Under the pieces are notes generated by a model that was not told where the DNA came from, made no database searches, and worked only from the letters and a program-made list of their open reading frames with translations. Made by a program: the position numbers and the translations under genes. Positions 1 through 64,000 of a DNA stretch of 64,000 nucleotides are shown here, in pieces (the first letter of the stretch is position 1; every line of letters begins with the position of its first letter). This DNA comes from Thermoanaerobaculia bacterium (GTDB taxonomy: Bacteria; Acidobacteriota; Thermoanaerobaculia; Multivoradales; Multivoraceae). The stretch lies in the NCBI GenBank assembly GCA_963664405.1, contig OY761158.1:5152001-5216000 (forward strand). The letters are read 5' to 3'.

Positions 1-900
1 GTGCCGACTCGCATTGACGTTGCGGCCTACCTCCTGGATGTCGAAAGTATCAACGACTTGGAGCAGACCTTCAAAGTCGACTTCGTCCTTCGTCTACGCT
101 GGTCCGATTCGCGCCTGAGCGGCAAGGGGCCGAACCTCCCTCTCGAGAATGTCTGGCACCCCAACGTCACGATCCTGAATCAACGTTCCGCCGACACCCT
201 CAGGGCTGAAGTCGTTGCCGTGAATCCCGAGGGGCAAGTCGAGTACACGCAGAGGTACCAGGCAAAGCTCTATACGCGTTTCGATCTGCGGCCGTTTCCC
301 CACGACGAGCAGCAGCTGCCGATCATCCTCCTAGCGGCCGGATACAGCCCGGCCGAGGTCGAGCTCGTTGTCGGATCGGTCGGGGCTCAGCCGGAGTTCT
401 CTATTCCTGGATGGGCGGTAGAGGTTGCCGGCGCCGAGAGCGGAACCATGGTGGCTACGCTGATCTCCGACGAAGAAGAGCCGATCGAACGCCCGACCTT
501 GGAGATCCAGCTCAATGCCCGCCGCCAGCTGAGCTACTACCGCTGGAAGGTACTGGTTCCGTTGTCGCTCGTCGTCCTCCTTTCGTGGACGGTGTTCTGG
601 ATTCCCCCGACCCAGCTCGGGGTACAGCTCGGTGTCTCGTCGACTTCGGTACTGACCACCATCGCCTTCCTGCTCAGCCTACAGAATCTGATCCCACCGG
701 TCCCGTATCTGACGCAGCTGGACCGATTTGTCTATACCTGCCTGATTCTCATCTGCGCCGCCTTTGTAGAGGCGGTCGCCACCATCCGAATAGCGGCGGT
801 TCCGGAACGCCACGACCTCGCGACGAGAATCGACCTCTGGTGTCGAGTCCTCTTCCCGATAGCGTACGGCTCGATCGTTGCCGCGACGTGGCTGACGTGA
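1..900 (+). CDS. Prokaryotic pentameric ligand-gated ion channel (GLIC/ELIC-like); probably 5'-truncated by the window edge
   Basis: WxPxxxxxN (WHPNVTILN), Pro-loop FDLRPFPHDEQ, four TM helices, M2-M3 loop IPPVPYLTQLD. Confidence 0.9.
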   Translation: MPTRIDVAAYLLDVESINDLEQTFKVDFVLRLRWSDSRLSGKGPNLPLENVWHPNVTILNQRSADTLRAEVVAVNPEGQVEYTQRYQAKLYTRFDLRPFPHDEQQLPIILLAAGYSPAEVELVVGSVGAQPEFSIPGWAVEVAGAESGTMVATLISDEEEPIERPTLEIQLNARRQLSYYRWKVLVPLSLVVLLSWTVFWIPPTQLGVQLGVSSTSVLTTIAFLLSLQNLIPPVPYLTQLDRFVYTCLILICAAFVEAVATIRIAAVPERHDLATRIDLWCRVLFPIAYGSIVAATWLT

Positions 901-1094
901 GGAGAGAGGCTGGCTATTGCGCTAGGCCCGGGCCCTGTTCGTCCTTCTCCTGATTGCGCTGCCCCAACGCCCCAGTAAAGACGGATCGCAGGGTCCTCGG
1001 CGGGTTTCGCGCCGAGCTCGACGCCAGCAGAGTCTGAGCGGTAAAGCCCTCTTTTCGACTGGCAACCTATTTCATCGCCTCTTCACCTCCGAAG

Positions 1095-1420
1095 CTAGAG
1101 GAGCCCGAGCCCTTTCTTGAGTAGGCCCGCGTTGTCTCCGCCGAGCTGTTTGAGAGCGATGGGTACGAACTTCTGGAGCATTCCGGAGTCCATGCCGAGA
1201 TCTCCGAAGGCGCTCGTGAGGCCGGTCAGTGACGACAGCTTCCCGAGATCGAGATCGCCGGCGAGGCTGCTGCCGGCGACCGCCGCCAGAGCGCCGCCTG
1301 CGCCAGCTCCCTTGTCGTCGTCGCCGCCCAGGGCCGAGGCCGCCGACGACAGGAGGTCTCCGCTCTTCTCGGAGCTCGAGAGGCTCGACCCTAGCTCGCC
1401 GCCGCCGTGTTCTCGGGCCT
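1095..1420 (-). pseudogene. Start-less C-terminal fragment of a Gly/Ala/Leu-rich DUF2780-like protein
   Basis: Manual translation ...LSSLTGLTSAFGDLGMDSGMLQKFVPIALKQLGGDNAGLLKKGLGLL*; no plausible N-terminus before an in-frame stop near 1440; not in ORF track. Confidence 0.55.
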
Positions 1421-1846
1421 TGCGCCTAGAACCAACGGGTCACAGGTGAGAGCCAAGTAGTTGATCTTCGAGAAGTACCGGCGCTCCCCACACGACTCCA
1501 GGTTGTCCGGTACGCCGATTCCCGCCCCAAATAGCACCACGGGCCTGCCCGCTTGGGACACATTCTTGCTTAGGCGCAGCAAGAGGTCGAAATGGTCGAT
1601 GTCGGCGTCGTCTCCGAACCAGAGAATGTCGCCTTCCAGCAGAACGGCTTCCGAGACGGTTCCGATAAGCCGCTGGAGGACGGTTGACTTCCCCGTGCCG
1701 CTGGCACCGGTGACGATCAGTAGCGGTAGCATTAGGAAGGGGTGCTCGTGCTCGCACACCGGGCACTTAGCTACGGCCCGCTCACCGTGGGCGGTGACGA
1801 TCTTGTCAGTGCGATACTCACCGCATCCGTAGCAGACGTTCAGCAC
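1391..1846 (-). CDS. Zn-ribbon plus P-loop nucleoside-kinase/AAA-like protein, likely C-terminally truncated
   Basis: CYGC...CPVC, Walker A GASGTGKS; runs into the DUF2780-like fragment after LALTCD. Confidence 0.7.
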   Translation of the reverse strand: MLNVCYGCGEYRTDKIVTAHGERAVAKCPVCEHEHPFLMLPLLIVTGASGTGKSTVLQRLIGTVSEAVLLEGDILWFGDDADIDHFDLLLRLSKNVSQAGRPVVLFGAGIGVPDNLESCGERRYFSKINYLALTCDPLVLGARPENTAAAS

Positions 1847-2023
1847 GAGGAGCTCCGGGGCACAAGAAATCCCGATTGAAACTGATCCTACTCCCGGCGT
1901 TGATCCATCGAAAGGTGCCGTGTGGGAAACGGGAAGCTTCGGGCCTGTGTCACCTTGGGGGCAACAAGCCGCGCGTTAGACCGTAAACAGTATGGAGGGC
2001 CGCGAAGGTCGGTCTTCTCCAGC

Positions 2024-2674
2024 ATGTCGATGTCTAAGAAACGACTCTTGCTCGCGCTGCTTCTCGTCGTCGTTCTCGGCGCGCTACTGGCTCTTGCCAA
2101 CGAGGATGTGCGAAAGCTCGATCTGCGCCGTCTGCTCACGCGTGCCGGCTGGCAACTCCCGGCCAAAGTTCTTCAACACCTCGCCCTCGAGGCTGGTGAT
2201 CGTGTCGCCGATCTCGGAGCCGGTGATGGCTACTTCGTACCCTTCCTTTCCGATGCCGTTGGTCCTTCGGGCCGGGTGTATGCCGTCGAGATCGCCGGTG
2301 AGGCTGTTGCGGCGCTGCAACGGCAGGTTGCCGAGGGTGGCCTGGAGAATGTTGAAGTAATCGAGGGTCGTGCAGAGGATCCCCTTTTGCCCAACGGTGA
2401 GATCGACCTCGTAGTGGTGGTCAACGTGTATCACCACATCAGCGGGCAGATCCTCTACTTTGAGCGGCTGCGCGGCGACCTTTCTCCGCGGGGGAGGGTG
2501 GCGATGCTCGAGCCACGGGCGCGCGGCTTGGGGCGGTGGCTCTCCCTCGGTGGCCACTACACCGCGCGTGAGCAACTCATCTCTGACATGGAGCGGGCTG
2601 GTTACCGACACCTCGGCAGCTTCGACGACTTCCCGGTCCAGAATCTCGAGATCTTTCGGCCCATGGCGCGCTGA
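2024..2674 (+). CDS. Class I SAM-dependent methyltransferase with N-terminal signal/anchor
   Basis: VADLGAGDG motif I, VYAVEI, NVYHHI; hydrophobic N-terminus. Confidence 0.88.
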   Translation: MSMSKKRLLLALLLVVVLGALLALANEDVRKLDLRRLLTRAGWQLPAKVLQHLALEAGDRVADLGAGDGYFVPFLSDAVGPSGRVYAVEIAGEAVAALQRQVAEGGLENVEVIEGRAEDPLLPNGEIDLVVVVNVYHHISGQILYFERLRGDLSPRGRVAMLEPRARGLGRWLSLGGHYTAREQLISDMERAGYRHLGSFDDFPVQNLEIFRPMAR

Positions 2675-2719
2675 GCACCCTGCTGGGTGCAGATGAGACC
2701 ACCGCACGGCGGACCTCAC

Positions 2720-2821
2720 GTGCACCCTGGCTGCACTCTCGGGGAAACGTTCGATCTGGTCGATGACGCTGAAGACACTTTGCCGGAAGCGCTCACCAAG
2801 TTCGAGTCGCTCGCCCTTGTA
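2720..2821 (-). pseudogene. Possible ParE/RelE-type toxin fragment
   Basis: Y..ERLELGERFRQSVFSVIDQIERFPES resembles ParE N-terminal helices; no start, no C-terminal half. Confidence 0.4.
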
Positions 2822-3073
2822 CCTCGCGAGTCGCCTCGCGAACGAGGTGCCACCCAGATATTTCAGGGACGCGGCGATAGGCCCCAAGACGTAATGGGAC
2901 ACGTGCTCCCTCTGACAGTGGGCTCGCCACCGATCGAAACTCCAGCATTCTAAGCTCACGACGGAGCCATGCGAGGTGGAGTGGAGAGGCGCCTCGCGCC
3001 TATTCCGATGGAGCGTCGCCGCATTGACTCTGCGGGATGTCGCCGCCCCACGACGACCAGAGAAACCTGAAGT

Positions 3074-3390
3074 TCAGGTCGTCACGAAGGGCAGAGAGGG
3101 CGGGAAAGACCCCGGAGGAAAGTCCACAGGCACACACGCCCTCAGTTTCTCGCAGGCCTCGCGATAGACAGCCACGAAGCGTCGATAGGCTGCTTGGAAT
3201 TGTCGCGCGCTCTGCCAAGTCGCCGCATGCACGAGCGGCGCCGGGGACTTGGCGCTCGATCGTGGCCTCCCATGAGGATCCTGGCGCAGGATCCCCTCTC
3301 TCCCAAGAGGTCGCCTGCCACTCCGTCGCTGCGTTTCCGCAATGTGGTGAGCACGCTCCTGGAACCAGGCAACACGATCTTCTGGCTCCC
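3074..3390 (-). pseudogene. C-terminal remnant of an IS200/RAYT-like HUH transposase, cut by the adjacent IS
   Basis: GILRQDPH..SPAPLVHAA..AYRRFVAVYREACEKLR..FPPGSFPPSLPFV tail; frame enters the IS end at 3391. Confidence 0.55.
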
Positions 3391-3451
3391 TGTCCCTACC
3401 AGAAACTCCATCCGCGCAGCAGTTTCGGACGTCACACTTGCCAGGAGTATC

Positions 3452-3505
3452 CTTGGTGTGATGATTCATCTTCTAGGACTTGGTGTGATGATTCGTCTTC
3501 TAGGA
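3452..3505 (+). repeat. 27-bp tandem duplication (1 mismatch) over the transposase start
   Basis: CTTGGTGTGATGATTC(A/G)TCTTCTAGGA x2 at 3452-3478 and 3479-3505. Confidence 0.95.
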
Positions 3506-4513
3506 GTATTGCTTCGCTCAGTACTGGCGGCACTCCAGACTCGCCGCCAGCTCGCCCTCGAAAACCTGGCTCTTCGACAGCAGCTCTCAGTGCTTCAGGC
3601 GGCGCGGCGGCCGTCTTTGACCAACCTCGATCGGGTCTTCTGGACCATTCTCCGGCGCCGATGGAGTCATTGGACGCACGCGCTCGTGATCGTGCAGCCC
3701 GAGACCGTCGTCCGCTGGCACCGGCAGGGATTCAGGCTGTACTGGCGATGGAAGAGCCGAAATGGCAGCGCTGGACGGCCGAAGATAGACCCGGAGACCC
3801 GAGCCTTGGTTAGAAGGATGAGCTTGGCCAACCCGTTCTGGGGCGCACCGAGGATTCATGGCGAGCTCCTCAAGCTAGGGATCGAGATCTCGGAGACGAC
3901 GGTCGCCAAGTACATGCCGAGGTCGCGCCGGCCACCCTCTCAGTCCTGGCGAGCATTTCTGGACAACCATCTCAAGGATCTGGTCTCGATCGACTTCTTC
4001 ACGGTCCCCTCGGCGACATTCCACGTCCTTTTCGTCCTCATCGTCCTCAGCCACGACCGCCGGCGCATCCTTCACTTCAACGTTACCGAGCATCCCACCG
4101 CGGAGTGGACCGCTCAGCAGATGGTTGAAGCGTTTCCTTGGGACACAGCACCGCGCTATCTCCTCCACGATCGCGATGCGGTTTTCGGAAACAACTTCCG
4201 GTCGCGTGTGGCTGGGCTCGGAATGGCCGAGGTGCTCATAGCACCACGATCGCCTTGGCAGAATCCCTATGCTGAGCGCGTCATCGGCTCCATGCGGCGA
4301 GAATGTCTCGATCACGTTATCGTGCTGAACGAGGCCCATCTCCGCCGGATTCTGCGTTCCTTCGTCACCTACTACCATCGCTCAAGAACCCATCTCTCCT
4401 TAGACAAGGATGCTCCTGAGGCACGAGAGGTGCAGGCTCCGAGGATGGGACGCGTGGTGGAGTTGCCCGAGGTCGGTGGGCTCCATCACCGGTACGAACG
4501 CCGGGCGGCGTAG
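3461..4513 (+). CDS. Integrase-core (rve) DDE transposase
   Basis: WGAPRIHGEL, IDFF, YLLHDRD, PWQNPYAERVIGSMRRECLDH. Confidence 0.92.
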   Translation: MIHLLGLGVMIRLLGVLLRSVLAALQTRRQLALENLALRQQLSVLQAARRPSLTNLDRVFWTILRRRWSHWTHALVIVQPETVVRWHRQGFRLYWRWKSRNGSAGRPKIDPETRALVRRMSLANPFWGAPRIHGELLKLGIEISETTVAKYMPRSRRPPSQSWRAFLDNHLKDLVSIDFFTVPSATFHVLFVLIVLSHDRRRILHFNVTEHPTAEWTAQQMVEAFPWDTAPRYLLHDRDAVFGNNFRSRVAGLGMAEVLIAPRSPWQNPYAERVIGSMRRECLDHVIVLNEAHLRRILRSFVTYYHRSRTHLSLDKDAPEAREVQAPRMGRVVELPEVGGLHHRYERRAA

Positions 4514-4719
4514 TCATCCAGCGGGGTTTTCAGAGCCGTCGGGAATCTTGCTGCGTGTTCCGCTGCTACTCGGGAGGGGCGCTCTCGCACGTCGTCCCGT
4601 TATTCGAGTGCTGAGCCTCCACGCCGTTCACCCTGAGCCTGCAGGCCCCGGAGAAAGTGCTGCCATCGTGTGCAAGATCCGGTGCGCCAAACGCCCGGAC
4701 GGGTTTCTTGGTAGGCACA

Positions 4720-5451
4720 GGTATCGCGCAAACAGCAGGGGCTATTGAACCCATTGATGTTGGAATCAATTCGGCGGGTCTCGTGAATGCCTATGCATTG
4801 GACTTGGCGAAACAGCGTGCCGCAGAGCAACAATACTGGGCATCCTTTTCCTGCCTACCCAGCGAGCCGGTCTGCGAAGAGCTGTTTCAAACACGGATGC
4901 AGCATAACCCGCCCAAATCGCCAGGCACAGTTGAGCTTATTCAGACAGAAATCACACGGCTCAATGCGTCATTTGAAACTCGTTTTGGAGAGCCGGTTCA
5001 CAACGACGTTCCTCCCCACGAAAAGACCATGCAGCGGCTAAGCGTGGGTCCGCTTGAGGAAAACTGGGACGAAGTCGCTGAATTGGCAAAGGACTTGTAC
5101 TCTTGGGTGGCTGAAGGTCTTCGTATTGCAACTCTCCGCAAACCGCTGGACCCAGAATCGTTCGACAAGGACTGGAAACAGTTTAAACTCCTTGAGACGT
5201 TCATGGCGTGCGTATTGGGTTGCGGACAATCGGATCTCACGGCAGCGATGGGTCCCCTTAAGGATCTCAACAGCCTGAGAGTTACCCACGCCCATAACCT
5301 CCTCATTGTGGACCGGTTCCGGCATTTTGATCTGAAGGATCGGCGCGTGCGCGAAGCGTGGTTCATCGTTGTCGATGGCATCGCCCGCGCTCTCCGCCTG
5401 TTATCAGACCACCTTGAATCAAATCGAGAGGTGTCGGGACAGACGAGCTAG
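4720..5451 (+). pseudogene. 5'-truncated hypothetical protein with HEPN-like Rx4H motif
   Basis: Frame open from the IS end; LNSLRVTHAH near the C-terminus; more AT-rich than core genes. Confidence 0.55.
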
Positions 5452-5620
5452 ATCAGAGCTTATGTCGAATGTCCCTTAGGACCTTTCACGCGCAAAGAAC
5501 CGCTTCATGGTGGGAGCTTTGAAGCGACGGTGCTTTCCGGAAACAGAGAATCAAATCTGGCAACTCTTTTCTACTCACTTCCAACCTTCTAGGCAAGCGC
5601 TTGCCTGCTTTCTCGAACAC

Positions 5621-5658
5621 GGGGTACCGCCCAGATTGCTGCAAAAATATCCTTTAAG
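5621..5658 (+). repeat. Tn3-family 38-bp terminal inverted repeat (orphan)
   Basis: GGGGTACCGCCCAGATTGCTGCAAAAATATCCTTTAAG: exactly 38 bp, GGGG...TAAG, Tn4430-like. Confidence 0.8.
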
Positions 5659-5689
5659 GGCGATGTGCCCGTGGCTGCGGCTGTGAAGC

Positions 5690-5897
5690 CTTGGGATCGA
5701 GTTTTCGCGAGTCAATAAAGTGATGCAGGGCGGTTCTGGAGACGCTCACGGTCTTGGCAATAGAGGCCCTGGAAACTTGTTTCTGTAGGAGTATGCGGAT
5801 CTCTTCCTCCTTGCCGTCGAGCTTGGACTTGCCCAGCGCGCCCTTGGGGTGGGCGGCGCAGTCTGCCCTTGGCCCTTGCCGCGGCCAGCCCTTCCTT
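5690..5897 (-). pseudogene. Serine resolvase C-terminal (HTH) remnant, frameshifted
   Basis: Manual translation EGLAAARAKGR../KGALGKSKLDGKEEEIRILLQKQVSRASIAKTVSVSRTALHHFI. Confidence 0.75.
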
Positions 5898-6188
5898 AGA
5901 CGGGCGTGGTCGAGAATGGCCGGTTTCTGTCTGCGAGATCCTGAGAATCAGTCGAAGCGCGCAGGTAAAGCAACGGTTTTCACGGCGGTGTCCAAGAAAA
6001 GGTGAAACGGGGCCTGTTTCGGACTGTTAACGACTATAGTATCCAGCACATTGCATAGTCCACAATCGTCTAGAATGACGGACGTTTATTCCTGACAGAA
6101 CCGTGCCGGTCTCCGACCCCGACGTCTCCCGCCCCCGCTTGATGCGCGATGCCAGCTTCCTCGAGGCCGACCGACGCGATATCGCCCT

Positions 6189-6311
6189 GCGGCGGACTTC
6201 CCGTTCGACCCAGACTTGCGGCGTCATGTCAGCCCGATCGAGTGGAAGAACGTCATCCTCTACGGCGAGATCAAGATCGACCCCGCCAAACTCAAGATGC
6301 GCGACCCTTAG
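6189..6311 (+). pseudogene. tnpA: Tn3-family transposase extreme C-terminal remnant
   Basis: DFPFDPDLRRHVSPIEWKNVILYGEIKID...DP* resembles the TnpA C-terminus. Confidence 0.75.
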
Positions 6312-8315
6312 GGTCGGCGCGGAAATAAGTTTCCAGTATCTGGGGTGACCATACCACTGCCCCCTTCTTCAGCCACCGCATAATCCTCCGGTACGCGCCT
6401 TGTTTGCAAGGTTTAGAGCTAGCATAGCCCTGCCCGCATTTGGTATAGTTTCCCCTGTCACCTCTTTTGGAAGGGGAACTATACCAAATGGTACGAGCCG
6501 AAGATCGTGATGCAACAGTGCGCGAGCTCTTGATGAGCGAACAGATGGCCACCATGGATGAGCTCAAGGACGCCATGGGAACCCGAGCCACCATGACGGT
6601 CTACCGTTCGCTGTCTCGATTGGGCTATTTGGCCAGCTACTCGGATCGAGGGCGGTTCTATACCTTGAACGAGATTCCCGATTTCGACGATCTGGGTTTG
6701 TGGTCGTGCGGTTCGGCGAGGTTCAGTCGGCATGGCAGCCTCCTCGAAACTGCGGTGGCTGCCGTGGACCGGTCCGCTGCCGGCTATACGGCTTCTGAGC
6801 TCGAGCTCCTGCTGCAGGTCGAGGTCAAGCACGCGATGTTGCACCTCGTTCGTCGCAAGAGAATCGTAGGATCCAGAGTTGGGAAGAGGTTCGTATACTT
6901 GTGCTCGGAAACAGGGCGCCGTCGTCAGCAGAAGCTGATGCGCAACGAACGGCAGGCTCTCCAGGATGTAGCTGCCAGCCTCGTTCCAGAAGTGCTCCCC
7001 GAGGAGCTCAGGGCTGCCATCGTTTTATTCTTCAGCCTGCTAGACGAACGCCAGCGGCGGCTATTCGCTGGCCTGGAAGCGACCAAGCTCGGGCATGGCG
7101 GCGACCGGAAGATCGCCGATCTTCTGGACCTGGACCCTCATACAGTCGCAAAAGGACGTCGCGAGCTCTTCGGCGGCTCCGTGGAGCGCGGAAGAGTTCG
7201 AAGAGCAGGCGGTGGCAACCAACGAGTGGAAAAAAAACGCCCGCGATAGTCGATGGAATCCATTCCATACTCGAGGCCGATATAGCTGGTGATCCCATGT
7301 CATCAAGAAGATGGACGCACGAGACCGCTGCAAGGGTGGCCCAATGCCTTGCCGAACGCCTTGACATCATCGTATCGGCTACGGTGGTGCGTCGATTGCT
7401 CGCAGACCTGAACTATTCCCTCAAGAGCAATAGGAAATGTCTGTCTTCGGGGAACTCCCCAGATCGTGATGCACAGTTCAAGGCCATCAAGCAACTGCGC
7501 GAGGATTTCACAAGCGCTGGCGACCCGATCATCAGCGTCGATACGAAGAAGAAGGAGCTGATCGGTCGGTTCAAGAACCAGGGACAGACATGGTGCCGCG
7601 AGGCCAAGCGGGTCAAGGATCACGACTTCCGGTCCGAAGCTCTCGCCATCGCCTCCCCCTATGGGATCTACGATCTTCAGAGGAACTTCGGCGTTCTCGT
7701 CGTCGGACAGTCGTCGGACACGCCGGAGTTCGCCGTCAACAGCATCGCGACCTGGTGGCTCAACTACGGTCGATCTCAGTATCCGGCGGCTCAGCGTCTC
7801 CTCATTCTTGCTGACAGCGGCGGAAGCAACGGCGCACGGCTTCGAGCCTGGAAGAAGTACCTCCAGGAGAAGCTCTCAGACAAGTGCGGCCTCATCATCA
7901 CCGTAGCCCACTATCCAACCGGCACCAGTAAATGGAATCCCATCGAGCACAGGATGTTCAGCGAGATCAGCAAGAACTGGGCCGGAGTTCCTCTCGAGAG
8001 TTTCGAGATCCTGGTCAACCTCGTCCGCAACACGACGACATCCACCGGACTGCGCGTCGAGCCGTGCCGTGATCAACGCCAATACGAGAAAGGGGTCAGG
8101 GTATCGGACAAGGAAATGCTGCAGCTCGCGGTGGCCAGGAGCGACTTCCTAGGAAAGTGGAACTACACCCTCTCGCCGAGACCGCGAACCGAGCAGGAAG
8201 AGCTTGCCCCACAGCCTGGGCTCAGCTCACCACCACCTCCAATGCAGCGACCGCCCTGTGGCGCCTCGGCCTCACACGCTCCGGCGATAATGTGAAGTTA
8301 TTTCCGCGCCGACCC
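6311..8315 (+). mobile_element. ISAzo13-family insertion sequence
   Basis: Perfect 18-bp IRs GGGTCGGCGCGGAAATAA / TTATTTCCGCGCCGACCC, flanked by TTA at 6308-6310 and 8316-8318. Confidence 0.9.
6488..8295 (+). CDS. ISAzo13 transposase in two ORFs joined by a -1 shift at A8 (7230-7237)
   Basis: ORF1 LDERQRRLFAGLEA; ORF2 PIISVDTKKKE, ADSGGSNG, GTSKWNPIEHRMF. Confidence 0.88.
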
Positions 8316-8497
8316 TTAGGTAGGCGCGGATCTCGGCATGCGCGTCGGGCGGAGCCGAGGAGGAGGGCGGCCTGGAGGACGGTGAGAGGCAGGCCTTGGT
8401 CGAAGAGCTGGTCGACAATGAGACGGTCGCCGTGGTGGAAGCGGTGAGGGGTGTCGGGAAGGAGTCGATAGAGGCGGAGTAGGTGGCTTCGGGTCAT
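8316..8497 (-). pseudogene. Small hypothetical gene coupled to istB, truncated by ISAzo13
   Basis: ATGA overlap with the istB stop; LYRLLPDTP...ALLLGSARR runs into the IS end. Confidence 0.5.
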
Positions 8498-8799
8498 GAG
8501 CGTCGTCGTGCTGCGCTCCGCTTTTTGGCCCGGTCCTTGGCCTTTTTTTCAGCAGCCTCCTTGGCCTCCTCGCGGCGATAGGAGTTAGCCTCGATCTTGA
8601 CGATCTCGGCGTGGTGTGTGAGTCGATCGACGAGGGTAACGACGCAGGAGGCGTTGGGAAAGACCTCGCCCCATTCGGCGAAGGGCTTGTTGGTGGTGAG
8701 AAGAATGGGCTTGTTGCCGTATCTCCTGGAGACGACCTCGAAGAGGAGATCCGCGTGGCGGTGGTCGTAGGAGAGATAGCCGAGCTCATCGATTGCCAA
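8494..8799 (-). pseudogene. istB: IS21-family helper ATPase, C-terminal fragment
   Basis: IDELGYL Walker [24 protein letters not shown]; Walker A half missing. Confidence 0.88.
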
Positions 8800-9021
8800 A
8801 AGCCCCTCGGCTACGGCTCAAGGCGGCTGGTATGACCGAAAGGTTCCCTTTCGGCCCGGCAAGCACGGCCCGAAGCAACCCGACAACCAGGACCATCCAC
8901 CCCCTTTCCCTCATAAACAGCTATCCCTTCGGATCGGCCCGCAGCAGTCCAGGTCGCGAAGCGGCGCAGCGAACCCTTGACGGCGAGGACCGATTGATTT
9001 TTCTTTGCACCCCTGTTATAA

Positions 9022-9034
9022 CTACAAATTGTAG
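9022..9034. promoter_or_regulatory. Palindromic operator candidate of the brnTA operon
   Basis: CTACAA-A-TTGTAG in an AT-rich stretch about 25 bp upstream of the toxin start. Confidence 0.55.
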
Positions 9035-9058
9035 GTGTTACGGGATGATGGAGTTTGG

Positions 9059-9334
9059 ATGGAATTTGAATGGGACGAGACCAAGAACCTAGCCAACATC
9101 CGCAAGCATGGCGTCAGCTTCGACACCGCCAAGCGCATCTTCGAGAGACCCATTGCAACTTGGATCGACCATCGCAAGGACTACGGCGAGGATCGCCGTA
9201 TGAGCATTGGACGGTTGGAACATGGGGCGCTAATCGTGGTTGCCCATACCGATCGGGACGGGCGTATCCGCTTGATCTCCGCCCGTCCGGCGTCCCGCAA
9301 GGAAAGGCAGGCTTACCATGAGCGGATACGATAG
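9059..9334 (+). CDS. brnT: BrnT family type II toxin
   Basis: MEFEWDETKNLANIRKHGVSF...YGEDR...IRLISARPA. Confidence 0.93.
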   Translation: MEFEWDETKNLANIRKHGVSFDTAKRIFERPIATWIDHRKDYGEDRRMSIGRLEHGALIVVAHTDRDGRIRLISARPASRKERQAYHERIR

Positions 9335-9599
9335 CCCCCTCACTCCCGGACAGATCGCGGCCATGAAGGACGAGAGCATCGACTTCAGCGATATTCCCGA
9401 ACTGGACGAGGAGTTCTGGAAACGGGCGAAACTCATCGAACCCGATCACACCGAGCAAATCACCTTGCGTGTCAAACGCTCCGTGTTGGCTCATTTCAAA
9501 GCCTCGGGAAAGGGCTACCAGAGCCGCATTAACCGCGTGCTCGAAAGCTACGTGCGGGCCACTCAACAGGAGTCCCGAGGGGGGGGAGTGAGAGAATGA
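9318..9599 (+). CDS. brnA: BrnA family antitoxin
   Basis: IDFSDIPEL, ITLRV..VLAHFK..GKGYQSRINRVL; overlaps the toxin. Confidence 0.92.
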   Translation: MSGYDSPLTPGQIAAMKDESIDFSDIPELDEEFWKRAKLIEPDHTEQITLRVKRSVLAHFKASGKGYQSRINRVLESYVRATQQESRGGGVRE

Positions 9600-9711
9600 G
9601 CCGAACGGATTGGGAGGAAGCATGAGTGTTGAGCCAATACGAAGGACGACGACAGCGAAGTAATTATCGCCGCAATCTGGGGAAAGCTCTATGATTCAGT
9701 CACTTGAAGGG

Positions 9712-9951
9712 ATGGACTTGACCGACCGCATCCGCGAGATGTCCGGACGGATCGCGAAGCGGCTCAACAGCATCAAGACGGAAGAGGCGACAAAGACCGC
9801 GCTGGTCCTGCCGTTCATCACGCACGTGCTTGGGTTCAACGTATTCGATCCGGACGAGGTCGTCCCCGAGTACACGGCCGACGTCGGCACCAAGAAAGGC
9901 GAGAAGGTCGACTACGCCATCGTCTCGAACGGGTCCCCGATCATGCTGATT
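9712..9951 (+). pseudogene. HsdR_N-type restriction endonuclease domain protein, truncated before the catalytic ExK
   Basis: TEEATKTALVLPFI..FDPDEVVPEYTADVGTKKGEKVDYAI..PIMLI, then unrelated sequence. Confidence 0.85.
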
Positions 9952-10100
9952 CTCTTTCTGGGGACACCACGTCGATCTGTCGCAACATCGTTTCTCGGTC
10001 GCCCGATTGTACGCCGACGCAGACAAGGAGATGCAAAGGGTGAAGGCGGATACGGTCGCGGCACCCGACGCGCTGACACAGATGTGGCAACGACAGCAGC

Positions 10101-10472
10101 GTGAGCGAGAACGGCAGCGCGGGCCGGAGCGGGACTTTGGCCCGAGCCGGTAGCGGCGGCAGCCAGACAGCGCCCGACCGCCCAGAAAGGCGCCTGGCGA
10201 TTTACCTCCGCGATGACATGGCCTGCGTCTACTGCGGGACTGGTATTGAAGAATCTTGCAGCCTGACGCTTAACCACGTCCGACCACCCAGCAAGGGCGG
10301 CACTAACGCCGCCTCAAATTTCGTCACAGCCTGCCGCCGCTGCAGCTCATCACGCGGCGTCAAGAGCGTGCGAGCCTTCGGCGGCCAGCCCGCCGTGACT
10401 CGCGTCAGACGTCAGACACGGCGGACGCTTCCGCTGGCAGAAGCTCGACGCTTGATTGCCTCGCGCGGCTAG
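10101..10472 (+). CDS. Small phage-type HNH protein with degenerate active site
   Basis: IYLRDDMACVYCG...LNHVRP..GG...NFVTACRRCSSSRG. Confidence 0.75.
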   Translation: MSENGSAGRSGTLARAGSGGSQTAPDRPERRLAIYLRDDMACVYCGTGIEESCSLTLNHVRPPSKGGTNAASNFVTACRRCSSSRGVKSVRAFGGQPAVTRVRRQTRRTLPLAEARRLIASRG

Positions 10473-12181
10473 AAATGACCGCCTACGTCCGCGACGCACG
10501 CCGTTCACGCTGTTGGCGCAACGGAGCTAACCTGTCTACGAAAGTGAATCAAGCCCAGCGCAGGACTTTCCGCCGAAGCGATGTGCGGCGGGTATGGGAG
10601 CGCCAAGGTCGAGTATGTGTGCTCTGCGCGCGAGCGATTCCATTCGACCTTATGCACGGCGACCACGTCAAACCATGGAGCCATGGCGGAGCCACCTCCC
10701 TGGAGAACTGCCAAGCCCTGTGCGGAAGCTGCAACCTCAGAAAGGGCTCGCAGCCGCAGCAAGTGACCGAGCGATCCTTCAAAGCGAACCAGATCGCCGC
10801 AGGATGCGGTGAGTTGCGGCGTTGGCAGAAGGAGGCGCTTAGTGAAGTCTTTACCAAAATCCTGAAAGAACCAGTACTGGTTGAGGCGTGTCCTGGCGCT
10901 GGGAAGACTCACTTTGGGCTTGAGGTTGCCTACAGGATGATTCAAGACGATTCGATTAGCCGGGTATTCGTGTTTGTCCCGAGCCTGGGAATCGCAGACG
11001 GCTGGCTGGACGCGGCGTCCTCAACTAATGAGACTTCACCGACGGTGCCATTACTTGGGCCACGCAAGTGGAGGCCGGTACAGCCAATCTTGGAACGGTG
11101 GGCAGGAGCAGTCGCTACTTATCAGAGCCTATTCGCCGCCCCCGACATGTTTTTGGCCCATGCTGCTGATCCAGGGCACCGAACGCTCGTGATCTTCGAC
11201 GAGATTCATCATGCGGGGGCTGACTCTGGCTGGGGGATCAGCGCACAAGAGGCATTCGGACGAGTCGCGACCGCGATTCTGAGCCTGACTGGTACACCGT
11301 TTCGCACCAATCGCGATGCGATCGTCCTCGTCCCAAGTGAGGGTGGGTCAGCAAGCCCTCACTATCGCTACGGGTATGATTGCGCCCTTGATGATAACGC
11401 CTGCCGACCGGTGCAATTCGTCTTCGGGCGCGGAAGCACGATGTTTCGATCCGAGGACGGAGTTGTCCATGAGGTCAGTTTTGATGACGAGCTAACCGCG
11501 CTTGGCGATCGTCGCCGCCTCAGGACCGCTCTCGAACACGTTGAGACAGGATCGATCGCCCATTTGTTGCTGGCGGATGCGAATGAACACATCCTGAATC
11601 TACGCCGAAGCGGTGATGCGGATGCGGCCGGACTCGTAGTGTGTGTGGATTGCAGCCACGCCGATCGCGTTGCCGAATTCATGGGAACCGAAGTGTTGAG
11701 CCGACGTCCCGTTGTGGCTTGCTCGAGGCTCTACGACCCCGGCGATCCAGAACCAGCGAACGCGATCAAGAGGTTTCGCAGGAGCCACCAGCCCTGGATT
11801 GTGGCGGTGAACATGGTGTCGGAAGGAATCGACATCCGCCGATTGCGTGTGGTGGTCTACCTGACAAACAGGCTCACCGCGCTGAGCTTTCGACAAATTG
11901 TCGGTCGTGTGGTGCGTATCGATCCAGCCAATGTTGATGACCACGGAAGAGTGTACCTACCGGCAGATCCGAGCCTAACATCGATGGCGCGCATGATAAC
12001 GACGGAGGTCAAGCTTCTGCCTCCACCGATGGTGCTCGAACGTAACGGAAGAGAAATAGGGCCCGTTCGCATTAGCGATGATGGTAAATCGGTTGAACGC
12101 GTTGCGTTCGAGTCGCTTCGCTCTGTGGGGCAGCGCGGTGCTGTGGCGGATTCCAAAGGACGTCGGGCGGATGAGCGACTA

Positions 12182-13420
12182 GTACACGTGAACACAATTA
12201 GTGGAACGTATTATCTGTGGCATACTAGACACCGAGGAGGTCCTCGGTATGCCCAGAAAGAGCCCCTTTACTATCGTTCTTTCCCCGGGAGAACGTGCGT
12301 CCCTGGAGACGAGAGCACAGAAGTATACGTTACCGTATCGGGATGTCATGCGGGCCAAGCTCGTCCTGCTGGCCGCCGAAGGCTGGGAAAACAAGGACAT
12401 CGCGGCCGCCCTTCAACTCACGCGGCCCAAGATCTCGAAGTGGCGAAAACGCTTCTTCTATCAACGACTTTCGGGATTAGAGGATCAATCCCGCGGAGGC
12501 CGCCCCTCCGATTTCCCCCCCTGCGATCATCGCTGAAGTCAAAGCGCTGGCCTGCCAGCTGCCCGCCACGCAGGGACTTCCTCTGTCGCGGTTCAGCCGC
12601 CGCGAGTTGCGTCGCCATGTCCTCGAGCAGGGCATCGTCGCCGAGATCTCGGGCACGACCATCTGGCGCTGGCTGTCGCAAGACGCGATTCGACCGTGGA
12701 GCTACCGGAGCTGGATCTTCCCTCGCGATCCCGATTTCGCCGACAAGGCCGGCCGAGTCCTGGATCTGTACGACGGTCGGTGGAAAGACAAACCCCTCCA
12801 GGAGGGGGATTTCGTCCTCTCCGCCGATGAGAAGGCGGGCCTGCAGATCCGCAAGCGACGCCATCCGAGTCGGCCGCCTGGCGCGCGCCAAGCGCTTCGC
12901 TTCGAGCACGAGTACCGCCGCCGCGGCACCTGTGCGTACCAAGCGGCCTGGGATGTCCATCGGGCACGCCTCTTTGGCCACGTCGTCGAACGATCGACGA
13001 TCGACTGCTTTGATGCCCTGGTCGCTTCGGTCATGGGCACCGAACCCTACAGATCGGCGAAGCGAGTCTTCTGGATCGTCGACAACGGCACGGTCCACCG
13101 CGGCCAGCGTGCTGTGGACAGGCTCCACTCCCAGTGGCCCAAACTCATCCTCGTGCACTTGCCCGTGCACGCCAGCTGGCTGAATCAAATCGAGATCTAC
13201 TTCTCCGTGCTCCAGCGAAAGGCCCTCACACCCGACGACTTCGACTCCCGCGAAGACATCACCCAGCGAATCCTCGACTTCCAAGATCACTACCAGACAA
13301 TCGCTCAGCCATTCCAGTGGAGCTTCACCCGTAATGACCTCGAACGCCTCCTCCAACGGTGCCCCTCTTTCGCTCATGCAGCTTGAGAGAATACGTTCCA
13401 GAACTTCCGTCCCGGAGTAC
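12182..13420 (+). mobile_element. IS630-family insertion sequence in a CTAG target
   Basis: Ends GTAC...TGGAACGTATT / AATACGTTCCA...GTAC; TA duplicated at 12180-12181 and 13421-13422. Confidence 0.92.
12249..13386 (+). CDS. IS630 transposase in two ORFs with a +1 shift at TTTCCCCCCC (about 12512-12521)
   Basis: HTH ORF, then SADEK, EHEYRRRGT, IVDN, HASWLNQIEIYFS. Confidence 0.88.
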
Positions 13421-13537
13421 TAGTCGAGCTGGCGCGAGCCTACATCAGGAGACAGGGACTGACGGGAACCGATCCCGTGAGTCTGGCGCTTGCTGCTTCG
13501 GAGAATGAGAGGCTCCGTCATGCACTGGAACAGTGCG

Positions 13538-15013
13538 ATGTCTGAACAAGTCAAGGGTCCAACGGTCGTCCTCGTTGGAGGCGCTATCACCCTCGATTCA
13601 GGGGAGCGAATCGACTCCAGGCAACCCCTAGCAGATGACAAGTGGGACTTCATCCTTCGGTCAGCACTGGCTGGTTCTGAGCTTTGGTGGGAGGCCGCGC
13701 GGAAGCTGGTGGATGTCATCCTCGACGAAGACCAAACGGATGGAGCTTGGGCGCTTACCTGGGCGCCCAAGACGCTGTGGCAGCCGAAGGCTGACGGTTC
13801 CGCGAAACGCATTCGGATACGGGCCGCTCTCCAAAAGTGCGTGTCGTTGATGGATCTGCGGTATCAGATAGAGATAGGCGGCTACGGTAAGGTAGTGCCC
13901 CGTCAAGTCAAAATAAACGCATCCAAGACGACAGCGCGATACCGTGTGCTAGAACACCCCTTCCGGTACGAGCACTTGGTAGCCTCTCGGCCTCCGACGG
14001 TCTTCTTTGGTGCACACCCCACGGCGTGGGACCAGGAAGGGTTATCGCCATTTGGTGATGTTCTAAGAAAGTGGCCGAACACGGTGTTCGTGCTGGCCCA
14101 CACGCCCCTGATGGAAGCCACGATTGCCAGGGTGCAATCCTGGTTCTCGAACGGACGAAAGCCGCGAAACAGGAATTCTAACGTTAGTAGGAGACAGGAG
14201 AAAGCAGATGAAGAGTTCTTCGCATCGATGAAGGATTTCAGCCACCACAGGCCAATGGTGGTGGATGCGGATTTCAGCCTTACGTATTTCCTTGACAGCG
14301 GGTCACCAGGAAGCGCGGCTGACCTGGACGCTGCGCTAACCTTCGTCTTGAGCCGTTATGACCTGAATATTGGACTGTGGGATCTCGCTCGTGATCCGGG
14401 ATTGCGTGAGAGCTTGCTGTCTCCTGAAGAACTTGAATCTGCGCCGTCCCATCAGGCCTCGATGCCGGTCAAGCTGAGTGCTATCGCGACTGAAGCGAAG
14501 TTGGCATGGGAGAAGCAACGGCGATCGGAAAGGGTTGCCCGACGACAGCTTCATAACTCGGTGTGGCCCCTTCTCAAAGACCGGGAATGGCGAACCTTGA
14601 ACCGCAAATCTGAAGGTAGGACCTACGTGCTTCCGAAGGGTAAGCCCGTCAAGTGGGCCGATATATATGATCCGTCACCAATCCTCTACTTTGCGCTGGA
14701 TGTGACCATGCAACAGGCGGTACTGCGCCTAAAGGCAGCACCGTTCGGATTCGAAGGCATACCGGAGTACCTTCATGAGCACGGCGACGGACTACGAAGA
14801 ATAACTGGCGAGAGGCCTACTGAAATGGTCATTTGTCGCTTTCAAGATCATGGATGGAAAAGAGAACTTGGTGACTGGGATCAGACGGTCCAAGTCGTAG
14901 ATGCCGTCGTCAAGTTTCTTGATCTTACGATTTCCACTTTGAGGTCGAAGGCGGAAGAGCAGTTTGCCGACTTCAGATCGAAGAACCCACCGCGAGAAAC
15001 GACCAGGTCATGA
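13538..15013 (+). CDS. Hypothetical protein (491 aa), translationally coupled to the HNH-helicase
   Basis: Long ORF with island-like composition; ATG overlaps the restored helicase stop (ATGTCTGA); no recognised motif. Confidence 0.75.
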   Translation: MSEQVKGPTVVLVGGAITLDSGERIDSRQPLADDKWDFILRSALAGSELWWEAARKLVDVILDEDQTDGAWALTWAPKTLWQPKADGSAKRIRIRAALQKCVSLMDLRYQIEIGGYGKVVPRQVKINASKTTARYRVLEHPFRYEHLVASRPPTVFFGAHPTAWDQEGLSPFGDVLRKWPNTVFVLAHTPLMEATIARVQSWFSNGRKPRNRNSNVSRRQEKADEEFFASMKDFSHHRPMVVDADFSLTYFLDSGSPGSAADLDAALTFVLSRYDLNIGLWDLARDPGLRESLLSPEELESAPSHQASMPVKLSAIATEAKLAWEKQRRSERVARRQLHNSVWPLLKDREWRTLNRKSEGRTYVLPKGKPVKWADIYDPSPILYFALDVTMQQAVLRLKAAPFGFEGIPEYLHEHGDGLRRITGERPTEMVICRFQDHGWKRELGDWDQTVQVVDAVVKFLDLTISTLRSKAEEQFADFRSKNPPRETTRS

Positions 15014-15313
15014 AGTCCAGCGCCTCAAGGCCCGCGGTTTCCCTAGTCAGGGTACCGACCAGATCGGGGTCTGAACTCCTGGCCGGAAAGAAGCTAGACG
15101 CGCCGCCGCCACGCCAGATCAGCCGGACGTACAAGCAGGCCCAGAAGGCGCGTCACAAAGGGACCACACCGCTGCCATTGGACTTAGGCTCGACAACGAC
15201 CAAGCCGAGATGAAGGCCAAACTGAACCGCCGGCTGGCGAGGCGCTCGCTGAAAGCATCGCGCGAGAACACGCCGCCATGAGTCGCCTGAGCAACCAGCT
15301 GCACGAGGACGCC

Positions 15314-16694
15314 GAGCTATGGTCGAAAGTTGTGTATGCGGAGGTTGAAGGCGGCGTATCCTGAGGTTGTTCAACGACCTTGGGACCTTCCGGAGAAGGA
15401 GGATACGCCGTGGTTCAGGGTAACGCAGAGCGCTTCAGAGAGCCAGGTACAGCGAGTGTGGATGACGCCTTGACCGAGGTGCTGCGACAAGGAGCCCAGG
15501 AGCTGCTCCGGGTGGCGGTCGAGGCGGAAGTGGGCGAGCTGCTCGAGCACTACGCAGAGGAGCGCGACTCAGCCGGTAGACAGAGGCTGGTGCGCAACGG
15601 GCATCTGCCGGAGCGGTCGATTCAGACTGGAATCGGCGACGTCCCGGTGCGAGTCCCGCGAGTGCGGGACCGGGGTGAGACAGAGGAGCCGATCCGCTTC
15701 GAGTCGAAACTGGTGCCGCGCTACCTTCGCAAGTCCAAGAGCATCGAGGAGCTGCTTCCGCTGCTGTACTTGCGCGGCATCTCGACGGGCGACTTCGGTG
15801 AGGCACTCAGCGCTCTGCTTGGGCCCAACGCGAAGGGTCTGTCGGCCTCCACGATCAGCCGGCTGAAGAAGGACTGGCTCCAGGAATTCGAGAGCTGGTC
15901 CAAGCGCGACCTGGGTCGCCAGCAGATTGTCTACCTGTGGGCCGACGGGATCTACTGCAACGTCCGCTTCGACGACGCCCGGCTATGCCTCCTGGTGCTG
16001 ATCGGCGCTGACGAAACGGGCAAGAAGCGACTCTTGGCGGTTCAGGAGGGCTATCGCGAGAGCGAGCAGTCTTGGCGGGAGATCTTGATGGATCTCAAGC
16101 ACCGCGGCGTAGCCGTCTCGCCCAAGTTGGCGGTCGCGGATGGTGCCCTGGGCTTCTGGAAGGCGATCACGAAGGTATTCGGCGACACCCGCACCCAGCG
16201 TTGCTGGATGCACAAGACCGGGAATGTCCTGAACTCCCTGCCGAAGTCGACGCAGCCCAAGGCGAAGAAGGCCTTGCACGAGATCTGGCAGGCGGAGACG
16301 AGGGCGAAAGCCTATGAGGCGTTCGATGCCTTCGTAGAGACCTACGAAGCGAAGTACCCGCGAGCCGCCGAGTGCCTGACTAAAGACCGGGACGAGCTCC
16401 TCGCCTTCTACGACTTTCCCAGCCAGCAGTGGCCTCATCTCCGAACGACCAATCCCATCGAATCGACGTTCGCCACCGTCCGTCTTCGCACTGCCAAGAC
16501 CAGGGGATGTCTGTCGCGAGAGACCATGCTCACCATGGTCTTCAAGCTCACTCAGAGTGCCGAGAAACGATGGCGACGACTCAGAGGGTTCCACCATCTC
16601 GCTGAAGTTGTCGGGGGAGTCCAGTTCGTCGACGGAGAACATCCATCAACCATCGCCGCCTGATGCCCCCGTACCCAACATTTGACAATAACTC
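15314..16694 (+). mobile_element. IS256-family insertion sequence
   Basis: Imperfect IRs GAGCTATGGTCGAAAGTTG / CAACATTTGACAATAACTC; perfect 9-bp TSD GAGGACGCC at 15305-15313 and 16695-16703. Confidence 0.95.
15410..16663 (+). CDS. IS256 transposase
   Basis: RNGHLPER, YLWADG, VADGALG, QRCWMHK, LRTTNPIES; RBS AAGGAGG before GTG. Confidence 0.95.
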   Translation: MVQGNAERFREPGTASVDDALTEVLRQGAQELLRVAVEAEVGELLEHYAEERDSAGRQRLVRNGHLPERSIQTGIGDVPVRVPRVRDRGETEEPIRFESKLVPRYLRKSKSIEELLPLLYLRGISTGDFGEALSALLGPNAKGLSASTISRLKKDWLQEFESWSKRDLGRQQIVYLWADGIYCNVRFDDARLCLLVLIGADETGKKRLLAVQEGYRESEQSWREILMDLKHRGVAVSPKLAVADGALGFWKAITKVFGDTRTQRCWMHKTGNVLNSLPKSTQPKAKKALHEIWQAETRAKAYEAFDAFVETYEAKYPRAAECLTKDRDELLAFYDFPSQQWPHLRTTNPIESTFATVRLRTAKTRGCLSRETMLTMVFKLTQSAEKRWRRLRGFHHLAEVVGGVQFVDGEHPSTIAA

Positions 16695-18049
16695 GAGGAC
16701 GCCAGACGGCGGTTCGAAGACCTGGGGCGGATTCTACTGGGTCGCGTTACTACGTTCCGGGATCATCCCACCGCTCAGGTACGTCCCGACTTCTCGCCGA
16801 ACGTCTTCACAGGCCGATCAGTTACCGACGCAGACATCACCGGCGATGTACATATTGGTTATCAGAACAACCACGGGGAGTTAACAGGCATCGCCGTTGC
16901 CGAGGTGGGAGGTTCACGCACTGGTCTGATCGGGCCCGACTACGAGAAGCTGGAGGCTCTCGCGCTATCGATGGCCAAGGTCCAGCCGTTCCAATTAACA
17001 GCGAGCCTCAAGTTCTTGCGGAGGCAGATCTTCGAGTGGATACTGGAACGCCATCGTGGGCAGAGTTCCGTAGGGTGCGTGGACTATGTTCTGCGGGTGT
17101 TGGAGAGCAAGGCGGCGGAACATCGCCTGCTCTTTCCGGTGTCTGACCTCCACGTGCAGTCCACACTGACGCTCGGGTCGGTCACGGTGTCGACTTTCCC
17201 GGAGAGCATCTTCGAGAGGCTTGAATCCAAGCAGATTGATGGCCAGTCTTCCGCCGCACATGCTGAGTTGTGCCAGTCGATGCGGAGAGACTTTCAGGGT
17301 CTCGCGGTCGCGGAGACGTGCGTATTCGGAGAGCCGATTCGAGCGAAAGAAATCGCTAGTGACCGAGTGGAGTTGGCGGTCGGAGTACTTCGCTTCTTTG
17401 CACCAAGCCATATAGTTCCTGGGGTTACATCAAGGGTTGCTCTCTGGGGTTACGCGCCGATCCGGACCTCCCGGGTGTTCGTTGTCGACGCGTCGGGGAA
17501 GTTCTTGATGACTACCGGTGCGATTATTGACCGCCCAGGGACCATGGTAGTTGGCGATGGTACGCGTGACATCTTGCTCGATGCTGGCCTTTCGGAAGCA
17601 TGCGATATCGTCGGCCGCGATTCACGCACCGACCTTGAGGAGGCGCTTCTGACCGGTATGGTTACGTTCGGTCGGGCTGCACTCACCCCAGATCTCGGAG
17701 AAAGGATGATCTGGTACTGCGCGGGGCTGGAGTCGATTCTGCTGAAAGATAGCTCAGAAGCGATTCTGAGCAACTTGAGCGACCGACTGGTGATGTTTGG
17801 CTATGACACGGTTGACGAGCGCACTGCCGCGTCGAAGGATATTAAAAAGGCGTATTCGCTTCGGTCACGGTTCGTCCATCACGGTGGCGAGATCGAAGAT
17901 GGTGAGATCGTGACCCAATTCGCTCGTCACGGTCTGCTGCTCTTCAGCCGAATCGCCAAGGACGTCGCCCGCTTCAGCAGTAAGGTCGAGCTCCTTGACT
18001 ATATTGACCGCATGAGATTGTCAGGTGTCTCGCAGTGAGTGCCTTCAGC

Positions 18050-18150
18050 ATGCACAAAGGATCGGTTTTGCAACGATTCGGTGACGGACGTGGTTTCAAG
18101 GGCTTAGGCGTTGCAAAACCCTATTGCAGAATCAATGTATTTTGCAATAC
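18050..18150. promoter_or_regulatory. res-like recombination site upstream of the resolvase
   Basis: Repeated half-sites GGTTTTGCAACG, CGTTGCAAAACC, TTGCAGAA...TTTTGCAA. Confidence 0.65.
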
Positions 18151-18159
18151 CATTACGCA

Positions 18160-18714
18160 ATGTTGCTTGGTTACGCTCGCGTTTCCACCGATGAGCAGGA
18201 CACCGCCGCTCAAGTCGCCGCGCTCGAAGCCGCTGGCTGCGAGCGCATCTTTCGCGAGAAGGCTTCCGGCGGTCGTTGGGACCGCCCCCAATTCCTCCGG
18301 CTCCTCCATCAACTCCGCGCCGGGGATGTGGTCGTGGTCTGGAAGCTGGATCGCCTGTCGCGCTCTCTGCGCGACCTGCTCACCATCATGGAGCAGCTCG
18401 GGGAAGCCGGAGCCGGATTCCGCAGCTTGACCGAAGCCATCGACACAACCACTGCGGCAGGCCGCATGATGATGCAAATGGTGGGAGCCTTCGCGGAGTT
18501 CGAGCGCGCCATGCTGCGGGAACGCACTCAGGCCGGAGTCGATACCGCCCGGCAGCAAGGCCGCGTCGGCGGTCGCCCCCCCAAGCTCTCCCCGCAACAA
18601 CAATCCGAGATTCGTAAGATGGTTTCCGAAGGCGGGAAAACAGCCGCCGCTGCTGCACGCCTCTTCAACGTCCATCCAGCCACCGTCTCGCGGCTGCTGG
18701 AGCGAGAGCCCTAA
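18160..18714 (+). CDS. Serine recombinase (resolvase/invertase)
   Basis: LGYARVST, VWKLDRLSRS, FAEFERAM, C-terminal HTH. Confidence 0.95.
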   Translation: MLLGYARVSTDEQDTAAQVAALEAAGCERIFREKASGGRWDRPQFLRLLHQLRAGDVVVVWKLDRLSRSLRDLLTIMEQLGEAGAGFRSLTEAIDTTTAAGRMMMQMVGAFAEFERAMLRERTQAGVDTARQQGRVGGRPPKLSPQQQSEIRKMVSEGGKTAAAAARLFNVHPATVSRLLEREP

Positions 18715-18720
18715 CAGCCT

Positions 18721-19257
18721 GTGTCCCTCGACCCTCAAATCCCGCTCTGCTGCCCCTGCGGGAGTCTGCGACTCTTTTGCCGGGGGTGGTGTAGGACTTG
18801 CTACGAGCGCCGCCGCCGCTCGCGCGGCCGCTTCGGCGGCTTGCGCGAGAGAATCCTGGTCCGCGACCACCATCGTTGCCGCGTGTGCGGGGCCCGAGAA
18901 CCTCTGGTCGTCCATCACCGCCACCGGCGCAATGTCTTCGCGGTCCTGATCACCCTCTGCGCCGCCTGTCACTCACGGCTACACCGGCTCGGGGCCATCG
19001 ACCGCTGGGTCCCCGAACTCCTCGCAGAGTTGTGGGCCGAGCAACACCCCGGCGTGCCGCTTCAGATCCAGTTCTCCGAGGGTGTCGGAGGCTATGAGCG
19101 AGCCGCAAGCACTGATGCGAACCCTGCCGGGACTGGGGCTGATCGTGACCGGACCACCATACGCGACGCTGGCAAGGAAGGGACCAAGAAGCGCCCCACG
19201 GAGCGTGGGAAAGAACCTGTCGGCGGTGCACAGAGCATTCTGCCCGGCGCGTTGTAA
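18721..19257 (+). CDS. Small Cys-rich HNH endonuclease-like protein
   Basis: CPCG..CRTC, RDHHRCRVCG, VVHHR..N..LITLCAACHSRLH; C-terminal tail may be spurious. Confidence 0.7.
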   Translation: MSLDPQIPLCCPCGSLRLFCRGWCRTCYERRRRSRGRFGGLRERILVRDHHRCRVCGAREPLVVHHRHRRNVFAVLITLCAACHSRLHRLGAIDRWVPELLAELWAEQHPGVPLQIQFSEGVGGYERAASTDANPAGTGADRDRTTIRDAGKEGTKKRPTERGKEPVGGAQSILPGAL

Positions 19258-19411
19258 GAGGGAGGGGAAGGACTCCGACGGTGCGGCAGTACAGGGAACT
19301 GGTTCGTTCAAGAACGACAACATACTTTTATCGTGCTATAAAAGAGGGTAGATTTACTACCCCGGGCTGTAGGCCCCATTGAGCGTATACTTGTAACGGG
19401 TAACGCGCGTT

Positions 19412-19534
19412 ATGGCAAAGACTCCGAAGTTGACTGACTCGAAGGCACGCGCCGCCGAACGCCAGCGCCGCTTTCGAGCGCGGCGCAAGGTTGAAAAGTT
19501 GGCAGCCGAGCAGAGCGCCCAAGGACGACCCTAA
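19412..19534 (+). CDS. 40-aa basic peptide, possible small DNA-binding protein
   Basis: MAKTPKLTDSKARAAERQRRFRARRKVEKLAAEQSAQGRP; preceded by GTAAC repeats; below ORF-track cutoff. Confidence 0.4.
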   Translation: MAKTPKLTDSKARAAERQRRFRARRKVEKLAAEQSAQGRP

Positions 19535-19592
19535 GGCCGCTACGGTCATAAGGCTCGGCAATTCCGGTTGGCACGGTTTTCTTACGTCGTCT

Positions 19593-19613
19593 CGATTACG
19601 AAGCGATTACGAA
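19593..19613. repeat. Tandem 10-bp direct repeat, integrase arm-site candidate
   Basis: CGATTACGAA-G-CGATTACGAA about 70 bp from the tRNA 3' end, with an AT-rich tract between. Confidence 0.6.
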
Positions 19614-19679
19614 CAGGAACTAGCCGAGGTTGATGTAGTCGAGATGTATCTATAAACCGTTGTAAATAATGATTTTATA

Positions 19680-19754
19680 TGGAGCCGACGGGCGGATTTG
19701 AACCGCCGACCTGCTGATTACGAATCAGCTGCTCTACCACTGAGCTACGTCGGC
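19680..19754 (-). tRNA. tRNA-Thr(CGT)
   Basis: GCCGACGTAGCTCAGTGGTAGAGCAGCTGATTCGTAATCAGCAGGTCGGCGGTTCAAATCCGCCCGTCGGCTCCA; complete cloverleaf with CCA. Confidence 0.98.
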
Positions 19755-19786
19755 TAGAGGTGGGATCCCCTCGCGAGGGCTGGGGA

Positions 19787-19816
19787 ATTGTAAGGGGTTT
19801 CGCTGTGCAGCGGCAA
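19787..19816 (-). promoter_or_regulatory. Sigma70-type promoter of the tRNA
   Basis: TTGCCG-18 bp-TACAAT on the minus strand. Confidence 0.55.
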
Positions 19817-19828
19817 GATCGCGTCGGG

Positions 19829-20809
19829 TCAATCGCCAGGCTTGAAACGAAGAGTTCCGTCCGCCGGCTCGAGCTCATGATCGAAGCCCCCGCTCCGCAG
19901 CCAGGCTGCCGCCTGAGGGTCTTCTTTCAGCAGCATGTCCCAGAAAGCGACGGCGGCCATCCGCACTAGTTCGTGGTGACGAGCGGCCTTGTCGCGCGCG
20001 GGACCCGGCTGCCCAATCTGGCGGCCACTGAAGGTCATGTGGATGCCGTCCTCGAGGACCAAGAGCCATTGGTCGCGACCCTCGATGGTATCGAAGGGAA
20101 AGGAGCGAGTCTCGACGGTCTGGTCTCCAAGCGGCGAGGCGTCCGCCGTACCGGTGAGGTGAAAGAGCGGCATGTCCATGACCGCGAAGGCCGTCGAGGG
20201 GTCTTCGGAACGGGGCTTTGACGGACTCATCGCGAAGGCCCCGCGGAAGGCTGGCACGGCGAAACGACGGCCAACGAGCGGCATGCTCTGACCGGCGGCA
20301 ACGAGCGTCGTGATCGCGCCATAGGAGTGCCCCGACATTCCGATGCGGCTGGAATCGAGCCTTCCCGCCAACTCGTCCGTCGCCATCTTCTCGATCTGCG
20401 ACACCGCGAAGGGGACGTCTCCCAGGCGAGCTATGACGACCTGAGGGTCGCTAATCTTATCCAGCATGCCCTGGGCCCCGTGCTTCCTCAGAACCCCGAT
20501 GTCGCTGCCGGCGTGCTGGATATGGAACGCCGCGAAGCCGTGGCTCGCGAGGTGTCGCCCCAGGTACTCGGCTCCGTCACGCGAGCCGCCTGCGCCATGA
20601 GACCACACGACGACCGGGATGAGCCCGAGGTCTTCCCGCGGCCAGTAGAGCTTCCAAGGCACGACGCGTCCCTGGCGCCCTGCATCACTCCACTCACCAA
20701 GACGAACTTCGACCTGGTGCGGTCCGGATGCCGCCTTGTACGGTGCGGCCACGGCATAATGGACAACCGGCACGAGAGCGAAGAAGATGCAGAGAATGAG
20801 GCTTCTCAT
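19829..20809 (-). CDS. Secreted alpha/beta hydrolase (dienelactone-hydrolase-like)
   Basis: Signal peptide, WSHGAGGS, nucleophile GHSYG, TGTAD, HMTF. Confidence 0.85.
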   Translation of the reverse strand: MRSLILCIFFALVPVVHYAVAAPYKAASGPHQVEVRLGEWSDAGRQGRVVPWKLYWPREDLGLIPVVVWSHGAGGSRDGAEYLGRHLASHGFAAFHIQHAGSDIGVLRKHGAQGMLDKISDPQVVIARLGDVPFAVSQIEKMATDELAGRLDSSRIGMSGHSYGAITTLVAAGQSMPLVGRRFAVPAFRGAFAMSPSKPRSEDPSTAFAVMDMPLFHLTGTADASPLGDQTVETRSFPFDTIEGRDQWLLVLEDGIHMTFSGRQIGQPGPARDKAARHHELVRMAAVAFWDMLLKEDPQAAAWLRSGGFDHELEPADGTLRFKPGD

Positions 20810-20847
20810 GACGTTGACTTCCCCAGGCCTGACTTTGCTATCTCCCA

Positions 20848-23370
20848 TCACCAAGCATCGCGTCGGAAAACCTCACGCCAACGTTCCCCAGGATCCTCGA
20901 AGCGGACGCCGGCAGGGTCGAAACGCTCGGGCTCGAAAGGCTTGCCGCCGAGCCACTCAAGGAGCATCTCGCGCTCCGGATGCCTCTCGTCGGCCATTGC
21001 GGCGACGAGCTCGAGATAACCCGGAGTGCTACCTACGTCCTCGGGCGGGCAAGCCCTCTCGCCTCCAGTGCAACGAGGATAACCCTCATCCGCCTCGCTG
21101 GGTACGATCGCCTCCAGCGAGATCTCGTGCTGCCAATTGTCCCCGAAGTCGTACTGGTAGGTGATCGAGGGCTGATCAAAGGTCAGGAAATCGGCGATCG
21201 GCTGCTCCCAGCCCGGCAGGCACTCGACGTCCTCGTCGGGCATTCCGATCTCCACTTCCTCGCCGGTTTCGGGGCTCTGAACGAAGAAGCCGTGCAGGTG
21301 ACTATCGGTCCACCCCATGGCGTTCTGGACGGCCACGTGCAAGTCCCAGAACGAGCTTGCGTAGGGCAACTCGATGCGCCGCCAGATCACTGGGGCGATG
21401 TCGAGGAGCTCGATACGAAGCCGGCAGATACCGCTTGCCACCCGGCCAGTGACTCCGCGGGACCGGCTGCGCTCACGCGCCGCCTTGCGACCCGCTGCGT
21501 CAATCTTGCCGCGAGTCTTGCGCAGCCACTCGATGGCGCCCGGGACCGATCTCCAGCTCTCTTTCAATTCCTCGCACTCGAGCCACGCGAGCATCGATTC
21601 GCTCAGCGGACCATAGCTCGACTTGGGCTTCTTCTTCTTGCGGCCGGTTAGGAAGTCTGCGATGAGAGGTGCATCGCGGTAGGCGGGCTCTAGCGCGCGA
21701 CGTGCTGCTTTGGTGTCGCCGAGCGCGAAGTGAGCCAGCGCCTCGCTGAATTCGAGGCTGAAGAACCGTCGGGAGCCATCGACCGTGTGAATGATCGCCA
21801 GGGCTTCTGTGTAGGCACCGTCGCAGAGCTTTTGAGCGACTAGGATCGGGCGGACACCCGAGCGATCGGCCGGGTCGAGCTCCAAGAGGACCGAGATCAA
21901 AGAGTCATCCCCGCTCTCGCTCTCCTCGTTGGGATTCTCGATGCCGAGCTCGAGCAGGAGAAGCGCGGCCTCAGAGGAATCGAGATCGGCAAGGGGTGGC
22001 AGTGACGAGCTTTCGCCGGCCCGCGACCACGCACCGGTGATGATCGCTCGACCCCGCTTCAGCAGAGGCAGCAATACACCTCGTGTATGCCAGCGCGCTC
22101 CGGACGACGGCAGCTCGAGGGCGGCGAGAGTCACGTCGCGGAGGATCGTCAGGCTCCCCAGGCCCCCCGGAGTCTCTTCGAGGTAGTCGAGCCAGGTTTC
22201 GACGACGCTCGGAAACCAGTACTGGAGAGCGAGGATCGTCGTCTCGTCGCGGGGCCATGGTAGGTTCCGCCATCCCTCTTCGAGCCTCGCCTGCTGAGTC
22301 GGAGCAGTCAGGACACTGCCTAGGGGCGTGACCTCGACCTCGTAGCGCGGCACCGGCAGGGCTACCTCCCGCTGGACGAGATCCCAGAAGCGTGCCAGAA
22401 CCTGCTCTTCCGGCCACGTCGAGGTGTTGAGGAAGGTGGTGCGGTAGGGGGCTGCGATCACTTCGCGCATCAGGCCTGCGGGGCCGCCTTCGTCGTCGAG
22501 TCCGGCACGTTCGAAGCGAGCCAGCCAGAATCTAGCGCGGGCTTGCGCACGATCCGGCTCGTCGCAGGAGAGCAGCATGGTGACCTCCAGTGACGACAGC
22601 GCCGGGTGATCGGGATCGTCGCGCTGGGCGTTGGCGAAGCACTCCCAGGCGAGATCCCAGTCTCCCGAGTCCGCTTTGATGCTCGCTCTTCGCATCCAGA
22701 CTGCTGCGCGCAAAGGCGGGCGAAGCTCTTTCGTGAGCCGCTCGAGCGCCTGCTCCTTCTTGTGTCGGTATTGGAGGCGGTCGTAGGTATCGATCAGGAC
22801 GTCGAAAGCGTCTTCGTAGCGAGCTCCCAGGCGCGCAAGTCGGTCGGGGGGCTGATCGAAGATAGGCTCGACGAGCGCAAGCGCCCGTTTCGGTTGGTCC
22901 AACGAGAGGCAACGTTTGGCGAGGTCGCAGCGCACCTGAGCTGGCACGTTAGCGCTGGCCCCCGCGCGCTTCAGTTGCTCGACCGAGAGCACATCGCTGA
23001 CGAGGGGCCACAGCTCCTCGGTGGTGAGGGCAGGGGTGTCGGCTGCGAATCGTGCGCAACAGCGCTTGTACTTGATTCTCGAACCGCAGCTGCAGGGGTC
23101 GTTTCGCCCCGGCTTGGGCAATGGGGACGATTGAAAACCGTGAGAAGGGAGCGGTGTTACATCCCAGATGGTCGCCGAGAGATTCGTAGCGAGGGCTTTG
23201 AGCCGACCCGGCTCGACCTGGGCCGCGTGGGGCAGCGTTTCGGCCAGCGACGTCTTCACGTGCATACGAAGATGCTCGAAATCCTCTCTCGACACAATCT
23301 CGCGAACGCTACTCTCAATCAGACTGAGCAGTACGTCAGGATCGAGGAGGGGGTCGTTCGCGGTCGTCAC
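20848..23370 (-). CDS. SEC-C motif + TPR-like + pRiA4b ORF-3-like domain protein
   Basis: GRNDPCSCGSRIKYKRCC; helical middle; IWRRI..LHVAVQNAMGWTDSHLH..YQYDFGDNWQH..CPPEDVG. Confidence 0.85.
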   Translation of the reverse strand: MTTANDPLLDPDVLLSLIESSVREIVSREDFEHLRMHVKTSLAETLPHAAQVEPGRLKALATNLSATIWDVTPLPSHGFQSSPLPKPGRNDPCSCGSRIKYKRCCARFAADTPALTTEELWPLVSDVLSVEQLKRAGASANVPAQVRCDLAKRCLSLDQPKRALALVEPIFDQPPDRLARLGARYEDAFDVLIDTYDRLQYRHKKEQALERLTKELRPPLRAAVWMRRASIKADSGDWDLAWECFANAQRDDPDHPALSSLEVTMLLSCDEPDRAQARARFWLARFERAGLDDEGGPAGLMREVIAAPYRTTFLNTSTWPEEQVLARFWDLVQREVALPVPRYEVEVTPLGSVLTAPTQQARLEEGWRNLPWPRDETTILALQYWFPSVVETWLDYLEETPGGLGSLTILRDVTLAALELPSSGARWHTRGVLLPLLKRGRAIITGAWSRAGESSSLPPLADLDSSEAALLLLELGIENPNEESESGDDSLISVLLELDPADRSGVRPILVAQKLCDGAYTEALAIIHTVDGSRRFFSLEFSEALAHFALGDTKAARRALEPAYRDAPLIADFLTGRKKKKPKSSYGPLSESMLAWLECEELKESWRSVPGAIEWLRKTRGKIDAAGRKAARERSRSRGVTGRVASGICRLRIELLDIAPVIWRRIELPYASSFWDLHVAVQNAMGWTDSHLHGFFVQSPETGEEVEIGMPDEDVECLPGWEQPIADFLTFDQPSITYQYDFGDNWQHEISLEAIVPSEADEGYPRCTGGERACPPEDVGSTPGYLELVAAMADERHPEREMLLEWLGGKPFEPERFDPAGVRFEDPGERWREVFRRDAW

Positions 23371-23432
23371 GGCGGCAGCTTCGAGTGTATGCGCATACGC
23401 CCTGAGTCCGCTAGCAGGTCTGGGGCAGCGTC

Positions 23433-24791
23433 TTAGGCGCTCTCGCGCTCCTCCATATCGCTACAGGCGCCGATGGCGGCGGCGTAGACCTCTTTGAGCG
23501 GCACTCCGTGCTCGAGCGCGGCAGCACGGCAGGCCTCGAATTCGGGCGCGACGTTCCTTGGTAGGCCGTCGCCATCAGCCACCTTGACCGGAATCGATCC
23601 GAACGCGGTCTCGACCTCGATCATTCGGCGCGGCCGCTCGAGGCGATAGGAGGGACGCACCCGCACGCCGAGGGTTGTGGTCTCGGCGAAGAGAATGCGC
23701 CCAAGGCTCTGGACGTCTCCTCGTCGGGCAAGCGCCGAGATCATCATCGCGGGCCGGCCCTTCTTCATGCCGATGGGCGAGGTCCAGGCATCCAAGGCAC
23801 CGGCCTCGAGAGCGCGCTCCACCGCGTAAGCCGCAATCTCTGCACTCATGTCGTCAACGTTCGCTTCCAGAATGGCGAAGGGCGTCTCGATCCCCCCACT
23901 CGTGCTGCTGGCGGCATCCGGCGAGGTCCCGAGGACGGCGCGCAACAGGTTGGGTCGATCTTCGAGCTCTTTGGTGCCGCCGCCCCATCCACTGCGCTCC
24001 GGAGCCAGGTCGGGCCACCTCGAGAACTCACTGGCGATGGTGGCGACCAGGCAGGCGCCGGTCGGCGTCACCAGCTCGCCGTCGATGCCTGCGTCGTAGG
24101 TGGGCACCCCCCTCAGACAAGAAACAGTGGCAGGCGCCGGCAGGGGGAGCACTCCATGCTGGGCGCGGATGCGACCCTTGCCCATCGGCAGCGGGGAGGC
24201 AATGACGCGGGCGCCGAGAAAGTCGATCGCGGCCGCCGCCGCTACGATGTCGACGATCGAGTCGACCGCCCCGACTTCATGGAAGTGAACATCCTCCACC
24301 GGCATCCGATGGATGCCGGCCTCGGCTTCCGCGAGCAGTCGGAACGCGTCTAGAGCGATCTTGCGGCAGCCCCCGGCAAGCGCCGCCGCCTCGAGCATCT
24401 CGCGGATCTGACGGTAGGTGCGCTGCGGCTGTCCACTCTCGACTTCGACGATGAAGCGGCGGGCACCGATGCCCGAGCGCACCAGAGGGACGACGTCGAT
24501 GCGATAGCCGGTGAGAGGCAGAGCTGCCAAGGGCTCCTCGATCGCTCGGCGCGGCACGCCTAGATCGAGAAGGCTAGCCACCAACATGTCACCGGCAAGG
24601 CCGCTCGGGGCATCGAGAAAAAGGATCTTCCCGATTCCCGCCCCGCGCTCGAGATCGCCGTCGGGCAGGGGAGCCGGGGCAGTATCGGCCTGCGACGAGT
24701 CGCCGGCCCCGGGTTGGTGATGGTGATGAGAGTGACTATGAGCCTCGTCTCCGTCGTGACCGTGATCGTGATCGTGGGGTCCGGCGGTCAC
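23433..24791 (-). CDS. larC: Nickel pincer cofactor biosynthesis protein LarC
   Basis: SGLAGDM, VHFHEVGAVDSIVD, ELVTPTGA, EANVDD, MKKGRP, ETTTLGVR. Confidence 0.95.
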   Translation of the reverse strand: MTAGPHDHDHGHDGDEAHSHSHHHHQPGAGDSSQADTAPAPLPDGDLERGAGIGKILFLDAPSGLAGDMLVASLLDLGVPRRAIEEPLAALPLTGYRIDVVPLVRSGIGARRFIVEVESGQPQRTYRQIREMLEAAALAGGCRKIALDAFRLLAEAEAGIHRMPVEDVHFHEVGAVDSIVDIVAAAAAIDFLGARVIASPLPMGKGRIRAQHGVLPLPAPATVSCLRGVPTYDAGIDGELVTPTGACLVATIASEFSRWPDLAPERSGWGGGTKELEDRPNLLRAVLGTSPDAASSTSGGIETPFAILEANVDDMSAEIAAYAVERALEAGALDAWTSPIGMKKGRPAMMISALARRGDVQSLGRILFAETTTLGVRVRPSYRLERPRRMIEVETAFGSIPVKVADGDGLPRNVAPEFEACRAAALEHGVPLKEVYAAAIGACSDMEERESA

Positions 24792-25552
24792 GAGGTGTCC
24801 TCTCCGATGCGGTTGATCATCGCTGCCGCCCGCCCGGCGCCGAAGCCGTTGTCGATGTTCACCACAGTTACTCCGGCAGCGCAGCTGTTGAGCATGCCGA
24901 GGAGCGCAGCGATTCCTCCGAAGCTGGCTCCGTACCCCACTGAGGTGGGCACCGCGATCACCGGCTTGCCAATCAAGCCCGCCACCACGCTCGGAAGCGC
25001 TCCCTCCATGCCGGCGACGACGACAAGGATGGTTGCTTCGTCAAGCTCTTCGCGACGGCCGATTAGGCGATGAACGCCCGCGACGCCGACGTCGTTGACG
25101 CGCTTCACTTCATTGCCAAAAGCCTCGGCCGTGATCGCCGCCTCTTCCGCAACCGGAAGATCGCTGGTGCCGGCAGTGACGATGGCGATGGGTCCGCGCC
25201 CGGTACGCGGCGAGGGGGTGCGTTGCAACAAGGCGGTGCGCGACAGCCGGTCGAAGCTCACCTCGGGGATGGCGGCGAGAAGGGCCGCTCCCGCCGCTTC
25301 GGAGACGCGGGTCGCGAGCACGGTCTGGTCGTGCTTGTCGATCTCGTGGAAGAGGGCGATCAATTGCTCCTGCGTCTTGCCGGCGGCGAAGATCACCTCA
25401 GGGTAACCGCTGCGCAGAGCGCGGTGATGGTCGACGGTGGCGAAGCCCAGGTCGGCGAAAGGGAGATCACGTAGCGACCCCATCGCTTCGTCGACAGCGG
25501 TCTCTCCCCGCGCGACGGCTTCGAGCAGCCGGCGTATGGCTTCGGGATCCAT
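24788..25552 (-). CDS. larB: Nickel pincer cofactor biosynthesis protein LarB
   Basis: AGTSDLPVAEEA, DVGVAG, AGMEGALPS, PTSVGYG, VNIDNGFGA. Confidence 0.95.
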   Translation of the reverse strand: MDPEAIRRLLEAVARGETAVDEAMGSLRDLPFADLGFATVDHHRALRSGYPEVIFAAGKTQEQLIALFHEIDKHDQTVLATRVSEAAGAALLAAIPEVSFDRLSRTALLQRTPSPRTGRGPIAIVTAGTSDLPVAEEAAITAEAFGNEVKRVNDVGVAGVHRLIGRREELDEATILVVVAGMEGALPSVVAGLIGKPVIAVPTSVGYGASFGGIAALLGMLNSCAAGVTVVNIDNGFGAGRAAAMINRIGEDTS

Positions 25553-25566
25553 GACGAACGGCTATC

Positions 25567-27135
25567 TTACCCGAGCCGTGACGCCGACGGCCCCGGCCGG
25601 CGACGCATCAGGACGACGAGAGGGAGCATGCCGACGAAGAGGTAGCCGAGCATCTGGAAAGCGTCCAGAAAGGAAAGGAGCTCAGCCTGCTCCGCGATCA
25701 AGGCGGCGACCGAGGTCTTGGCGCGGGTGGCGGCGTCGACGGGGTCGGCGCCATGCCGGGTCCAGGCCTCGCCCAGGCGCTCGAGAGTGGCTCGAGAGGC
25801 CGGGTCGTAGAGGTCGAAGTGGTTGGCCAGAAGCTGTCGGTGACGGGTAGCGCTGCGAGTGAGATAGGTCGAGACGATTGCGATGCCCATCGACGAACCG
25901 AGATTGCGGGTCATGTTGAAGACACTCGAGGCGTTGCCCATCTCCTCCTTGGGGAGCGACGCCATGGTCAGAGTCGTGAGCGGGATGAAGAGGAGGCCGA
26001 TCGCCCAACCCTGCACGAACTGCGGCCAGAAAACATCCCAGAATCCGGCGTCGAGGCTCATGCGCGACATCCAGAACATGCTCGCCGCCCCGAGGACGAG
26101 GCCGGCTACCAGGAGTCTGCGGTTGCCGTAGCGATCCGTGGCGATCCCCGCGAAAGGCATGACGATCATCGAGCCGATCCCACGGGGCGCCATCGCGAGC
26201 CCCGCCGCGTAGGGGGTGTAGCCCAGCAGGGCTTGCAGCATGAAGGGAAGCAGCATCAGGCTGCCGAAGAGCATGAAGCCGAGCAGGGCGGAAAACAGGG
26301 CGCCCGTCGCGAAGGTCCTGTTGCGGAACACACGGAGCTCGACGACCGGGTGGGGAGTCGTGAGCTCGCGCAGCAGAAAGAGGAGGGCTCCAGCCAGCGC
26401 AAGGACGAAGCAAACCTGGATCAGTCTGGACGAGAACCAATCCTCCTCTTGTCCCTTGTCGAGGAGGAGTTGGAGAGCGCCGACGCCGACGACAAGGAGG
26501 CCCATTCCGAGATAGTCGATGCGCTCGGAGCGGCGGCGGATGTAGGGAGGGTCGAAGACGTGGAGTGAGATCAATAGGATCGAGAGCACCCCCACCGGAA
26601 CATTTATGTAGAACACCCAGCGCCAGCTGTACTCCATCGTCAGCCAGCCGCCGACGATGGGACCGCTGATCGGCGCGAGGACTACACCGACGGACCAGAA
26701 GCCCATTGCCTTGCCGCGGTCACCGGGCGGAAAGCTTTCGAGAATGATCGCCTGCGAGAGCGGCATCATCACTCCGCCGGTGAGTCCCTGAATGACGCGG
26801 AAGAAGACCAGAGTCGGCAGAGTTGGAGCGACGCCGCAGAGAAGCGAGGCGACGCTGAAGGTGGCGATGCTCCAGATCATCAGGCGTCTGCGGCCGACGT
26901 AGTTGGCGAGCCAGCCGCTGATCGGAATGACCACCGCATTGGCTGCGAGGTAGGAGGTCAAGGCCCAGGTAGCCTCGTCGACCGAAGCGGAGAGACTGCC
27001 GGCGATGTAGGGCAGTGACACATTGACCACCGAGGTGTCGAGAAACACCATGAAGCTCGCGAGCATGACCGAGATGGCCACCACCCAGCGGTTGGCTTCG
27101 GGGAGCCCGGTGGGAGCCGCTGGAGAGCTGATCAA
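25567..27135 (-). CDS. emrB: DHA2 MFS efflux permease (EmrB/QacA)
   Basis: LDTSVVNVSLP, WALTSY, WRWVFYINVP, multiple TM helices. Confidence 0.93.
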   Translation of the reverse strand: MISSPAAPTGLPEANRWVVAISVMLASFMVFLDTSVVNVSLPYIAGSLSASVDEATWALTSYLAANAVVIPISGWLANYVGRRRLMIWSIATFSVASLLCGVAPTLPTLVFFRVIQGLTGGVMMPLSQAIILESFPPGDRGKAMGFWSVGVVLAPISGPIVGGWLTMEYSWRWVFYINVPVGVLSILLISLHVFDPPYIRRRSERIDYLGMGLLVVGVGALQLLLDKGQEEDWFSSRLIQVCFVLALAGALLFLLRELTTPHPVVELRVFRNRTFATGALFSALLGFMLFGSLMLLPFMLQALLGYTPYAAGLAMAPRGIGSMIVMPFAGIATDRYGNRRLLVAGLVLGAASMFWMSRMSLDAGFWDVFWPQFVQGWAIGLLFIPLTTLTMASLPKEEMGNASSVFNMTRNLGSSMGIAIVSTYLTRSATRHRQLLANHFDLYDPASRATLERLGEAWTRHGADPVDAATRAKTSVAALIAEQAELLSFLDAFQMLGYLFVGMLPLVVLMRRRPGPSASRLG

Positions 27136-27156
27136 ACGCTTGCCAGACGAGCCGCC

Positions 27157-28578
27157 CTAGGCTACGAAGCCCACCGGCGGTGAGGTCTCGAAGGCCGGGT
27201 AGAAATTGCGCAGATTCGGCAGGATCGTCTCCAGCGTGTCGTCGTTCTCGATGCCGAACCAGAGTGCGAGCTCCGCGTTGTACTCGTCAACCGACGTGGT
27301 CGGGATGAGTCGCCCTCGGCCGATGTCGAGCTTGTTCCCCGGGGCGAGTGACTCGGGGAAATCGCCATGGATCCGCCCGCCATCGACCGCTTCACCCATC
27401 ACGATGTGGTTGCCTCCCCAGGCGTGGTCGCTGCCATTGCCGTTGGTGGTGAGGGTACGGCCGAAGTCGGAGATCGAGAAGGTGACGACGTCACGAGACA
27501 CGCCGAGCTCCACGGTGGCGTCGTAGAACGCCTTCATCGCTTCCGCGATCTCCGGCAACATCGCCGCCTGACGGGTGAGGACGCCGTCGTGATGATCCCA
27601 GCCGCCTCGCTCCACGAAGAGCACTTGACGCTGCTGACCGAGACTGTCTCGAGCACCGATCGTTCTCGCGGCCTGGTAGAAGGCCCGCCCCATCTGGGTG
27701 TCGGGGAACGTGGTGTTGAGATTGACACTGCCGATCGCCTCGTTGAAGTCCACCGCGGCATCGATCGACTGACGCCGCATCTGGGCGTGAGTCACTTGGA
27801 GCAGATCGGAGTACTTCTGCTCGAGGAGGCTGTCCGTCGCCCGGGTCATGATGCGATCGATGGGGTTCGAGTTGCCGTAACCCGCCAGCAGCTCCGCTCC
27901 GTTTGCACCGTCGATCACATAGGGGATGACGCCGTCCCCGGTTTGCAGGATGTTGAGGTGCTCGAGCGCGATGTTCATCGACACCACCGGGTTCGAGTTG
28001 GTGCTGTCGCTGAGTATGTCGGCCATACGACCGCACCAGCCGGTGATCTGGGTGCGCGACTGCGGCACCGAGGTCTGCCAGTGTCGCTGCTGGTCACTGT
28101 GGGAGAAGAGGCCGAGCGGCAACATCGCGGTGTTGTAGCTCGAACGGGTTATCGGCTCGACCAGGGTTCCGACATTGGCGACGAAGGTCAGGTTGCGGTC
28201 CTCATAGAGCTGGTGCAGGGCCGCCATGCCGGGGTGAAGGCCGTACTTGCGACCGTCGCGGCGATCCGAGATCGGGAGAAGATCGCCCTTGGCGAGGGCC
28301 AGGTTGCCACGGGCGGTCTGGTAGTCGGCGTAGGCGCCGGGATCGGTCGGCACCAGCATGTTGAAGGAGTCGTTGCCACCGTGCAGGAAGAGGCAGACGA
28401 GAGCCTTGTAGCCGCTGACGGTCTGAGCGGCGGCGGCCGATCGGGTGAGATGGAGATTGAGCAGAGTCGACAGGATCGAGGTCGATGTGAGGGCGGCGCA
28501 GCCGCCGCTGGCACGAAGAAAGTCGCGGCGTGAGAGAAACTCGGGATTCGCCAGCTTTGTATATTTCATTGAGCTCAC
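27157..28578 (-). CDS. DUF1501 family protein with Tat signal
   Basis: SRRDFL, YKALVCLFLHGGNDS, LFSHSDQQ, GGWDHH, SDFGRT..GSDHAWG. Confidence 0.9.
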   Translation of the reverse strand: MSSMKYTKLANPEFLSRRDFLRASGGCAALTSTSILSTLLNLHLTRSAAAAQTVSGYKALVCLFLHGGNDSFNMLVPTDPGAYADYQTARGNLALAKGDLLPISDRRDGRKYGLHPGMAALHQLYEDRNLTFVANVGTLVEPITRSSYNTAMLPLGLFSHSDQQRHWQTSVPQSRTQITGWCGRMADILSDSTNSNPVVSMNIALEHLNILQTGDGVIPYVIDGANGAELLAGYGNSNPIDRIMTRATDSLLEQKYSDLLQVTHAQMRRQSIDAAVDFNEAIGSVNLNTTFPDTQMGRAFYQAARTIGARDSLGQQRQVLFVERGGWDHHDGVLTRQAAMLPEIAEAMKAFYDATVELGVSRDVVTFSISDFGRTLTTNGNGSDHAWGGNHIVMGEAVDGGRIHGDFPESLAPGNKLDIGRGRLIPTTSVDEYNAELALWFGIENDDTLETILPNLRNFYPAFETSPPVGFVA

Positions 28579-30377
28579 TCGTGGATGGCGCAGTCAGGTG
28601 AGGTGAGGAGGCTGAGAATTGCGCCGCGGGCGCGGGCGGTAGGGTTGTCGGTCTCCGACGCGACGATCTTGGTCACCTTGGCGCGCGCTTTGTCGTTCAT
28701 CGTGCCTTGACAGAGCAGGAGATCGAGATGCCTCATGAGCGCAGCGGGATTGGCCGTGAGCGCCTCCTCTTCGCTGAAGTCGAGCAGAATCTCGTAATCG
28801 AAGACCACTCCGTTCGCATCGAGGCCGCGGAAGTCCGCGGCGGCGTCTATTACGTCACTCCTGAAACGGTTGGCGATGCGGTTCGCGGTCACCGAGTCGA
28901 AGATCTCGAACTCGGGTGTATACAGCGTGCCGTTGGGGATCTTCGTGCTCGGCACGTAGCTCTGCACCGGGCCGGCGGCGCGATGGTTTGGCAGGTAGAA
29001 GTTGAAGACGTGGGGGGCGCGGAAGACCTCCTGGTGGAGGAAGCCGTACATATCGGGAATCAGAATCCGCCCGGTCGGATGGTTCGAGACCGGGTCGAAG
29101 GCGCGCAGGAACGCGGTGTAGCGTAAGACGGGCTCTTGCATTCGCGAAGCCTCGGTCCCTCGGGTCTTGATCTTCAAGCGCCATGGTTTCTTAAGATGCC
29201 TGTACTTGAGCGACTTCATCGCTTCCTTGTGAAGGAGGATCGCCCTCAATACGGCTCTGAAATTGCCGCGCTCGCCCCCTTCGAAGGCCCGAGCCACGCT
29301 CTTGATGTAGCTCTTGGTGGGGTTAGATTTGACGAAACGCTGGATCAGCAAGCGGCTGATGAAAGGTGCGACGTTGGAGTGGTGGAAAAGATTGTCGAGG
29401 GCATCGGAGATGTCCTTCATCCCCGGCTGACCTGGAGGAAGGACGGCACCGCGGTGAAGCCTCTTCGCTCCGGTGTCGTGGTAGTCCTCGAACATCACCA
29501 TCGGATCGTGGTAGTTGATCCCCGTTCGTTCGAAAGAGCGGCCTCCCGCATAGTTGAGGCCGGTAAAGACACGGGCAAAATTGCGGATGTCGTTGTTGTC
29601 GTAGGCGTCGATGGGCTCGCCGGACGAATTGGTCTTGATCTCCCCTGAGATCTTGAGCTCGTAAAGGCCGATGCTGAGGAGCTGCTCCACTTCGCGCGCG
29701 TAATTCTCGTCGGGAAACTGCCCGGTTGCCGGATCGCCCTTGGGATTGCGAACGTGGCTGAGGAAGACACCCATGATCGGGTGCAGGGTCACGTCCTCGA
29801 GCAGGTCTCGGTAGTTGCCGAAGGAGCTCTCGATCAGCATGTCGTAGTAGTCGACGATGCCGAGATACTGGGGCTCTCCCGATGCGTCGTTTCTTCGATT
29901 ACCGAAGCCGGCGGGGCTCTGGTTGATGACGAAGATCTGCGAGAGGGCCCATGCCATGCGCTGACGGAGCTGATCGGGGGCGGTGAGGGCGGCGTTCCAC
30001 CAGGGGTAGTGGCGGTAGCGACCGGCGCGGGTCACGCCCTGTTCCAAGAAATCGGCGTAGCCGTCGTCGAGGATCATCTGCTTGGCCAGCGGATGATGGT
30101 AAGTCGGAGGCATCGAGAACTGATCGTCGATCCACTCTCCGAAAGCCTTCTTGTCGCCGACCTCGACGACCCGGGCGGCGAGCTCGGCGATCTCGTCCTT
30201 GGTGGGGCCGAAGGTCGCTCGCGACAGGAACTGTGCTGAGCGGACCAAGGCCTCGATCTCGTCGATGTGGGCCTCGGTAGCGGCGGGGAAGGTCCCCGCC
30301 AAGGCAGCGCCTCGAGCGAAGAGAAGAGAGCACAGGCCGAGTGCGATTAATCGTCCTGCGACCCTGGGTTCCGTCAT
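28575..30377 (-). CDS. DUF1800 family protein
   Basis: FLSRATFG, DQLRQRMAWALSQIFV, PDENYARE. Confidence 0.9.
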   Translation of the reverse strand: MTEPRVAGRLIALGLCSLLFARGAALAGTFPAATEAHIDEIEALVRSAQFLSRATFGPTKDEIAELAARVVEVGDKKAFGEWIDDQFSMPPTYHHPLAKQMILDDGYADFLEQGVTRAGRYRHYPWWNAALTAPDQLRQRMAWALSQIFVINQSPAGFGNRRNDASGEPQYLGIVDYYDMLIESSFGNYRDLLEDVTLHPIMGVFLSHVRNPKGDPATGQFPDENYAREVEQLLSIGLYELKISGEIKTNSSGEPIDAYDNNDIRNFARVFTGLNYAGGRSFERTGINYHDPMVMFEDYHDTGAKRLHRGAVLPPGQPGMKDISDALDNLFHHSNVAPFISRLLIQRFVKSNPTKSYIKSVARAFEGGERGNFRAVLRAILLHKEAMKSLKYRHLKKPWRLKIKTRGTEASRMQEPVLRYTAFLRAFDPVSNHPTGRILIPDMYGFLHQEVFRAPHVFNFYLPNHRAAGPVQSYVPSTKIPNGTLYTPEFEIFDSVTANRIANRFRSDVIDAAADFRGLDANGVVFDYEILLDFSEEEALTANPAALMRHLDLLLCQGTMNDKARAKVTKIVASETDNPTARARGAILSLLTSPDCAIHE

Positions 30378-30464
30378 CTCGACTCCCCCTTGGTTCGGTT
30401 CAAACGCCTTGCCTTTGAAGAGGCAAATATGTCAAATCAGCAACTTTGATTCAAGTCGGGCCTC

Positions 30465-32282
30465 TCACATCCGAGGCTCATACCAGATGGGTGAGCTCCA
30501 GGCGCGCTCCTGATGGGTCGCGGGCAGATCGGGATTCGGCTCGATTCCCAGGCTGAGCGCGTCCCACGTCGACCATCGACAAGAAGGATTCTCCAGCACT
30601 CGTACATAGTAGAAGGCGCGCTGCGCAGGATCGAAGTCCGGGTCGGTCCACAGGGTCTCGAGCGTCCCTGCCCCCTTGTCACGACTGACACTGCAATCCG
30701 ACAGTCTGACCCTGGCGCCGTTGTCGGGACATCGATGGGATCCGGGATCCGGCTTCAGGCCATCGGAGCAGGCCACATCGAAGACCTGCTCCTTGGCCGC
30801 TCCGCCTTCGATCCACCCCTTGACGACCTGGGCGCGTTGCAGCCAGCCGGCGTTGGGGTCGCGCAGGGCCCAGACCAGGAAGCTCGGCGCGCCGTCGGAA
30901 GCTCCTTCGATGACTCCGCCCATTGGAGTGCCGGTCTGATAGGCCTTCGCAATCGGGTCCTGATCCGCGATCAACCCCGCTTCGAGGTTGAAGCCTCCGA
31001 AAAAACGTACCTGCATGCGATTCCCGGAGGTGCCGAAAGTTTCTTTGCGACGAAAGGCGTCGTAGATCGACTCGCGAGTATTCTCCTCGGCCCAAACCCC
31101 GGCGAGGCCACCGGTGCCGTGGGTGGCTTGGCGCGGGGTCCAGAACCCCTCCCATGAATCTCCGTCGGGTGCGGATCCACGCCCTTGCGGCGTGTCCTGA
31201 CCGCTCGAGAAGCGGCGGTCTTCTTCGTAGGCGCCCGCCGACACGTGGCTGTCGCTGGACCCGATGAATCCGAATTTGTAGGGGTTGAAGCCGTCTCGCT
31301 CTTCCATCTCCAGCCCGGTCTTGAGGGCATCGCGTACGTAGCCGCCCTTGAAGACAGAGACGGGGTCCTTGTTCTCGATTCGGTTGAGGTAGTACTGAAC
31401 GATCTGGAAGTCCGCCCATTCGTCGTTCGGCGATAGCGACGGATGGGTCTCCGAGGTCCCCTTCTGCTGGGAGATCTCGACCAGGGGCTCGTTGCGAATG
31501 CGCTGCTCGGCCCACGCGGCATCGATTGCCTTGCCTTCAAAAGTCTTCTCTTGGAAGGCGAGGCCGTCGCTCTGGTTGGTGTTGTGGGGGATGGCAAGCA
31601 CCTCGATGCCCTGCTTGCGTTGATCGTCGAGCCAATCCCACAGATCTTCGGGGTTCAGCGAGTCGAGAGTACTGAAGGGCAGATCGGGTCCCTTGCCGCG
31701 AAAGATGACGTTACGGTGCAGGTGCAGCCCGCCCTCGGTCGGTGTGAACTCGTAGCCGATGAAGGTAGTGAAGGAGCCCGGCTTGTAATGGCGCTCGGCT
31801 GCCTCCATGATCTTGTTCCAGACACCTCCAACGACACTCTTGTCGATGAGCTCGGGGTATTCGTCGACCAGATCGAGAAAGGCGGCCCTTCCGGTGATCA
31901 TGCCTGTAGCAGTCTCTGGAATCAGCTGAGGGGTCGCTGGGTGGTTGTAGGTCAGGCTACCCGGCAGCCGCAAGGAAGCATGGGTGCCGAGATACTTGGC
32001 GTGGTCGGAGACGGCGAGAAAGTCCAGGGGTGGCCCTGACAATCGGATTGGCGAGCCATTGGTGTTCGGGATCGCCTCGCCTTTGGCATATCGATAAGCC
32101 TGATCCGGCGTTGTTCGCACGCCGCCCATGAACGCGTCATAGGAAAAGGTCGTATGGATGTGGAGATCGCCGAAAAGAGCTCTCCGAGCCGCCGGCTCCT
32201 CGGCCCCAGAGGCTTGTTTGGACCCTTCTGCCGCCAGCAGAGGGATCAGACAGCAGACCAGGAGTGTCGACTCGAATCGCAT
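30465..32282 (-). CDS. DUF3604 family secreted protein (PHP-like metal motifs)
   Basis: GDLHIHT, PLDFLAVSDHA, HRNVIF, IPHN, SDSH, QERAWSSPIWY. Confidence 0.9.
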   Translation of the reverse strand: MRFESTLLVCCLIPLLAAEGSKQASGAEEPAARRALFGDLHIHTTFSYDAFMGGVRTTPDQAYRYAKGEAIPNTNGSPIRLSGPPLDFLAVSDHAKYLGTHASLRLPGSLTYNHPATPQLIPETATGMITGRAAFLDLVDEYPELIDKSVVGGVWNKIMEAAERHYKPGSFTTFIGYEFTPTEGGLHLHRNVIFRGKGPDLPFSTLDSLNPEDLWDWLDDQRKQGIEVLAIPHNTNQSDGLAFQEKTFEGKAIDAAWAEQRIRNEPLVEISQQKGTSETHPSLSPNDEWADFQIVQYYLNRIENKDPVSVFKGGYVRDALKTGLEMEERDGFNPYKFGFIGSSDSHVSAGAYEEDRRFSSGQDTPQGRGSAPDGDSWEGFWTPRQATHGTGGLAGVWAEENTRESIYDAFRRKETFGTSGNRMQVRFFGGFNLEAGLIADQDPIAKAYQTGTPMGGVIEGASDGAPSFLVWALRDPNAGWLQRAQVVKGWIEGGAAKEQVFDVACSDGLKPDPGSHRCPDNGARVRLSDCSVSRDKGAGTLETLWTDPDFDPAQRAFYYVRVLENPSCRWSTWDALSLGIEPNPDLPATHQERAWSSPIWYEPRM

Positions 32283-32340
32283 GGTGTCCCCAATCTTGTT
32301 TTTGAAGGGTCAACACCCTACCACCCGCTAGCAACCTCGC

Positions 32341-33633
32341 TTACGGGCGGGTCGAGACCGTGACCACCACCGACATTCCGGCGCGCAGTGGCCGCGTCGC
32401 GTCGGAGGTGTCGTCAAAAACGATCTCCACCGGCAGCCGCTGAACCACCTTGACGAAGTTCCCGGTGGCGTTCTCGGGAGGCAGCAAGCTGAAGCTCGAC
32501 CGGGTGGCGGCGCCGATCGACCCCACTCGTCCGCTGAAGCTGTGACCCGGATAGGCATCGACCTTGATCTTTGCGGCCTGGCCTGGCCGCATATGTTCGA
32601 GCTGGGTCTCTTTGAAGTTCGCGACCGCCCACACATTGTCGATCTCGACGACGGCGAGCACGGCCTGGCCCGGACGCAGATACTCGCCCGACTCGACACT
32701 CTTGCGGGCGACGACGCCGTCGACGGGAGCCAGGATCTTGGTGTATTCGAGATCGAGCTCCGCCCGTCTCAGGGCGGCGCGGGCGTGATCGACCGCGGCG
32801 TTGGCTGAGACCGCCTCGGCCTCGGTGATGGCGACTCGCTGAGGCGCCATTGCCGCCGCTTCGGCGTCGGCCTGGCTACGACGGAGAAGCGACCGCGCCT
32901 GAGCCTCGCGGCTCTCACTCATCGCGACTTCGTTCTCGGCCACGACGACGGCGGAGGTGGCCGCGTCGGCAGCCGCACTCTGAGCATGCTCGACCTCGAC
33001 GGCCGATTCGAACTCCTGGCGAGAGATCTCGTCGCGGGCAATCAGGGGCTCGTATCGCTTCAGGTCCTGACGCACTCGTTGGTGCTCGGCTTCGGCCTCT
33101 CGCAGCCGGGATCGGGTGATCTCGAGGCGCGCGCGTGAGGCGGCGACATCGTGCTCGGCGAAGCGGACTCCGGCCTCGGCGTCCTCTACCGAGGCTCTTG
33201 CGCTGGCGAGTGCGCTGCCGGTGGTGGTCGTGGCCAGGGGCACGCCCGTCTCCGCCGCTCTGGCCTTGGCGAGAGCCTCTTCGAGATCGGCGCGTGCCTG
33301 GGTGAGCGCGACCTGGTGATCGGCGGGATCGATCTCGACCAACAATGCTCCCTTCTCGACCGATTGGTTGTCGCCGACATGGACCTCCAGCACCAGGCCG
33401 GAGACCCGTGGGGCGACAGGGTGAATGGGCGCCTTGATACGGGCATCGTCCGTCGACTCTCGGCCACTGAAGTACCACCACAGACCGACGCTCGAGACGA
33501 CTAGGATGAGGCTGAGACCCGCGACGATCCTACGATTTCGGCCCGAGGCCGACACACCCAGCTGACGCCGCGGGCGTACGGGTGTCGGTGGGTCCGCAGC
33601 CGGCGACGCGGGTGTTGGGTGAGGTTCCGCCAT
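32341..33633 (-). CDS. emrA: HlyD/EmrA membrane fusion protein
   Basis: ESTDDA, ANFKETQL, FSLLPPENATGNFVKVVQRLPV. Confidence 0.93.
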   Translation of the reverse strand: MAEPHPTPASPAADPPTPVRPRRQLGVSASGRNRRIVAGLSLILVVSSVGLWWYFSGRESTDDARIKAPIHPVAPRVSGLVLEVHVGDNQSVEKGALLVEIDPADHQVALTQARADLEEALAKARAAETGVPLATTTTGSALASARASVEDAEAGVRFAEHDVAASRARLEITRSRLREAEAEHQRVRQDLKRYEPLIARDEISRQEFESAVEVEHAQSAAADAATSAVVVAENEVAMSESREAQARSLLRRSQADAEAAAMAPQRVAITEAEAVSANAAVDHARAALRRAELDLEYTKILAPVDGVVARKSVESGEYLRPGQAVLAVVEIDNVWAVANFKETQLEHMRPGQAAKIKVDAYPGHSFSGRVGSIGAATRSSFSLLPPENATGNFVKVVQRLPVEIVFDDTSDATRPLRAGMSVVVTVSTRP

Positions 33634-33635
33634 AC

Positions 33636-35126
33636 TCAGGGTGGGCCGGCAAGAAGATCGTCGAGGGCGTCCTCGGCGTTGCCAAGGGCCCGCGCGGTCT
33701 GAACCTGGTGCAGACTGTGCCGGTAAAGGCTGGAGATCCACCCTTCGTTCGCACGGGCCAGAGCCTCCTGGGCCTCGACGACCTCGAGATTGCTCGTGAC
33801 GCCTGCGGCGAAACGGTTCTGGGCCTGCTCCAGCTGCTGGGTGGAGAGGTCGAAAGCGGCGCGAGTGACGACCGCCTCTTCGGCCGAGGCCTCGAGGTCT
33901 AAGAGGAGGGAGCGCACCTCGTAGTAGACCGCCGCCTCGAGCTCACGGAGCTCGGTTTCTCTGGCGCGGAGCTCCGCTGCGGCGCGCAGCTGGTTGCCGC
34001 GCATCTCTCCTCCTTCGAAGAGGGGCACGCGGACTCTCGCTGCGAGGTCGAAGGTCTCTTTGGCACTCGAAGCGTCACCGCCGAGGAGACCGTAGTCGCC
34101 CTCGAGGCGAAAGGAGGGAAGGCGCTCGCCTCGCGCGGATTTCACCGCCTGGCCGGCAGCGTCCAAGCGGGCTGAAGCCGCCGCCAGGTCACTGCGGCGC
34201 TCGTAGGCGGTGAGCAGGGCCGCCTCCAGATCGGGAGCCGGCGCTGGTGAGTCGCGAATGCGGTCGATCAGCTCAATCTCCTGGCCGAGGGGGAGCCCGA
34301 TCATTCTTGCCAAGGCGAGCTTCTGTTTCGCAAATCCGTTGCTGGCGACAATCAGGCGCTGGCGCTCTTGCTCGCGACGGACGCCGGCTCTCAATACCTC
34401 GATACCGGCCACCCATCCTGCTTCTTTGCGGTTCACGGCCATGGCGTGGAGAAGCTCGGCGGTTTCGAGCTGCGCCTGAGTTGCGTCGACCAACGCTCGC
34501 GCAGCGATCGACCGGAGATAGGTCTCGACCACCGCCTGGACCAAGAAGCCTCGGGCGTCTTGGTAGCTGAGCTCCTCCGCTCGCAGTGCGGCGAAGCCTT
34601 CGCGCCCGGCGTGTAAGGCCTCGGCGTCGAGGAGGCGCCAGGAAAGGAAGAGTCGGCTGTCGAACACTCCGAAGGGACCGACGATGTCGGGGAGGTCGTT
34701 GATCGACGAGAAGCCGATGACGTCGAGATTGATCTGTCGGCTGGACTGCCCGATCGAGGCCTCGAGGCGGGGGAGTCGGTCACTGCGGTCGATCAGGCGA
34801 TCGCCGCGACGCTCCTCGATCCGCTCTCCCGCGAGTAGGACGCCAAGATTCTGATCGAGGCCACGGCGCACTGCCTCTCGTAGAGTGAGCGCCATGGGCT
34901 GGTCGCTGCGCTCGCCCGTGGGCACACCGCCGGCAAAGTCCGTTTCCGCGGCGGCCCTGACTGCCGGTTGCCTCTGGTCGCGATTCGCTCCGCCTTGGTC
35001 GCGATGTAGGCCTTGCGCCCTCGCTTCGGGGCCATCGAAAGCAAAGAAAAACAGTGCAGTCAGGAGCAGATAACGCAGCCTGTCACGGGTATTCAGGACG
35101 ATCGGCTTGGCAGTCAAGGACGACAT
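33636..35126 (-). CDS. TolC-family outer membrane efflux protein
   Basis: LTLREAVRRGLDQN, RVPLFEGG, AGVTSNLEVVEAQ; 2 bp from emrA. Confidence 0.88.
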   Translation of the reverse strand: MSSLTAKPIVLNTRDRLRYLLLTALFFFAFDGPEARAQGLHRDQGGANRDQRQPAVRAAAETDFAGGVPTGERSDQPMALTLREAVRRGLDQNLGVLLAGERIEERRGDRLIDRSDRLPRLEASIGQSSRQINLDVIGFSSINDLPDIVGPFGVFDSRLFLSWRLLDAEALHAGREGFAALRAEELSYQDARGFLVQAVVETYLRSIAARALVDATQAQLETAELLHAMAVNRKEAGWVAGIEVLRAGVRREQERQRLIVASNGFAKQKLALARMIGLPLGQEIELIDRIRDSPAPAPDLEAALLTAYERRSDLAAASARLDAAGQAVKSARGERLPSFRLEGDYGLLGGDASSAKETFDLAARVRVPLFEGGEMRGNQLRAAAELRARETELRELEAAVYYEVRSLLLDLEASAEEAVVTRAAFDLSTQQLEQAQNRFAAGVTSNLEVVEAQEALARANEGWISSLYRHSLHQVQTARALGNAEDALDDLLAGPP

Positions 35127-35400
35127 CAAGTTCTCGGCTGCTGGTCTAGGGGCACGGTACTGTGGGGGCCGCTCAGTGTAACACCGACCCGACAGGTCGC
35201 TTCGATTGGGCGGCGGGGCCCAGGATCGACGGATCCGGAAGGACAGCACGTCGTCGTACCAAGGAAGCGATCATTTCCCGCCTCCGAGGGCTGTTCTTCT
35301 TCGCGACAGGCGATATGATCCGCGCCTCGGCAGGTCGTGTGGAGGCGCCTCCATGCATAGGCCTGAACTTCAAACATAAAGAGTCGCTAGGAGTCGTTGC

Positions 35401-37572
35401 ATGACGGAATATGTCCCCGCAGGAGGCCTTCAGGTCGCTCGACGGATCTATGACCTGGTGCATGACGAGATCGCGCCAGGCACCGGTGTGGACTCGGATT
35501 CGGTTTGGGCTGGGCTGGGATCGATCGTCGCCGACCTGGGACCCAAGAACCAGGCTCTGCTCGACAAGCGTGACACGCTGGCGGCTAAGATCGACAATTG
35601 GTACCGTGATCGCAAGGGCCAGGCTTTCGACGGCGCCGAAATGGAGGCCTTTCTGCGCAAGATCGGCTACCTGGTGCGAGAGGGGAAGGGTTTCGAGATC
35701 GAGACCGAGAACGTCGATGCGGAGATCTCGACTCTTGCCGGTCCGCAGTTGGTGGTTCCGATCGACAACGCGCGCTATGCGTTGAATGCCGCTAATGCGC
35801 GTTGGGGGAGTCTCTACGATGCCTTCTATGGCACCGATGTGATCTCCGAGGATGACGGCGCTGGGCGCAGTGGTCCCTATAACCCGGTGCGCGGCGACCG
35901 TGTTATCGCACGCGCCAACACCTTCCTCGATGAAACCGTGCCGCTCGAGGCCGGCAGTCACTCGGAGGTGACGGGTTTCGCCGTAACGAAGGGTGCGCTC
36001 GTCTTCACTCTAGAGAGCGGCGAGAAGACAGGGCTTGCCGACACCGCGGCCTTCGCCGGCTACCAGAAGAAGGGCTTCGAACTGTCGAGCGTGCTACTCG
36101 TGCACCATGGGTTGCATATCGATATCCAGATCGATCCGTCGCACCCGATCGGCGAAGCACACAAAGCCGGGGTCAAAGACGTAGTGCTCGAGGCCGCGAT
36201 CTCGACCATCACCGACTGTGAGGACTCGGTCTCAGCGGTCGATGCCGACGACAAAGCGCTGATTTACCACAATTGGACTGGCATCATGAAAGGCAGCTTG
36301 GAGGCGGATCTCGAAAAAGACGGTCGTTCAATCGTTCGCCGCCTCAATCCGGATCGCGTTTACATCGGGCCATCCGGAGAGTCTGTCACTCTCCACGGGC
36401 GCAGCTTGCTCCTGGTGCGCAACGTGGGCAATCACATGATGACCGACATCGTGAAGACGGCGGCCGGCGACCCGGTCCCCGAGACCTTCGTCGACGCCAT
36501 GCTCACCGTTCTTGCGGCGATTCACGACCTCGTTGGTGGCGGCGCTATCCGCAACAGTCGCGTCCGCAGTGTTTACATCGTCAAGCCGAAGCACCACGGT
36601 CCCGAGGAGGTCGCTCTTTCGGTCGAGCTCTTTGGCCGCGTAGAAGAGGTCTTGGGGCTACGCCCGAACACCATCAAGATCGGCATCATGGACGAGGAGC
36701 GTCGCTGCACCGTCAACCTCAAGGAGTGCGTGCGCGTGGCGAAGGAGCGGGTGATCTTTATCAACACGGGCTTTCTCGATCGTACTGGGGACGAGATGCA
36801 CACCGCGATGGAAGCGGGCCCGATGATGCCGAAGCCGGAGATCAAGAACGCGCCTTGGATGCTCGCCTATGAGGATTGGAACGTGGACGTGGGTCTCGAG
36901 AGTGGTCTCGCCGGGCGGGCGCAGATCGGCAAGGGGATGTGGGCGATGCCTGACGAGATGAAGGCGATGCTCGATTCGAAGGCGGCGCATCCGGAGGCAG
37001 GTGCAAATACGGCCTGGGTGCCGTCGCCGACGGCGGCGACTCTCCACGCCCTGCACTACCACGAGGTCGACGTCTCGTCGCGGCAAACGGTTCTTGCCGA
37101 GCGACAGCGCGCCAGTCTCGATGCGATCCTTACTCCGCCGCTTCTCGACGGCCGTGAGCTGACCGCCGACGAAATTCAGAGAGAGCTCGACAACAACGCC
37201 CAGGGAATTCTGGGCTACGTGGTTCGTTGGGTCGATCAGGGGATCGGCTGCTCCAAGGTCCCTGACATCAACGATGTCGGCCTGATGGAGGATCGAGCGA
37301 CCCTGCGGATCTCGAGCCAGCACATCGCCAATTGGCTGCATCACGGCGTAACCAACGAGCCCCAAGTCATCGAGACCCTCGAGCGCATGGCGGCAATCGT
37401 CGATCGACAGAACGCGGGCGACGCCGCCTACCACCCGATGGCCCCCGGCTTCGACGAAAGCATCGCCTTCCAGGCCGCCAAGGACCTGATCTTCCACGGC
37501 CGCAACGAGCCCAACGGCTATACGGAGACGGTGCTGCATGCGCGGCGGCGGGAGATGAAGGGTAAGGAGTAG
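35401..37572 (+). CDS. glcB: Malate synthase G
   Basis: [48 protein letters not shown]. Confidence 0.97.
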
Positions 37573-37631
37573 GAAGTAGGAAGTAAGCAGTAAGCAGTAA
37601 GCAGTGAGAAGTGAGAAGTAAGAAGTAGGAA
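37562..37631 (+). repeat. Ten degenerate heptamer tandem repeats
   Basis: GTAAGGA GTAGGAA GTAGGAA GTAAGCA x3 GTGAGAA x2 GTAAGAA GTAGGAA. Confidence 0.92.
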
Positions 37632-38064
37632 GCGAGCGCTATTCCGCTGAGCGGATCCTCGAAGGAGGAATGGACGACCCTCTTTTCTCGCTCGAGCAGA
37701 CGCCGCGCCGCGGTCTCGTCGCTCTCGACAATCACGATGTCGGTGCCCGCTCGCTCGAGCTCGTCGCAAAGGTCTGCGACCGCCGGTCCGTAACCGTAGA
37801 TGAGCACACCGTCGTGGACCGGCGACGCCTTTTCAGGAAGGCGCCGCTCGAAGCGTTCCTCCAATGCAGGGATGAGATAGAAGGGGAAACCTGACCGTAT
37901 CCGGTGGTCGTAAGGGTTTCTGCTGCCCACCCCAGGCTGCGCCAGAATCCACGGCTCTTGCCCTCCAAGGTGGCCATGCCCACCATGTAGAGAAGGGAGC
38001 TCGCAATCAGCACAAGGACGAGGCTGCCAACCAGGGCGAGTAGCCGGCGGTGCGAGCGCTCCAT
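37632..38064 (-). pseudogene. Potassium channel/TrkA-domain gene with internal deletion and truncation
   Basis: TM1 and filter TLTTTGYG, then a frame change to FPFYLIP..VLIYGYG RCK start, ending at the heptamer repeat. Confidence 0.85.
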
Positions 38065-38155
38065 GATGGGATTCTAGCGCCAGCCCTCGAGGAGCACGCC
38101 ACCTGGTCGCGCGCTCGTCACTTTGATCCTCCGCGACCGACCGCGACTCGTGCGG

Positions 38156-41100
38156 CTAGGCGGTCGCGGCTCGAGTCTCTTTGGGGTGGATCTCGTCGAG
38201 CTCGACCGCCACCAGTTTGGAGACTCCCTTCTCCTCCATGGTCACACCGTAAAGCGTACTTGCGGCCTCCATCGTCAGCTTGTTATGACTGATGACCAGG
38301 AACTGGATATCCGCCGAGTAACGGCGAAGAAGGTCGACGAATCGCAACACGTTGGCATCGTCGAGGGGAGCGTCGGCTTCGTCGAGAATACAGAAGGGTG
38401 AAGGCTTGGTCTTGAACAGGGCGAAGAGTAGAGCAATCGCTGTTAGAGCTTTCTCGCCGCCGGATAGGAGTGTGATGTTCTGCATCTTCTTGCCCGGTGG
38501 GCGAGCCACGATCTCGATGCCGCTCTCGAGCACGTCCTCTTCGTCGAGCAGACGCATCTCGGCCTCTCCGCCGCGGAAGAGATCGGAGAAGACCTCGTTG
38601 AAGCTCTTGTTTACGATGGCGAAGGTCTCGCGGAAGCGCTCACTCGAGGTCTGATTGATCTCGCGGATGGTGCGGCGCAGACTCTCGACCGAGCTGGTCA
38701 CGTCGGCCCGCTGCTCGGTGAGGAATGTGAAGCGCTCCTCCTGCTCGTCGTACTCTTTAGCAGCCAACAGATTGACCGGCCCCAGACGTTCGAGCAGCTC
38801 TTTGCGCTCTTCGATCTGGGCTTCGATCTCTTCGATTGAGAGTGCCTCTATCTGCAGCCCGCCGAGGCTGTCGGCCTCGGGTGCGCGAGCCTCGGCCGGT
38901 GCATCTGCGATCGGGCACCCGACCTTCTCGGCATAGGTCTCGGCCACGTGCTCGGCGTCTTGCTCCAGGGTCGCTTCGCTAACTCGGGCGTCCTGGATCA
39001 GGGCTCGATGCCCCTCTCTCTGGCTGCGTACCTTCTCGACTCCCTCATTGAGCTCGCCAAGTCGCTGCCGCTTCTCGGTCAGCTCCTCTTCTTCGCCCTT
39101 GGCGCGCTGTTGCACCGTGGAACGTTGCTCTAGCGCTTCCTGGAGCTCTCGCTCGGCGGCTTCGATGCCTTGACCCAGGTCGAGCTGTCGGCGCGCGAGC
39201 TGATCCTCTTCGTCTGCGAGCTCTTTGCGCTGCCGCGTCAGCTCGTCGATTCGATGTTGCAACCTGCCCGTCTCTTGGCGATGACTCTCCATCCGCTCTT
39301 GAAGGAGATCCAGTCTGCCCTGGCGGCCGGCACCGGCGGTCGAAACTTGCTCGCGGTGATCGCGCCCTGCATCGAGCTCACTCTGGGCATGGTCGAAGCT
39401 CTTCTCCAACTCGAGATGAGCGCCCTGCCGTTCGTCTACCTGTTCTCGAAGCTGGTCCCGGCGCTGGCCGATGGTCTGGAGCTCGGCGACGATGTCGCGC
39501 TCCTGCTGCTCGAGGCCGGCGCGGCTCTGCTCCAGCTCGGCGAGGCGTTGGGCGGCTTCCTGGGCTCGGGTCTCGGCGACCGCAAGCTCTTGACGCACCG
39601 CTACGATCTCTCTTGCTAGGCGGTTGCTGGTCTCGGCCTGGAGGGTGCGGCGGCCGACCAGCGTCTCGAGCAGCTCGGCCGTGCCCTCGAGCTCCGCCTC
39701 GCGGGCGGGGAGGGAGGTGGTGATCTCCTGCATTTCTCGTTTGCGGGCGAGCGCGCCAGGGCGTGCTTCTTTGCCCTGTACGCGGAGCAGGCCTCCTTGG
39801 GCCCACAGCCGGTCGCGACTGAGGAAGGCGACTCCAGCATGGAGTCGTGCCAAGCGCTCGGCGTCGGCTGCTGCGGCCACCAGGAAGGCAGGCGGAAGGC
39901 TAGCGGCGTAGGGCTCCTCGAGGCCCAGGGCGGTGGCGAGCGAGTCGAGAACGGCAGGGTCGTCGATTTGGGGCCGGTCGACGGTTTCGAGCGTCGCCTG
40001 AAGCAGGGCGCCGCTTGAGCCTTTGCTAGCGAGGATCCGCGCCAGGGCAAGCGGATCTTCATCCTGAGGCACGATCACCGCGTCGCGGAATGCTTCGAGG
40101 TAGAGGTCGATGCTGTGCTCCCAGCCCGCCGGGACGGCGAGCTCATCGCCGAGAAAACGGGGCTTCTCCAGCCCTGCCGCCTCGAGAGTGTCCTCGACGC
40201 GATGGCGGCGCTCTTCCGCCGCAGCTTCGAGCTGCTCGATCAGCTCTAGACGCTGGTTGAAGGCGCTGACTTCTTCACGCAGTCGTGCGAGCTCCCCACT
40301 GGCGTCGGCTTCTTCGCTGAGAGTCTGCTCGAGCTCTTCGTTGGTGTCGGCGAGCTCTCCGCTCTTGGTGCGCGCCGCGGCTTCGAGCTCGATCGCGCGA
40401 CTCTGGGTCTCTTCGCGGAGTTTAGTGGCGACTGCCAGCCGATCAGCCAGCTTGGCGGCTTCGGAGCTGTTGTGCTCGTGCCTGAAGTCGGCCTTCTCGG
40501 TCTCGATCTGCACCTGGTGCAACCGCGCCTGAAGGGCGTTTGTTTGGGCGCTCGAGGCCATGACTTCAGCGCGAAGGGTCTCGACGCTCGCGCTCGCCTC
40601 GCGCAGATCAGCTTGAGCCAGCTCGATTGCTTGTTGATCTTGGGCTACTGCGCTCTCTGCGGCGCCGAGCTCACTCTCCAACTCACCGTGACTCGATCTA
40701 CAGGCGTCGAGACTCGCTTGATAGCCGCGAATCTCTTCGCCTAGCTTCTCGGCCAGATGCGCGCCTCGTGAAAGCCGATCGCCGGCGTCTTCCAACGCCT
40801 GCCGAGAGCCCTTTAGGTATTCGTTCCGGCCCTCGATCAACGCACGCAGATCGGACTGGCGAGCGTGCTGCTCGCTGAGCCCCTGCGCCAGCTTCTCGGC
40901 CTCTTCGCGGCCGGAGGCGAGCGCGGCCTCATCGCCGTGCAGGCGAGCTGAAAGCTCCGCGTCTTCGGCTTCCAGTACGCCAAGGCGCTTTCTGACATCG
41001 CCGAGACCTTCCTGGACCTCATCCCATCGGCGCAGATTGAGGACGCCGAGGAGCACGTCGTGCTCGGACTCTTTTTCGCGGTATCGGCGAGCGGCATTTG

Positions 41101-41728
41101 CCTGGCGCTTCAGCGAGCGCAGCGTGCGCTCGGCCTCAGAGAGGATGTCGTCGAGTCGCTGAAGGTTGGAACCGGCCTCCTCGAGCTTGATCTCGGCGAC
41201 ACGCTTTCGAGCCTTGTAGCGAGTGATGCCGGCTGCCTCTTCGAGCAGCTTGCGGCGCTCTTGGGGGTTGCCGGAGAGGATGGTGTCGACCTGCCCTTGA
41301 CTGATGACCGAGTAGGAGCGAATTCCGAGCCCGGTGTCCATCAGCAGGTCTCGGATGCGCTTCAGGGTGACCACTTTGCCGTTGAGGCGGTATTGACTCT
41401 CGCCGGTGCGGAAGACGCGGCGGCCGATCGCAACTTTGCCTTCGACCGCGACTTCTACCGAGGGATCGGCGAGTAGGGTGAGGTTCACTTCAGCCATGCC
41501 GAGGGCTCGGCGACCTTGCGAGCCGTTGAAGATGACGTCCTCCATGCGCTGGCCACGGAGGAACTTGATGCTCTGCTCGCCAAGCGCCCAGGTGACGGCT
41601 TCGGCGAGGTTGCTCTTGCCGCAGCCGTTAGGCCCGACAATCGCGGTTATGCCTGGGGCGAAGTCGGTCGCTACAGGGTCGACGAACGACTTGAAGCCCG
41701 AGATCTCGAGTCGGTGGAGGGTCAGCAT
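38156..41728 (-). CDS. smc: Chromosome segregation protein SMC
   Basis: GFKSF, GPNGCGKSN, coiled coils, LGPVN, LSGGEK, ILDEADAPLD. Confidence 0.97.
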   Translation of the reverse strand: MLTLHRLEISGFKSFVDPVATDFAPGITAIVGPNGCGKSNLAEAVTWALGEQSIKFLRGQRMEDVIFNGSQGRRALGMAEVNLTLLADPSVEVAVEGKVAIGRRVFRTGESQYRLNGKVVTLKRIRDLLMDTGLGIRSYSVISQGQVDTILSGNPQERRKLLEEAAGITRYKARKRVAEIKLEEAGSNLQRLDDILSEAERTLRSLKRQANAARRYREKESEHDVLLGVLNLRRWDEVQEGLGDVRKRLGVLEAEDAELSARLHGDEAALASGREEAEKLAQGLSEQHARQSDLRALIEGRNEYLKGSRQALEDAGDRLSRGAHLAEKLGEEIRGYQASLDACRSSHGELESELGAAESAVAQDQQAIELAQADLREASASVETLRAEVMASSAQTNALQARLHQVQIETEKADFRHEHNSSEAAKLADRLAVATKLREETQSRAIELEAAARTKSGELADTNEELEQTLSEEADASGELARLREEVSAFNQRLELIEQLEAAAEERRHRVEDTLEAAGLEKPRFLGDELAVPAGWEHSIDLYLEAFRDAVIVPQDEDPLALARILASKGSSGALLQATLETVDRPQIDDPAVLDSLATALGLEEPYAASLPPAFLVAAAADAERLARLHAGVAFLSRDRLWAQGGLLRVQGKEARPGALARKREMQEITTSLPAREAELEGTAELLETLVGRRTLQAETSNRLAREIVAVRQELAVAETRAQEAAQRLAELEQSRAGLEQQERDIVAELQTIGQRRDQLREQVDERQGAHLELEKSFDHAQSELDAGRDHREQVSTAGAGRQGRLDLLQERMESHRQETGRLQHRIDELTRQRKELADEEDQLARRQLDLGQGIEAAERELQEALEQRSTVQQRAKGEEEELTEKRQRLGELNEGVEKVRSQREGHRALIQDARVSEATLEQDAEHVAETYAEKVGCPIADAPAEARAPEADSLGGLQIEALSIEEIEAQIEERKELLERLGPVNLLAAKEYDEQEERFTFLTEQRADVTSSVESLRRTIREINQTSSERFRETFAIVNKSFNEVFSDLFRGGEAEMRLLDEEDVLESGIEIVARPPGKKMQNITLLSGGEKALTAIALLFALFKTKPSPFCILDEADAPLDDANVLRFVDLLRRYSADIQFLVISHNKLTMEAASTLYGVTMEEKGVSKLVAVELDEIHPKETRAATA

Positions 41729-41847
41729 CGGATCGAAGGGAAGATACCAGAGGGGTCGGAGCAACCACAAGACCTAGGGGGCCACTTTTCTGAAAACACA
41801 AGATGTAGTGGCGCGATCCGCGCCCGAGTCAGGGCCCGGTCGCCTAG

Positions 41848-42459
41848 CTACGAGCCTTTTCTCGCTCGGGCCGGGGCTCGGGGCGCTTCGCCGCCGATGA
41901 GCACATCCCAGTAGAACGCGCTCCAGAGAATCAGTGGCAATCCGAACTTGAAAGGTAGGTCGAGGAGGTGCTTGCCGAGTCCCCAGAAGGTCTGGCCAAA
42001 AGTGCTGTAGTGCTCCTCGCTCCAGGCTCCAAGCTGAGTGGCATAGACGAACTTGACCCAGAAAACCACGAGGACGATGTGGAAGAAGACGGTGATCAGG
42101 GTCGCCCAGCCGGTTTTTGCAAGACGGGCGGTGAGCGGAGCTCCGGGGACCGCGAGAAAGAGCGCCCACATGAAGACCATGGGGAAGTGGATGTCGGTCG
42201 TTCTTACCGAGTAGAGGAAGCGACGATCGGTCTTGTAGTCGTCGCGGGTGATGACGAGAAAGTGCTGCTCTTGTCTGGGGCGCTCCTCGTCTATCGGCGC
42301 GGCGTAGAGATGAGTCACTCCCGGGCGCTCACTGAGGCGCACCAGAGTCTCCGCGCTGGACCGCAGAAAGGTGTTGTAGAAGGGGGTGCCGAGAATCCAG
42401 ATCAAGACCGAGGGGATGAGCCAGATGGCGAGATTGCGAAGAAAGCGGGGGTAGGGCAT
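41848..42459 (-). CDS. Exosortase H-associated membrane protein
   Basis: Multi-TM ORF whose start overlaps the exosortase stop (TGATG). Confidence 0.65.
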   Translation of the reverse strand: MPYPRFLRNLAIWLIPSVLIWILGTPFYNTFLRSSAETLVRLSERPGVTHLYAAPIDEERPRQEQHFLVITRDDYKTDRRFLYSVRTTDIHFPMVFMWALFLAVPGAPLTARLAKTGWATLITVFFHIVLVVFWVKFVYATQLGAWSEEHYSTFGQTFWGLGKHLLDLPFKFGLPLILWSAFYWDVLIGGEAPRAPARARKGS

Positions 42460-43004
42460 CAGGCCCTGCGGGGCACGAAGCGTTGGGCCCAGAAGATCCA
42501 CAGCAGCACCGCAAAAAGAATCACGATGGTTTGCCAAACCACCGTATGGGAGCTGTCGAAGAAACTCGGGAAATACACGCCGGTGAGGAACAGGGCGATG
42601 ACCCGGATCAGGTTGATGAACTGGATGCCGACGATGCCGATGGCCAGACCTCCGATGCGGGCCGCCCACGGGGCGGGGAAGGAGAGGGTCGCGGAGAGGA
42701 AGATGATAAGAGCCTCGACGCCGTTGCAGCCGTTCTCGATGTCAACGGCGAAGTTGCCTCCTGTGATGCGAGTGCCCTCCATCTGAATGTCCTGCCCCAG
42801 AAGATTCAACATGAAGCCGCTGGTGCGCGCGATGCCGGCGGTGAAGGGCACGATGACTCGATCGTTGATCGGCTCCCAGGCGATGAAGGTGAACCCGCCG
42901 CCCAGGAGGACGACGAAGAGGACCAGGAACTGGATCTCCCGAAGGTAGGATCGCCAGCCGGTTGGCGGGGGCGCCGCTGATTCTTTGTCGTTCTTTTCGG
43001 CCAT
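42459..43004 (-). CDS. xrtH: Exosortase H-like protein-sorting transpeptidase
   Basis: IENGCNGVEA (Cys), NLIRVIALF (Arg), HTVVWQ (His). Confidence 0.85.
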   Translation of the reverse strand: MAEKNDKESAAPPPTGWRSYLREIQFLVLFVVLLGGGFTFIAWEPINDRVIVPFTAGIARTSGFMLNLLGQDIQMEGTRITGGNFAVDIENGCNGVEALIIFLSATLSFPAPWAARIGGLAIGIVGIQFINLIRVIALFLTGVYFPSFFDSSHTVVWQTIVILFAVLLWIFWAQRFVPRRA

Positions 43005-43097
43005 TCTCGAGATCTCGCGTGTCAAGGGAGATTCTAAGGGACCATGCTTCGTCGAGTCTACGGGCTGGGAGACTGTATCGGCCGTGTCGATACGCCG

Positions 43098-43126
43098 TTG
43101 ACAAGGGCGAGAGCTGTGCGTACGAT
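43098..43126 (+). promoter_or_regulatory. Sigma70 promoter of the pyr operon
   Basis: TTGACA-17 bp-TACGAT. Confidence 0.7.
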
Positions 43127-43162
43127 CCGGCGAGCCTGAGCCCGACCCCGGGGCCTTCCCCA

Positions 43163-43699
43163 TTGTCCCAGATCAAGCAACTCCTCGACTCTCGCCAGAT
43201 GGTGCGAGTGCTTCGTCGTATGGCGGGGGAGATCGTCGAGCGTAACCACGACGTAGACGATCTGGTGCTGGTCGGGATCCGCACCCGAGGAGTTCCGATG
43301 GCAGAGTTCTTCGCCGATGAGATAGAACGCCTGGAGGGGACGAGGCCGGTGATCGGGCTGCTCGATATCACTCTCTACCGCGATGACCTCTCGGTGATCG
43401 GCCCCCAGCCGATCGTGCGCGAGACGCGTTTGCCTGCTTCGATCGACGATCGGGTCGTGGTGCTCTGCGATGACGTGCTCTACACCGGCCGCACCATTCG
43501 CGCCGCGCTCGACGCCCTGGTCGACTTTGGTCGCCCGCGAGTGGTGCAGCTGGCCGTGCTGGTGGATCGAGGGCATCGAGAGCTTCCGATCCAGGCCGAC
43601 GTTGTCGGACGCAGCATCTCTACCGGCGACAACGAGCAAGTGCGAGTGCGCTTCGAATCGACCGACGGCGACGACAGAGTCGAGTTGGCTGAGCTATGA
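43163..43699 (+). CDS. pyrR: Pyrimidine operon regulator / UPRTase
   Basis: [34 protein letters not shown]; start uncertain. Confidence 0.95.
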
Positions 43700-44637
43700 A
43701 CCAGAGCGGATGGACACGCAAGCACCTTCTGGGAGTCGCTGACCTCGTCCCGGAAGAGGTCGAGCTCATTCTCGACACGGCTCACTCGTTCCTCGAGGTG
43801 GCCCACCGTCCGATCAAGAAAGTCCCGACGCTTCGGGGACGCACCCTGCTCGGGCTTTTCTTCGAGCCCTCGACGCGAACGAGCTCGAGCTTCGAGATCG
43901 CCGCCAAACGTCTGTCGGCGGACTGGGTGAATTTCTCCACCAGCTCCTCTTCTCTGCGCAAAGGCGAGTCGCTCTACGACACCGCTAGGAATCTCCAGGC
44001 GATGGCTCCCGACATGGTCGTCGTTCGCCATGCCTTTCCCGGCGTTCCGGAGATGTTGGCGGCGGAAATGGATTGTGGGGTGATCAACGCCGGTGACGGT
44101 GCTCGCGAGCACCCCACTCAAGCCCTGCTCGACGCCTTCACGATCCGCCAGGCCAAAGGACGGATCGAGGGGCTTGAAGTCGCGATTATCGGCGATATCG
44201 AGCATAGTCGGGTAGCGAGGTCGAACGTCTCGCTGCTCACCAAAATGGGGGCTCGCGTTACCCTGGCCGGGCCCCGCACATTGTTGCCTGCGGCGGCCGA
44301 AAGCCTTGGTGCTGCGGTTGCCTACTCGGTAGAGGAGGCGGTTGCAGGCAAGGATGTGGTCATGATGCTGCGGGTGCAGTTGGAGCGGCAGCACCGCGCG
44401 CTGTTCCCCTCTCTGCGGGAGTATTTCGACTTCTTCGCGCTCACCCGCGAGCGGCTGGCGGGAGCCAAGGATGACGTCATCATTCTTCACCCAGGACCGA
44501 TGAACCGAGGCGTCGAGATCGCCTCGGACGTGGCCGACGGCCCCTTCTCCGTGATCCTCGACCAAGTGACGAACGGTGTCGCGGTGCGCATGGCCGTGCT
44601 CTATCTGCTCTCGATCGCCACCACGGAGGCGGCATGA
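43696..44637 (+). CDS. pyrB: Aspartate carbamoyltransferase catalytic subunit
   Basis: [24 protein letters not shown]. Confidence 0.97.
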
Positions 44638-45926
44638 GCCTGCTGCTTCGCGGTGGCAGGGTCGTGGACCCGAGCCAGGACCTCGACGCCAGTCGGGACG
44701 TGCTGCTGGTCGACGGCGAGGTGCGCGAGCTGGCGGAGTCGATCGAGGCGTCGCCCGGCGTCGAGGTCTTGGATGTCGCCGGCAAGGTCATAACACCCGG
44801 GCTGATCGACATCCACGCTCACCTTCGCGAGCCGGGGCAGGAGTACAAGGAGAGCGTCCTCACCGGTACGCGAGCGGCGGCCGCCGGGGGGTTCACTGCG
44901 GTCGTGTGCATGGCCAACACCGATCCGGTCAACGACAATGCCTCGGTGACCGAGCACATCCTGGCCCAGGCGACTCGTCACGGCTACGCTCGTGTCTACC
45001 CGGTCGGGGCCATCTCCAAGGGGCTGCGAGGCGAAGAACTGGCCGAGATGGGCCGGCTGGCCGCAGCCGGAGTGGTCGCCTACTCGGATGACGGTAGGCC
45101 AGTGGAAAGCTCCGAGTTGATGCGCCGAGCTCTGAGCTATGCACGCCACTTCGGCTTGCCTCTGGTGCAGCACGCCCAGGACCTGCCGCTGAGCGGCGAA
45201 GGGGCGATGCATGAAGGCGAGTGGTCCGCTCGGCTCGGAATTCCCGGGATCCCGGCCGCCGCTGAAGATCTGATGGTGGCGCGCGACGTTCTCCTCACCG
45301 AGCTCGCCGGGGGTCGCTATCACCTACAGCATCTGTCGAGTGCGAAGAGTCTCGATCTCGTACGAGCGGCGAAAGAGCAGGGCCTCGCGGTCACTTGCGA
45401 GGCGACGCCACATCATCTGTTGCTGACCGACGAGGAAGTGTTCAGGAGTGGGATCTCAACCAACACGAAGATGAATCCGCCGCTGCGCTCCGAACGGGAT
45501 CGCCAAGCTCTTCTCGAGGGCATTGCAGACGGCTCGATCGATTGCGTCGCGACCGACCACGCTCCCCATCACGTCGACGAGAAGCGCGTCCCCTTCAATG
45601 TGGCGCCCTTCGGGATCGTTGGCCTCGAGACCGCGGTGGGGCTGTGTCTGGATCGTCTGGTGGCGCAGGGAGTCGTGGATCTGAGTCGATTGGTGGACCT
45701 GCTTTCGTGCCAGCCGGCCAAGATCATGGGTCTTCCCGGAGGCTCTCTACGACCCGGGGCTGTCGCCGACGTGACCGTTCTCGATCTCGACCAGGAGTGG
45801 ACCGTAGACGCGAGTCGCTTCGAGAGCAAGTCGAGTAACACGCCTTTTGACGGCTGGTCCGGCCGTGGGGCGCCGCTGCACACGATCGTCGGTGGGCGGC
45901 TCATTTCGTTATCGGCTTCAGAGTAG
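44634..45926 (+). CDS. pyrC: Dihydroorotase
   Basis: [24 protein letters not shown]. Confidence 0.96.
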
Positions 45927-45930
45927 GCGG

Positions 45931-46755
45931 ATGAGCGACTCGCGACTTGTCGAGGTAGCTGTGGAGGCTTCTCGGCGAGGCGGCGAGATACTGATGCGCC
46001 ATCTGGGGGGGAGCGATCTTGGAGTCGAGGAGAAGGAGAAGAACGACTTCGTCTCGCGTGCCGACAAAGAGAGCGAGGCCGCCGTCATCGCCTGCATTTA
46101 CGATGCCTTTCCCGCCCATCACATTCTTGCTGAGGAAGGTGGGCGGCGCGCGGGAACGGGAGAGGCAGACTATGAGTGGATTGTCGATCCTCTCGATGGA
46201 ACCACCAACTATTTGCAAGGCGTGCCCTTTTTCTGTGTGTCGATTGGCTGTCGGCGTGGCAGCGAGATGGTGGCGGCCGCGATTCTCGACCCCCAGCGCG
46301 ACGACCTTTTTACCGCTTCCGCCGGCGGCGGCGCCTACCGAAACGGAAAGAGGGTGCGCCTGGCGCCGAGAGAGGGCCTCGATGGGGCTTTTCTTGCTAC
46401 AGGGTTCCCGTTCAAGGCGCGGGGAGCCGCCGACACTTATGCCGCTCTCTTTCGCGACGTCTTCGTCGAAGCGCGAGGCATTCGTCGCTGCGGGGCCGCG
46501 GCCCTCGACTTGGCCTACACCTCGGCGGGGGTCTTCGAGGGCTTTTTCGAATTTCGGCTTGCCCCGTGGGATATCGCCGCAGGGAGCCTTCTGGTGCGGG
46601 AGGCTGGTGGCGTCGTGTCGGATCTCGACGGTGGAGACGAATACCTGAAAAAGGGCAGTATTTTGGCGGGAGTACCTGGCGTTCACCGTCGTCTGTTGGA
46701 GATCGTCGGCCGACACACCAGTGAAGCGGATCTTGATCGCCTTCTATCCGGCTAG
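45931..46755 (+). CDS. suhB: Inositol monophosphatase family protein
   Basis: WIVDPLDGTTNY, GAAALDL, WDIAAG. Confidence 0.92.
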   Translation: MSDSRLVEVAVEASRRGGEILMRHLGGSDLGVEEKEKNDFVSRADKESEAAVIACIYDAFPAHHILAEEGGRRAGTGEADYEWIVDPLDGTTNYLQGVPFFCVSIGCRRGSEMVAAAILDPQRDDLFTASAGGGAYRNGKRVRLAPREGLDGAFLATGFPFKARGAADTYAALFRDVFVEARGIRRCGAAALDLAYTSAGVFEGFFEFRLAPWDIAAGSLLVREAGGVVSDLDGGDEYLKKGSILAGVPGVHRRLLEIVGRHTSEADLDRLLSG

Positions 46756-46764
46756 ACTTGACCG

Positions 46765-47712
46765 GTGAGAGCCCTCGCTCGCGTCGGACTGATCCTTTAT
46801 CTCGCCTTCTTGATCTTCGGCCTCTCGGTCACTCCGAGGGCGTTGGGCGATCTGCTGCAGCGCGGCGAGCTCCCGCAGGCCCGGCTCACTCGGGAACGTG
46901 TCGGAGAACGCCTGGGAGCCCTTCGTGACCGTTTCTTTATCTTCGCTTCTGAGGTGGATGATCTGCGTCTTCGGGTCGAGAAGATCCGTGTGGCCTATGG
47001 CCTGGCGGAGGCCCTCGAGCCCTCGCCGCGGTTGGAGGATCGAGGCGCTTTTCCGGAGACGGTGTTCCTTGCCCAGATCGAGGATACGGTGCGAGTTGCC
47101 ACGCGCCTGCGGTTGGACATCGGCGATCTCGAAGCAAAGGTAGCCAACCTGCGTGAGTTCGAGAGCGGTGAGGCCGGTCGCGTGGCCTTCACACCTTCGA
47201 TCTCGCCCCTACGCGGCGACTTCGTCCTCACCTCGGCGGTGGGCCAGCGAAAGAACCCCTTTACCGGTATCAGCGAGTACCACATCGGGATCGACCTGTC
47301 GGCCCCGGTGGGCAGCTCGATCTTGGCTGCCGCCGATGGTGAGGTGGTATTCGCCGGCCGTTACTCTCTGCGACGTCGTTCGGGCTGGTGGCGTCTTGGG
47401 AAGCTGGTGGCGGTGCGCCATGGCAAGGAGCTGCTGTCGATCTATGGGCATTGCGACAAGATCATGGTCCGTCGAGGCCAGCGGGTAACTCGCGGGGATC
47501 GTCTCGCCACCGTGGGCGAAAGCGGTGTGAGTGCCAATCCACATCTTCACTACGCGGTTTGGCGGCGCAACGATCTCGGAGTCCTGGCACCGGTGGACCC
47601 GAGGCTATTCATGCTCGATCGCCGCTGGAGCGACGAGGAGGCTCTGCTCGTGCAAGCAAGTAGCCATCCCGAGGTATGGCAGTACGAGGCGCTGCCGAGG
47701 GGGATTCGCTGA
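46765..47712 (+). CDS. M23 family metallopeptidase
   Basis: YHIGIDL, YGH, HLHY. Confidence 0.9.
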   Translation: MRALARVGLILYLAFLIFGLSVTPRALGDLLQRGELPQARLTRERVGERLGALRDRFFIFASEVDDLRLRVEKIRVAYGLAEALEPSPRLEDRGAFPETVFLAQIEDTVRVATRLRLDIGDLEAKVANLREFESGEAGRVAFTPSISPLRGDFVLTSAVGQRKNPFTGISEYHIGIDLSAPVGSSILAAADGEVVFAGRYSLRRRSGWWRLGKLVAVRHGKELLSIYGHCDKIMVRRGQRVTRGDRLATVGESGVSANPHLHYAVWRRNDLGVLAPVDPRLFMLDRRWSDEEALLVQASSHPEVWQYEALPRGIR

Positions 47713-47807
47713 GCAGCGAACCTCGACGCCACGAAGCCGCGGTCATCGGCGGCGGCCCTGCGGGCGCGACTGCTGCTCGCCTGCTCCGTCGCTGGGGATC
47801 TACCTGA
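47709..47807 (+). pseudogene. N-terminal stub of an FAD-dependent oxidoreductase/halogenase-like gene
   Basis: Manual translation ..HEAAVIGGGPAGATAARLLRRWG then stop; overlaps the M23 stop. Confidence 0.6.
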
Positions 47808-48006
47808 ACATGAGCCCGAGTTCGTGCTGCAAGGGTTCCGGACCAAGTGGTAGCCACGAAGAGCGACACCTCCGAATGTACTGATGTCGCGATCTGTGGT
47901 GGAGCCGCACTTTGTGATTTCCGGGCAGTTTGGCTCGGTGCAGGCAACAGAAGTAGGCTCAGCGTTGCGACGACGAGACAGAGCCAACGATCGTGAGGTG
48001 ATGCGA

Positions 48007-48369
48007 ATGAGCCAAGCCGACAACTCCGTCGACGAAGCGAGCTTTCGCGACTCGATTCCGGACTCCCAGCAGCCGACGTTCACGCTGCTCCAGCAGCTCA
48101 TCGAAGATCTCGTGCCCGACGCCGACGTGAGCATCAAGTGGGGCACGATCGCCTACGACCTCGACTGCAGCCTTTTCGCGCTCTCGGCCAACAAGAAGCA
48201 CGTGAACCTCTACATCCTGACCTTGGGACTGCTCGCCGAGTACGCCGACGACCTGGCCGGCATCCCTCAGAGCAAGTGCGTGCTTCGTTTCAGTCCCAGC
48301 GCCGAGGTGCCCCTCGAGACTTTGCGTAAGGTCATGACCGATGCCGTGGAGCGTAAGCGGGCTGACTAG
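48007..48369 (+). CDS. DUF1801 (YdhG-like) protein
   Basis: IKWGTIAY, ANKKHVNLY, SKCVLRF. Confidence 0.8.
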   Translation: MSQADNSVDEASFRDSIPDSQQPTFTLLQQLIEDLVPDADVSIKWGTIAYDLDCSLFALSANKKHVNLYILTLGLLAEYADDLAGIPQSKCVLRFSPSAEVPLETLRKVMTDAVERKRAD

Positions 48370-48384
48370 AGGCGCACGGGTCGA

Positions 48385-49734
48385 GTGAAGATTCCCACCC
48401 GCGCCGACGTGCTGCGCGTTGCGTGGCCGATCGTGCTGGCCAACTCGGCGATTCCGCTGCTCGGCCTCGCCGATACGGCTGTCATCGGCAACACCGGCAC
48501 CGTTGCGGAGCTCGGAGCGATTGCTCTTGGAGCGCTCGTCTTCAACTTCGTGTATTGGAGCTTCGCCTTCCTGCGCATGGGAACGACGGGGTTCGTGGCT
48601 CAGGCGGACGGAGCCGGCGACGAGGTCGAGGTGCGCTCAGCACTCGGGCGGGCGCTGGTCCTTGCGGCAGCGATCGGGGTCGTCCTGGTTCTCTTGCAGA
48701 AGCCGATCGAATGGGTGACGCTCGGGTTGCTCGCCGGCACGGCGGAGGTCGAGTCGATCGCCAGCTCCTACTACTTCATCCGCATCTGGGGGGCACCGGC
48801 GGCCCTCGGCACCTTCGCGGTTCTCGGCACCTTCATCGGCCTCGGCGAGAGCGGCCGGCTGCTCCAGACGCAGATCTTCCTCAACGGCCTAAACATTGCT
48901 CTCGACGTCGTCTTCGCAGGGGTTCTCGGCTGGGGGGTCGAGGGTATCGCTCTGGGTACGACGATCGCCGAATGGGCGACCCTCGTCGTCGCTCTAGTGC
49001 TTGTGCGGCGCACCCTGAGAGCGCGGCGCGAGGACGCCGAGCCGTTCTTTTTGTGGTCACAGATCCTACGGCGCGACAAGCTCGCCCGCACGCTGAGCGC
49101 CAACGCCGACATCATGGTCCGCACCCTCTTTTTGCTCTTCGGCTTCGGTTGGTTCACCAACCAGGGCGCACGCTTCGGCGACGAAGTGCTGGCTGCGAAC
49201 CACGTCCTGTTACAGCTCGTCACCGCCAGCGCTTACTTCCTCGACGGTTACGCCCATGCCACCGAGTCGCTGCTCGGTCGTGCGATCGGTGCCCGGCAGC
49301 GCGAGGCGTTCGATAGCGCGGTCCGCTGCTCCACCCAACTCGCTGCGGTGACCGCCGTAGTGCTGACGGCGATCGTGCTGCTCGGCGGCCGCTTCGTCAT
49401 CGCCTGGCTGACCGACCTCGAAGTGGTGCGCCAGCTCGCCTCGAGCTGGCTTCCCTACACCGCGTCTTATGTTCTGGTCTCCTTCGCCGCCTTCCAGCTC
49501 GACGGCATCTTCATCGGTGCCACTCGTACGCGAGATATGCGCAACACAGCCGGCGTTTCGCTCCTGGTCTTTCTGCTCGTCAGTTGGCCCCTGGTCGCGA
49601 TCGCCGGCAATCGAGGTCTGTGGATGGCCTTTGTCGTCTACGTGATCGTTCGTGCGGTCACACTGGCGGCTCGCTTCCCAGCGTTGCGGCGCGCGGCGCT
49701 CGAGCCGCAGGCCACAGACTCGTCGTGGTTGTAG
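48385..49734 (+). CDS. MATE family efflux transporter (DinF-like)
   Basis: PLLGLADTAVIG, FLRMGTTG, AFQLDGIFIG. Confidence 0.92.
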   Translation: MKIPTRADVLRVAWPIVLANSAIPLLGLADTAVIGNTGTVAELGAIALGALVFNFVYWSFAFLRMGTTGFVAQADGAGDEVEVRSALGRALVLAAAIGVVLVLLQKPIEWVTLGLLAGTAEVESIASSYYFIRIWGAPAALGTFAVLGTFIGLGESGRLLQTQIFLNGLNIALDVVFAGVLGWGVEGIALGTTIAEWATLVVALVLVRRTLRARREDAEPFFLWSQILRRDKLARTLSANADIMVRTLFLLFGFGWFTNQGARFGDEVLAANHVLLQLVTASAYFLDGYAHATESLLGRAIGARQREAFDSAVRCSTQLAAVTAVVLTAIVLLGGRFVIAWLTDLEVVRQLASSWLPYTASYVLVSFAAFQLDGIFIGATRTRDMRNTAGVSLLVFLLVSWPLVAIAGNRGLWMAFVVYVIVRAVTLAARFPALRRAALEPQATDSSWL

Positions 49735-49780
49735 CCAAAGGCCCAAATCAGTCCCGATCGAAGCAGATCTGAGCCTCCTC

Positions 49781-51427
49781 TCACAGAAGAACCACACAGC
49801 CACTCGCGCGGTCCCAGCGCCAAGGAAATTCATCGGTGGTGAGGTGTGATGGCCCTAGCCAGCGCGAGATCCCATTCAGCGAGACGCTGTCTGAGCGACC
49901 CGCGAGGACGTCGCGGCCGGCATTCGTAATCCGGATGCCTTCGCTCATAAGCTCGGTCTCGCCCATCCCCAGGGCCGCTCCCTCTCGCTCGACAAGCGGC
50001 GTGGTTGCCGACTCGAGCTCACCCAGCATCGCGAAGAACTGGGTGCTCGAGAGATACGGATTCTGGTCACGTTCGTAGTGCTCGCTGAAGAGGTCTCGCC
50101 CCGTTCTGGTGGCCGTCCCAACGCTCTCTAGGACCAGCCGCTGGGACTTGGTGAGCCCATTCGATGAATCCGGAAGGTCCTCGAGGAAGCGCCTGAGGGC
50201 GGCCGCGAGGAAGGGGAGCGCCGACGTATTGCCTTGAATGGTGCGCTCGATTTCGAATGGATCGCCCGAGCAGAACGCGGTCCATGCACGTTGAGCAAGG
50301 AGGTGTTGCTCCTCGCTCACATCGCCCCGTGTCTCGAACAGCGACGCCATCTCGTCCTCATTCAGCTGACCCAGGCCTCGAAAGTCCTCGATGCCAGGGA
50401 AACTTCCGATACAGGTGAGGGAGAGGCTGGTGTCGCCGAGTGCACGGGACGCATACCAGGCCAGATGCCGGATGAGCAAGAGTTGATCGAAGAGGTCGTG
50501 CTCGAACCAGAGCACTACTTCGTCGTAGTCGGCGTGCGCCTCCATCGCCTCGTCCCAGCCCGAGGCCATCTCTCCGCCGGCTCCAGCAAATGCCCCGAAC
50601 CAAGCGGTTTCGTAGAAGTCGGCTCGCGCTGCGCGCCATGCCGGCGTCTCGATGCCGCCCGCCGGCAGCGGCCCGTCCCAGAGCAGCTCGGCCCAGATGC
50701 CGACAGTTCCCGGTACCTCGCAGGCGCGGAGGGTTTCGGCAGCGCTGTCGCCGTTGGTGAGATGGAACAGTGCCCTCTCCTTCCTTTCAGTGTCGAACAC
50801 CTCGGTCGGCGCGGCGCTTTCGATCGCATCCTGCATTTGTGATTCCTCGAGAATTACTTTCAGTTGGGCGCGAGCGCGGTGGAGCCAGCTCTTGACGGTG
50901 CCGGCGGGTGCACCGAGATGGTCCGCAACCCGCTGCAGGCTGAGGCCATCGCGATGGAAAAGAACGATCGGAGCGCGGTACTTCTCGGGAAGGCTCTCCA
51001 CCGCAGCCGCCACACGAGCCCGCATCTCAGCGCGTTCGAGGCGAGCGGGCGCTGATGGGAGCTCGCTGTGCAAGGCATCGACTCCGTGCGGAGACGTGCC
51101 GCGAAACAGAGCCGGCCGGAACGTTCGCATCCAGTCGACACAGGTGCCGAACACGATGCGTCGGAGCCAGGGGCGGAACTTCCTCGGATCGGACAGTAGG
51201 TCGATGTTGCCGAGCGCTCGGATGAACGCTTCCTGGCACATGTCCTCGGTTTCGACCGCGTCGCGAACTAAGGAGCGAGCGAGGGCGAGGACGTCACCTT
51301 GGTGGCGATCGACGAGGAGGCCGAAGGCCTCCGCTTCTCCGTTCCGAACCCGCGACACGAGTGTCGCGTCTTCGGCCGCGCCGTCTGCGTCCTTGCTGAG
51401 TCGTCGAGATTTGTCGTTGCCGTTCAA
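49781..51427 (-). CDS. ECF sigma factor with C-terminal DUF1835-like extension
   Basis: EDMCQEAF, WLRRI, GTVKSWLHRAR; then HLTNGDSA, LWFEHDLFDQL; TTG start after GGAGG. Confidence 0.85.
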   Translation of the reverse strand: MNGNDKSRRLSKDADGAAEDATLVSRVRNGEAEAFGLLVDRHQGDVLALARSLVRDAVETEDMCQEAFIRALGNIDLLSDPRKFRPWLRRIVFGTCVDWMRTFRPALFRGTSPHGVDALHSELPSAPARLERAEMRARVAAAVESLPEKYRAPIVLFHRDGLSLQRVADHLGAPAGTVKSWLHRARAQLKVILEESQMQDAIESAAPTEVFDTERKERALFHLTNGDSAAETLRACEVPGTVGIWAELLWDGPLPAGGIETPAWRAARADFYETAWFGAFAGAGGEMASGWDEAMEAHADYDEVVLWFEHDLFDQLLLIRHLAWYASRALGDTSLSLTCIGSFPGIEDFRGLGQLNEDEMASLFETRGDVSEEQHLLAQRAWTAFCSGDPFEIERTIQGNTSALPFLAAALRRFLEDLPDSSNGLTKSQRLVLESVGTATRTGRDLFSEHYERDQNPYLSSTQFFAMLGELESATTPLVEREGAALGMGETELMSEGIRITNAGRDVLAGRSDSVSLNGISRWLGPSHLTTDEFPWRWDRASGCVVLL

Positions 51428-51814
51428 AGTCTTTTTGCCCTCCGATCTTCGAGCCTCGCTTGATAGTCGAGAGTCGTGCGGGCGAGGTTGCACGGAAGCG
51501 CTGACATTCTCCCGAGAAGGTATCAATCGATGCGACGCCGCAACACCCGAGGCCGGTCTCTGTCCAGAGACGAAAGAGGCTCTTGACGTTTCCCAGTGGC
51601 GATCCAGGGGCTCGATCGGTGGAGATCGAGCTGGAGACAACTCCGTCCGTGTCTGCATTTGTTGGCCCGGTTTTGACCGCTCTATTCGCCTGGATGACCT
51701 GAAGGAGTAAACTGCATTCGGTTGGAGAAAATGCCAAGGCCCGCGATCGACACCAGTCGTGGTGCGGTGCGAAGGGCCGCTTCTGCGAAGGGGCGCAAAG
51801 GAGACTCGAAGCGA

Positions 51815-52894
51815 ATGAGCATGTTTCCGAAGTCGGTCAAGATCACCGACGACACGATGAGGGAAGGCCTCCAGATCGAGAGCGCCGACATTCCGGTGTC
51901 CGAAAAGCTGAGGCTGTTGGACGCGATCGGTGAGACCGGGGCGAAGACGATTGCGATCGGATCCTTCGCTCACCCGAAATGGACGCCGCAGATGGCCTGC
52001 ATCGAAGAGATCGCCGAGCGCTTCGTCCCCAAACCCGGCGTGAGCTATACGGCCGTTATCTTCAATCGTAAGGGGTTCGAGCGGGCAGACAAGTTCTACC
52101 CGAAGATCAACGTGCGAACCAAGCGATTCGGTATCCACATCGAGCTGTGCGATTCATTCGCCCGTCGCAACTACAATCGGACCCAGGCGGAGCAGATCTT
52201 GGGCATGCCCGACACCGTCGCCAGAGCGCACGAGGGTGGAGCCGAGCTCGGGGCGGTGGCGATCGGAAACCCGTTCGGGTCCAACTTCGAGGGGCCTTTC
52301 TCGCTGGAACAGCGGATGGACCTTTTGGCCATGATGATCGATGCCTGGCACGAGGGCGGGTTCGAGGTAAAGAGATGCTCTTTTCTCGACGCCATGGGTT
52401 GGAACATGCCGCATCTGGTGGAGGAGACCATCCTGGCGGTAAGGGATCGTTGGCCGGAGATCACGGACTTCCACTGCCACCTTCATGACACCAGAGGCGC
52501 CACCATGGCGAGCTTCTACGAAGCCCTCAAGTTAGGAGTGCGTGAATTCGATACCTCCATCGGTGGCATGGGCGGCTGTCCTTACTGTGGTAACGGTCGA
52601 GCCGCGGGGCACGTCCCAACTGAAGACTTTGTCGATCTCTGCCATGAGCTCGGCATCGAAACCGGCTACAACCTCGACAAGCTGATCGAGGCGGCCGCGA
52701 TCGCCGAGGAAGTGGTGGGGCATCCACTCTGGGGGCACGTCTCCAAGGCCGGCCCCCGGCCGCGTGGAGAGAAGCTCTATCCTCGTGATATGCCCTTCGT
52801 GGAGACACTCGACGAGGCGGCCCATTTCCGCAAGGGAGCCGCGGTCTACGCCGGGCAGGTGTCTCCTTGGAAGCCCGATCTGATGACTCGGTAG
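51815..52894 (+). CDS. HMG-CoA lyase-like DRE-TIM metallolyase
   Basis: MREGLQ, HLHDTRG, GGMGGCPY, VPTED. Confidence 0.88.
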   Translation: MSMFPKSVKITDDTMREGLQIESADIPVSEKLRLLDAIGETGAKTIAIGSFAHPKWTPQMACIEEIAERFVPKPGVSYTAVIFNRKGFERADKFYPKINVRTKRFGIHIELCDSFARRNYNRTQAEQILGMPDTVARAHEGGAELGAVAIGNPFGSNFEGPFSLEQRMDLLAMMIDAWHEGGFEVKRCSFLDAMGWNMPHLVEETILAVRDRWPEITDFHCHLHDTRGATMASFYEALKLGVREFDTSIGGMGGCPYCGNGRAAGHVPTEDFVDLCHELGIETGYNLDKLIEAAAIAEEVVGHPLWGHVSKAGPRPRGEKLYPRDMPFVETLDEAAHFRKGAAVYAGQVSPWKPDLMTR

Positions 52895-52921
52895 GAGCCT
52901 GCGCAGCAGGACTCCGGATGC

Positions 52922-53727
52922 GGCATTGTCAAGTTAGGGTCGGAGGCACGAGGCTTGGCCCGGCAACGCTGGTCGGCTCCGGGTTCAGCAGACACAGGTC
53001 GTCCGCCGCCAGACGCCGAAGGAGTGGTCACGCAGCGTACGATGGTTGGCGGAGCTGACGAGGTGCCGGCCAACTCGGAACAGGTTGAGGACGAGGCCAT
53101 GAACCGAGAGGAAGCGCTGCGCTTGACCGGGCGACTTGAACCGGCGCATCTGTCGTTCCCGCTGCCGGGTCGGCTGGTGCGAGACTTCCGCTCGGTTGTT
53201 GGCGTACTGCCTCGTATCGTGGACGACCGAAGGCATCGTGGTGCGATGAGCGGCTCCGTAGCTCTTCAGCTTGTCGGTGACCAGGCGCAGCGGCTCTGCA
53301 CATTGGCCCTTCAATAGCTTGCGGAAGAAGCGTTCTGCTGCACGCCGGTTCCGACGGGACTGGACGAGGATGTCGAGCACGTCGCCGTCCTGGTCGACCG
53401 CCCGCCACAGATACTGCCGTTTGCCCTGGATGGTTACGAAGAGCTCGTCGAGGTGCCACGTGTCACCAAGACGACCTTGCCGACGCTTCAGCTTGCGGGC
53501 GTACTCGGTGCCGAACTTCCGACACCACTGGCGGATGGACTCGTATGAGACGGTCACTCCGCGCTCGGCCAGGAGATCCTCGACGTCGCGGAAGCTCAAG
53601 GCGAAGCGGTGGTAGAGCCAGACGGCGTGACTGATAATCTCGGAAGGATAGCGGTGGCGGCGGTAGCTGACTGCGATCGTGTCCATAGCACCGAGTCTGC
53701 CAGGCATGGCGTTAACCTGACAGTGCC
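52922..53727 (-). mobile_element. IS6-family insertion sequence (806 bp)
   Basis: IRs GGCATTGTCAAGTTA / TAACCTGACAGTGCC; no target duplication. Confidence 0.92.
52985..53686 (-). CDS. IS6 transposase
   Basis: WHLDELF, YLWRAVD, VTDKLKSY, NNRAEVSH. Confidence 0.95.
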   Translation of the reverse strand: MDTIAVSYRRHRYPSEIISHAVWLYHRFALSFRDVEDLLAERGVTVSYESIRQWCRKFGTEYARKLKRRQGRLGDTWHLDELFVTIQGKRQYLWRAVDQDGDVLDILVQSRRNRRAAERFFRKLLKGQCAEPLRLVTDKLKSYGAAHRTTMPSVVHDTRQYANNRAEVSHQPTRQRERQMRRFKSPGQAQRFLSVHGLVLNLFRVGRHLVSSANHRTLRDHSFGVWRRTTCVC

Positions 53728-53821
53728 CACCCCACGATGGCAGAGGGGGCGGCACCGGGAAGGGGGCGGAGATGATCGGGGCTAGCTTCCCCCAGGGGTC
53801 GCACGGGTCGAGCCTTGCGGC

Positions 53822-54460
53822 TCAGAACCGCCCTCCCAGCCGCTCGACGAGGGAGCGGAGGATCTCGACGAAGAGATCGGCCGTCTCTTCGGCGCTGAGG
53901 AAGCCAGCTTCCATCTGGCCGAGGAGTCCTTGGAATCCGCCGTACTGGAAAGCGGCGAGGGCCTGGGCGTTCTTCGGGGACAGGCCGTTGACCCCGACGA
54001 AGTAGTCGGCCCACATGTCCATGATGCGATGGCGCCGGCGCTGATTACCAGCCTCCAACGAGCGGTTGAGCTGCCTCAGAGGCCAGTGTCCGTAGACCAG
54101 CTCCATGTGCGCCAGGCGCCGCTCCTGCAGCCCCGCGAAGTAGGTCCTCACCCACTCCCGGAGGGCGGCCTCGAGATCGTTCGGGTGGGCCCGAATCGTG
54201 GCCGCGACGCTGGTGCAGACCTCCTCATAAAGCCTGTCGGCCAGTTGCCAGGTGAGCTCGTCGACGTTCGGGAAGTGCTCGTACACGAGCTGGCGGCTGA
54301 CGCCGGCGAGGCGGGCGAGGCGGATGACGCTCAGGTTCTCCCAGCCCTCTTCCTGCACCAGCGCGAGACCGTGCTCTAAGAGCGAGCGCTTCCTCTCACC
54401 CGCAGGCAAGTAGCGGCGCTTGGAGGGCTTCGCGCGAGGGGTGGTGCTCAGATTGCGCAT
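53822..54460 (-). CDS. TetR/AcrR family regulator
   Basis: HTH LARLAGVSRQLVYEHF; divergent from the TonB receptor. Confidence 0.9.
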   Translation of the reverse strand: MRNLSTTPRAKPSKRRYLPAGERKRSLLEHGLALVQEEGWENLSVIRLARLAGVSRQLVYEHFPNVDELTWQLADRLYEEVCTSVAATIRAHPNDLEAALREWVRTYFAGLQERRLAHMELVYGHWPLRQLNRSLEAGNQRRRHRIMDMWADYFVGVNGLSPKNAQALAAFQYGGFQGLLGQMEAGFLSAEETADLFVEILRSLVERLGGRF

Positions 54461-54699
54461 GCCGCTGACAGCCGGCCACGCGGTTCGAGGCAAAGCCGGA
54501 TCTCCAAGCGAGTGCATACTAATTCAAAATGGAACAGACGTCCAAAAGGTTCGGTCAGCCACCCGTGCGCGCAAGCGCACTCTTCCACCGGAAGGTATAT
54601 GGACCAGTCTGTCTATTTTTGGTAGCTTGTCGTGGTTACGAATGTCTCGACAGCAGAGTAGATTTTGTCCACTGGTCGATCTTCCACGAGGATTCCGAG

Positions 54700-57405
54700 A
54701 TGCGTGCTCCGTTAACCCTGCTCGCCTGCAGCCTGCTCTTAGCCGTTAGTGCCCTCGCCGACGCTCCCCAGACCGGTACGGTCGAGGGTGTCGTCACCGA
54801 CCCGTCGGGAACACCCATCCCTAGTGTCGTGGTCAGCTTGGAGAGTGATCGCGGCACTCAAACCGCCGTCACCGATGCCGAGGGAAAGTACCGCATCGGA
54901 CTGCTGCTGCCCGGCGCCTACACCGTCCAGGCCAAGATGGAGGGCATGCAGTCGCAGCAGGCCTCGGTACGCCTCGAGGCCGGCACGCGGTCGAGGACAG
55001 ACCTAGAGCTCGCCGCCTCCACCGACGAGACCATCACCGTCACCTCTGAGGCGCCGCTGATCGACAGGTACGAGGCCAGTGCCGCTTCCACCCTCGAGGC
55101 CGAGGTGGCCGAAAACTTGACCTTCGGGAAGCGCAACTACCAGTCGGCCGTCTTGATGCTCCCCGGCGTGACGAGCGACGCCCGCTCCGCGGCCCTCGGC
55201 GACCACACGCCCACCATCAACGGTGGCCTGTGGGCCGAAAGCGCGGGCTTCGTCGACGGCGTCGACACCAGCTTCAACCGCCGCGGCGGCAGCTCCAGGC
55301 TCTTCCTCCCCACCACCGCTATCAGCGAGGTGCGTCTGGTGTCCGCGGGAGCGCCAGCGGAGTACGGTCGGGTCATCGGCGGCGTGACCAATGCCGTGAT
55401 CAAGACCGGAACCAACAGCTTGAAGGGCAACCTGCTCTACATCGCGCAGCGCCAGACCTGGCGCGCCCAGTCGGACGCCGTGCCTCTGGACCGCTCTAGC
55501 GACAACGTCAACAGCTACGAGATCGCCATCGGCGGACCGATCGCCCGTGACAAGGCATGGTTCTTCGTCGCTGGTGGCGAGACCAACTCGAACGAAGTCG
55601 ACGCTTTCGCCGGGGGCGACATCCTCGACAATAGCCTCCGCGGCGAGCCGATCGTCGGCAAGTTCAACTACCAGCCCACCGCCAGCCACCAGCTCTCAGC
55701 CCTCTACGCCGACGGCAGCGTGCAGAAGGTCTTCTGGGCCTCGAACGCCGCCGACCAGTACACCCCGCTTGACTTCGATCTCACCGAGATCCTCATGCAG
55801 GGGGCCTGGAACTGGTCGATCTCGTCGAACACTTTCCTCGAGCTGAAGGTAGCCGACTACGAGTCGGAGATCCTCCGCAATGAGTTCAACCCTAGGACCC
55901 CCGACCCCAACGCTGCTCCCGACTCTCCCGCCGCCACTGCCGGCGCCTACTGGGACCTCAACAACCGCCTCAAATACAACGCCATCTACGTCGGCGCCGG
56001 CACCGGCTACAACGCCTTTCCCCGCAAACAGGGCAATGCGGCCCTGAGCTTGTTCAAGGGCAACCACGAGCTCAAGATCGGGGCCGACTTCCAGGACATC
56101 GAGTTCGAGAGTTTCAACACCCCACCCGACCGTTACGAGGGACGGGGCTACAACGAGAACCTCCCGGGTGGCTTCGCTCAGCCGACCCGGCTCCGGGTCT
56201 TCATTCCACCGGAGGCGCCGGTGGTGAGCACTAGCGAAAACCTGGCCGTGTTCGCCCAGGACCGCATCACCGTCGGCGACCACTGGACCTTCAATCTCGG
56301 GCTGCGCATGGACGCGCAGGACCACGCCAACGATGTCGGTGAGCCAGCCACCTCGCCCACCGACGTGGTGCCACGCCTGGCCGCCATTTACGACCGGAGC
56401 GGGGACGGCAAGACTCTGCTGAAGGCGACCGCCGGTCGCACCTATCAGCTTATCGGCACCCACATCGTCAACGCCTTCTTTTCGCGCTTGCCGAACGGCG
56501 CCAACGCCTTCACCCAGTTCGCTTACGACCCCGCGACCCAGCGCTATGACCTTTTCCAATTCACCCAGATTCCCTCCAACGCTACCCCGATCCAACCCTT
56601 CGACGCCTATTACAAGGATGAGGTGTCCTTCGCCATCGAGCGCCAGCTCGGCCAGCTGTGGGCCTTCGAGGCCAGGGCCATCTACTGGGATCTCGGCGAC
56701 ATGTACTGGGGCAACGAGCAGTTCGACACCAACGGCATTCCCTTCGATGCCATCAACAACTACGACGAGGGCAAGCGCGACTACACCGCGCTGCAGCTCG
56801 AGCTCGGCCGTCGCTACCGGGGCAATTGGACCCTGCGTATGAACTACACCCTCTCCGAAGCCGAGGGTAACGCCGTCGGAAACGTGACAAACAACGACAC
56901 CACGGACCTCGATACCTTCCTCGAGGGCAGCGGGGGAATCAACGTGGTCACCGGCCGGACCGACACCACCGAGGTCAACCGCTTCGGCCCGACCTCGTCC
57001 GACCGCACCCACAACCTCAACCTCATGGCCTTGAAGAACTGGGAGTTGGGCAGTCACACCCTCGGTCTCGGCGTGACCGGAACGTTCCGCTCCGGTCGCC
57101 CGTGGGCCCGCATCGCCCGGGCCACGGTCGCTCACCCGGTGAGCGGACAGCGGATCCTCACCGAGGCCTACCTCGAGCCCCGGGGAAGCCAGGAGCTCGA
57201 AGATACCCTGAACCTCAACTTGACCGGGACCTGGCGTTTCCCCCTCGGCCAGCGCGTCGAGGGCCAGGTGCGGGGCGAGCTGGCGAATATCACCGACGAG
57301 CAGGAACAGATCATCGTCAATCCCTTCAACGCCCGGCCCTTCCCGGGACGGGTCTCCTACCAGATCCCGAGGGAGTTCCGTTTGATCGTCGGAGTTAATT
57401 TCTAG
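54700..57405 (+). CDS. TonB-dependent receptor with N-terminal carboxypeptidase-regulatory-like domain
   Basis: Signal peptide, GTVEGVVTD, AEYGRVIGGVTNAVIKTGTN, C-terminal Phe. Confidence 0.92.
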   Translation: MRAPLTLLACSLLLAVSALADAPQTGTVEGVVTDPSGTPIPSVVVSLESDRGTQTAVTDAEGKYRIGLLLPGAYTVQAKMEGMQSQQASVRLEAGTRSRTDLELAASTDETITVTSEAPLIDRYEASAASTLEAEVAENLTFGKRNYQSAVLMLPGVTSDARSAALGDHTPTINGGLWAESAGFVDGVDTSFNRRGGSSRLFLPTTAISEVRLVSAGAPAEYGRVIGGVTNAVIKTGTNSLKGNLLYIAQRQTWRAQSDAVPLDRSSDNVNSYEIAIGGPIARDKAWFFVAGGETNSNEVDAFAGGDILDNSLRGEPIVGKFNYQPTASHQLSALYADGSVQKVFWASNAADQYTPLDFDLTEILMQGAWNWSISSNTFLELKVADYESEILRNEFNPRTPDPNAAPDSPAATAGAYWDLNNRLKYNAIYVGAGTGYNAFPRKQGNAALSLFKGNHELKIGADFQDIEFESFNTPPDRYEGRGYNENLPGGFAQPTRLRVFIPPEAPVVSTSENLAVFAQDRITVGDHWTFNLGLRMDAQDHANDVGEPATSPTDVVPRLAAIYDRSGDGKTLLKATAGRTYQLIGTHIVNAFFSRLPNGANAFTQFAYDPATQRYDLFQFTQIPSNATPIQPFDAYYKDEVSFAIERQLGQLWAFEARAIYWDLGDMYWGNEQFDTNGIPFDAINNYDEGKRDYTALQLELGRRYRGNWTLRMNYTLSEAEGNAVGNVTNNDTTDLDTFLEGSGGINVVTGRTDTTEVNRFGPTSSDRTHNLNLMALKNWELGSHTLGLGVTGTFRSGRPWARIARATVAHPVSGQRILTEAYLEPRGSQELEDTLNLNLTGTWRFPLGQRVEGQVRGELANITDEQEQIIVNPFNARPFPGRVSYQIPREFRLIVGVNF

Positions 57406-57426
57406 ATCCGTACGACCTCAGAGTCT

Positions 57427-57470
57427 CCGAAGCCGGGAGCCCGCCGTCGGCGGTGGTCCATCTGCCGACG
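57427..57470 (+). terminator. Possible hairpin terminator after the TonB receptor
   Basis: CGTCGGCGG..CTGCCGACG stem; no clear U-tract. Confidence 0.35.
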
Positions 57471-57909
57471 TACCAGTACAAGACGATGCTTTCGCCGAGG
57501 TGCCCCGGGTGGTTACGGAATTGAGGACGATCGGCGTGCGAACTCCACCCGGGCAAGCCCCTCCGCGCGCGATACGGTGGCGCCGACGATCTCGCCTCCG
57601 GCTCGTAGTTGCGCCTCCGCGATCGCCCGATCCTCGTCGCGAAACCCGTAGCTGCGGAGCATTCCGGGCTCGAGGATGCGGCCGCAGCGGGGAGAATCAG
57701 GTAGAGGGTGACGACAATGCCCCCCTCCGCGCCTCTCGAGTCAGGCCGAGGTGCTCACTCCCGGGGCGAGACATCAGGCGACGCGAGGGCGTCGCAGTCG
57801 CGCCGTACGACGCAGGCGTCGACGAACCCGAGCAGGTCGTCGAGCACGCGGGAGAACCATGCCCTGCTCCGAGGCTTGTGCGCCACTCGCCGGCGTGCTA
57901 GATTCCGAC

Positions 57910-57937
57910 GAATTAGACATCTGTAAGAAACGTGCGC
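57910..57937. promoter_or_regulatory. Operator-like motif, copy 1
   Basis: GAATTAGACATCTGTAAGAAACGTGCGC; near-duplicate at 63329. Confidence 0.6.
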
Positions 57938-58115
57938 GAGTGGACGCCTATCCAACCCCCGATCGACTTCCCGCGCTTCTAGACCTTCACCTCCCGGCTC
58001 CTCGACGAGGGGGGTGCTGATCTGGCGGGACCGCCGCTTCCATATCTGCGGCGCCCTCACCGAGGAAGACGTCGCCGCGACCCTGGCGCGGGGCTGGCGG
58101 TGCTGGAGGACGAAA

Positions 58116-59927
58116 ATGAAGACGACACTTTCCGCCTTTCTGTTGCTCACCCTATTGCCTGCGATGGCGCTGGTCGCCGACGACGACCTCGGCATCTTGC
58201 GTCCCGACCAGGCTACTCGCGAGCTCGGATACCTGCCCATGGACGACGGCATCGAGCTCGCCTACGTGGTGTGGAGGCCGCGGCAAGAGGGTCGCTTCCC
58301 GGTGCTGCTGAGCAATTCGCCCTACCTGGGCGGAGGCATCGACCTCGAGAATCATGAGGAGTTCAGCAGCGCCGCCCTGGAATACCTGCGCCACGGCTAC
58401 GCCTTTGTCGGGGTGAGCATCCGCGGCACCGGCTGTTCCGAGGGGGGCTTCGACCTGCTCTCGGAGCGCAACGCTCGCGACGGCGCCGCCGCGGTTGAGT
58501 GGGCGGGGTCTCAGTCCTGGAGCACTGGTGCCGTTGGCCTGGTCGGCAACTCCTACGAAGGCATCACCCAGTATCCGGTGGCCGCGCGCCATCCCCGCTA
58601 CCTGAAGGCGATGGCGGCCGGCGCCTCCGTCGGCGACGCCTATCTCGATGCAGCCTACCCGGGTGGAATCTTCAACTCGAGCTTCTTCGCCTTCTGGGCC
58701 TACGACGTGCAGCCGATGGCGGCGGCCTGGGGAGCGTCGTCGCGGGTGGAGGCTGGCGACGACCGCTGCACGGCGATCCGGGCCAAGCAACCAGGCAACG
58801 GGGTGTTCAGGGCTACCCGCACCCACCCCCACCGAGACGCCTGGTGGCAGGCGCGGGACCTGACGGCGATGGCAACGGCGATCGAGGTGCCGGTCTTCAT
58901 CGCCCAGGCCTGGCAGGACCAGCAGGTCGCGGTACGTGGCGCGACCCGGCTCTTCGAGTCGTTGAAGACCCCGAAGAAGATGATTCTGGGCAACGGCGAT
59001 CACGGCTTCTACGGCTTGCCGACAGTGATGGCCGAGCGCCTGCGCTGGTACGACCACTGGCTCAAGGGTGAGGACACCGGCGTCGACGGCGATGCGCCGG
59101 TCTCGGTCTGGTTCGAGCATCGGCCAGTCGACGGCGAGTGGCGGGCTGGCTGGACGCGGGATTTCGATGACTGGCCGCCACCGGAGTCGGAGCCCCGTAC
59201 GCTTCACCTCACCGCCGAAGGCCGCCTGCGTCGGGCAGCCGCCAGCACCGGGAAGGCGAGCGGGGAGCGTCACTACATCTACCCCGCGGGCTCGGAGCTC
59301 ATCGGGTCGGCGGCGGAGTTCGCCATCGCTCCGGCCTCTTTCGGGTCTCTCAGTTATCGTAGCGAGCCGGCGGCGACCGACATCACGATCCTGGGCTCTC
59401 CGGAGCTCGTTCTCTACCTGTCGAGTGAGCGCTCGGACACAGACCTGATGGTCGCGCTCCACGACATCGACCGCGACGGGCGCGTCCAGTACCTGCAGCG
59501 GGGGTTCCTGCGCGCCTCTCACGCGGCAAAGCTGGTGACGGCTGAGGGTGGCGACGCCGGAGTCGAGCGCAACCATCAGCGGCCGGCGCCGCTACGGCCC
59601 GAGTCGGTGTACGAGCTCCGCGTCGAGCTCCAGCCCCTTGGCCACGTGCTGCGCCCGGGACACGCCCTCGAGTTGGTCGTGCTCGCTCCCAACCCGCTGC
59701 CGCAACCGAACTGGGGTCTGGCCGCGGTGATGCTCCCCGGACGCAACACGGTCTACCACTCCGAGCAGCACCCGTCACGGCTCCTGGTCCCTGTGCTCCC
59801 GGGAGCCGGAGCGGAAGCCGCGGCACCGGAGTGCGGGTCACTGCCGATGCAGCCCTGCCGCGCACCGGCGCCGGAGAGCTCGGAGCAGCCCGGGCCGCCA
59901 GCGCTCTCGACTCGAAGGAAAGTTTAG
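58116..59927 (+). CDS. CocE/NonD family hydrolase, secreted
   Basis: RGTGCSEG, nucleophile GNSYEG, WYDHWLKG, signal peptide. Confidence 0.92.
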   Translation: MKTTLSAFLLLTLLPAMALVADDDLGILRPDQATRELGYLPMDDGIELAYVVWRPRQEGRFPVLLSNSPYLGGGIDLENHEEFSSAALEYLRHGYAFVGVSIRGTGCSEGGFDLLSERNARDGAAAVEWAGSQSWSTGAVGLVGNSYEGITQYPVAARHPRYLKAMAAGASVGDAYLDAAYPGGIFNSSFFAFWAYDVQPMAAAWGASSRVEAGDDRCTAIRAKQPGNGVFRATRTHPHRDAWWQARDLTAMATAIEVPVFIAQAWQDQQVAVRGATRLFESLKTPKKMILGNGDHGFYGLPTVMAERLRWYDHWLKGEDTGVDGDAPVSVWFEHRPVDGEWRAGWTRDFDDWPPPESEPRTLHLTAEGRLRRAAASTGKASGERHYIYPAGSELIGSAAEFAIAPASFGSLSYRSEPAATDITILGSPELVLYLSSERSDTDLMVALHDIDRDGRVQYLQRGFLRASHAAKLVTAEGGDAGVERNHQRPAPLRPESVYELRVELQPLGHVLRPGHALELVVLAPNPLPQPNWGLAAVMLPGRNTVYHSEQHPSRLLVPVLPGAGAEAAAPECGSLPMQPCRAPAPESSEQPGPPALSTRRKV

Positions 59928-59929
59928 CG

Positions 59930-60190
59930 ATGGCCCAAGCGATCGTTCTCAACGGCGAAGACCTCAGCGTCACCGACGTGTGGCGGGTGGCCGCAGAAGG
60001 TGCTGCCGTAACCCTCGACGAGTCTTGCCGGGAGCGGGTCGACGCCTCACGGCGGGTGCTCGAGGACCTGGTGGCCCGAGATCAGGTGGTCTACGGAGTC
60101 ACCACCGGGGTGGGACCGCTGTGCGACCGGCTGCTGCCCCGCGAAGACGCCGAGGCCCTGCAGCACAATCTGGTGCGCGCGCTCTCCGCC
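59930..60190 (+). pseudogene. Aromatic amino acid ammonia-lyase (HAL/PAL family), N-terminal fragment
   Basis: VYGVTTGVG..LQHNLVRALSAG, then abrupt loss; MIO-forming ASG region absent. Confidence 0.88.
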
Positions 60191-60245
60191 GGGCGATGCC
60201 GGTCCCGCCACCGGTCACGATCGTAGTCCTCCCCTCAAGTCGACT
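60188..60245 (-). pseudogene. SDR oxidoreductase N-terminal stub
   Basis: SRLEGRTTIVTGGGTGI after a GGAGG RBS; start appears mutated (ATCG). Confidence 0.65.
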
Positions 60246-60292
60246 CGATCTCGCTCCTCCCTGTTGAGAGCTACGGGAAATCTCCCTTCCGA

Positions 60293-61771
60293 TCAACCGG
60301 CCGCGTTGATCTCGCGGGCCGCGCGGTCGCCCGACTCCAGGGCACCCTGCATCCAGCCGGGACGGGTCGAGGCGTGCTCGCCGGCGAAGTGGATGCGCCC
60401 CTCGGGTCGCGAGATGTGAGGGCGGATCGAATACATCTGGCCCGGCTTGAAGTAGATGTAGCCGCCGCGCGCCCAGGGGTCGTCGTCCCATACCCAGGTG
60501 GTGCCGACTTCGAAGTGCTCGCGCACATCGGGGTAGAGCTTCGAGGCGTCGTCGAGGGTCGACGCGATACGCTCGGGCTCGCTCAGCTCGGCGGCGCGTC
60601 GGGCCCCGACACCCGAGCGGAACGACTCGAGAATGCCGCGGGGCCCCGGCTGCGCCACGGTGCGGTCGCCGAGACCGCGCATCGGCAGGTCGGTGAGAGC
60701 AGAGCCGTCGAATCCCTGCGCGAGCCAGAACCGCTCGCGGCTCTGCAGGTAGACCCGCGTTACAGAGGTGGTCGGCAGCTCGTCGATGGCGCGCTGCTTT
60801 TCCGGGCTGAAGCCGGGCGATACGTCGATGCGACGCAGCACCGAAAAGGGCACTGCACACACCAGGCGGTCGGCGGCGAGGGTCGTGGGCGACCCGGCCT
60901 GCTCGTAGACCACGCGCACGCCCCTATCGTCGTGCTCGATGCGGGTGACCGGGGCGCCGTAGCGGATGTCTCCGGCGAGGCGGGTGGCGAAGGCCTCGGG
61001 CAGCAGGTCGTTGCCACCGCGGATCGTGAACACCTCCTTCGTGGCCGCCTCGTCGACGAGCTGGCTGAGCATGTTCAGCGCTGAGTAGCTCTCGGCGCCG
61101 TCGCCCAGATTGTCCTGGAAGCCGAGGCTGAGGAGCTCGACGGCGGCGGCCGATGCACCCTGCTCGCGCAGCAAGTCGGCGAGCGAGAGACGATCGTACT
61201 TTTCAAGCGAGGCCGACGGCCAATCAGGAGTCTCGGGATCGCCCATCTCCTCGACTAGGGGACCGAGGTAGCGGTCCATCATCCCGTCCCGCCCCAGCCG
61301 TCTCTCCTCGGGGGTCAGGTCGAGAGGCCAGTTGGTGGGCTCGCCCCGCTTCACCTCGAGGCGGCGCCCCCGGACCCAGGCGCGGGAGTCCAGCTTCGAG
61401 GGCACAACCTTATCGAGCTCGAGGCCGAAGAGCTCGACGTAGTGCATCGTCCAAGCGTGCCGGTCGTGGATGAAGATGCCGCCCGCCTCGGCGTAGAGCC
61501 CGTCGGAGAACGGCGCGCGCAGAGTGTGGACGCGCCCGCCGGCCCGTCCCTGCGCCTCGAGGACCGTGACCTCGTGCCCGGCCTGGACCAGCTCCCAGGC
61601 CGCCGACAGACCGGCTAGTCCGGCGCCCACGACGATGATCTTTCGGCGCGGTCCCTGGCGCTCGACTCCCGGCTGACCTCCGGCGCGCATCGCGCGCGGC
61701 GCCACCGACAACGCACCCGCCGCCAGCAGGGTCCGTCCGAGAAAGTCTCCCCGGCCGATATGTGAGCTCAT
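60293..61771 (-). CDS. Flavin monoamine oxidase / L-amino-acid oxidase family
   Basis: VVGAGLAGL, EAQGRAGGR, FAGEH..GWMQGALESG; Tat-like leader. Confidence 0.92.
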   Translation of the reverse strand: MSSHIGRGDFLGRTLLAAGALSVAPRAMRAGGQPGVERQGPRRKIIVVGAGLAGLSAAWELVQAGHEVTVLEAQGRAGGRVHTLRAPFSDGLYAEAGGIFIHDRHAWTMHYVELFGLELDKVVPSKLDSRAWVRGRRLEVKRGEPTNWPLDLTPEERRLGRDGMMDRYLGPLVEEMGDPETPDWPSASLEKYDRLSLADLLREQGASAAAVELLSLGFQDNLGDGAESYSALNMLSQLVDEAATKEVFTIRGGNDLLPEAFATRLAGDIRYGAPVTRIEHDDRGVRVVYEQAGSPTTLAADRLVCAVPFSVLRRIDVSPGFSPEKQRAIDELPTTSVTRVYLQSRERFWLAQGFDGSALTDLPMRGLGDRTVAQPGPRGILESFRSGVGARRAAELSEPERIASTLDDASKLYPDVREHFEVGTTWVWDDDPWARGGYIYFKPGQMYSIRPHISRPEGRIHFAGEHASTRPGWMQGALESGDRAAREINAAG

Positions 61772-61842
61772 CTCGCGTCTCTCCTTCTCGTATGCGCCGC
61801 GGCAGCGATTGACCGCGCCGCCGATGGTGGAGCGGGGCTGAG

Positions 61843-63201
61843 TCACTCGGCCGAGTGCCGCTCCAGCAGCTTCTCCATCCAGTCGAGGGCGTCGGCGACG
61901 TTCGGACCACCAGCGAGAACGCCGTGCCCCGAGCAGGGAATCTCGACGATCTGCGCTTCCGGACACTCGCCAATCGACGTCGGCGCGTCTGCCGCGCAAG
62001 CCCGGGTCGTACCGCCGCACTTCTCGTAGTTCACCGAGGCCCCGCCCGGATTATGCTCATCGATCGCACGCGCGATCGGCCCGTCGAGGTGCTCCTGCGC
62101 GAAGGCGATGTCGCCGCAGGTGATGATGTTGTCGCGGCTATTCCAGGCATGGAAGATCGGCGTCGTGATGGTGCCGTCTTCGATCGCCTCCGACAGAGAG
62201 AACTCGAGAAAATTGATCGTATCGAGGCCCCGCGTCGTGTCCTGCAGCGGATGATCGCACTGAACCCAGGTCTGCTTGTTTTCCCCGACGACAACGTGGC
62301 GCAGGCCGTTTACCACACCCTCGTCCTTGACCCGGCCGTAGGCCGCGACCTGGGCCGGTCCGCTGTCTACGATCGCACCCAAAAGATCGATGTCGGGCCT
62401 GTCTTTTTGCAGATCCCTGGCGATCACCGCAGCACCAAGGCCTCCGGCCGAGGTGCCTCCGACGACGAGAACGTCGATGCCGTGGTGCTGGTCGACGTAG
62501 TCGAGCGCCCGGATCACAGCCTCGTAGCCGTAGCGCACGCCATCCATTCCGCGCTCCCCCCGACCGTAGTAAGCGTCGCGCGAGCAGTAGCTCGGGAAGA
62601 GGATGCCCCACTCCGGGAACCGGTCCCGTAACTGGCTGAGGAAGCGACTGGGATTACCGGCCTGCGACGGCACCTCCTCGAGAGGCTCGAAGGTGAAGCT
62701 GGTGTAGGCGTGCTTCCGGGTCCACCACTGGGTCGAGAGCAGCGCGAAGTTGAAATGGACGCCGGGCCCGCGGATCTCGCCCCACGAGACACCGTAGAGG
62801 TCGGGGGTAACTTGATCGAGGGGGACAGTGGTGTCGACCCAGCCGAAGCCGCCGCCTCGGAGGTACAAGAAAACGGGCAAGGAGCCGCCGGAGTAGTCCT
62901 TCGGCAGCGCGAAGACGAACTCGTGATTACCCCAATCCCCGTTGACAAAGCGCTCATCGTGCTCGTCGATGCCGGTGAACTGGATGTTGGGCTGGAAGCA
63001 GCGCAAGCCCGGCAGCTCCACCGTCTCGACCTTCCGCCCATCGTCGAGGGTGAAGGTGTCGACGACGAGGAAGGAGCCCTCGGTCGAAGGCGTGACGGGG
63101 GCGAAGTCGGCCGCCTGCGAGTGGCTGCTGAAAATGAGAAAAGCCGCCATCGTCGCGCCCGCGATCGCGCGGAGAGGCAGGTTCATCTGGGAATCGGACA
63201 T
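61843..63201 (-). CDS. Secreted pectinacetylesterase/Notum-like serine hydrolase
   Basis: Signal peptide, LYLRGGG, YCSRD, nucleophile GTSAGG. Confidence 0.65.
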   Translation of the reverse strand: MSDSQMNLPLRAIAGATMAAFLIFSSHSQAADFAPVTPSTEGSFLVVDTFTLDDGRKVETVELPGLRCFQPNIQFTGIDEHDERFVNGDWGNHEFVFALPKDYSGGSLPVFLYLRGGGFGWVDTTVPLDQVTPDLYGVSWGEIRGPGVHFNFALLSTQWWTRKHAYTSFTFEPLEEVPSQAGNPSRFLSQLRDRFPEWGILFPSYCSRDAYYGRGERGMDGVRYGYEAVIRALDYVDQHHGIDVLVVGGTSAGGLGAAVIARDLQKDRPDIDLLGAIVDSGPAQVAAYGRVKDEGVVNGLRHVVVGENKQTWVQCDHPLQDTTRGLDTINFLEFSLSEAIEDGTITTPIFHAWNSRDNIITCGDIAFAQEHLDGPIARAIDEHNPGGASVNYEKCGGTTRACAADAPTSIGECPEAQIVEIPCSGHGVLAGGPNVADALDWMEKLLERHSAE

Positions 63202-63328
63202 TCTTTCTTCACTCCTTCGCTGATCGTTTTCGGGGGGTCGCTGCCATCCTCGGGGCGCACCCGGTCGGCTAGCTGCTGAGCTCGTCCTCGCATTCGACGC
63301 TCGGTCGGATCGACGTGATGTACTCAGA

Positions 63329-63355
63329 GAATTAGACATTTGTCAAGAAAGGCGC
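63329..63355. promoter_or_regulatory. Operator-like motif, copy 2, overlapping a minus-strand TTGACA
   Basis: GAATTAGACATTTGTCAAGAAAGGCGC upstream of the esterase-oxidase operon. Confidence 0.65.
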
Positions 63356-63439
63356 AGCGTCGGAATCGCCCGCTCACGCAGGCTTCCAGGCTCTCAGGTG
63401 CCGCGGATCATCGGTTTCGGTGTCGACGCGCTTCTAGGA

Positions 63440-63545
63440 GCCGCGACCCGGCCAGCGGGCAATGAGAGGCACCCGAAATCCGCCTTCGAAGCTGGTCGAT
63501 TTGCCGCCCCACAGGGGGCCTGCCGACCCGCTCTCGAAGTCGTGC
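63440..63545 (-). pseudogene. Internal arylsulfatase fragment
   Basis: [28 protein letters not shown]. Confidence 0.75.
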
Positions 63546-63666
63546 CTCGCCGATGGCCAAACCGTTGCGCAGTAGTCTAGACATGTGTACAGTTCTCGCG
63601 CTACCCCCCAGCCTCCGAGAGATCGACGATTCGACCTCGGCGGCGCCGCCGAGATCAAACCTTCCA

Positions 63667-63933
63667 TTGAAAGCCGTCCTGAGAACTGCCGCTCAGCTGC
63701 CGGTCCCGGTGCTCGTCGCCGCTCTCTTCGCCTCGGCCGGAGGCACCTCGCAGGAGCACAGGGTAGACGACGAATCGGCTGCGCCGAACCTGATCATCAT
63801 TCTCGCCGACGACCTCGGCTACGGTGACATCACCCCCTACGAAGCCGAGCTCGTCAAGACGCCGAATCTCGATCGCATGGCGGCGGAGGGGATCAAGCTC
63901 CGGAGCTTCTACACCACCAGCGGGGTCTGCACG
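63667..63933 (+). pseudogene. Sulfatase N-terminal fragment broken at the catalytic CxPxR motif
   Basis: [31 protein letters not shown] followed by RRVGN instead of PSR. Confidence 0.85.
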
Positions 63934-63957
63934 CGACGGGTAGGAAATCGCTTTTCT

Positions 63958-63984
63958 GAGCATGAGGAGCATGAGGAGCATGAG
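63958..63984 (+). repeat. 9-bp tandem repeat x3
   Basis: GAGCATGAG GAGCATGAG GAGCATGAG. Confidence 0.9.
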
Positions 63985-64000
63985 GGTTTTCGGAGGCCTG

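Follow-up and report, generated by a model that had tools for sequence, protein, structure and literature searches.

A candidate two-gene nuclease-helicase module interrupted by an IS630 element in a Thermoanaerobaculia genome

The window analyzed here is a stretch of 64,000 nucleotides from a Thermoanaerobaculia genome, in which the list of open reading frames contains a 902-aa frame (10475-13183) that begins in a helicase gene and ends inside an inserted element, with a gene for a 491-aa protein located downstream. The locus raises the question of what the helicase gene encodes without the element, whether its product works with the downstream protein, and whether the two serve in defence. 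The answer suggested by the evidence is that the pair looks like a horizontally moving nuclease-helicase module that is not yet in the catalogues and is probably directed against foreign DNA, the defence role itself having about an even chance of being correct. The features concerned are the following.

10101..10472, forward strand: small stand-alone HNH gene, 123 aa, ending 2 nt before the helicase ATG (Pfam HNH_5, 2.4e-10)
10475..12181, forward strand: 5′ part of the helicase gene, codons 1-569, recognized by Pfam and 99.6% identical to the L002 gene
12180..12181, no strand: left TA of the target-site duplication, read directly; these bases also complete codon 569 (CTA)
12182..13420, forward strand: IS630-family insertion sequence, 1239 bp, with terminal inverted repeats of ~35 nt
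13421..13422, no strand: right copy of the TA duplication, read from the sequence
13423..13545, forward strand: 3′ end of the helicase gene, comprising codons 570-609 and the stop codon (13543-13545) and encoding the conserved C-terminal tail
13538..15013, forward strand: partner gene, 491 aa, with an 8-nt overlap between its start and the end of the helicase gene

The IS630 insertion and the restored gene

A sequence-only reading of this DNA had taken the 902-aa frame to be an artefact of an IS630 element located in a CTAG site (12182-13420), and had proposed that excision of the element with one TA would restore a 609-aa gene whose stop codon overlaps the ATG at 13538. All of this was borne out. 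The helicase gene runs into the element, which is flanked by TA on both sides, and removal of the element in silico restores CTAG. A CTAG/TA target is typical of IS630. Both features of IS630-family membership are present, namely the TA duplication within CTAG and the combination of DDE_3, an N-terminal HTH and inverted repeats; the arms at 12176-12216 and 13386-13426 are imperfect inverted repeats of 41 nt with 76% complementarity. The transposase is spread over two frames, an HTH ORF (12201-12536; Pfam HTH_29, HTH_23 and HTH_28) and a DDE_3 ORF (12607-13386; 1.1e-15), and may therefore need a frameshift or be defective. The genome contains one second copy of the element, which is partial and 88% identical.

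Deletion of 12182-13422 rejoins DERL to VELARAY and yields 569 + 40 = 609 codons; the stop then lies at 13543-13545. The 609-aa ORF is uninterrupted in L002, a locus of another Acidobacteriota MAG, whose DNA is 99.6% identical to positions 10307-12183 and 13419-14986 of the window and lacks the IS630; a single TA marks the empty site there and in the run contigs. The joint from 12177 to 13419, at which 1241 nt are skipped, occurs in contigs of all four public runs compared with the region, lying inside 3.6-kb contigs in runs X7 and X8 and having a shorter side of just 24 letters in runs X1 and X3. Broken and intact alleles occur together in X1 and X3, and the intact allele still circulates in nature. 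The stop/start overlap was seen again at other loci, with a length of 4 or 8 nt (L007, L009, L012, L013 and L016).

The HNH-helicase and its 491-aa partner

The restored protein comprises an HNH domain (residues ~48-92), a RecA1 lobe with the Q motif, Walker A and DEIHH (113-278), and a RecA2 lobe with motifs V and VI (~380-482), in agreement with Pfam matches to HNH (PF01844, 1.4e-12), ResIII (4.9e-15) and Helicase_C (3.1e-7). The catalytic His/Asn and the two CxxC pairs of zinc ligands that define an HNH nuclease are present, as are the SF2 motifs Q, I, II (DExH), III, V and VI in two RecA lobes. Comparison of 41 orthologues (57-74% identity) revealed that C48, C51, D63, H64, N78, C83, C86 and N87 of the HNH domain are invariant, together with Walker A (138-145), DEIHH (242-246), TGTPFR (272-277) and motif VI (474-481), in agreement with the intact HNH and the recognizable SF2 motifs noted from the sequence alone. 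The C-terminal tail is kept in nine loci and in the 41 orthologues. Identity of the helicase remains at 59-75% from Acidobacteriota to Streptomyces and Mycobacteroides; such conservation is unusually high for a defence gene and counts against the defence reading.

Regarding solved relatives, the motor is closest in sequence to archaeal XPB (6p4f, E 3.9e-8; 5tnu, E about 4e-8), which works with the Bax1 nuclease, and its best PHROG match is phrog_16, a phage DNA helicase family (3.7e-23). These relatives, along with the very strong conservation across phyla, would fit an alternative in which the cassette serves the replication, recombination or repair of a mobile element, the translocase processing branched or damaged DNA like XPB-Bax1, T4 UvsW and T5 D10, and the partner acting as a loader or regulator.

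According to its AF2 model (pLDDT 92), the partner begins with a RecA2-like lobe devoid of ATPase motifs, continues with a long helix and ends in an alpha+beta domain. In the fold search, residues 1 to ~280 resemble the RecA2 lobes of XPB, HsdR and Dicer-type helicases (best matches 5oqj_7, Z 7.2, rmsd 4.7 A, 189 aligned; and 3h1t, Z 7.1, rmsd 3.5 A, 151 aligned), a phage SSL2-like helicase was matched with a probability of 0.97 and E 5e-3, and the best match of the C-terminal domain was weakly chaperone-like (Z 5.6, rmsd 3.4 A, 98 aligned); as these matches are weak, the labels pseudo-helicase and chaperone-like are tentative. Foldseek returned no PDB entry for the partner at E <= 1e-3, and the partner has no match in Pfam, PADLOC 2.0.0, NCBIfam or PHROGs. 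Membership in the SF2 helicases was considered and rejected: no helicase Pfam occurs in 70 family members, the alignment contains no P-loop, and the profile comparison gave no similarity to the helicase (probability 2%). As modelled, the partner resembles a helicase lobe and would be a lookalike rather than a member of the helicase family. Its relatives, collected as 22 sequences, belong to a family of at least 220 clusters at 50% identity (220 were obtained), which ranges over Acidobacteriota, Actinomycetota (including Streptomyces and Mycobacteroides), Gemmatimonadota and others.

The two proteins are predicted to form a complex. Structure prediction, proposed earlier as a check of the pair, gave an ipSAE of 0.67 (runs 0.65, 0.68 and 0.67), compared with 0.00 for the best control; among solved complexes, 58 of 80 reach this ipSAE mark, and among mismatched pairs 2 of 110 do so, counts that hold only roughly because our own alignments were used. 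The runs share at least 86% of contacts, with a pLDDT of at least 81 for the partner. In the predicted interface, the partner motif 268-293 lies on the helicase tail 580-603 and there is a contact with the RecA2 lobe. This interface, which on the partner side includes a GLWD motif, coincides with the conserved tail of the helicase and, in the partner, with the invariant G279 and D282 and the surrounding motif, the most conserved one. The piece of the helicase bound in the prediction is the piece that IS630 severs.

Pairing, mobility and neighbourhood

Whether homologues keep the two-gene order near defence genes had been put forward as a check; the order is conserved, and defence neighbours were found at some loci only. 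The helicase gene lies directly upstream of the partner gene in nine of the 14 loci with enough upstream DNA (L002, L007-L009, L011-L014 and L016). Searching from the helicase side in a 401-genome sample revealed a sole orthologue (G405, 67% identical), which adjoins the partner, and three paralogues (40-42% identity) in genomes without the partner. Six further helicase/partner protein pairs have the same longest-contig size for both proteins (15683, 34523, 6189, 5715, 6306 and 54162). No helicase orthologue without the partner was seen in the loci and the 401-genome sample. Three genomes with the partner have lost or lack the helicase, and no orthologue at E <= 1e-10 was found in L004/G401 or L005/G402, both of which have a full-length partner, implying that the pairing is not obligatory for keeping the partner.

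The helicase gene shows signs of being costly, as it carries the IS in this genome, has apparent frameshifts in the metagenome contigs L011, L012 and L013 (possibly sequencing errors) and is absent from the three partner-keeping genomes. That the helicase and not the partner is struck, and that the partner survives alone like an orphan antitoxin with no reverse case seen, would be consistent with a toxin-antitoxin-like addiction module, as would the tight gene overlap, the predicted complex and the mobile setting. In such a module, the nuclease-helicase would be toxic, the partner would be a stoichiometric inhibitor on the C-terminal tail, any phage effect would arise via abortive infection, and the main outcome would be stabilization of the carrier DNA. 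However, antitoxins are typically small, whereas the partner is far bigger at 491 aa and is encoded second, after the effector. With the HNH and the two RecA lobes retained and the tail lost, the IS-truncated allele should be more toxic if the partner were the inhibitor, yet it persists with the intact allele in X1 and X3, and no PADLOC toxin-antitoxin model matches either protein. An addiction module is considered distinctly unlikely.

Across the loci, identity ranges from 62 to 70% for the helicase and from 26 to 59% for the partner (helicase/partner: L008 70/51, L007 67/34, L009 65/33, L016 63/26, L014 62/34 and L012 68/35), and the partner evolves approximately twice as fast as the helicase. 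Uneven rates are the pattern of variable specificity or sensor subunits.

The module is rare, and each of the two phylum samples yielded it in 2 of 401 genomes; among the 401 Acidobacteriota genomes, the two with the partner are the present genome and that of L002. The 99.6% DNA identity with L002 ends at both edges of the cassette, and the flanks are unrelated. Judged from this comparison, the module is an accessory cassette, recently transferred and horizontally moving as two genes alone. Transposases or resolvases are present in all seven long loci, and most neighbours of the pair are unannotated or transposases. Such surroundings would also suit the above alternative of replication, recombination or repair of a mobile element. 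Nevertheless, searches of 50,697 phage records, 72,556 plasmid records and a viral contig collection gave no match to the partner, and the helicase has a match in just one phage, at 32% identity. Its plasmid matches are all below 60% identity, and the plasmid paralogue examined has no HNH domain and a 202-aa neighbour unrelated to the partner. Neither replication nor conjugation genes are conserved beside the pair, and movement as two genes alone likewise speaks against this alternative, which is regarded as unlikely. The suggestion of a tRNA-integrated island is not supported by the data: a tRNA-Thr lies at a distance of 4.7 kb, a search for a repeated copy of its 3′ end gave none, and a small serine resolvase is the recombinase encoded nearby.

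Defence-type neighbours in the window are BrnT/BrnA and an HsdR_N-like fragment, and those elsewhere include a DpdJ-like fragment in L016 and PDC-M04A in L007. The clearest ones, a ZorD/DpdE-like SNF2 helicase in L004 and a type IIG/DrmMI-like enzyme with an HNH in L005, are yet found at loci without the helicase.

Relation to known systems and proposed function

As the sequence-only reading had surmised, no named system was matched in PADLOC-DB 2.0.0, a release of 2023; a later catalogue may already name the system. The helicase gave 18 matches, which are partial (best, PbeA at 43.7 bits over ~170 of 672 positions), and there were no matches for the partner or for any of 70 members of its family. 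The systems of this release (including Hachiman, Gabija, Septu, Zorya, DISARM, Dpd, Pbe and PDC candidates) were rejected since none had full-length matches of all components. Type I HsdR and dnd-associated restriction helicases were rejected as well (NCBIfam scores against the family cut-offs, 37.6 bits vs. 550, 36.6 vs. 729 and 29.5 vs. 600). HsdR, Res and PbeA/Dnd-associated helicases have ResIII-type RecA lobes in common with the present protein, which partially matches EcoAI-type HsdR, TIGR04095 and PbeA; unlike in the HsdR and dnd systems, the pair has no conserved neighbours encoding a methyltransferase, a specificity subunit or Dnd proteins.

Hachiman (HamA nuclease and HamB SF2 helicase) is similar in being a patchy, accessory two-gene combination of a nuclease and an SF2 motor with a complex between the gene products, predicted in the present case. 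In contrast, the nuclease here is an HNH instead of PD-(D/E)xK and is fused to the helicase, and nuclease and NTPase motifs are both absent from the second protein; HamA and HamB models are not among the PADLOC matches. One preprint reports complex formation as general among two-gene nuclease-NTPase defence systems (bioRxiv 10.1101/2025.07.10.664194). The presence of a nuclease and a helicase in one polypeptide, as in the Hna, Nhi and SauUSI types, suggests translocation-coupled DNA cutting. Systems of these types act as one gene and differ from the present protein in the kind of nuclease and in domain order, whereas an obligatory-looking second gene follows here; no Hna or Nhi model is among the 18 PADLOC matches of the helicase, and the helicase lobe of SauUSI came up only in the structural comparison with the partner, to which its similarity is weak (7clg, Z 5.5, rmsd 3.9 A, 150 aligned). 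In archaeal XPB-Bax1, which contains the closest solved motor relative and likewise combines a motor with a nuclease, the nuclease is a separate partner and the complex is thought to act in repair. In the present case, the nuclease is an N-terminal HNH fusion and the gene is rare and mobile. No Bax1 fold is among the best 50 rows of the partner fold search, and the partner is not recognizably Bax1, although a related fold may lie outside these rows.

The closest solved HNH is that of E. coli McrA (6ghc, E 4.2e-6), and weak PADLOC matches to type II and type IV REase HNH domains were obtained. These matches bring up modification-dependent (type IV-like) restriction, in which the partner would recognize DNA that is modified or otherwise foreign and pass it on to the HNH-translocase, a task comparable to that of McrB towards McrC or of the SauUSI reader domain. 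The fast divergence of the partner, as in specificity subunits, and the absence of a conserved methyltransferase gene beside the pair are in line with this idea. The C-terminal domain of the partner is also weakly similar to the N-terminal DNA-binding domain of McrB (3ssc, Z 4.7, rmsd 3.7 A, 107 aligned), and 8ik4 and 3sse are among the Foldseek rows at E > 3. However, many unrelated rows of that list score as well as the McrB-like ones, the 70 partner family members gave no match to SRA, YTH, EVE or another known reader domain, and HEAT repeats in some members suggest the sensing of protein rather than DNA. Type IV-like restriction is considered very unlikely.

The preferred reading, to which a probability of roughly 0.45 is assigned, is that the two-gene operon as a whole is an anti-invader nuclease-translocase with a gating partner, switched off here by IS630. 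The first gene encodes an N-terminal HNH fused to an XPB/HsdR-like SF2 DNA translocase (609 aa), and the second (491 aa) would be translated by coupling to the first via the overlapping stop and start. Motif 268-293 of the partner would clamp the helicase tail 580-603 and touch the RecA2 lobe. The motor would move on DNA, the HNH would cut it, and the partner, with a putative degenerate helicase lobe and a protein-binding-type domain, would gate or direct cutting as a sensor or regulator. A role as a sensor or specificity subunit is plausible for the partner because of its faster evolution. With a motor, HNH cutting and a gating partner, the module would act against phages or plasmids, like other nuclease-NTPase pairs. 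The insertion at codon 569/570 severs the putative partner-binding tail and would uncouple translation of the partner, turning the module off in this genome. It is possible, though doubtful, that the pair represents a new anti-MGE class, in which a catalytically dead, helicase-derived pseudo-motor, composed of a RecA2-like lobe and a sensing domain of chaperone-like or, in some members, HEAT-repeat type, grips the tail of an HNH-XPB-like translocase and licenses cutting only upon invader detection, the partner family being a new family of sensors.

If defence is confirmed, a compact two-gene nuclease-motor system would be added to the catalogue, and an unannotated protein family would gain a name and a function. 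Intact and IS-broken alleles in the same samples would give insight into how wild soil bacteria shut down nuclease systems that are costly to them. Genomes of Streptomyces and mycobacteria also contain members of the helicase clade, and in these bacteria phage resistance has practical importance.

The 123-aa HNH gene upstream of the helicase matches an IscB-type HNH of NCBIfam (2.3e-13, below the cut-off). No relatives of this gene were found outside L002 in the 15 remaining loci, and L002 itself has just the last 59 codons, the 99.6% block beginning inside the gene at 10307; it may be a lineage-specific third gene.

The interrupted helicase gene and its restored form

The helicase gene of the window encodes a protein with an N-terminal HNH domain and an XPB-like SF2 motor, and is followed directly by the gene for a 491-aa protein, here called the partner. 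The sequence-only reading held that the 902-aa ORF at this site is an artefact of an IS630 insertion, which the following features bear out.

10475 to 13545: helicase gene, split by the inserted element
10475-13183: 902-aa ORF, the helicase gene reading through into the element
12182-13420: inserted element, IS630-type
12176-12216 and 13386-13426: imperfect terminal inverted repeats, arms of 41 nt, 76% complementary
12180-81 and 13421-22: TA on either side of the element
12201-12536: HTH ORF of the element
12607-13386: DDE_3 transposase ORF of the element, in a frame different from that of the HTH ORF
13538-15013 (+): partner gene, 491 codons

Deletion of 12182-13422, that is, of the element and one TA, restores the CTAG site and the frame ...DERL|VELARAYIRRQG...EQCDV*, generating a helicase of 569 + 40 = 609 codons whose stop codon (13543-13545) overlaps the partner ATG (13538), exactly as that reading had proposed. 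L002, a locus from another Acidobacteriota MAG, carries an unbroken 609-aa helicase ORF followed by the partner gene, the IS-free operon spanning 8179-11470 of that contig, and its helicase is identical to the restored protein at 99.6% of residues 1-569 and at 100% over the 40-residue tail. The DNA of the two loci is 99.6% identical across 10307-12183 and 13419-14986 only, with unrelated flanks, and a third genome (L003) matches 13805-15048 at 99.7% DNA identity. A joint from 12177 to 13419, skipping 1241 nt with 6 ambiguous letters, is present in contigs of all four public sequencing runs compared over the region (10000-15400). For runs X7 and X8, contigs of 3616 and 3645 nt span the joint, and the IS is largely without coverage; in X1 and X3, IS-bearing and IS-free forms are both present (IS contig depth 7.5 and 6 vs flanks of 16 and 11), the joint being a weak observation for these two runs, as its shorter side comprises just 24 letters. 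Because L002 has an IS-free gene and the run contigs contain the joint, the insertion is real, precise, and polymorphic in nature. In the interrupted allele, the last 40 residues of the helicase are swapped for IS read-through, and the partner start codon is parted from the helicase stop codon. One more copy of the element, partial and 88% identical, occurs elsewhere in the genome. Seven consecutive C (12515-12521) occur close to the end of the HTH ORF of the IS630 transposase (12201-13386), and the split of this transposase into two frames could reflect either programmed frameshifting or a defect.

The helicase matches Pfam HNH (1.4e-12), ResIII (4.9e-15), and Helicase_C (3.1e-7). An alignment of 41 orthologues (57-74% identity), taken from the best 120 of 4619 proteins scoring E <= 1e-3, revealed invariant residues in the HNH domain (C48, C51, D63, H64, N78, C83, C86, N87), the Q motif (R115, W117, Q118), Walker A (138-145), DEIHH (242-246), TGTPFR (272-277), motif V (N446 to D453), and motif VI (474-481). 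The earlier description of an intact N-terminal HNH with SF2 motifs Q, I, II, III, V, and VI is thus upheld by the Pfam matches and by this invariance, and all catalytic motifs of the nuclease and the motor are, as judged from the alignment, under strong constraint. The closest solved sequence relatives are archaeal XPB (6p4f and 5tnu, E about 4e-8), and that of the HNH domain is E. coli McrA (6ghc, E 4.2e-6); an HsdR fragment (3h1t) is also among the relatives. Matches to named-family libraries are all partial and far under their cut-offs, including PADLOC PbeA (43.7 bits, partial), EcoAI-type HsdR (37.6 bits, cut-off 550), TIGR04095 (29.5 bits, cut-off 600), and the phrog_16 DNA helicase (E 3.7e-23). 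Among the matches listed, orthologues at 59-75% identity bear the source names Gemmatimonadaceae, Deltaproteobacteria, Binatia, Acidimicrobiales, Pseudonocardia, Streptomyces, Streptacidiphilus, and Mycobacteroides abscessus. The plasmid helicase paralogues H1 and H7 are without HNH or have a different neighbor, and a 202-aa neighbor of such a paralogue shows no kinship to the partner. Apparent helicase frameshifts are seen in three metagenome contigs (L011 at ~233-245; L012 at ~661-668 and ~1719-1731; L013 at ~404-416), those of L011 and L012 at identical DPGDP codons in a G+C-rich run, and could reflect either genuine repeated inactivation or errors of sequencing.

Conservation and genomic setting of the gene pair

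A word-indexed search found 22 relatives of the partner, and a profile search gave 220 cluster representatives at E <= 1e-3, 112 of them at E <= 1e-30; where the sources name these proteins at all, the name is "hypothetical protein". Sixteen loci (L002-L017) were fetched using the partner alone, and the helicase gene lies immediately upstream of the partner gene in 9 of the 14 with enough upstream DNA (L002, L007, L008, L009, L011, L012, L013, L014, L016), the partner beginning at the contig end in L010 and L015. Decay is evident in three of the five exceptions: L003 has a 5'-truncated partner immediately preceded by an rve transposase, L006 partner residues 1-301 alone, and L017 a lone fragment of about 125 residues. 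Full-length partners (510 and 521 aa) lie behind transposase genes in the other two, L004 and L005. No orthologue of the helicase reaches E <= 1e-10 in the whole genomes of L003-L006. Stop and start codons overlap by 4 or 8 nt in L007, L009, L012, L013, and L016. From the helicase side, a sample of 401 genomes from the phylum of L007 yielded one orthologue (67% identical, genome G405), which adjoins a partner, and three paralogues of 40-42% identity matching from residue 112 onward only, in whose genomes the partner profile finds nothing. Six further pairs of helicase and partner proteins have matching largest-contig sizes (15683, 34523, 6189, 5715, 6306, 54162), which is indirect evidence of linkage. 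All-against-all comparison of neighboring ORFs revealed no third conserved gene among the matches listed, the recurring ones being resolvases, transposases, and otherwise shadow ORFs. The small HNH gene at 10101-10472, considered as a general third component, was rejected, as it recurs in L002 only, and partially. Together, the loci show a conserved, horizontally mobile two-gene cassette. Its two proteins have very different rates of evolution, as follows.

Identity of helicase and partner proteins to those of the window
L008: helicase 70%, partner 51%
L007: helicase 67%, partner 34%
L009: helicase 65%, partner 33%
L016: helicase 63%, partner 26%
L014: helicase 62%, partner 34%
L012: helicase 68%, partner 35%
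L013: helicase 63%, partner 37%
L011: helicase 68%, partner 59%

A second, diverged partner paralogue is seen at some loci; in L013 the two copies are convergent (1260-2570, +; 2771-4396, -), and in L016 the start of another copy (6781-6909) directly follows the first partner gene.

The partner profile is found in 2 of 401 Acidobacteriota genomes (this one and G164, the genome of L002) and in 2 of 401 from the phylum sample around L007, the second being a weak fragment with two stops in G631, a genome flagged as unpublished and used for no other result; it was not found in viral contigs, plasmids, or phages. The pair sits in an IS-rich stretch with a G+C content of 0.57-0.60 vs 0.62-0.69 further on.

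3194-4513: rve transposase
6901-8295: ISAzo13-type transposase
8494-8799: IstB fragment
9035-9599: BrnT/BrnA toxin-antitoxin pair (Pfam 1.6e-25 and 6.2e-14), a short way upstream of the module
9691-10104: HsdR_N-like fragment (E 6.7e-4, under the Pfam cut-off)
10101-10472: small HNH gene
15380-16663: IS256-type transposase, directly downstream of the partner (Transposase_mut 9.8e-65)
16905-18038: unannotated 377-aa ORF
18124-18714 (+): serine resolvase/invertase, 196 aa (Pfam Resolvase 1.9e-48), ~1 kb from the tRNA
19680-19754 (-): tRNA-Thr

The initial ~70 residues of the ORF at 9691-10104 resemble the HsdR N-terminal (restriction endonuclease-like) domain, and since the rest looks like out-of-frame sequence, this ORF is probably a remnant. 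High-depth run contigs start at 15314, which suggests that this is the left end of the IS256-type element (15314-16663). The 377-aa ORF is unmatched in Pfam, PADLOC, NCBIfam, and PHROGs, and none of the fetched loci contains a relative. The partial ORF at 1-900 of the window has both the ligand-binding (Neur_chan_LBD 4.9e-15) and the membrane domains typical of pentameric ligand-gated ion channels, making it a bacterial homologue of Cys-loop receptors. At 20848-25552 (-), the gene for an 840-aa SEC-C motif / PRiA4_ORF3 protein precedes LarC-like (Ni insertion) and LarB-like (AIRC) genes, and this stretch seems to be the core-genome flank on the far side of the tRNA.

The suggestion of a tRNA-integrated island gained no support, since no second copy of the tRNA-Thr 3' end (att site) turned up in the window besides the tRNA itself; Rfam found nothing but this tRNA in 1-22000. 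Each of the seven long loci (L002-L007 plus that of the window) contains transposases or resolvases. Related resolvases are situated no more than 0.5 kb away from the partner gene in L003 and L007 and at ~6 kb in L004, and the cassette may be part of an element that carries a resolvase. A role in replication or repair on a mobile element is a rival explanation for such a cassette.

The partner and its predicted complex with the helicase

The partner has no match in Pfam, PADLOC, NCBIfam, or PHROGs, nor do 70 aligned family members in Pfam and PADLOC at E <= 0.01; a sequence-profile search of PDB chains gave a single chance-level row (E 0.43), and the ESM Atlas no usable match. G279, D282, and R290 show no variation among the 70 members and all lie within the motif RYDLxxGLWDLAxxPxLRxxLL (residues 273-294), and D26, R28, W50, W51, P187, and T189 are nearly so; no P-loop is visible in the alignment. 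At the sequence level, the partner is fast-evolving, with one strictly conserved motif. Among 20 members scanned, four (824-875 aa) have C-terminal HEAT repeats and one a Helicase-associated (HA) domain, these five being P0089, P0108, P0111, P0113, and P0104.

The confident AlphaFold2 model of the partner (pLDDT 92.0, pTM 0.89) retrieved nothing from the PDB with Foldseek at E <= 1e-3, either whole or as the C-terminal domain, and nothing from BFVD at that threshold, where the top row is a phage SSL2-like helicase (probability 0.97, E 5e-3). With an exhaustive structural aligner, the rows listed for residues 1 to ~280 are almost all RecA2 lobes of SF2 helicases, all at Z < 8, including Ssl2/XPB 5oqj_7 (Z 7.2, rmsd 4.7 A, 189 aligned), HsdR 3h1t (Z 7.1, rmsd 3.5 A, 151 aligned), and XPB 4ern (Z 6.8, rmsd 3.8 A, 166 aligned). 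The C-terminal domain modelled alone (pLDDT 94.9) bears a weak resemblance to PsiB 3nct (Z 5.6, rmsd 3.4 A, 98 aligned) and the type III secretion chaperone/YbjN-like proteins DR_1245, SycN/YscB, SicP, SycT, AmyR, and ExsC (Z 4.8-5.6), values within the warning range of the tool that possibly reflect just a common arrangement. Tentatively, the modelled partner would comprise a degenerate helicase-type lobe, a long helix, and a small alpha+beta domain of protein-binding type.

Prediction of a complex between helicase residues 111-609 (41-row alignment) and the partner (70-row alignment) gave ipSAE values of 0.65, 0.68, and 0.67 in three runs vs 0.00 for the best of three controls; 58 of 80 solved complexes attain the benchmark level, as do 2 of 110 mismatched pairs, counts that are only rough with custom alignments. 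Contacts agree by at least 86% between runs, with a partner pLDDT of at least 81, and the modelling supports helicase-partner binding. No solved complex resembling the pair was found in the searches made, and it therefore seems unlikely that the score stems from the model's memory of a known structure. The confident part of the predicted interface joins helicase residues 374-383, 408-410, 433-440, 563, and 580-603 with partner residues 52-66 and 268-293, the partner face being its most conserved motif, including the invariant G279 and D282, and the helicase face the conserved tail GLTGTDPxSLALAAxENPxLR. The conserved motif of the partner is thus predicted to dock the helicase tail, and as this tail is encoded downstream of the IS insertion point, the predicted docking site would be lost from the helicase of the interrupted allele. 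A similar motif, LA..(D/E/N)(N)P.LR..LL, is seen in helicase residues 580-603 (13453-13524) and partner residues 276-294 (14363-14419). The two proteins show no homology by hhalign (probability 2%), whose non-significant alignment pairs exactly these segments, and the shared short motif may point to a pseudo-symmetric helix-helix contact.

Putative function of the cassette

In agreement with the sequence-only reading, which could name no matching system, PADLOC-DB 2.0.0 gives none for the gene pair, and an HNH-helicase with such a partner is not described in the literature searched (titles and starts of abstracts). Complex formation is reported to be a shared feature of 16 nuclease-NTPase systems (10.1101/2025.07.10.664194), and the part of that source covered here makes no mention of HNH. 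The pair is accordingly filed with the nuclease-helicase two-gene systems as a form uncatalogued in PADLOC-DB 2.0.0, with a putative defence function. Conflict with foreign DNA is inferred from the domain logic of a nuclease fused to a translocase, from the rarity and mobility of the cassette, from the rate asymmetry of the two proteins, which is reminiscent of subunits for specificity or sensing, and from recurrent disruption or loss of the nuclease-motor gene, which is interrupted in the window, apparently frameshifted in L011-L013 (maybe by sequencing errors), and absent in three partner-keeping genomes. Further rival explanations are a toxin-antitoxin-like addiction module and a modification-dependent restriction enzyme whose reader would be the partner. 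Known or candidate defence genes lie near the partner in some loci only, a suggestive indication of a defence context.

L016: DpdJ-like fragment
L007: PDC-M04A/DUF3800
L004: ZorD/DpdE-like SNF2 helicase, the HNH-SF2 helicase being missing at the locus
L005: type IIG/DrmMI-like enzyme and HNH, the HNH-SF2 helicase likewise missing
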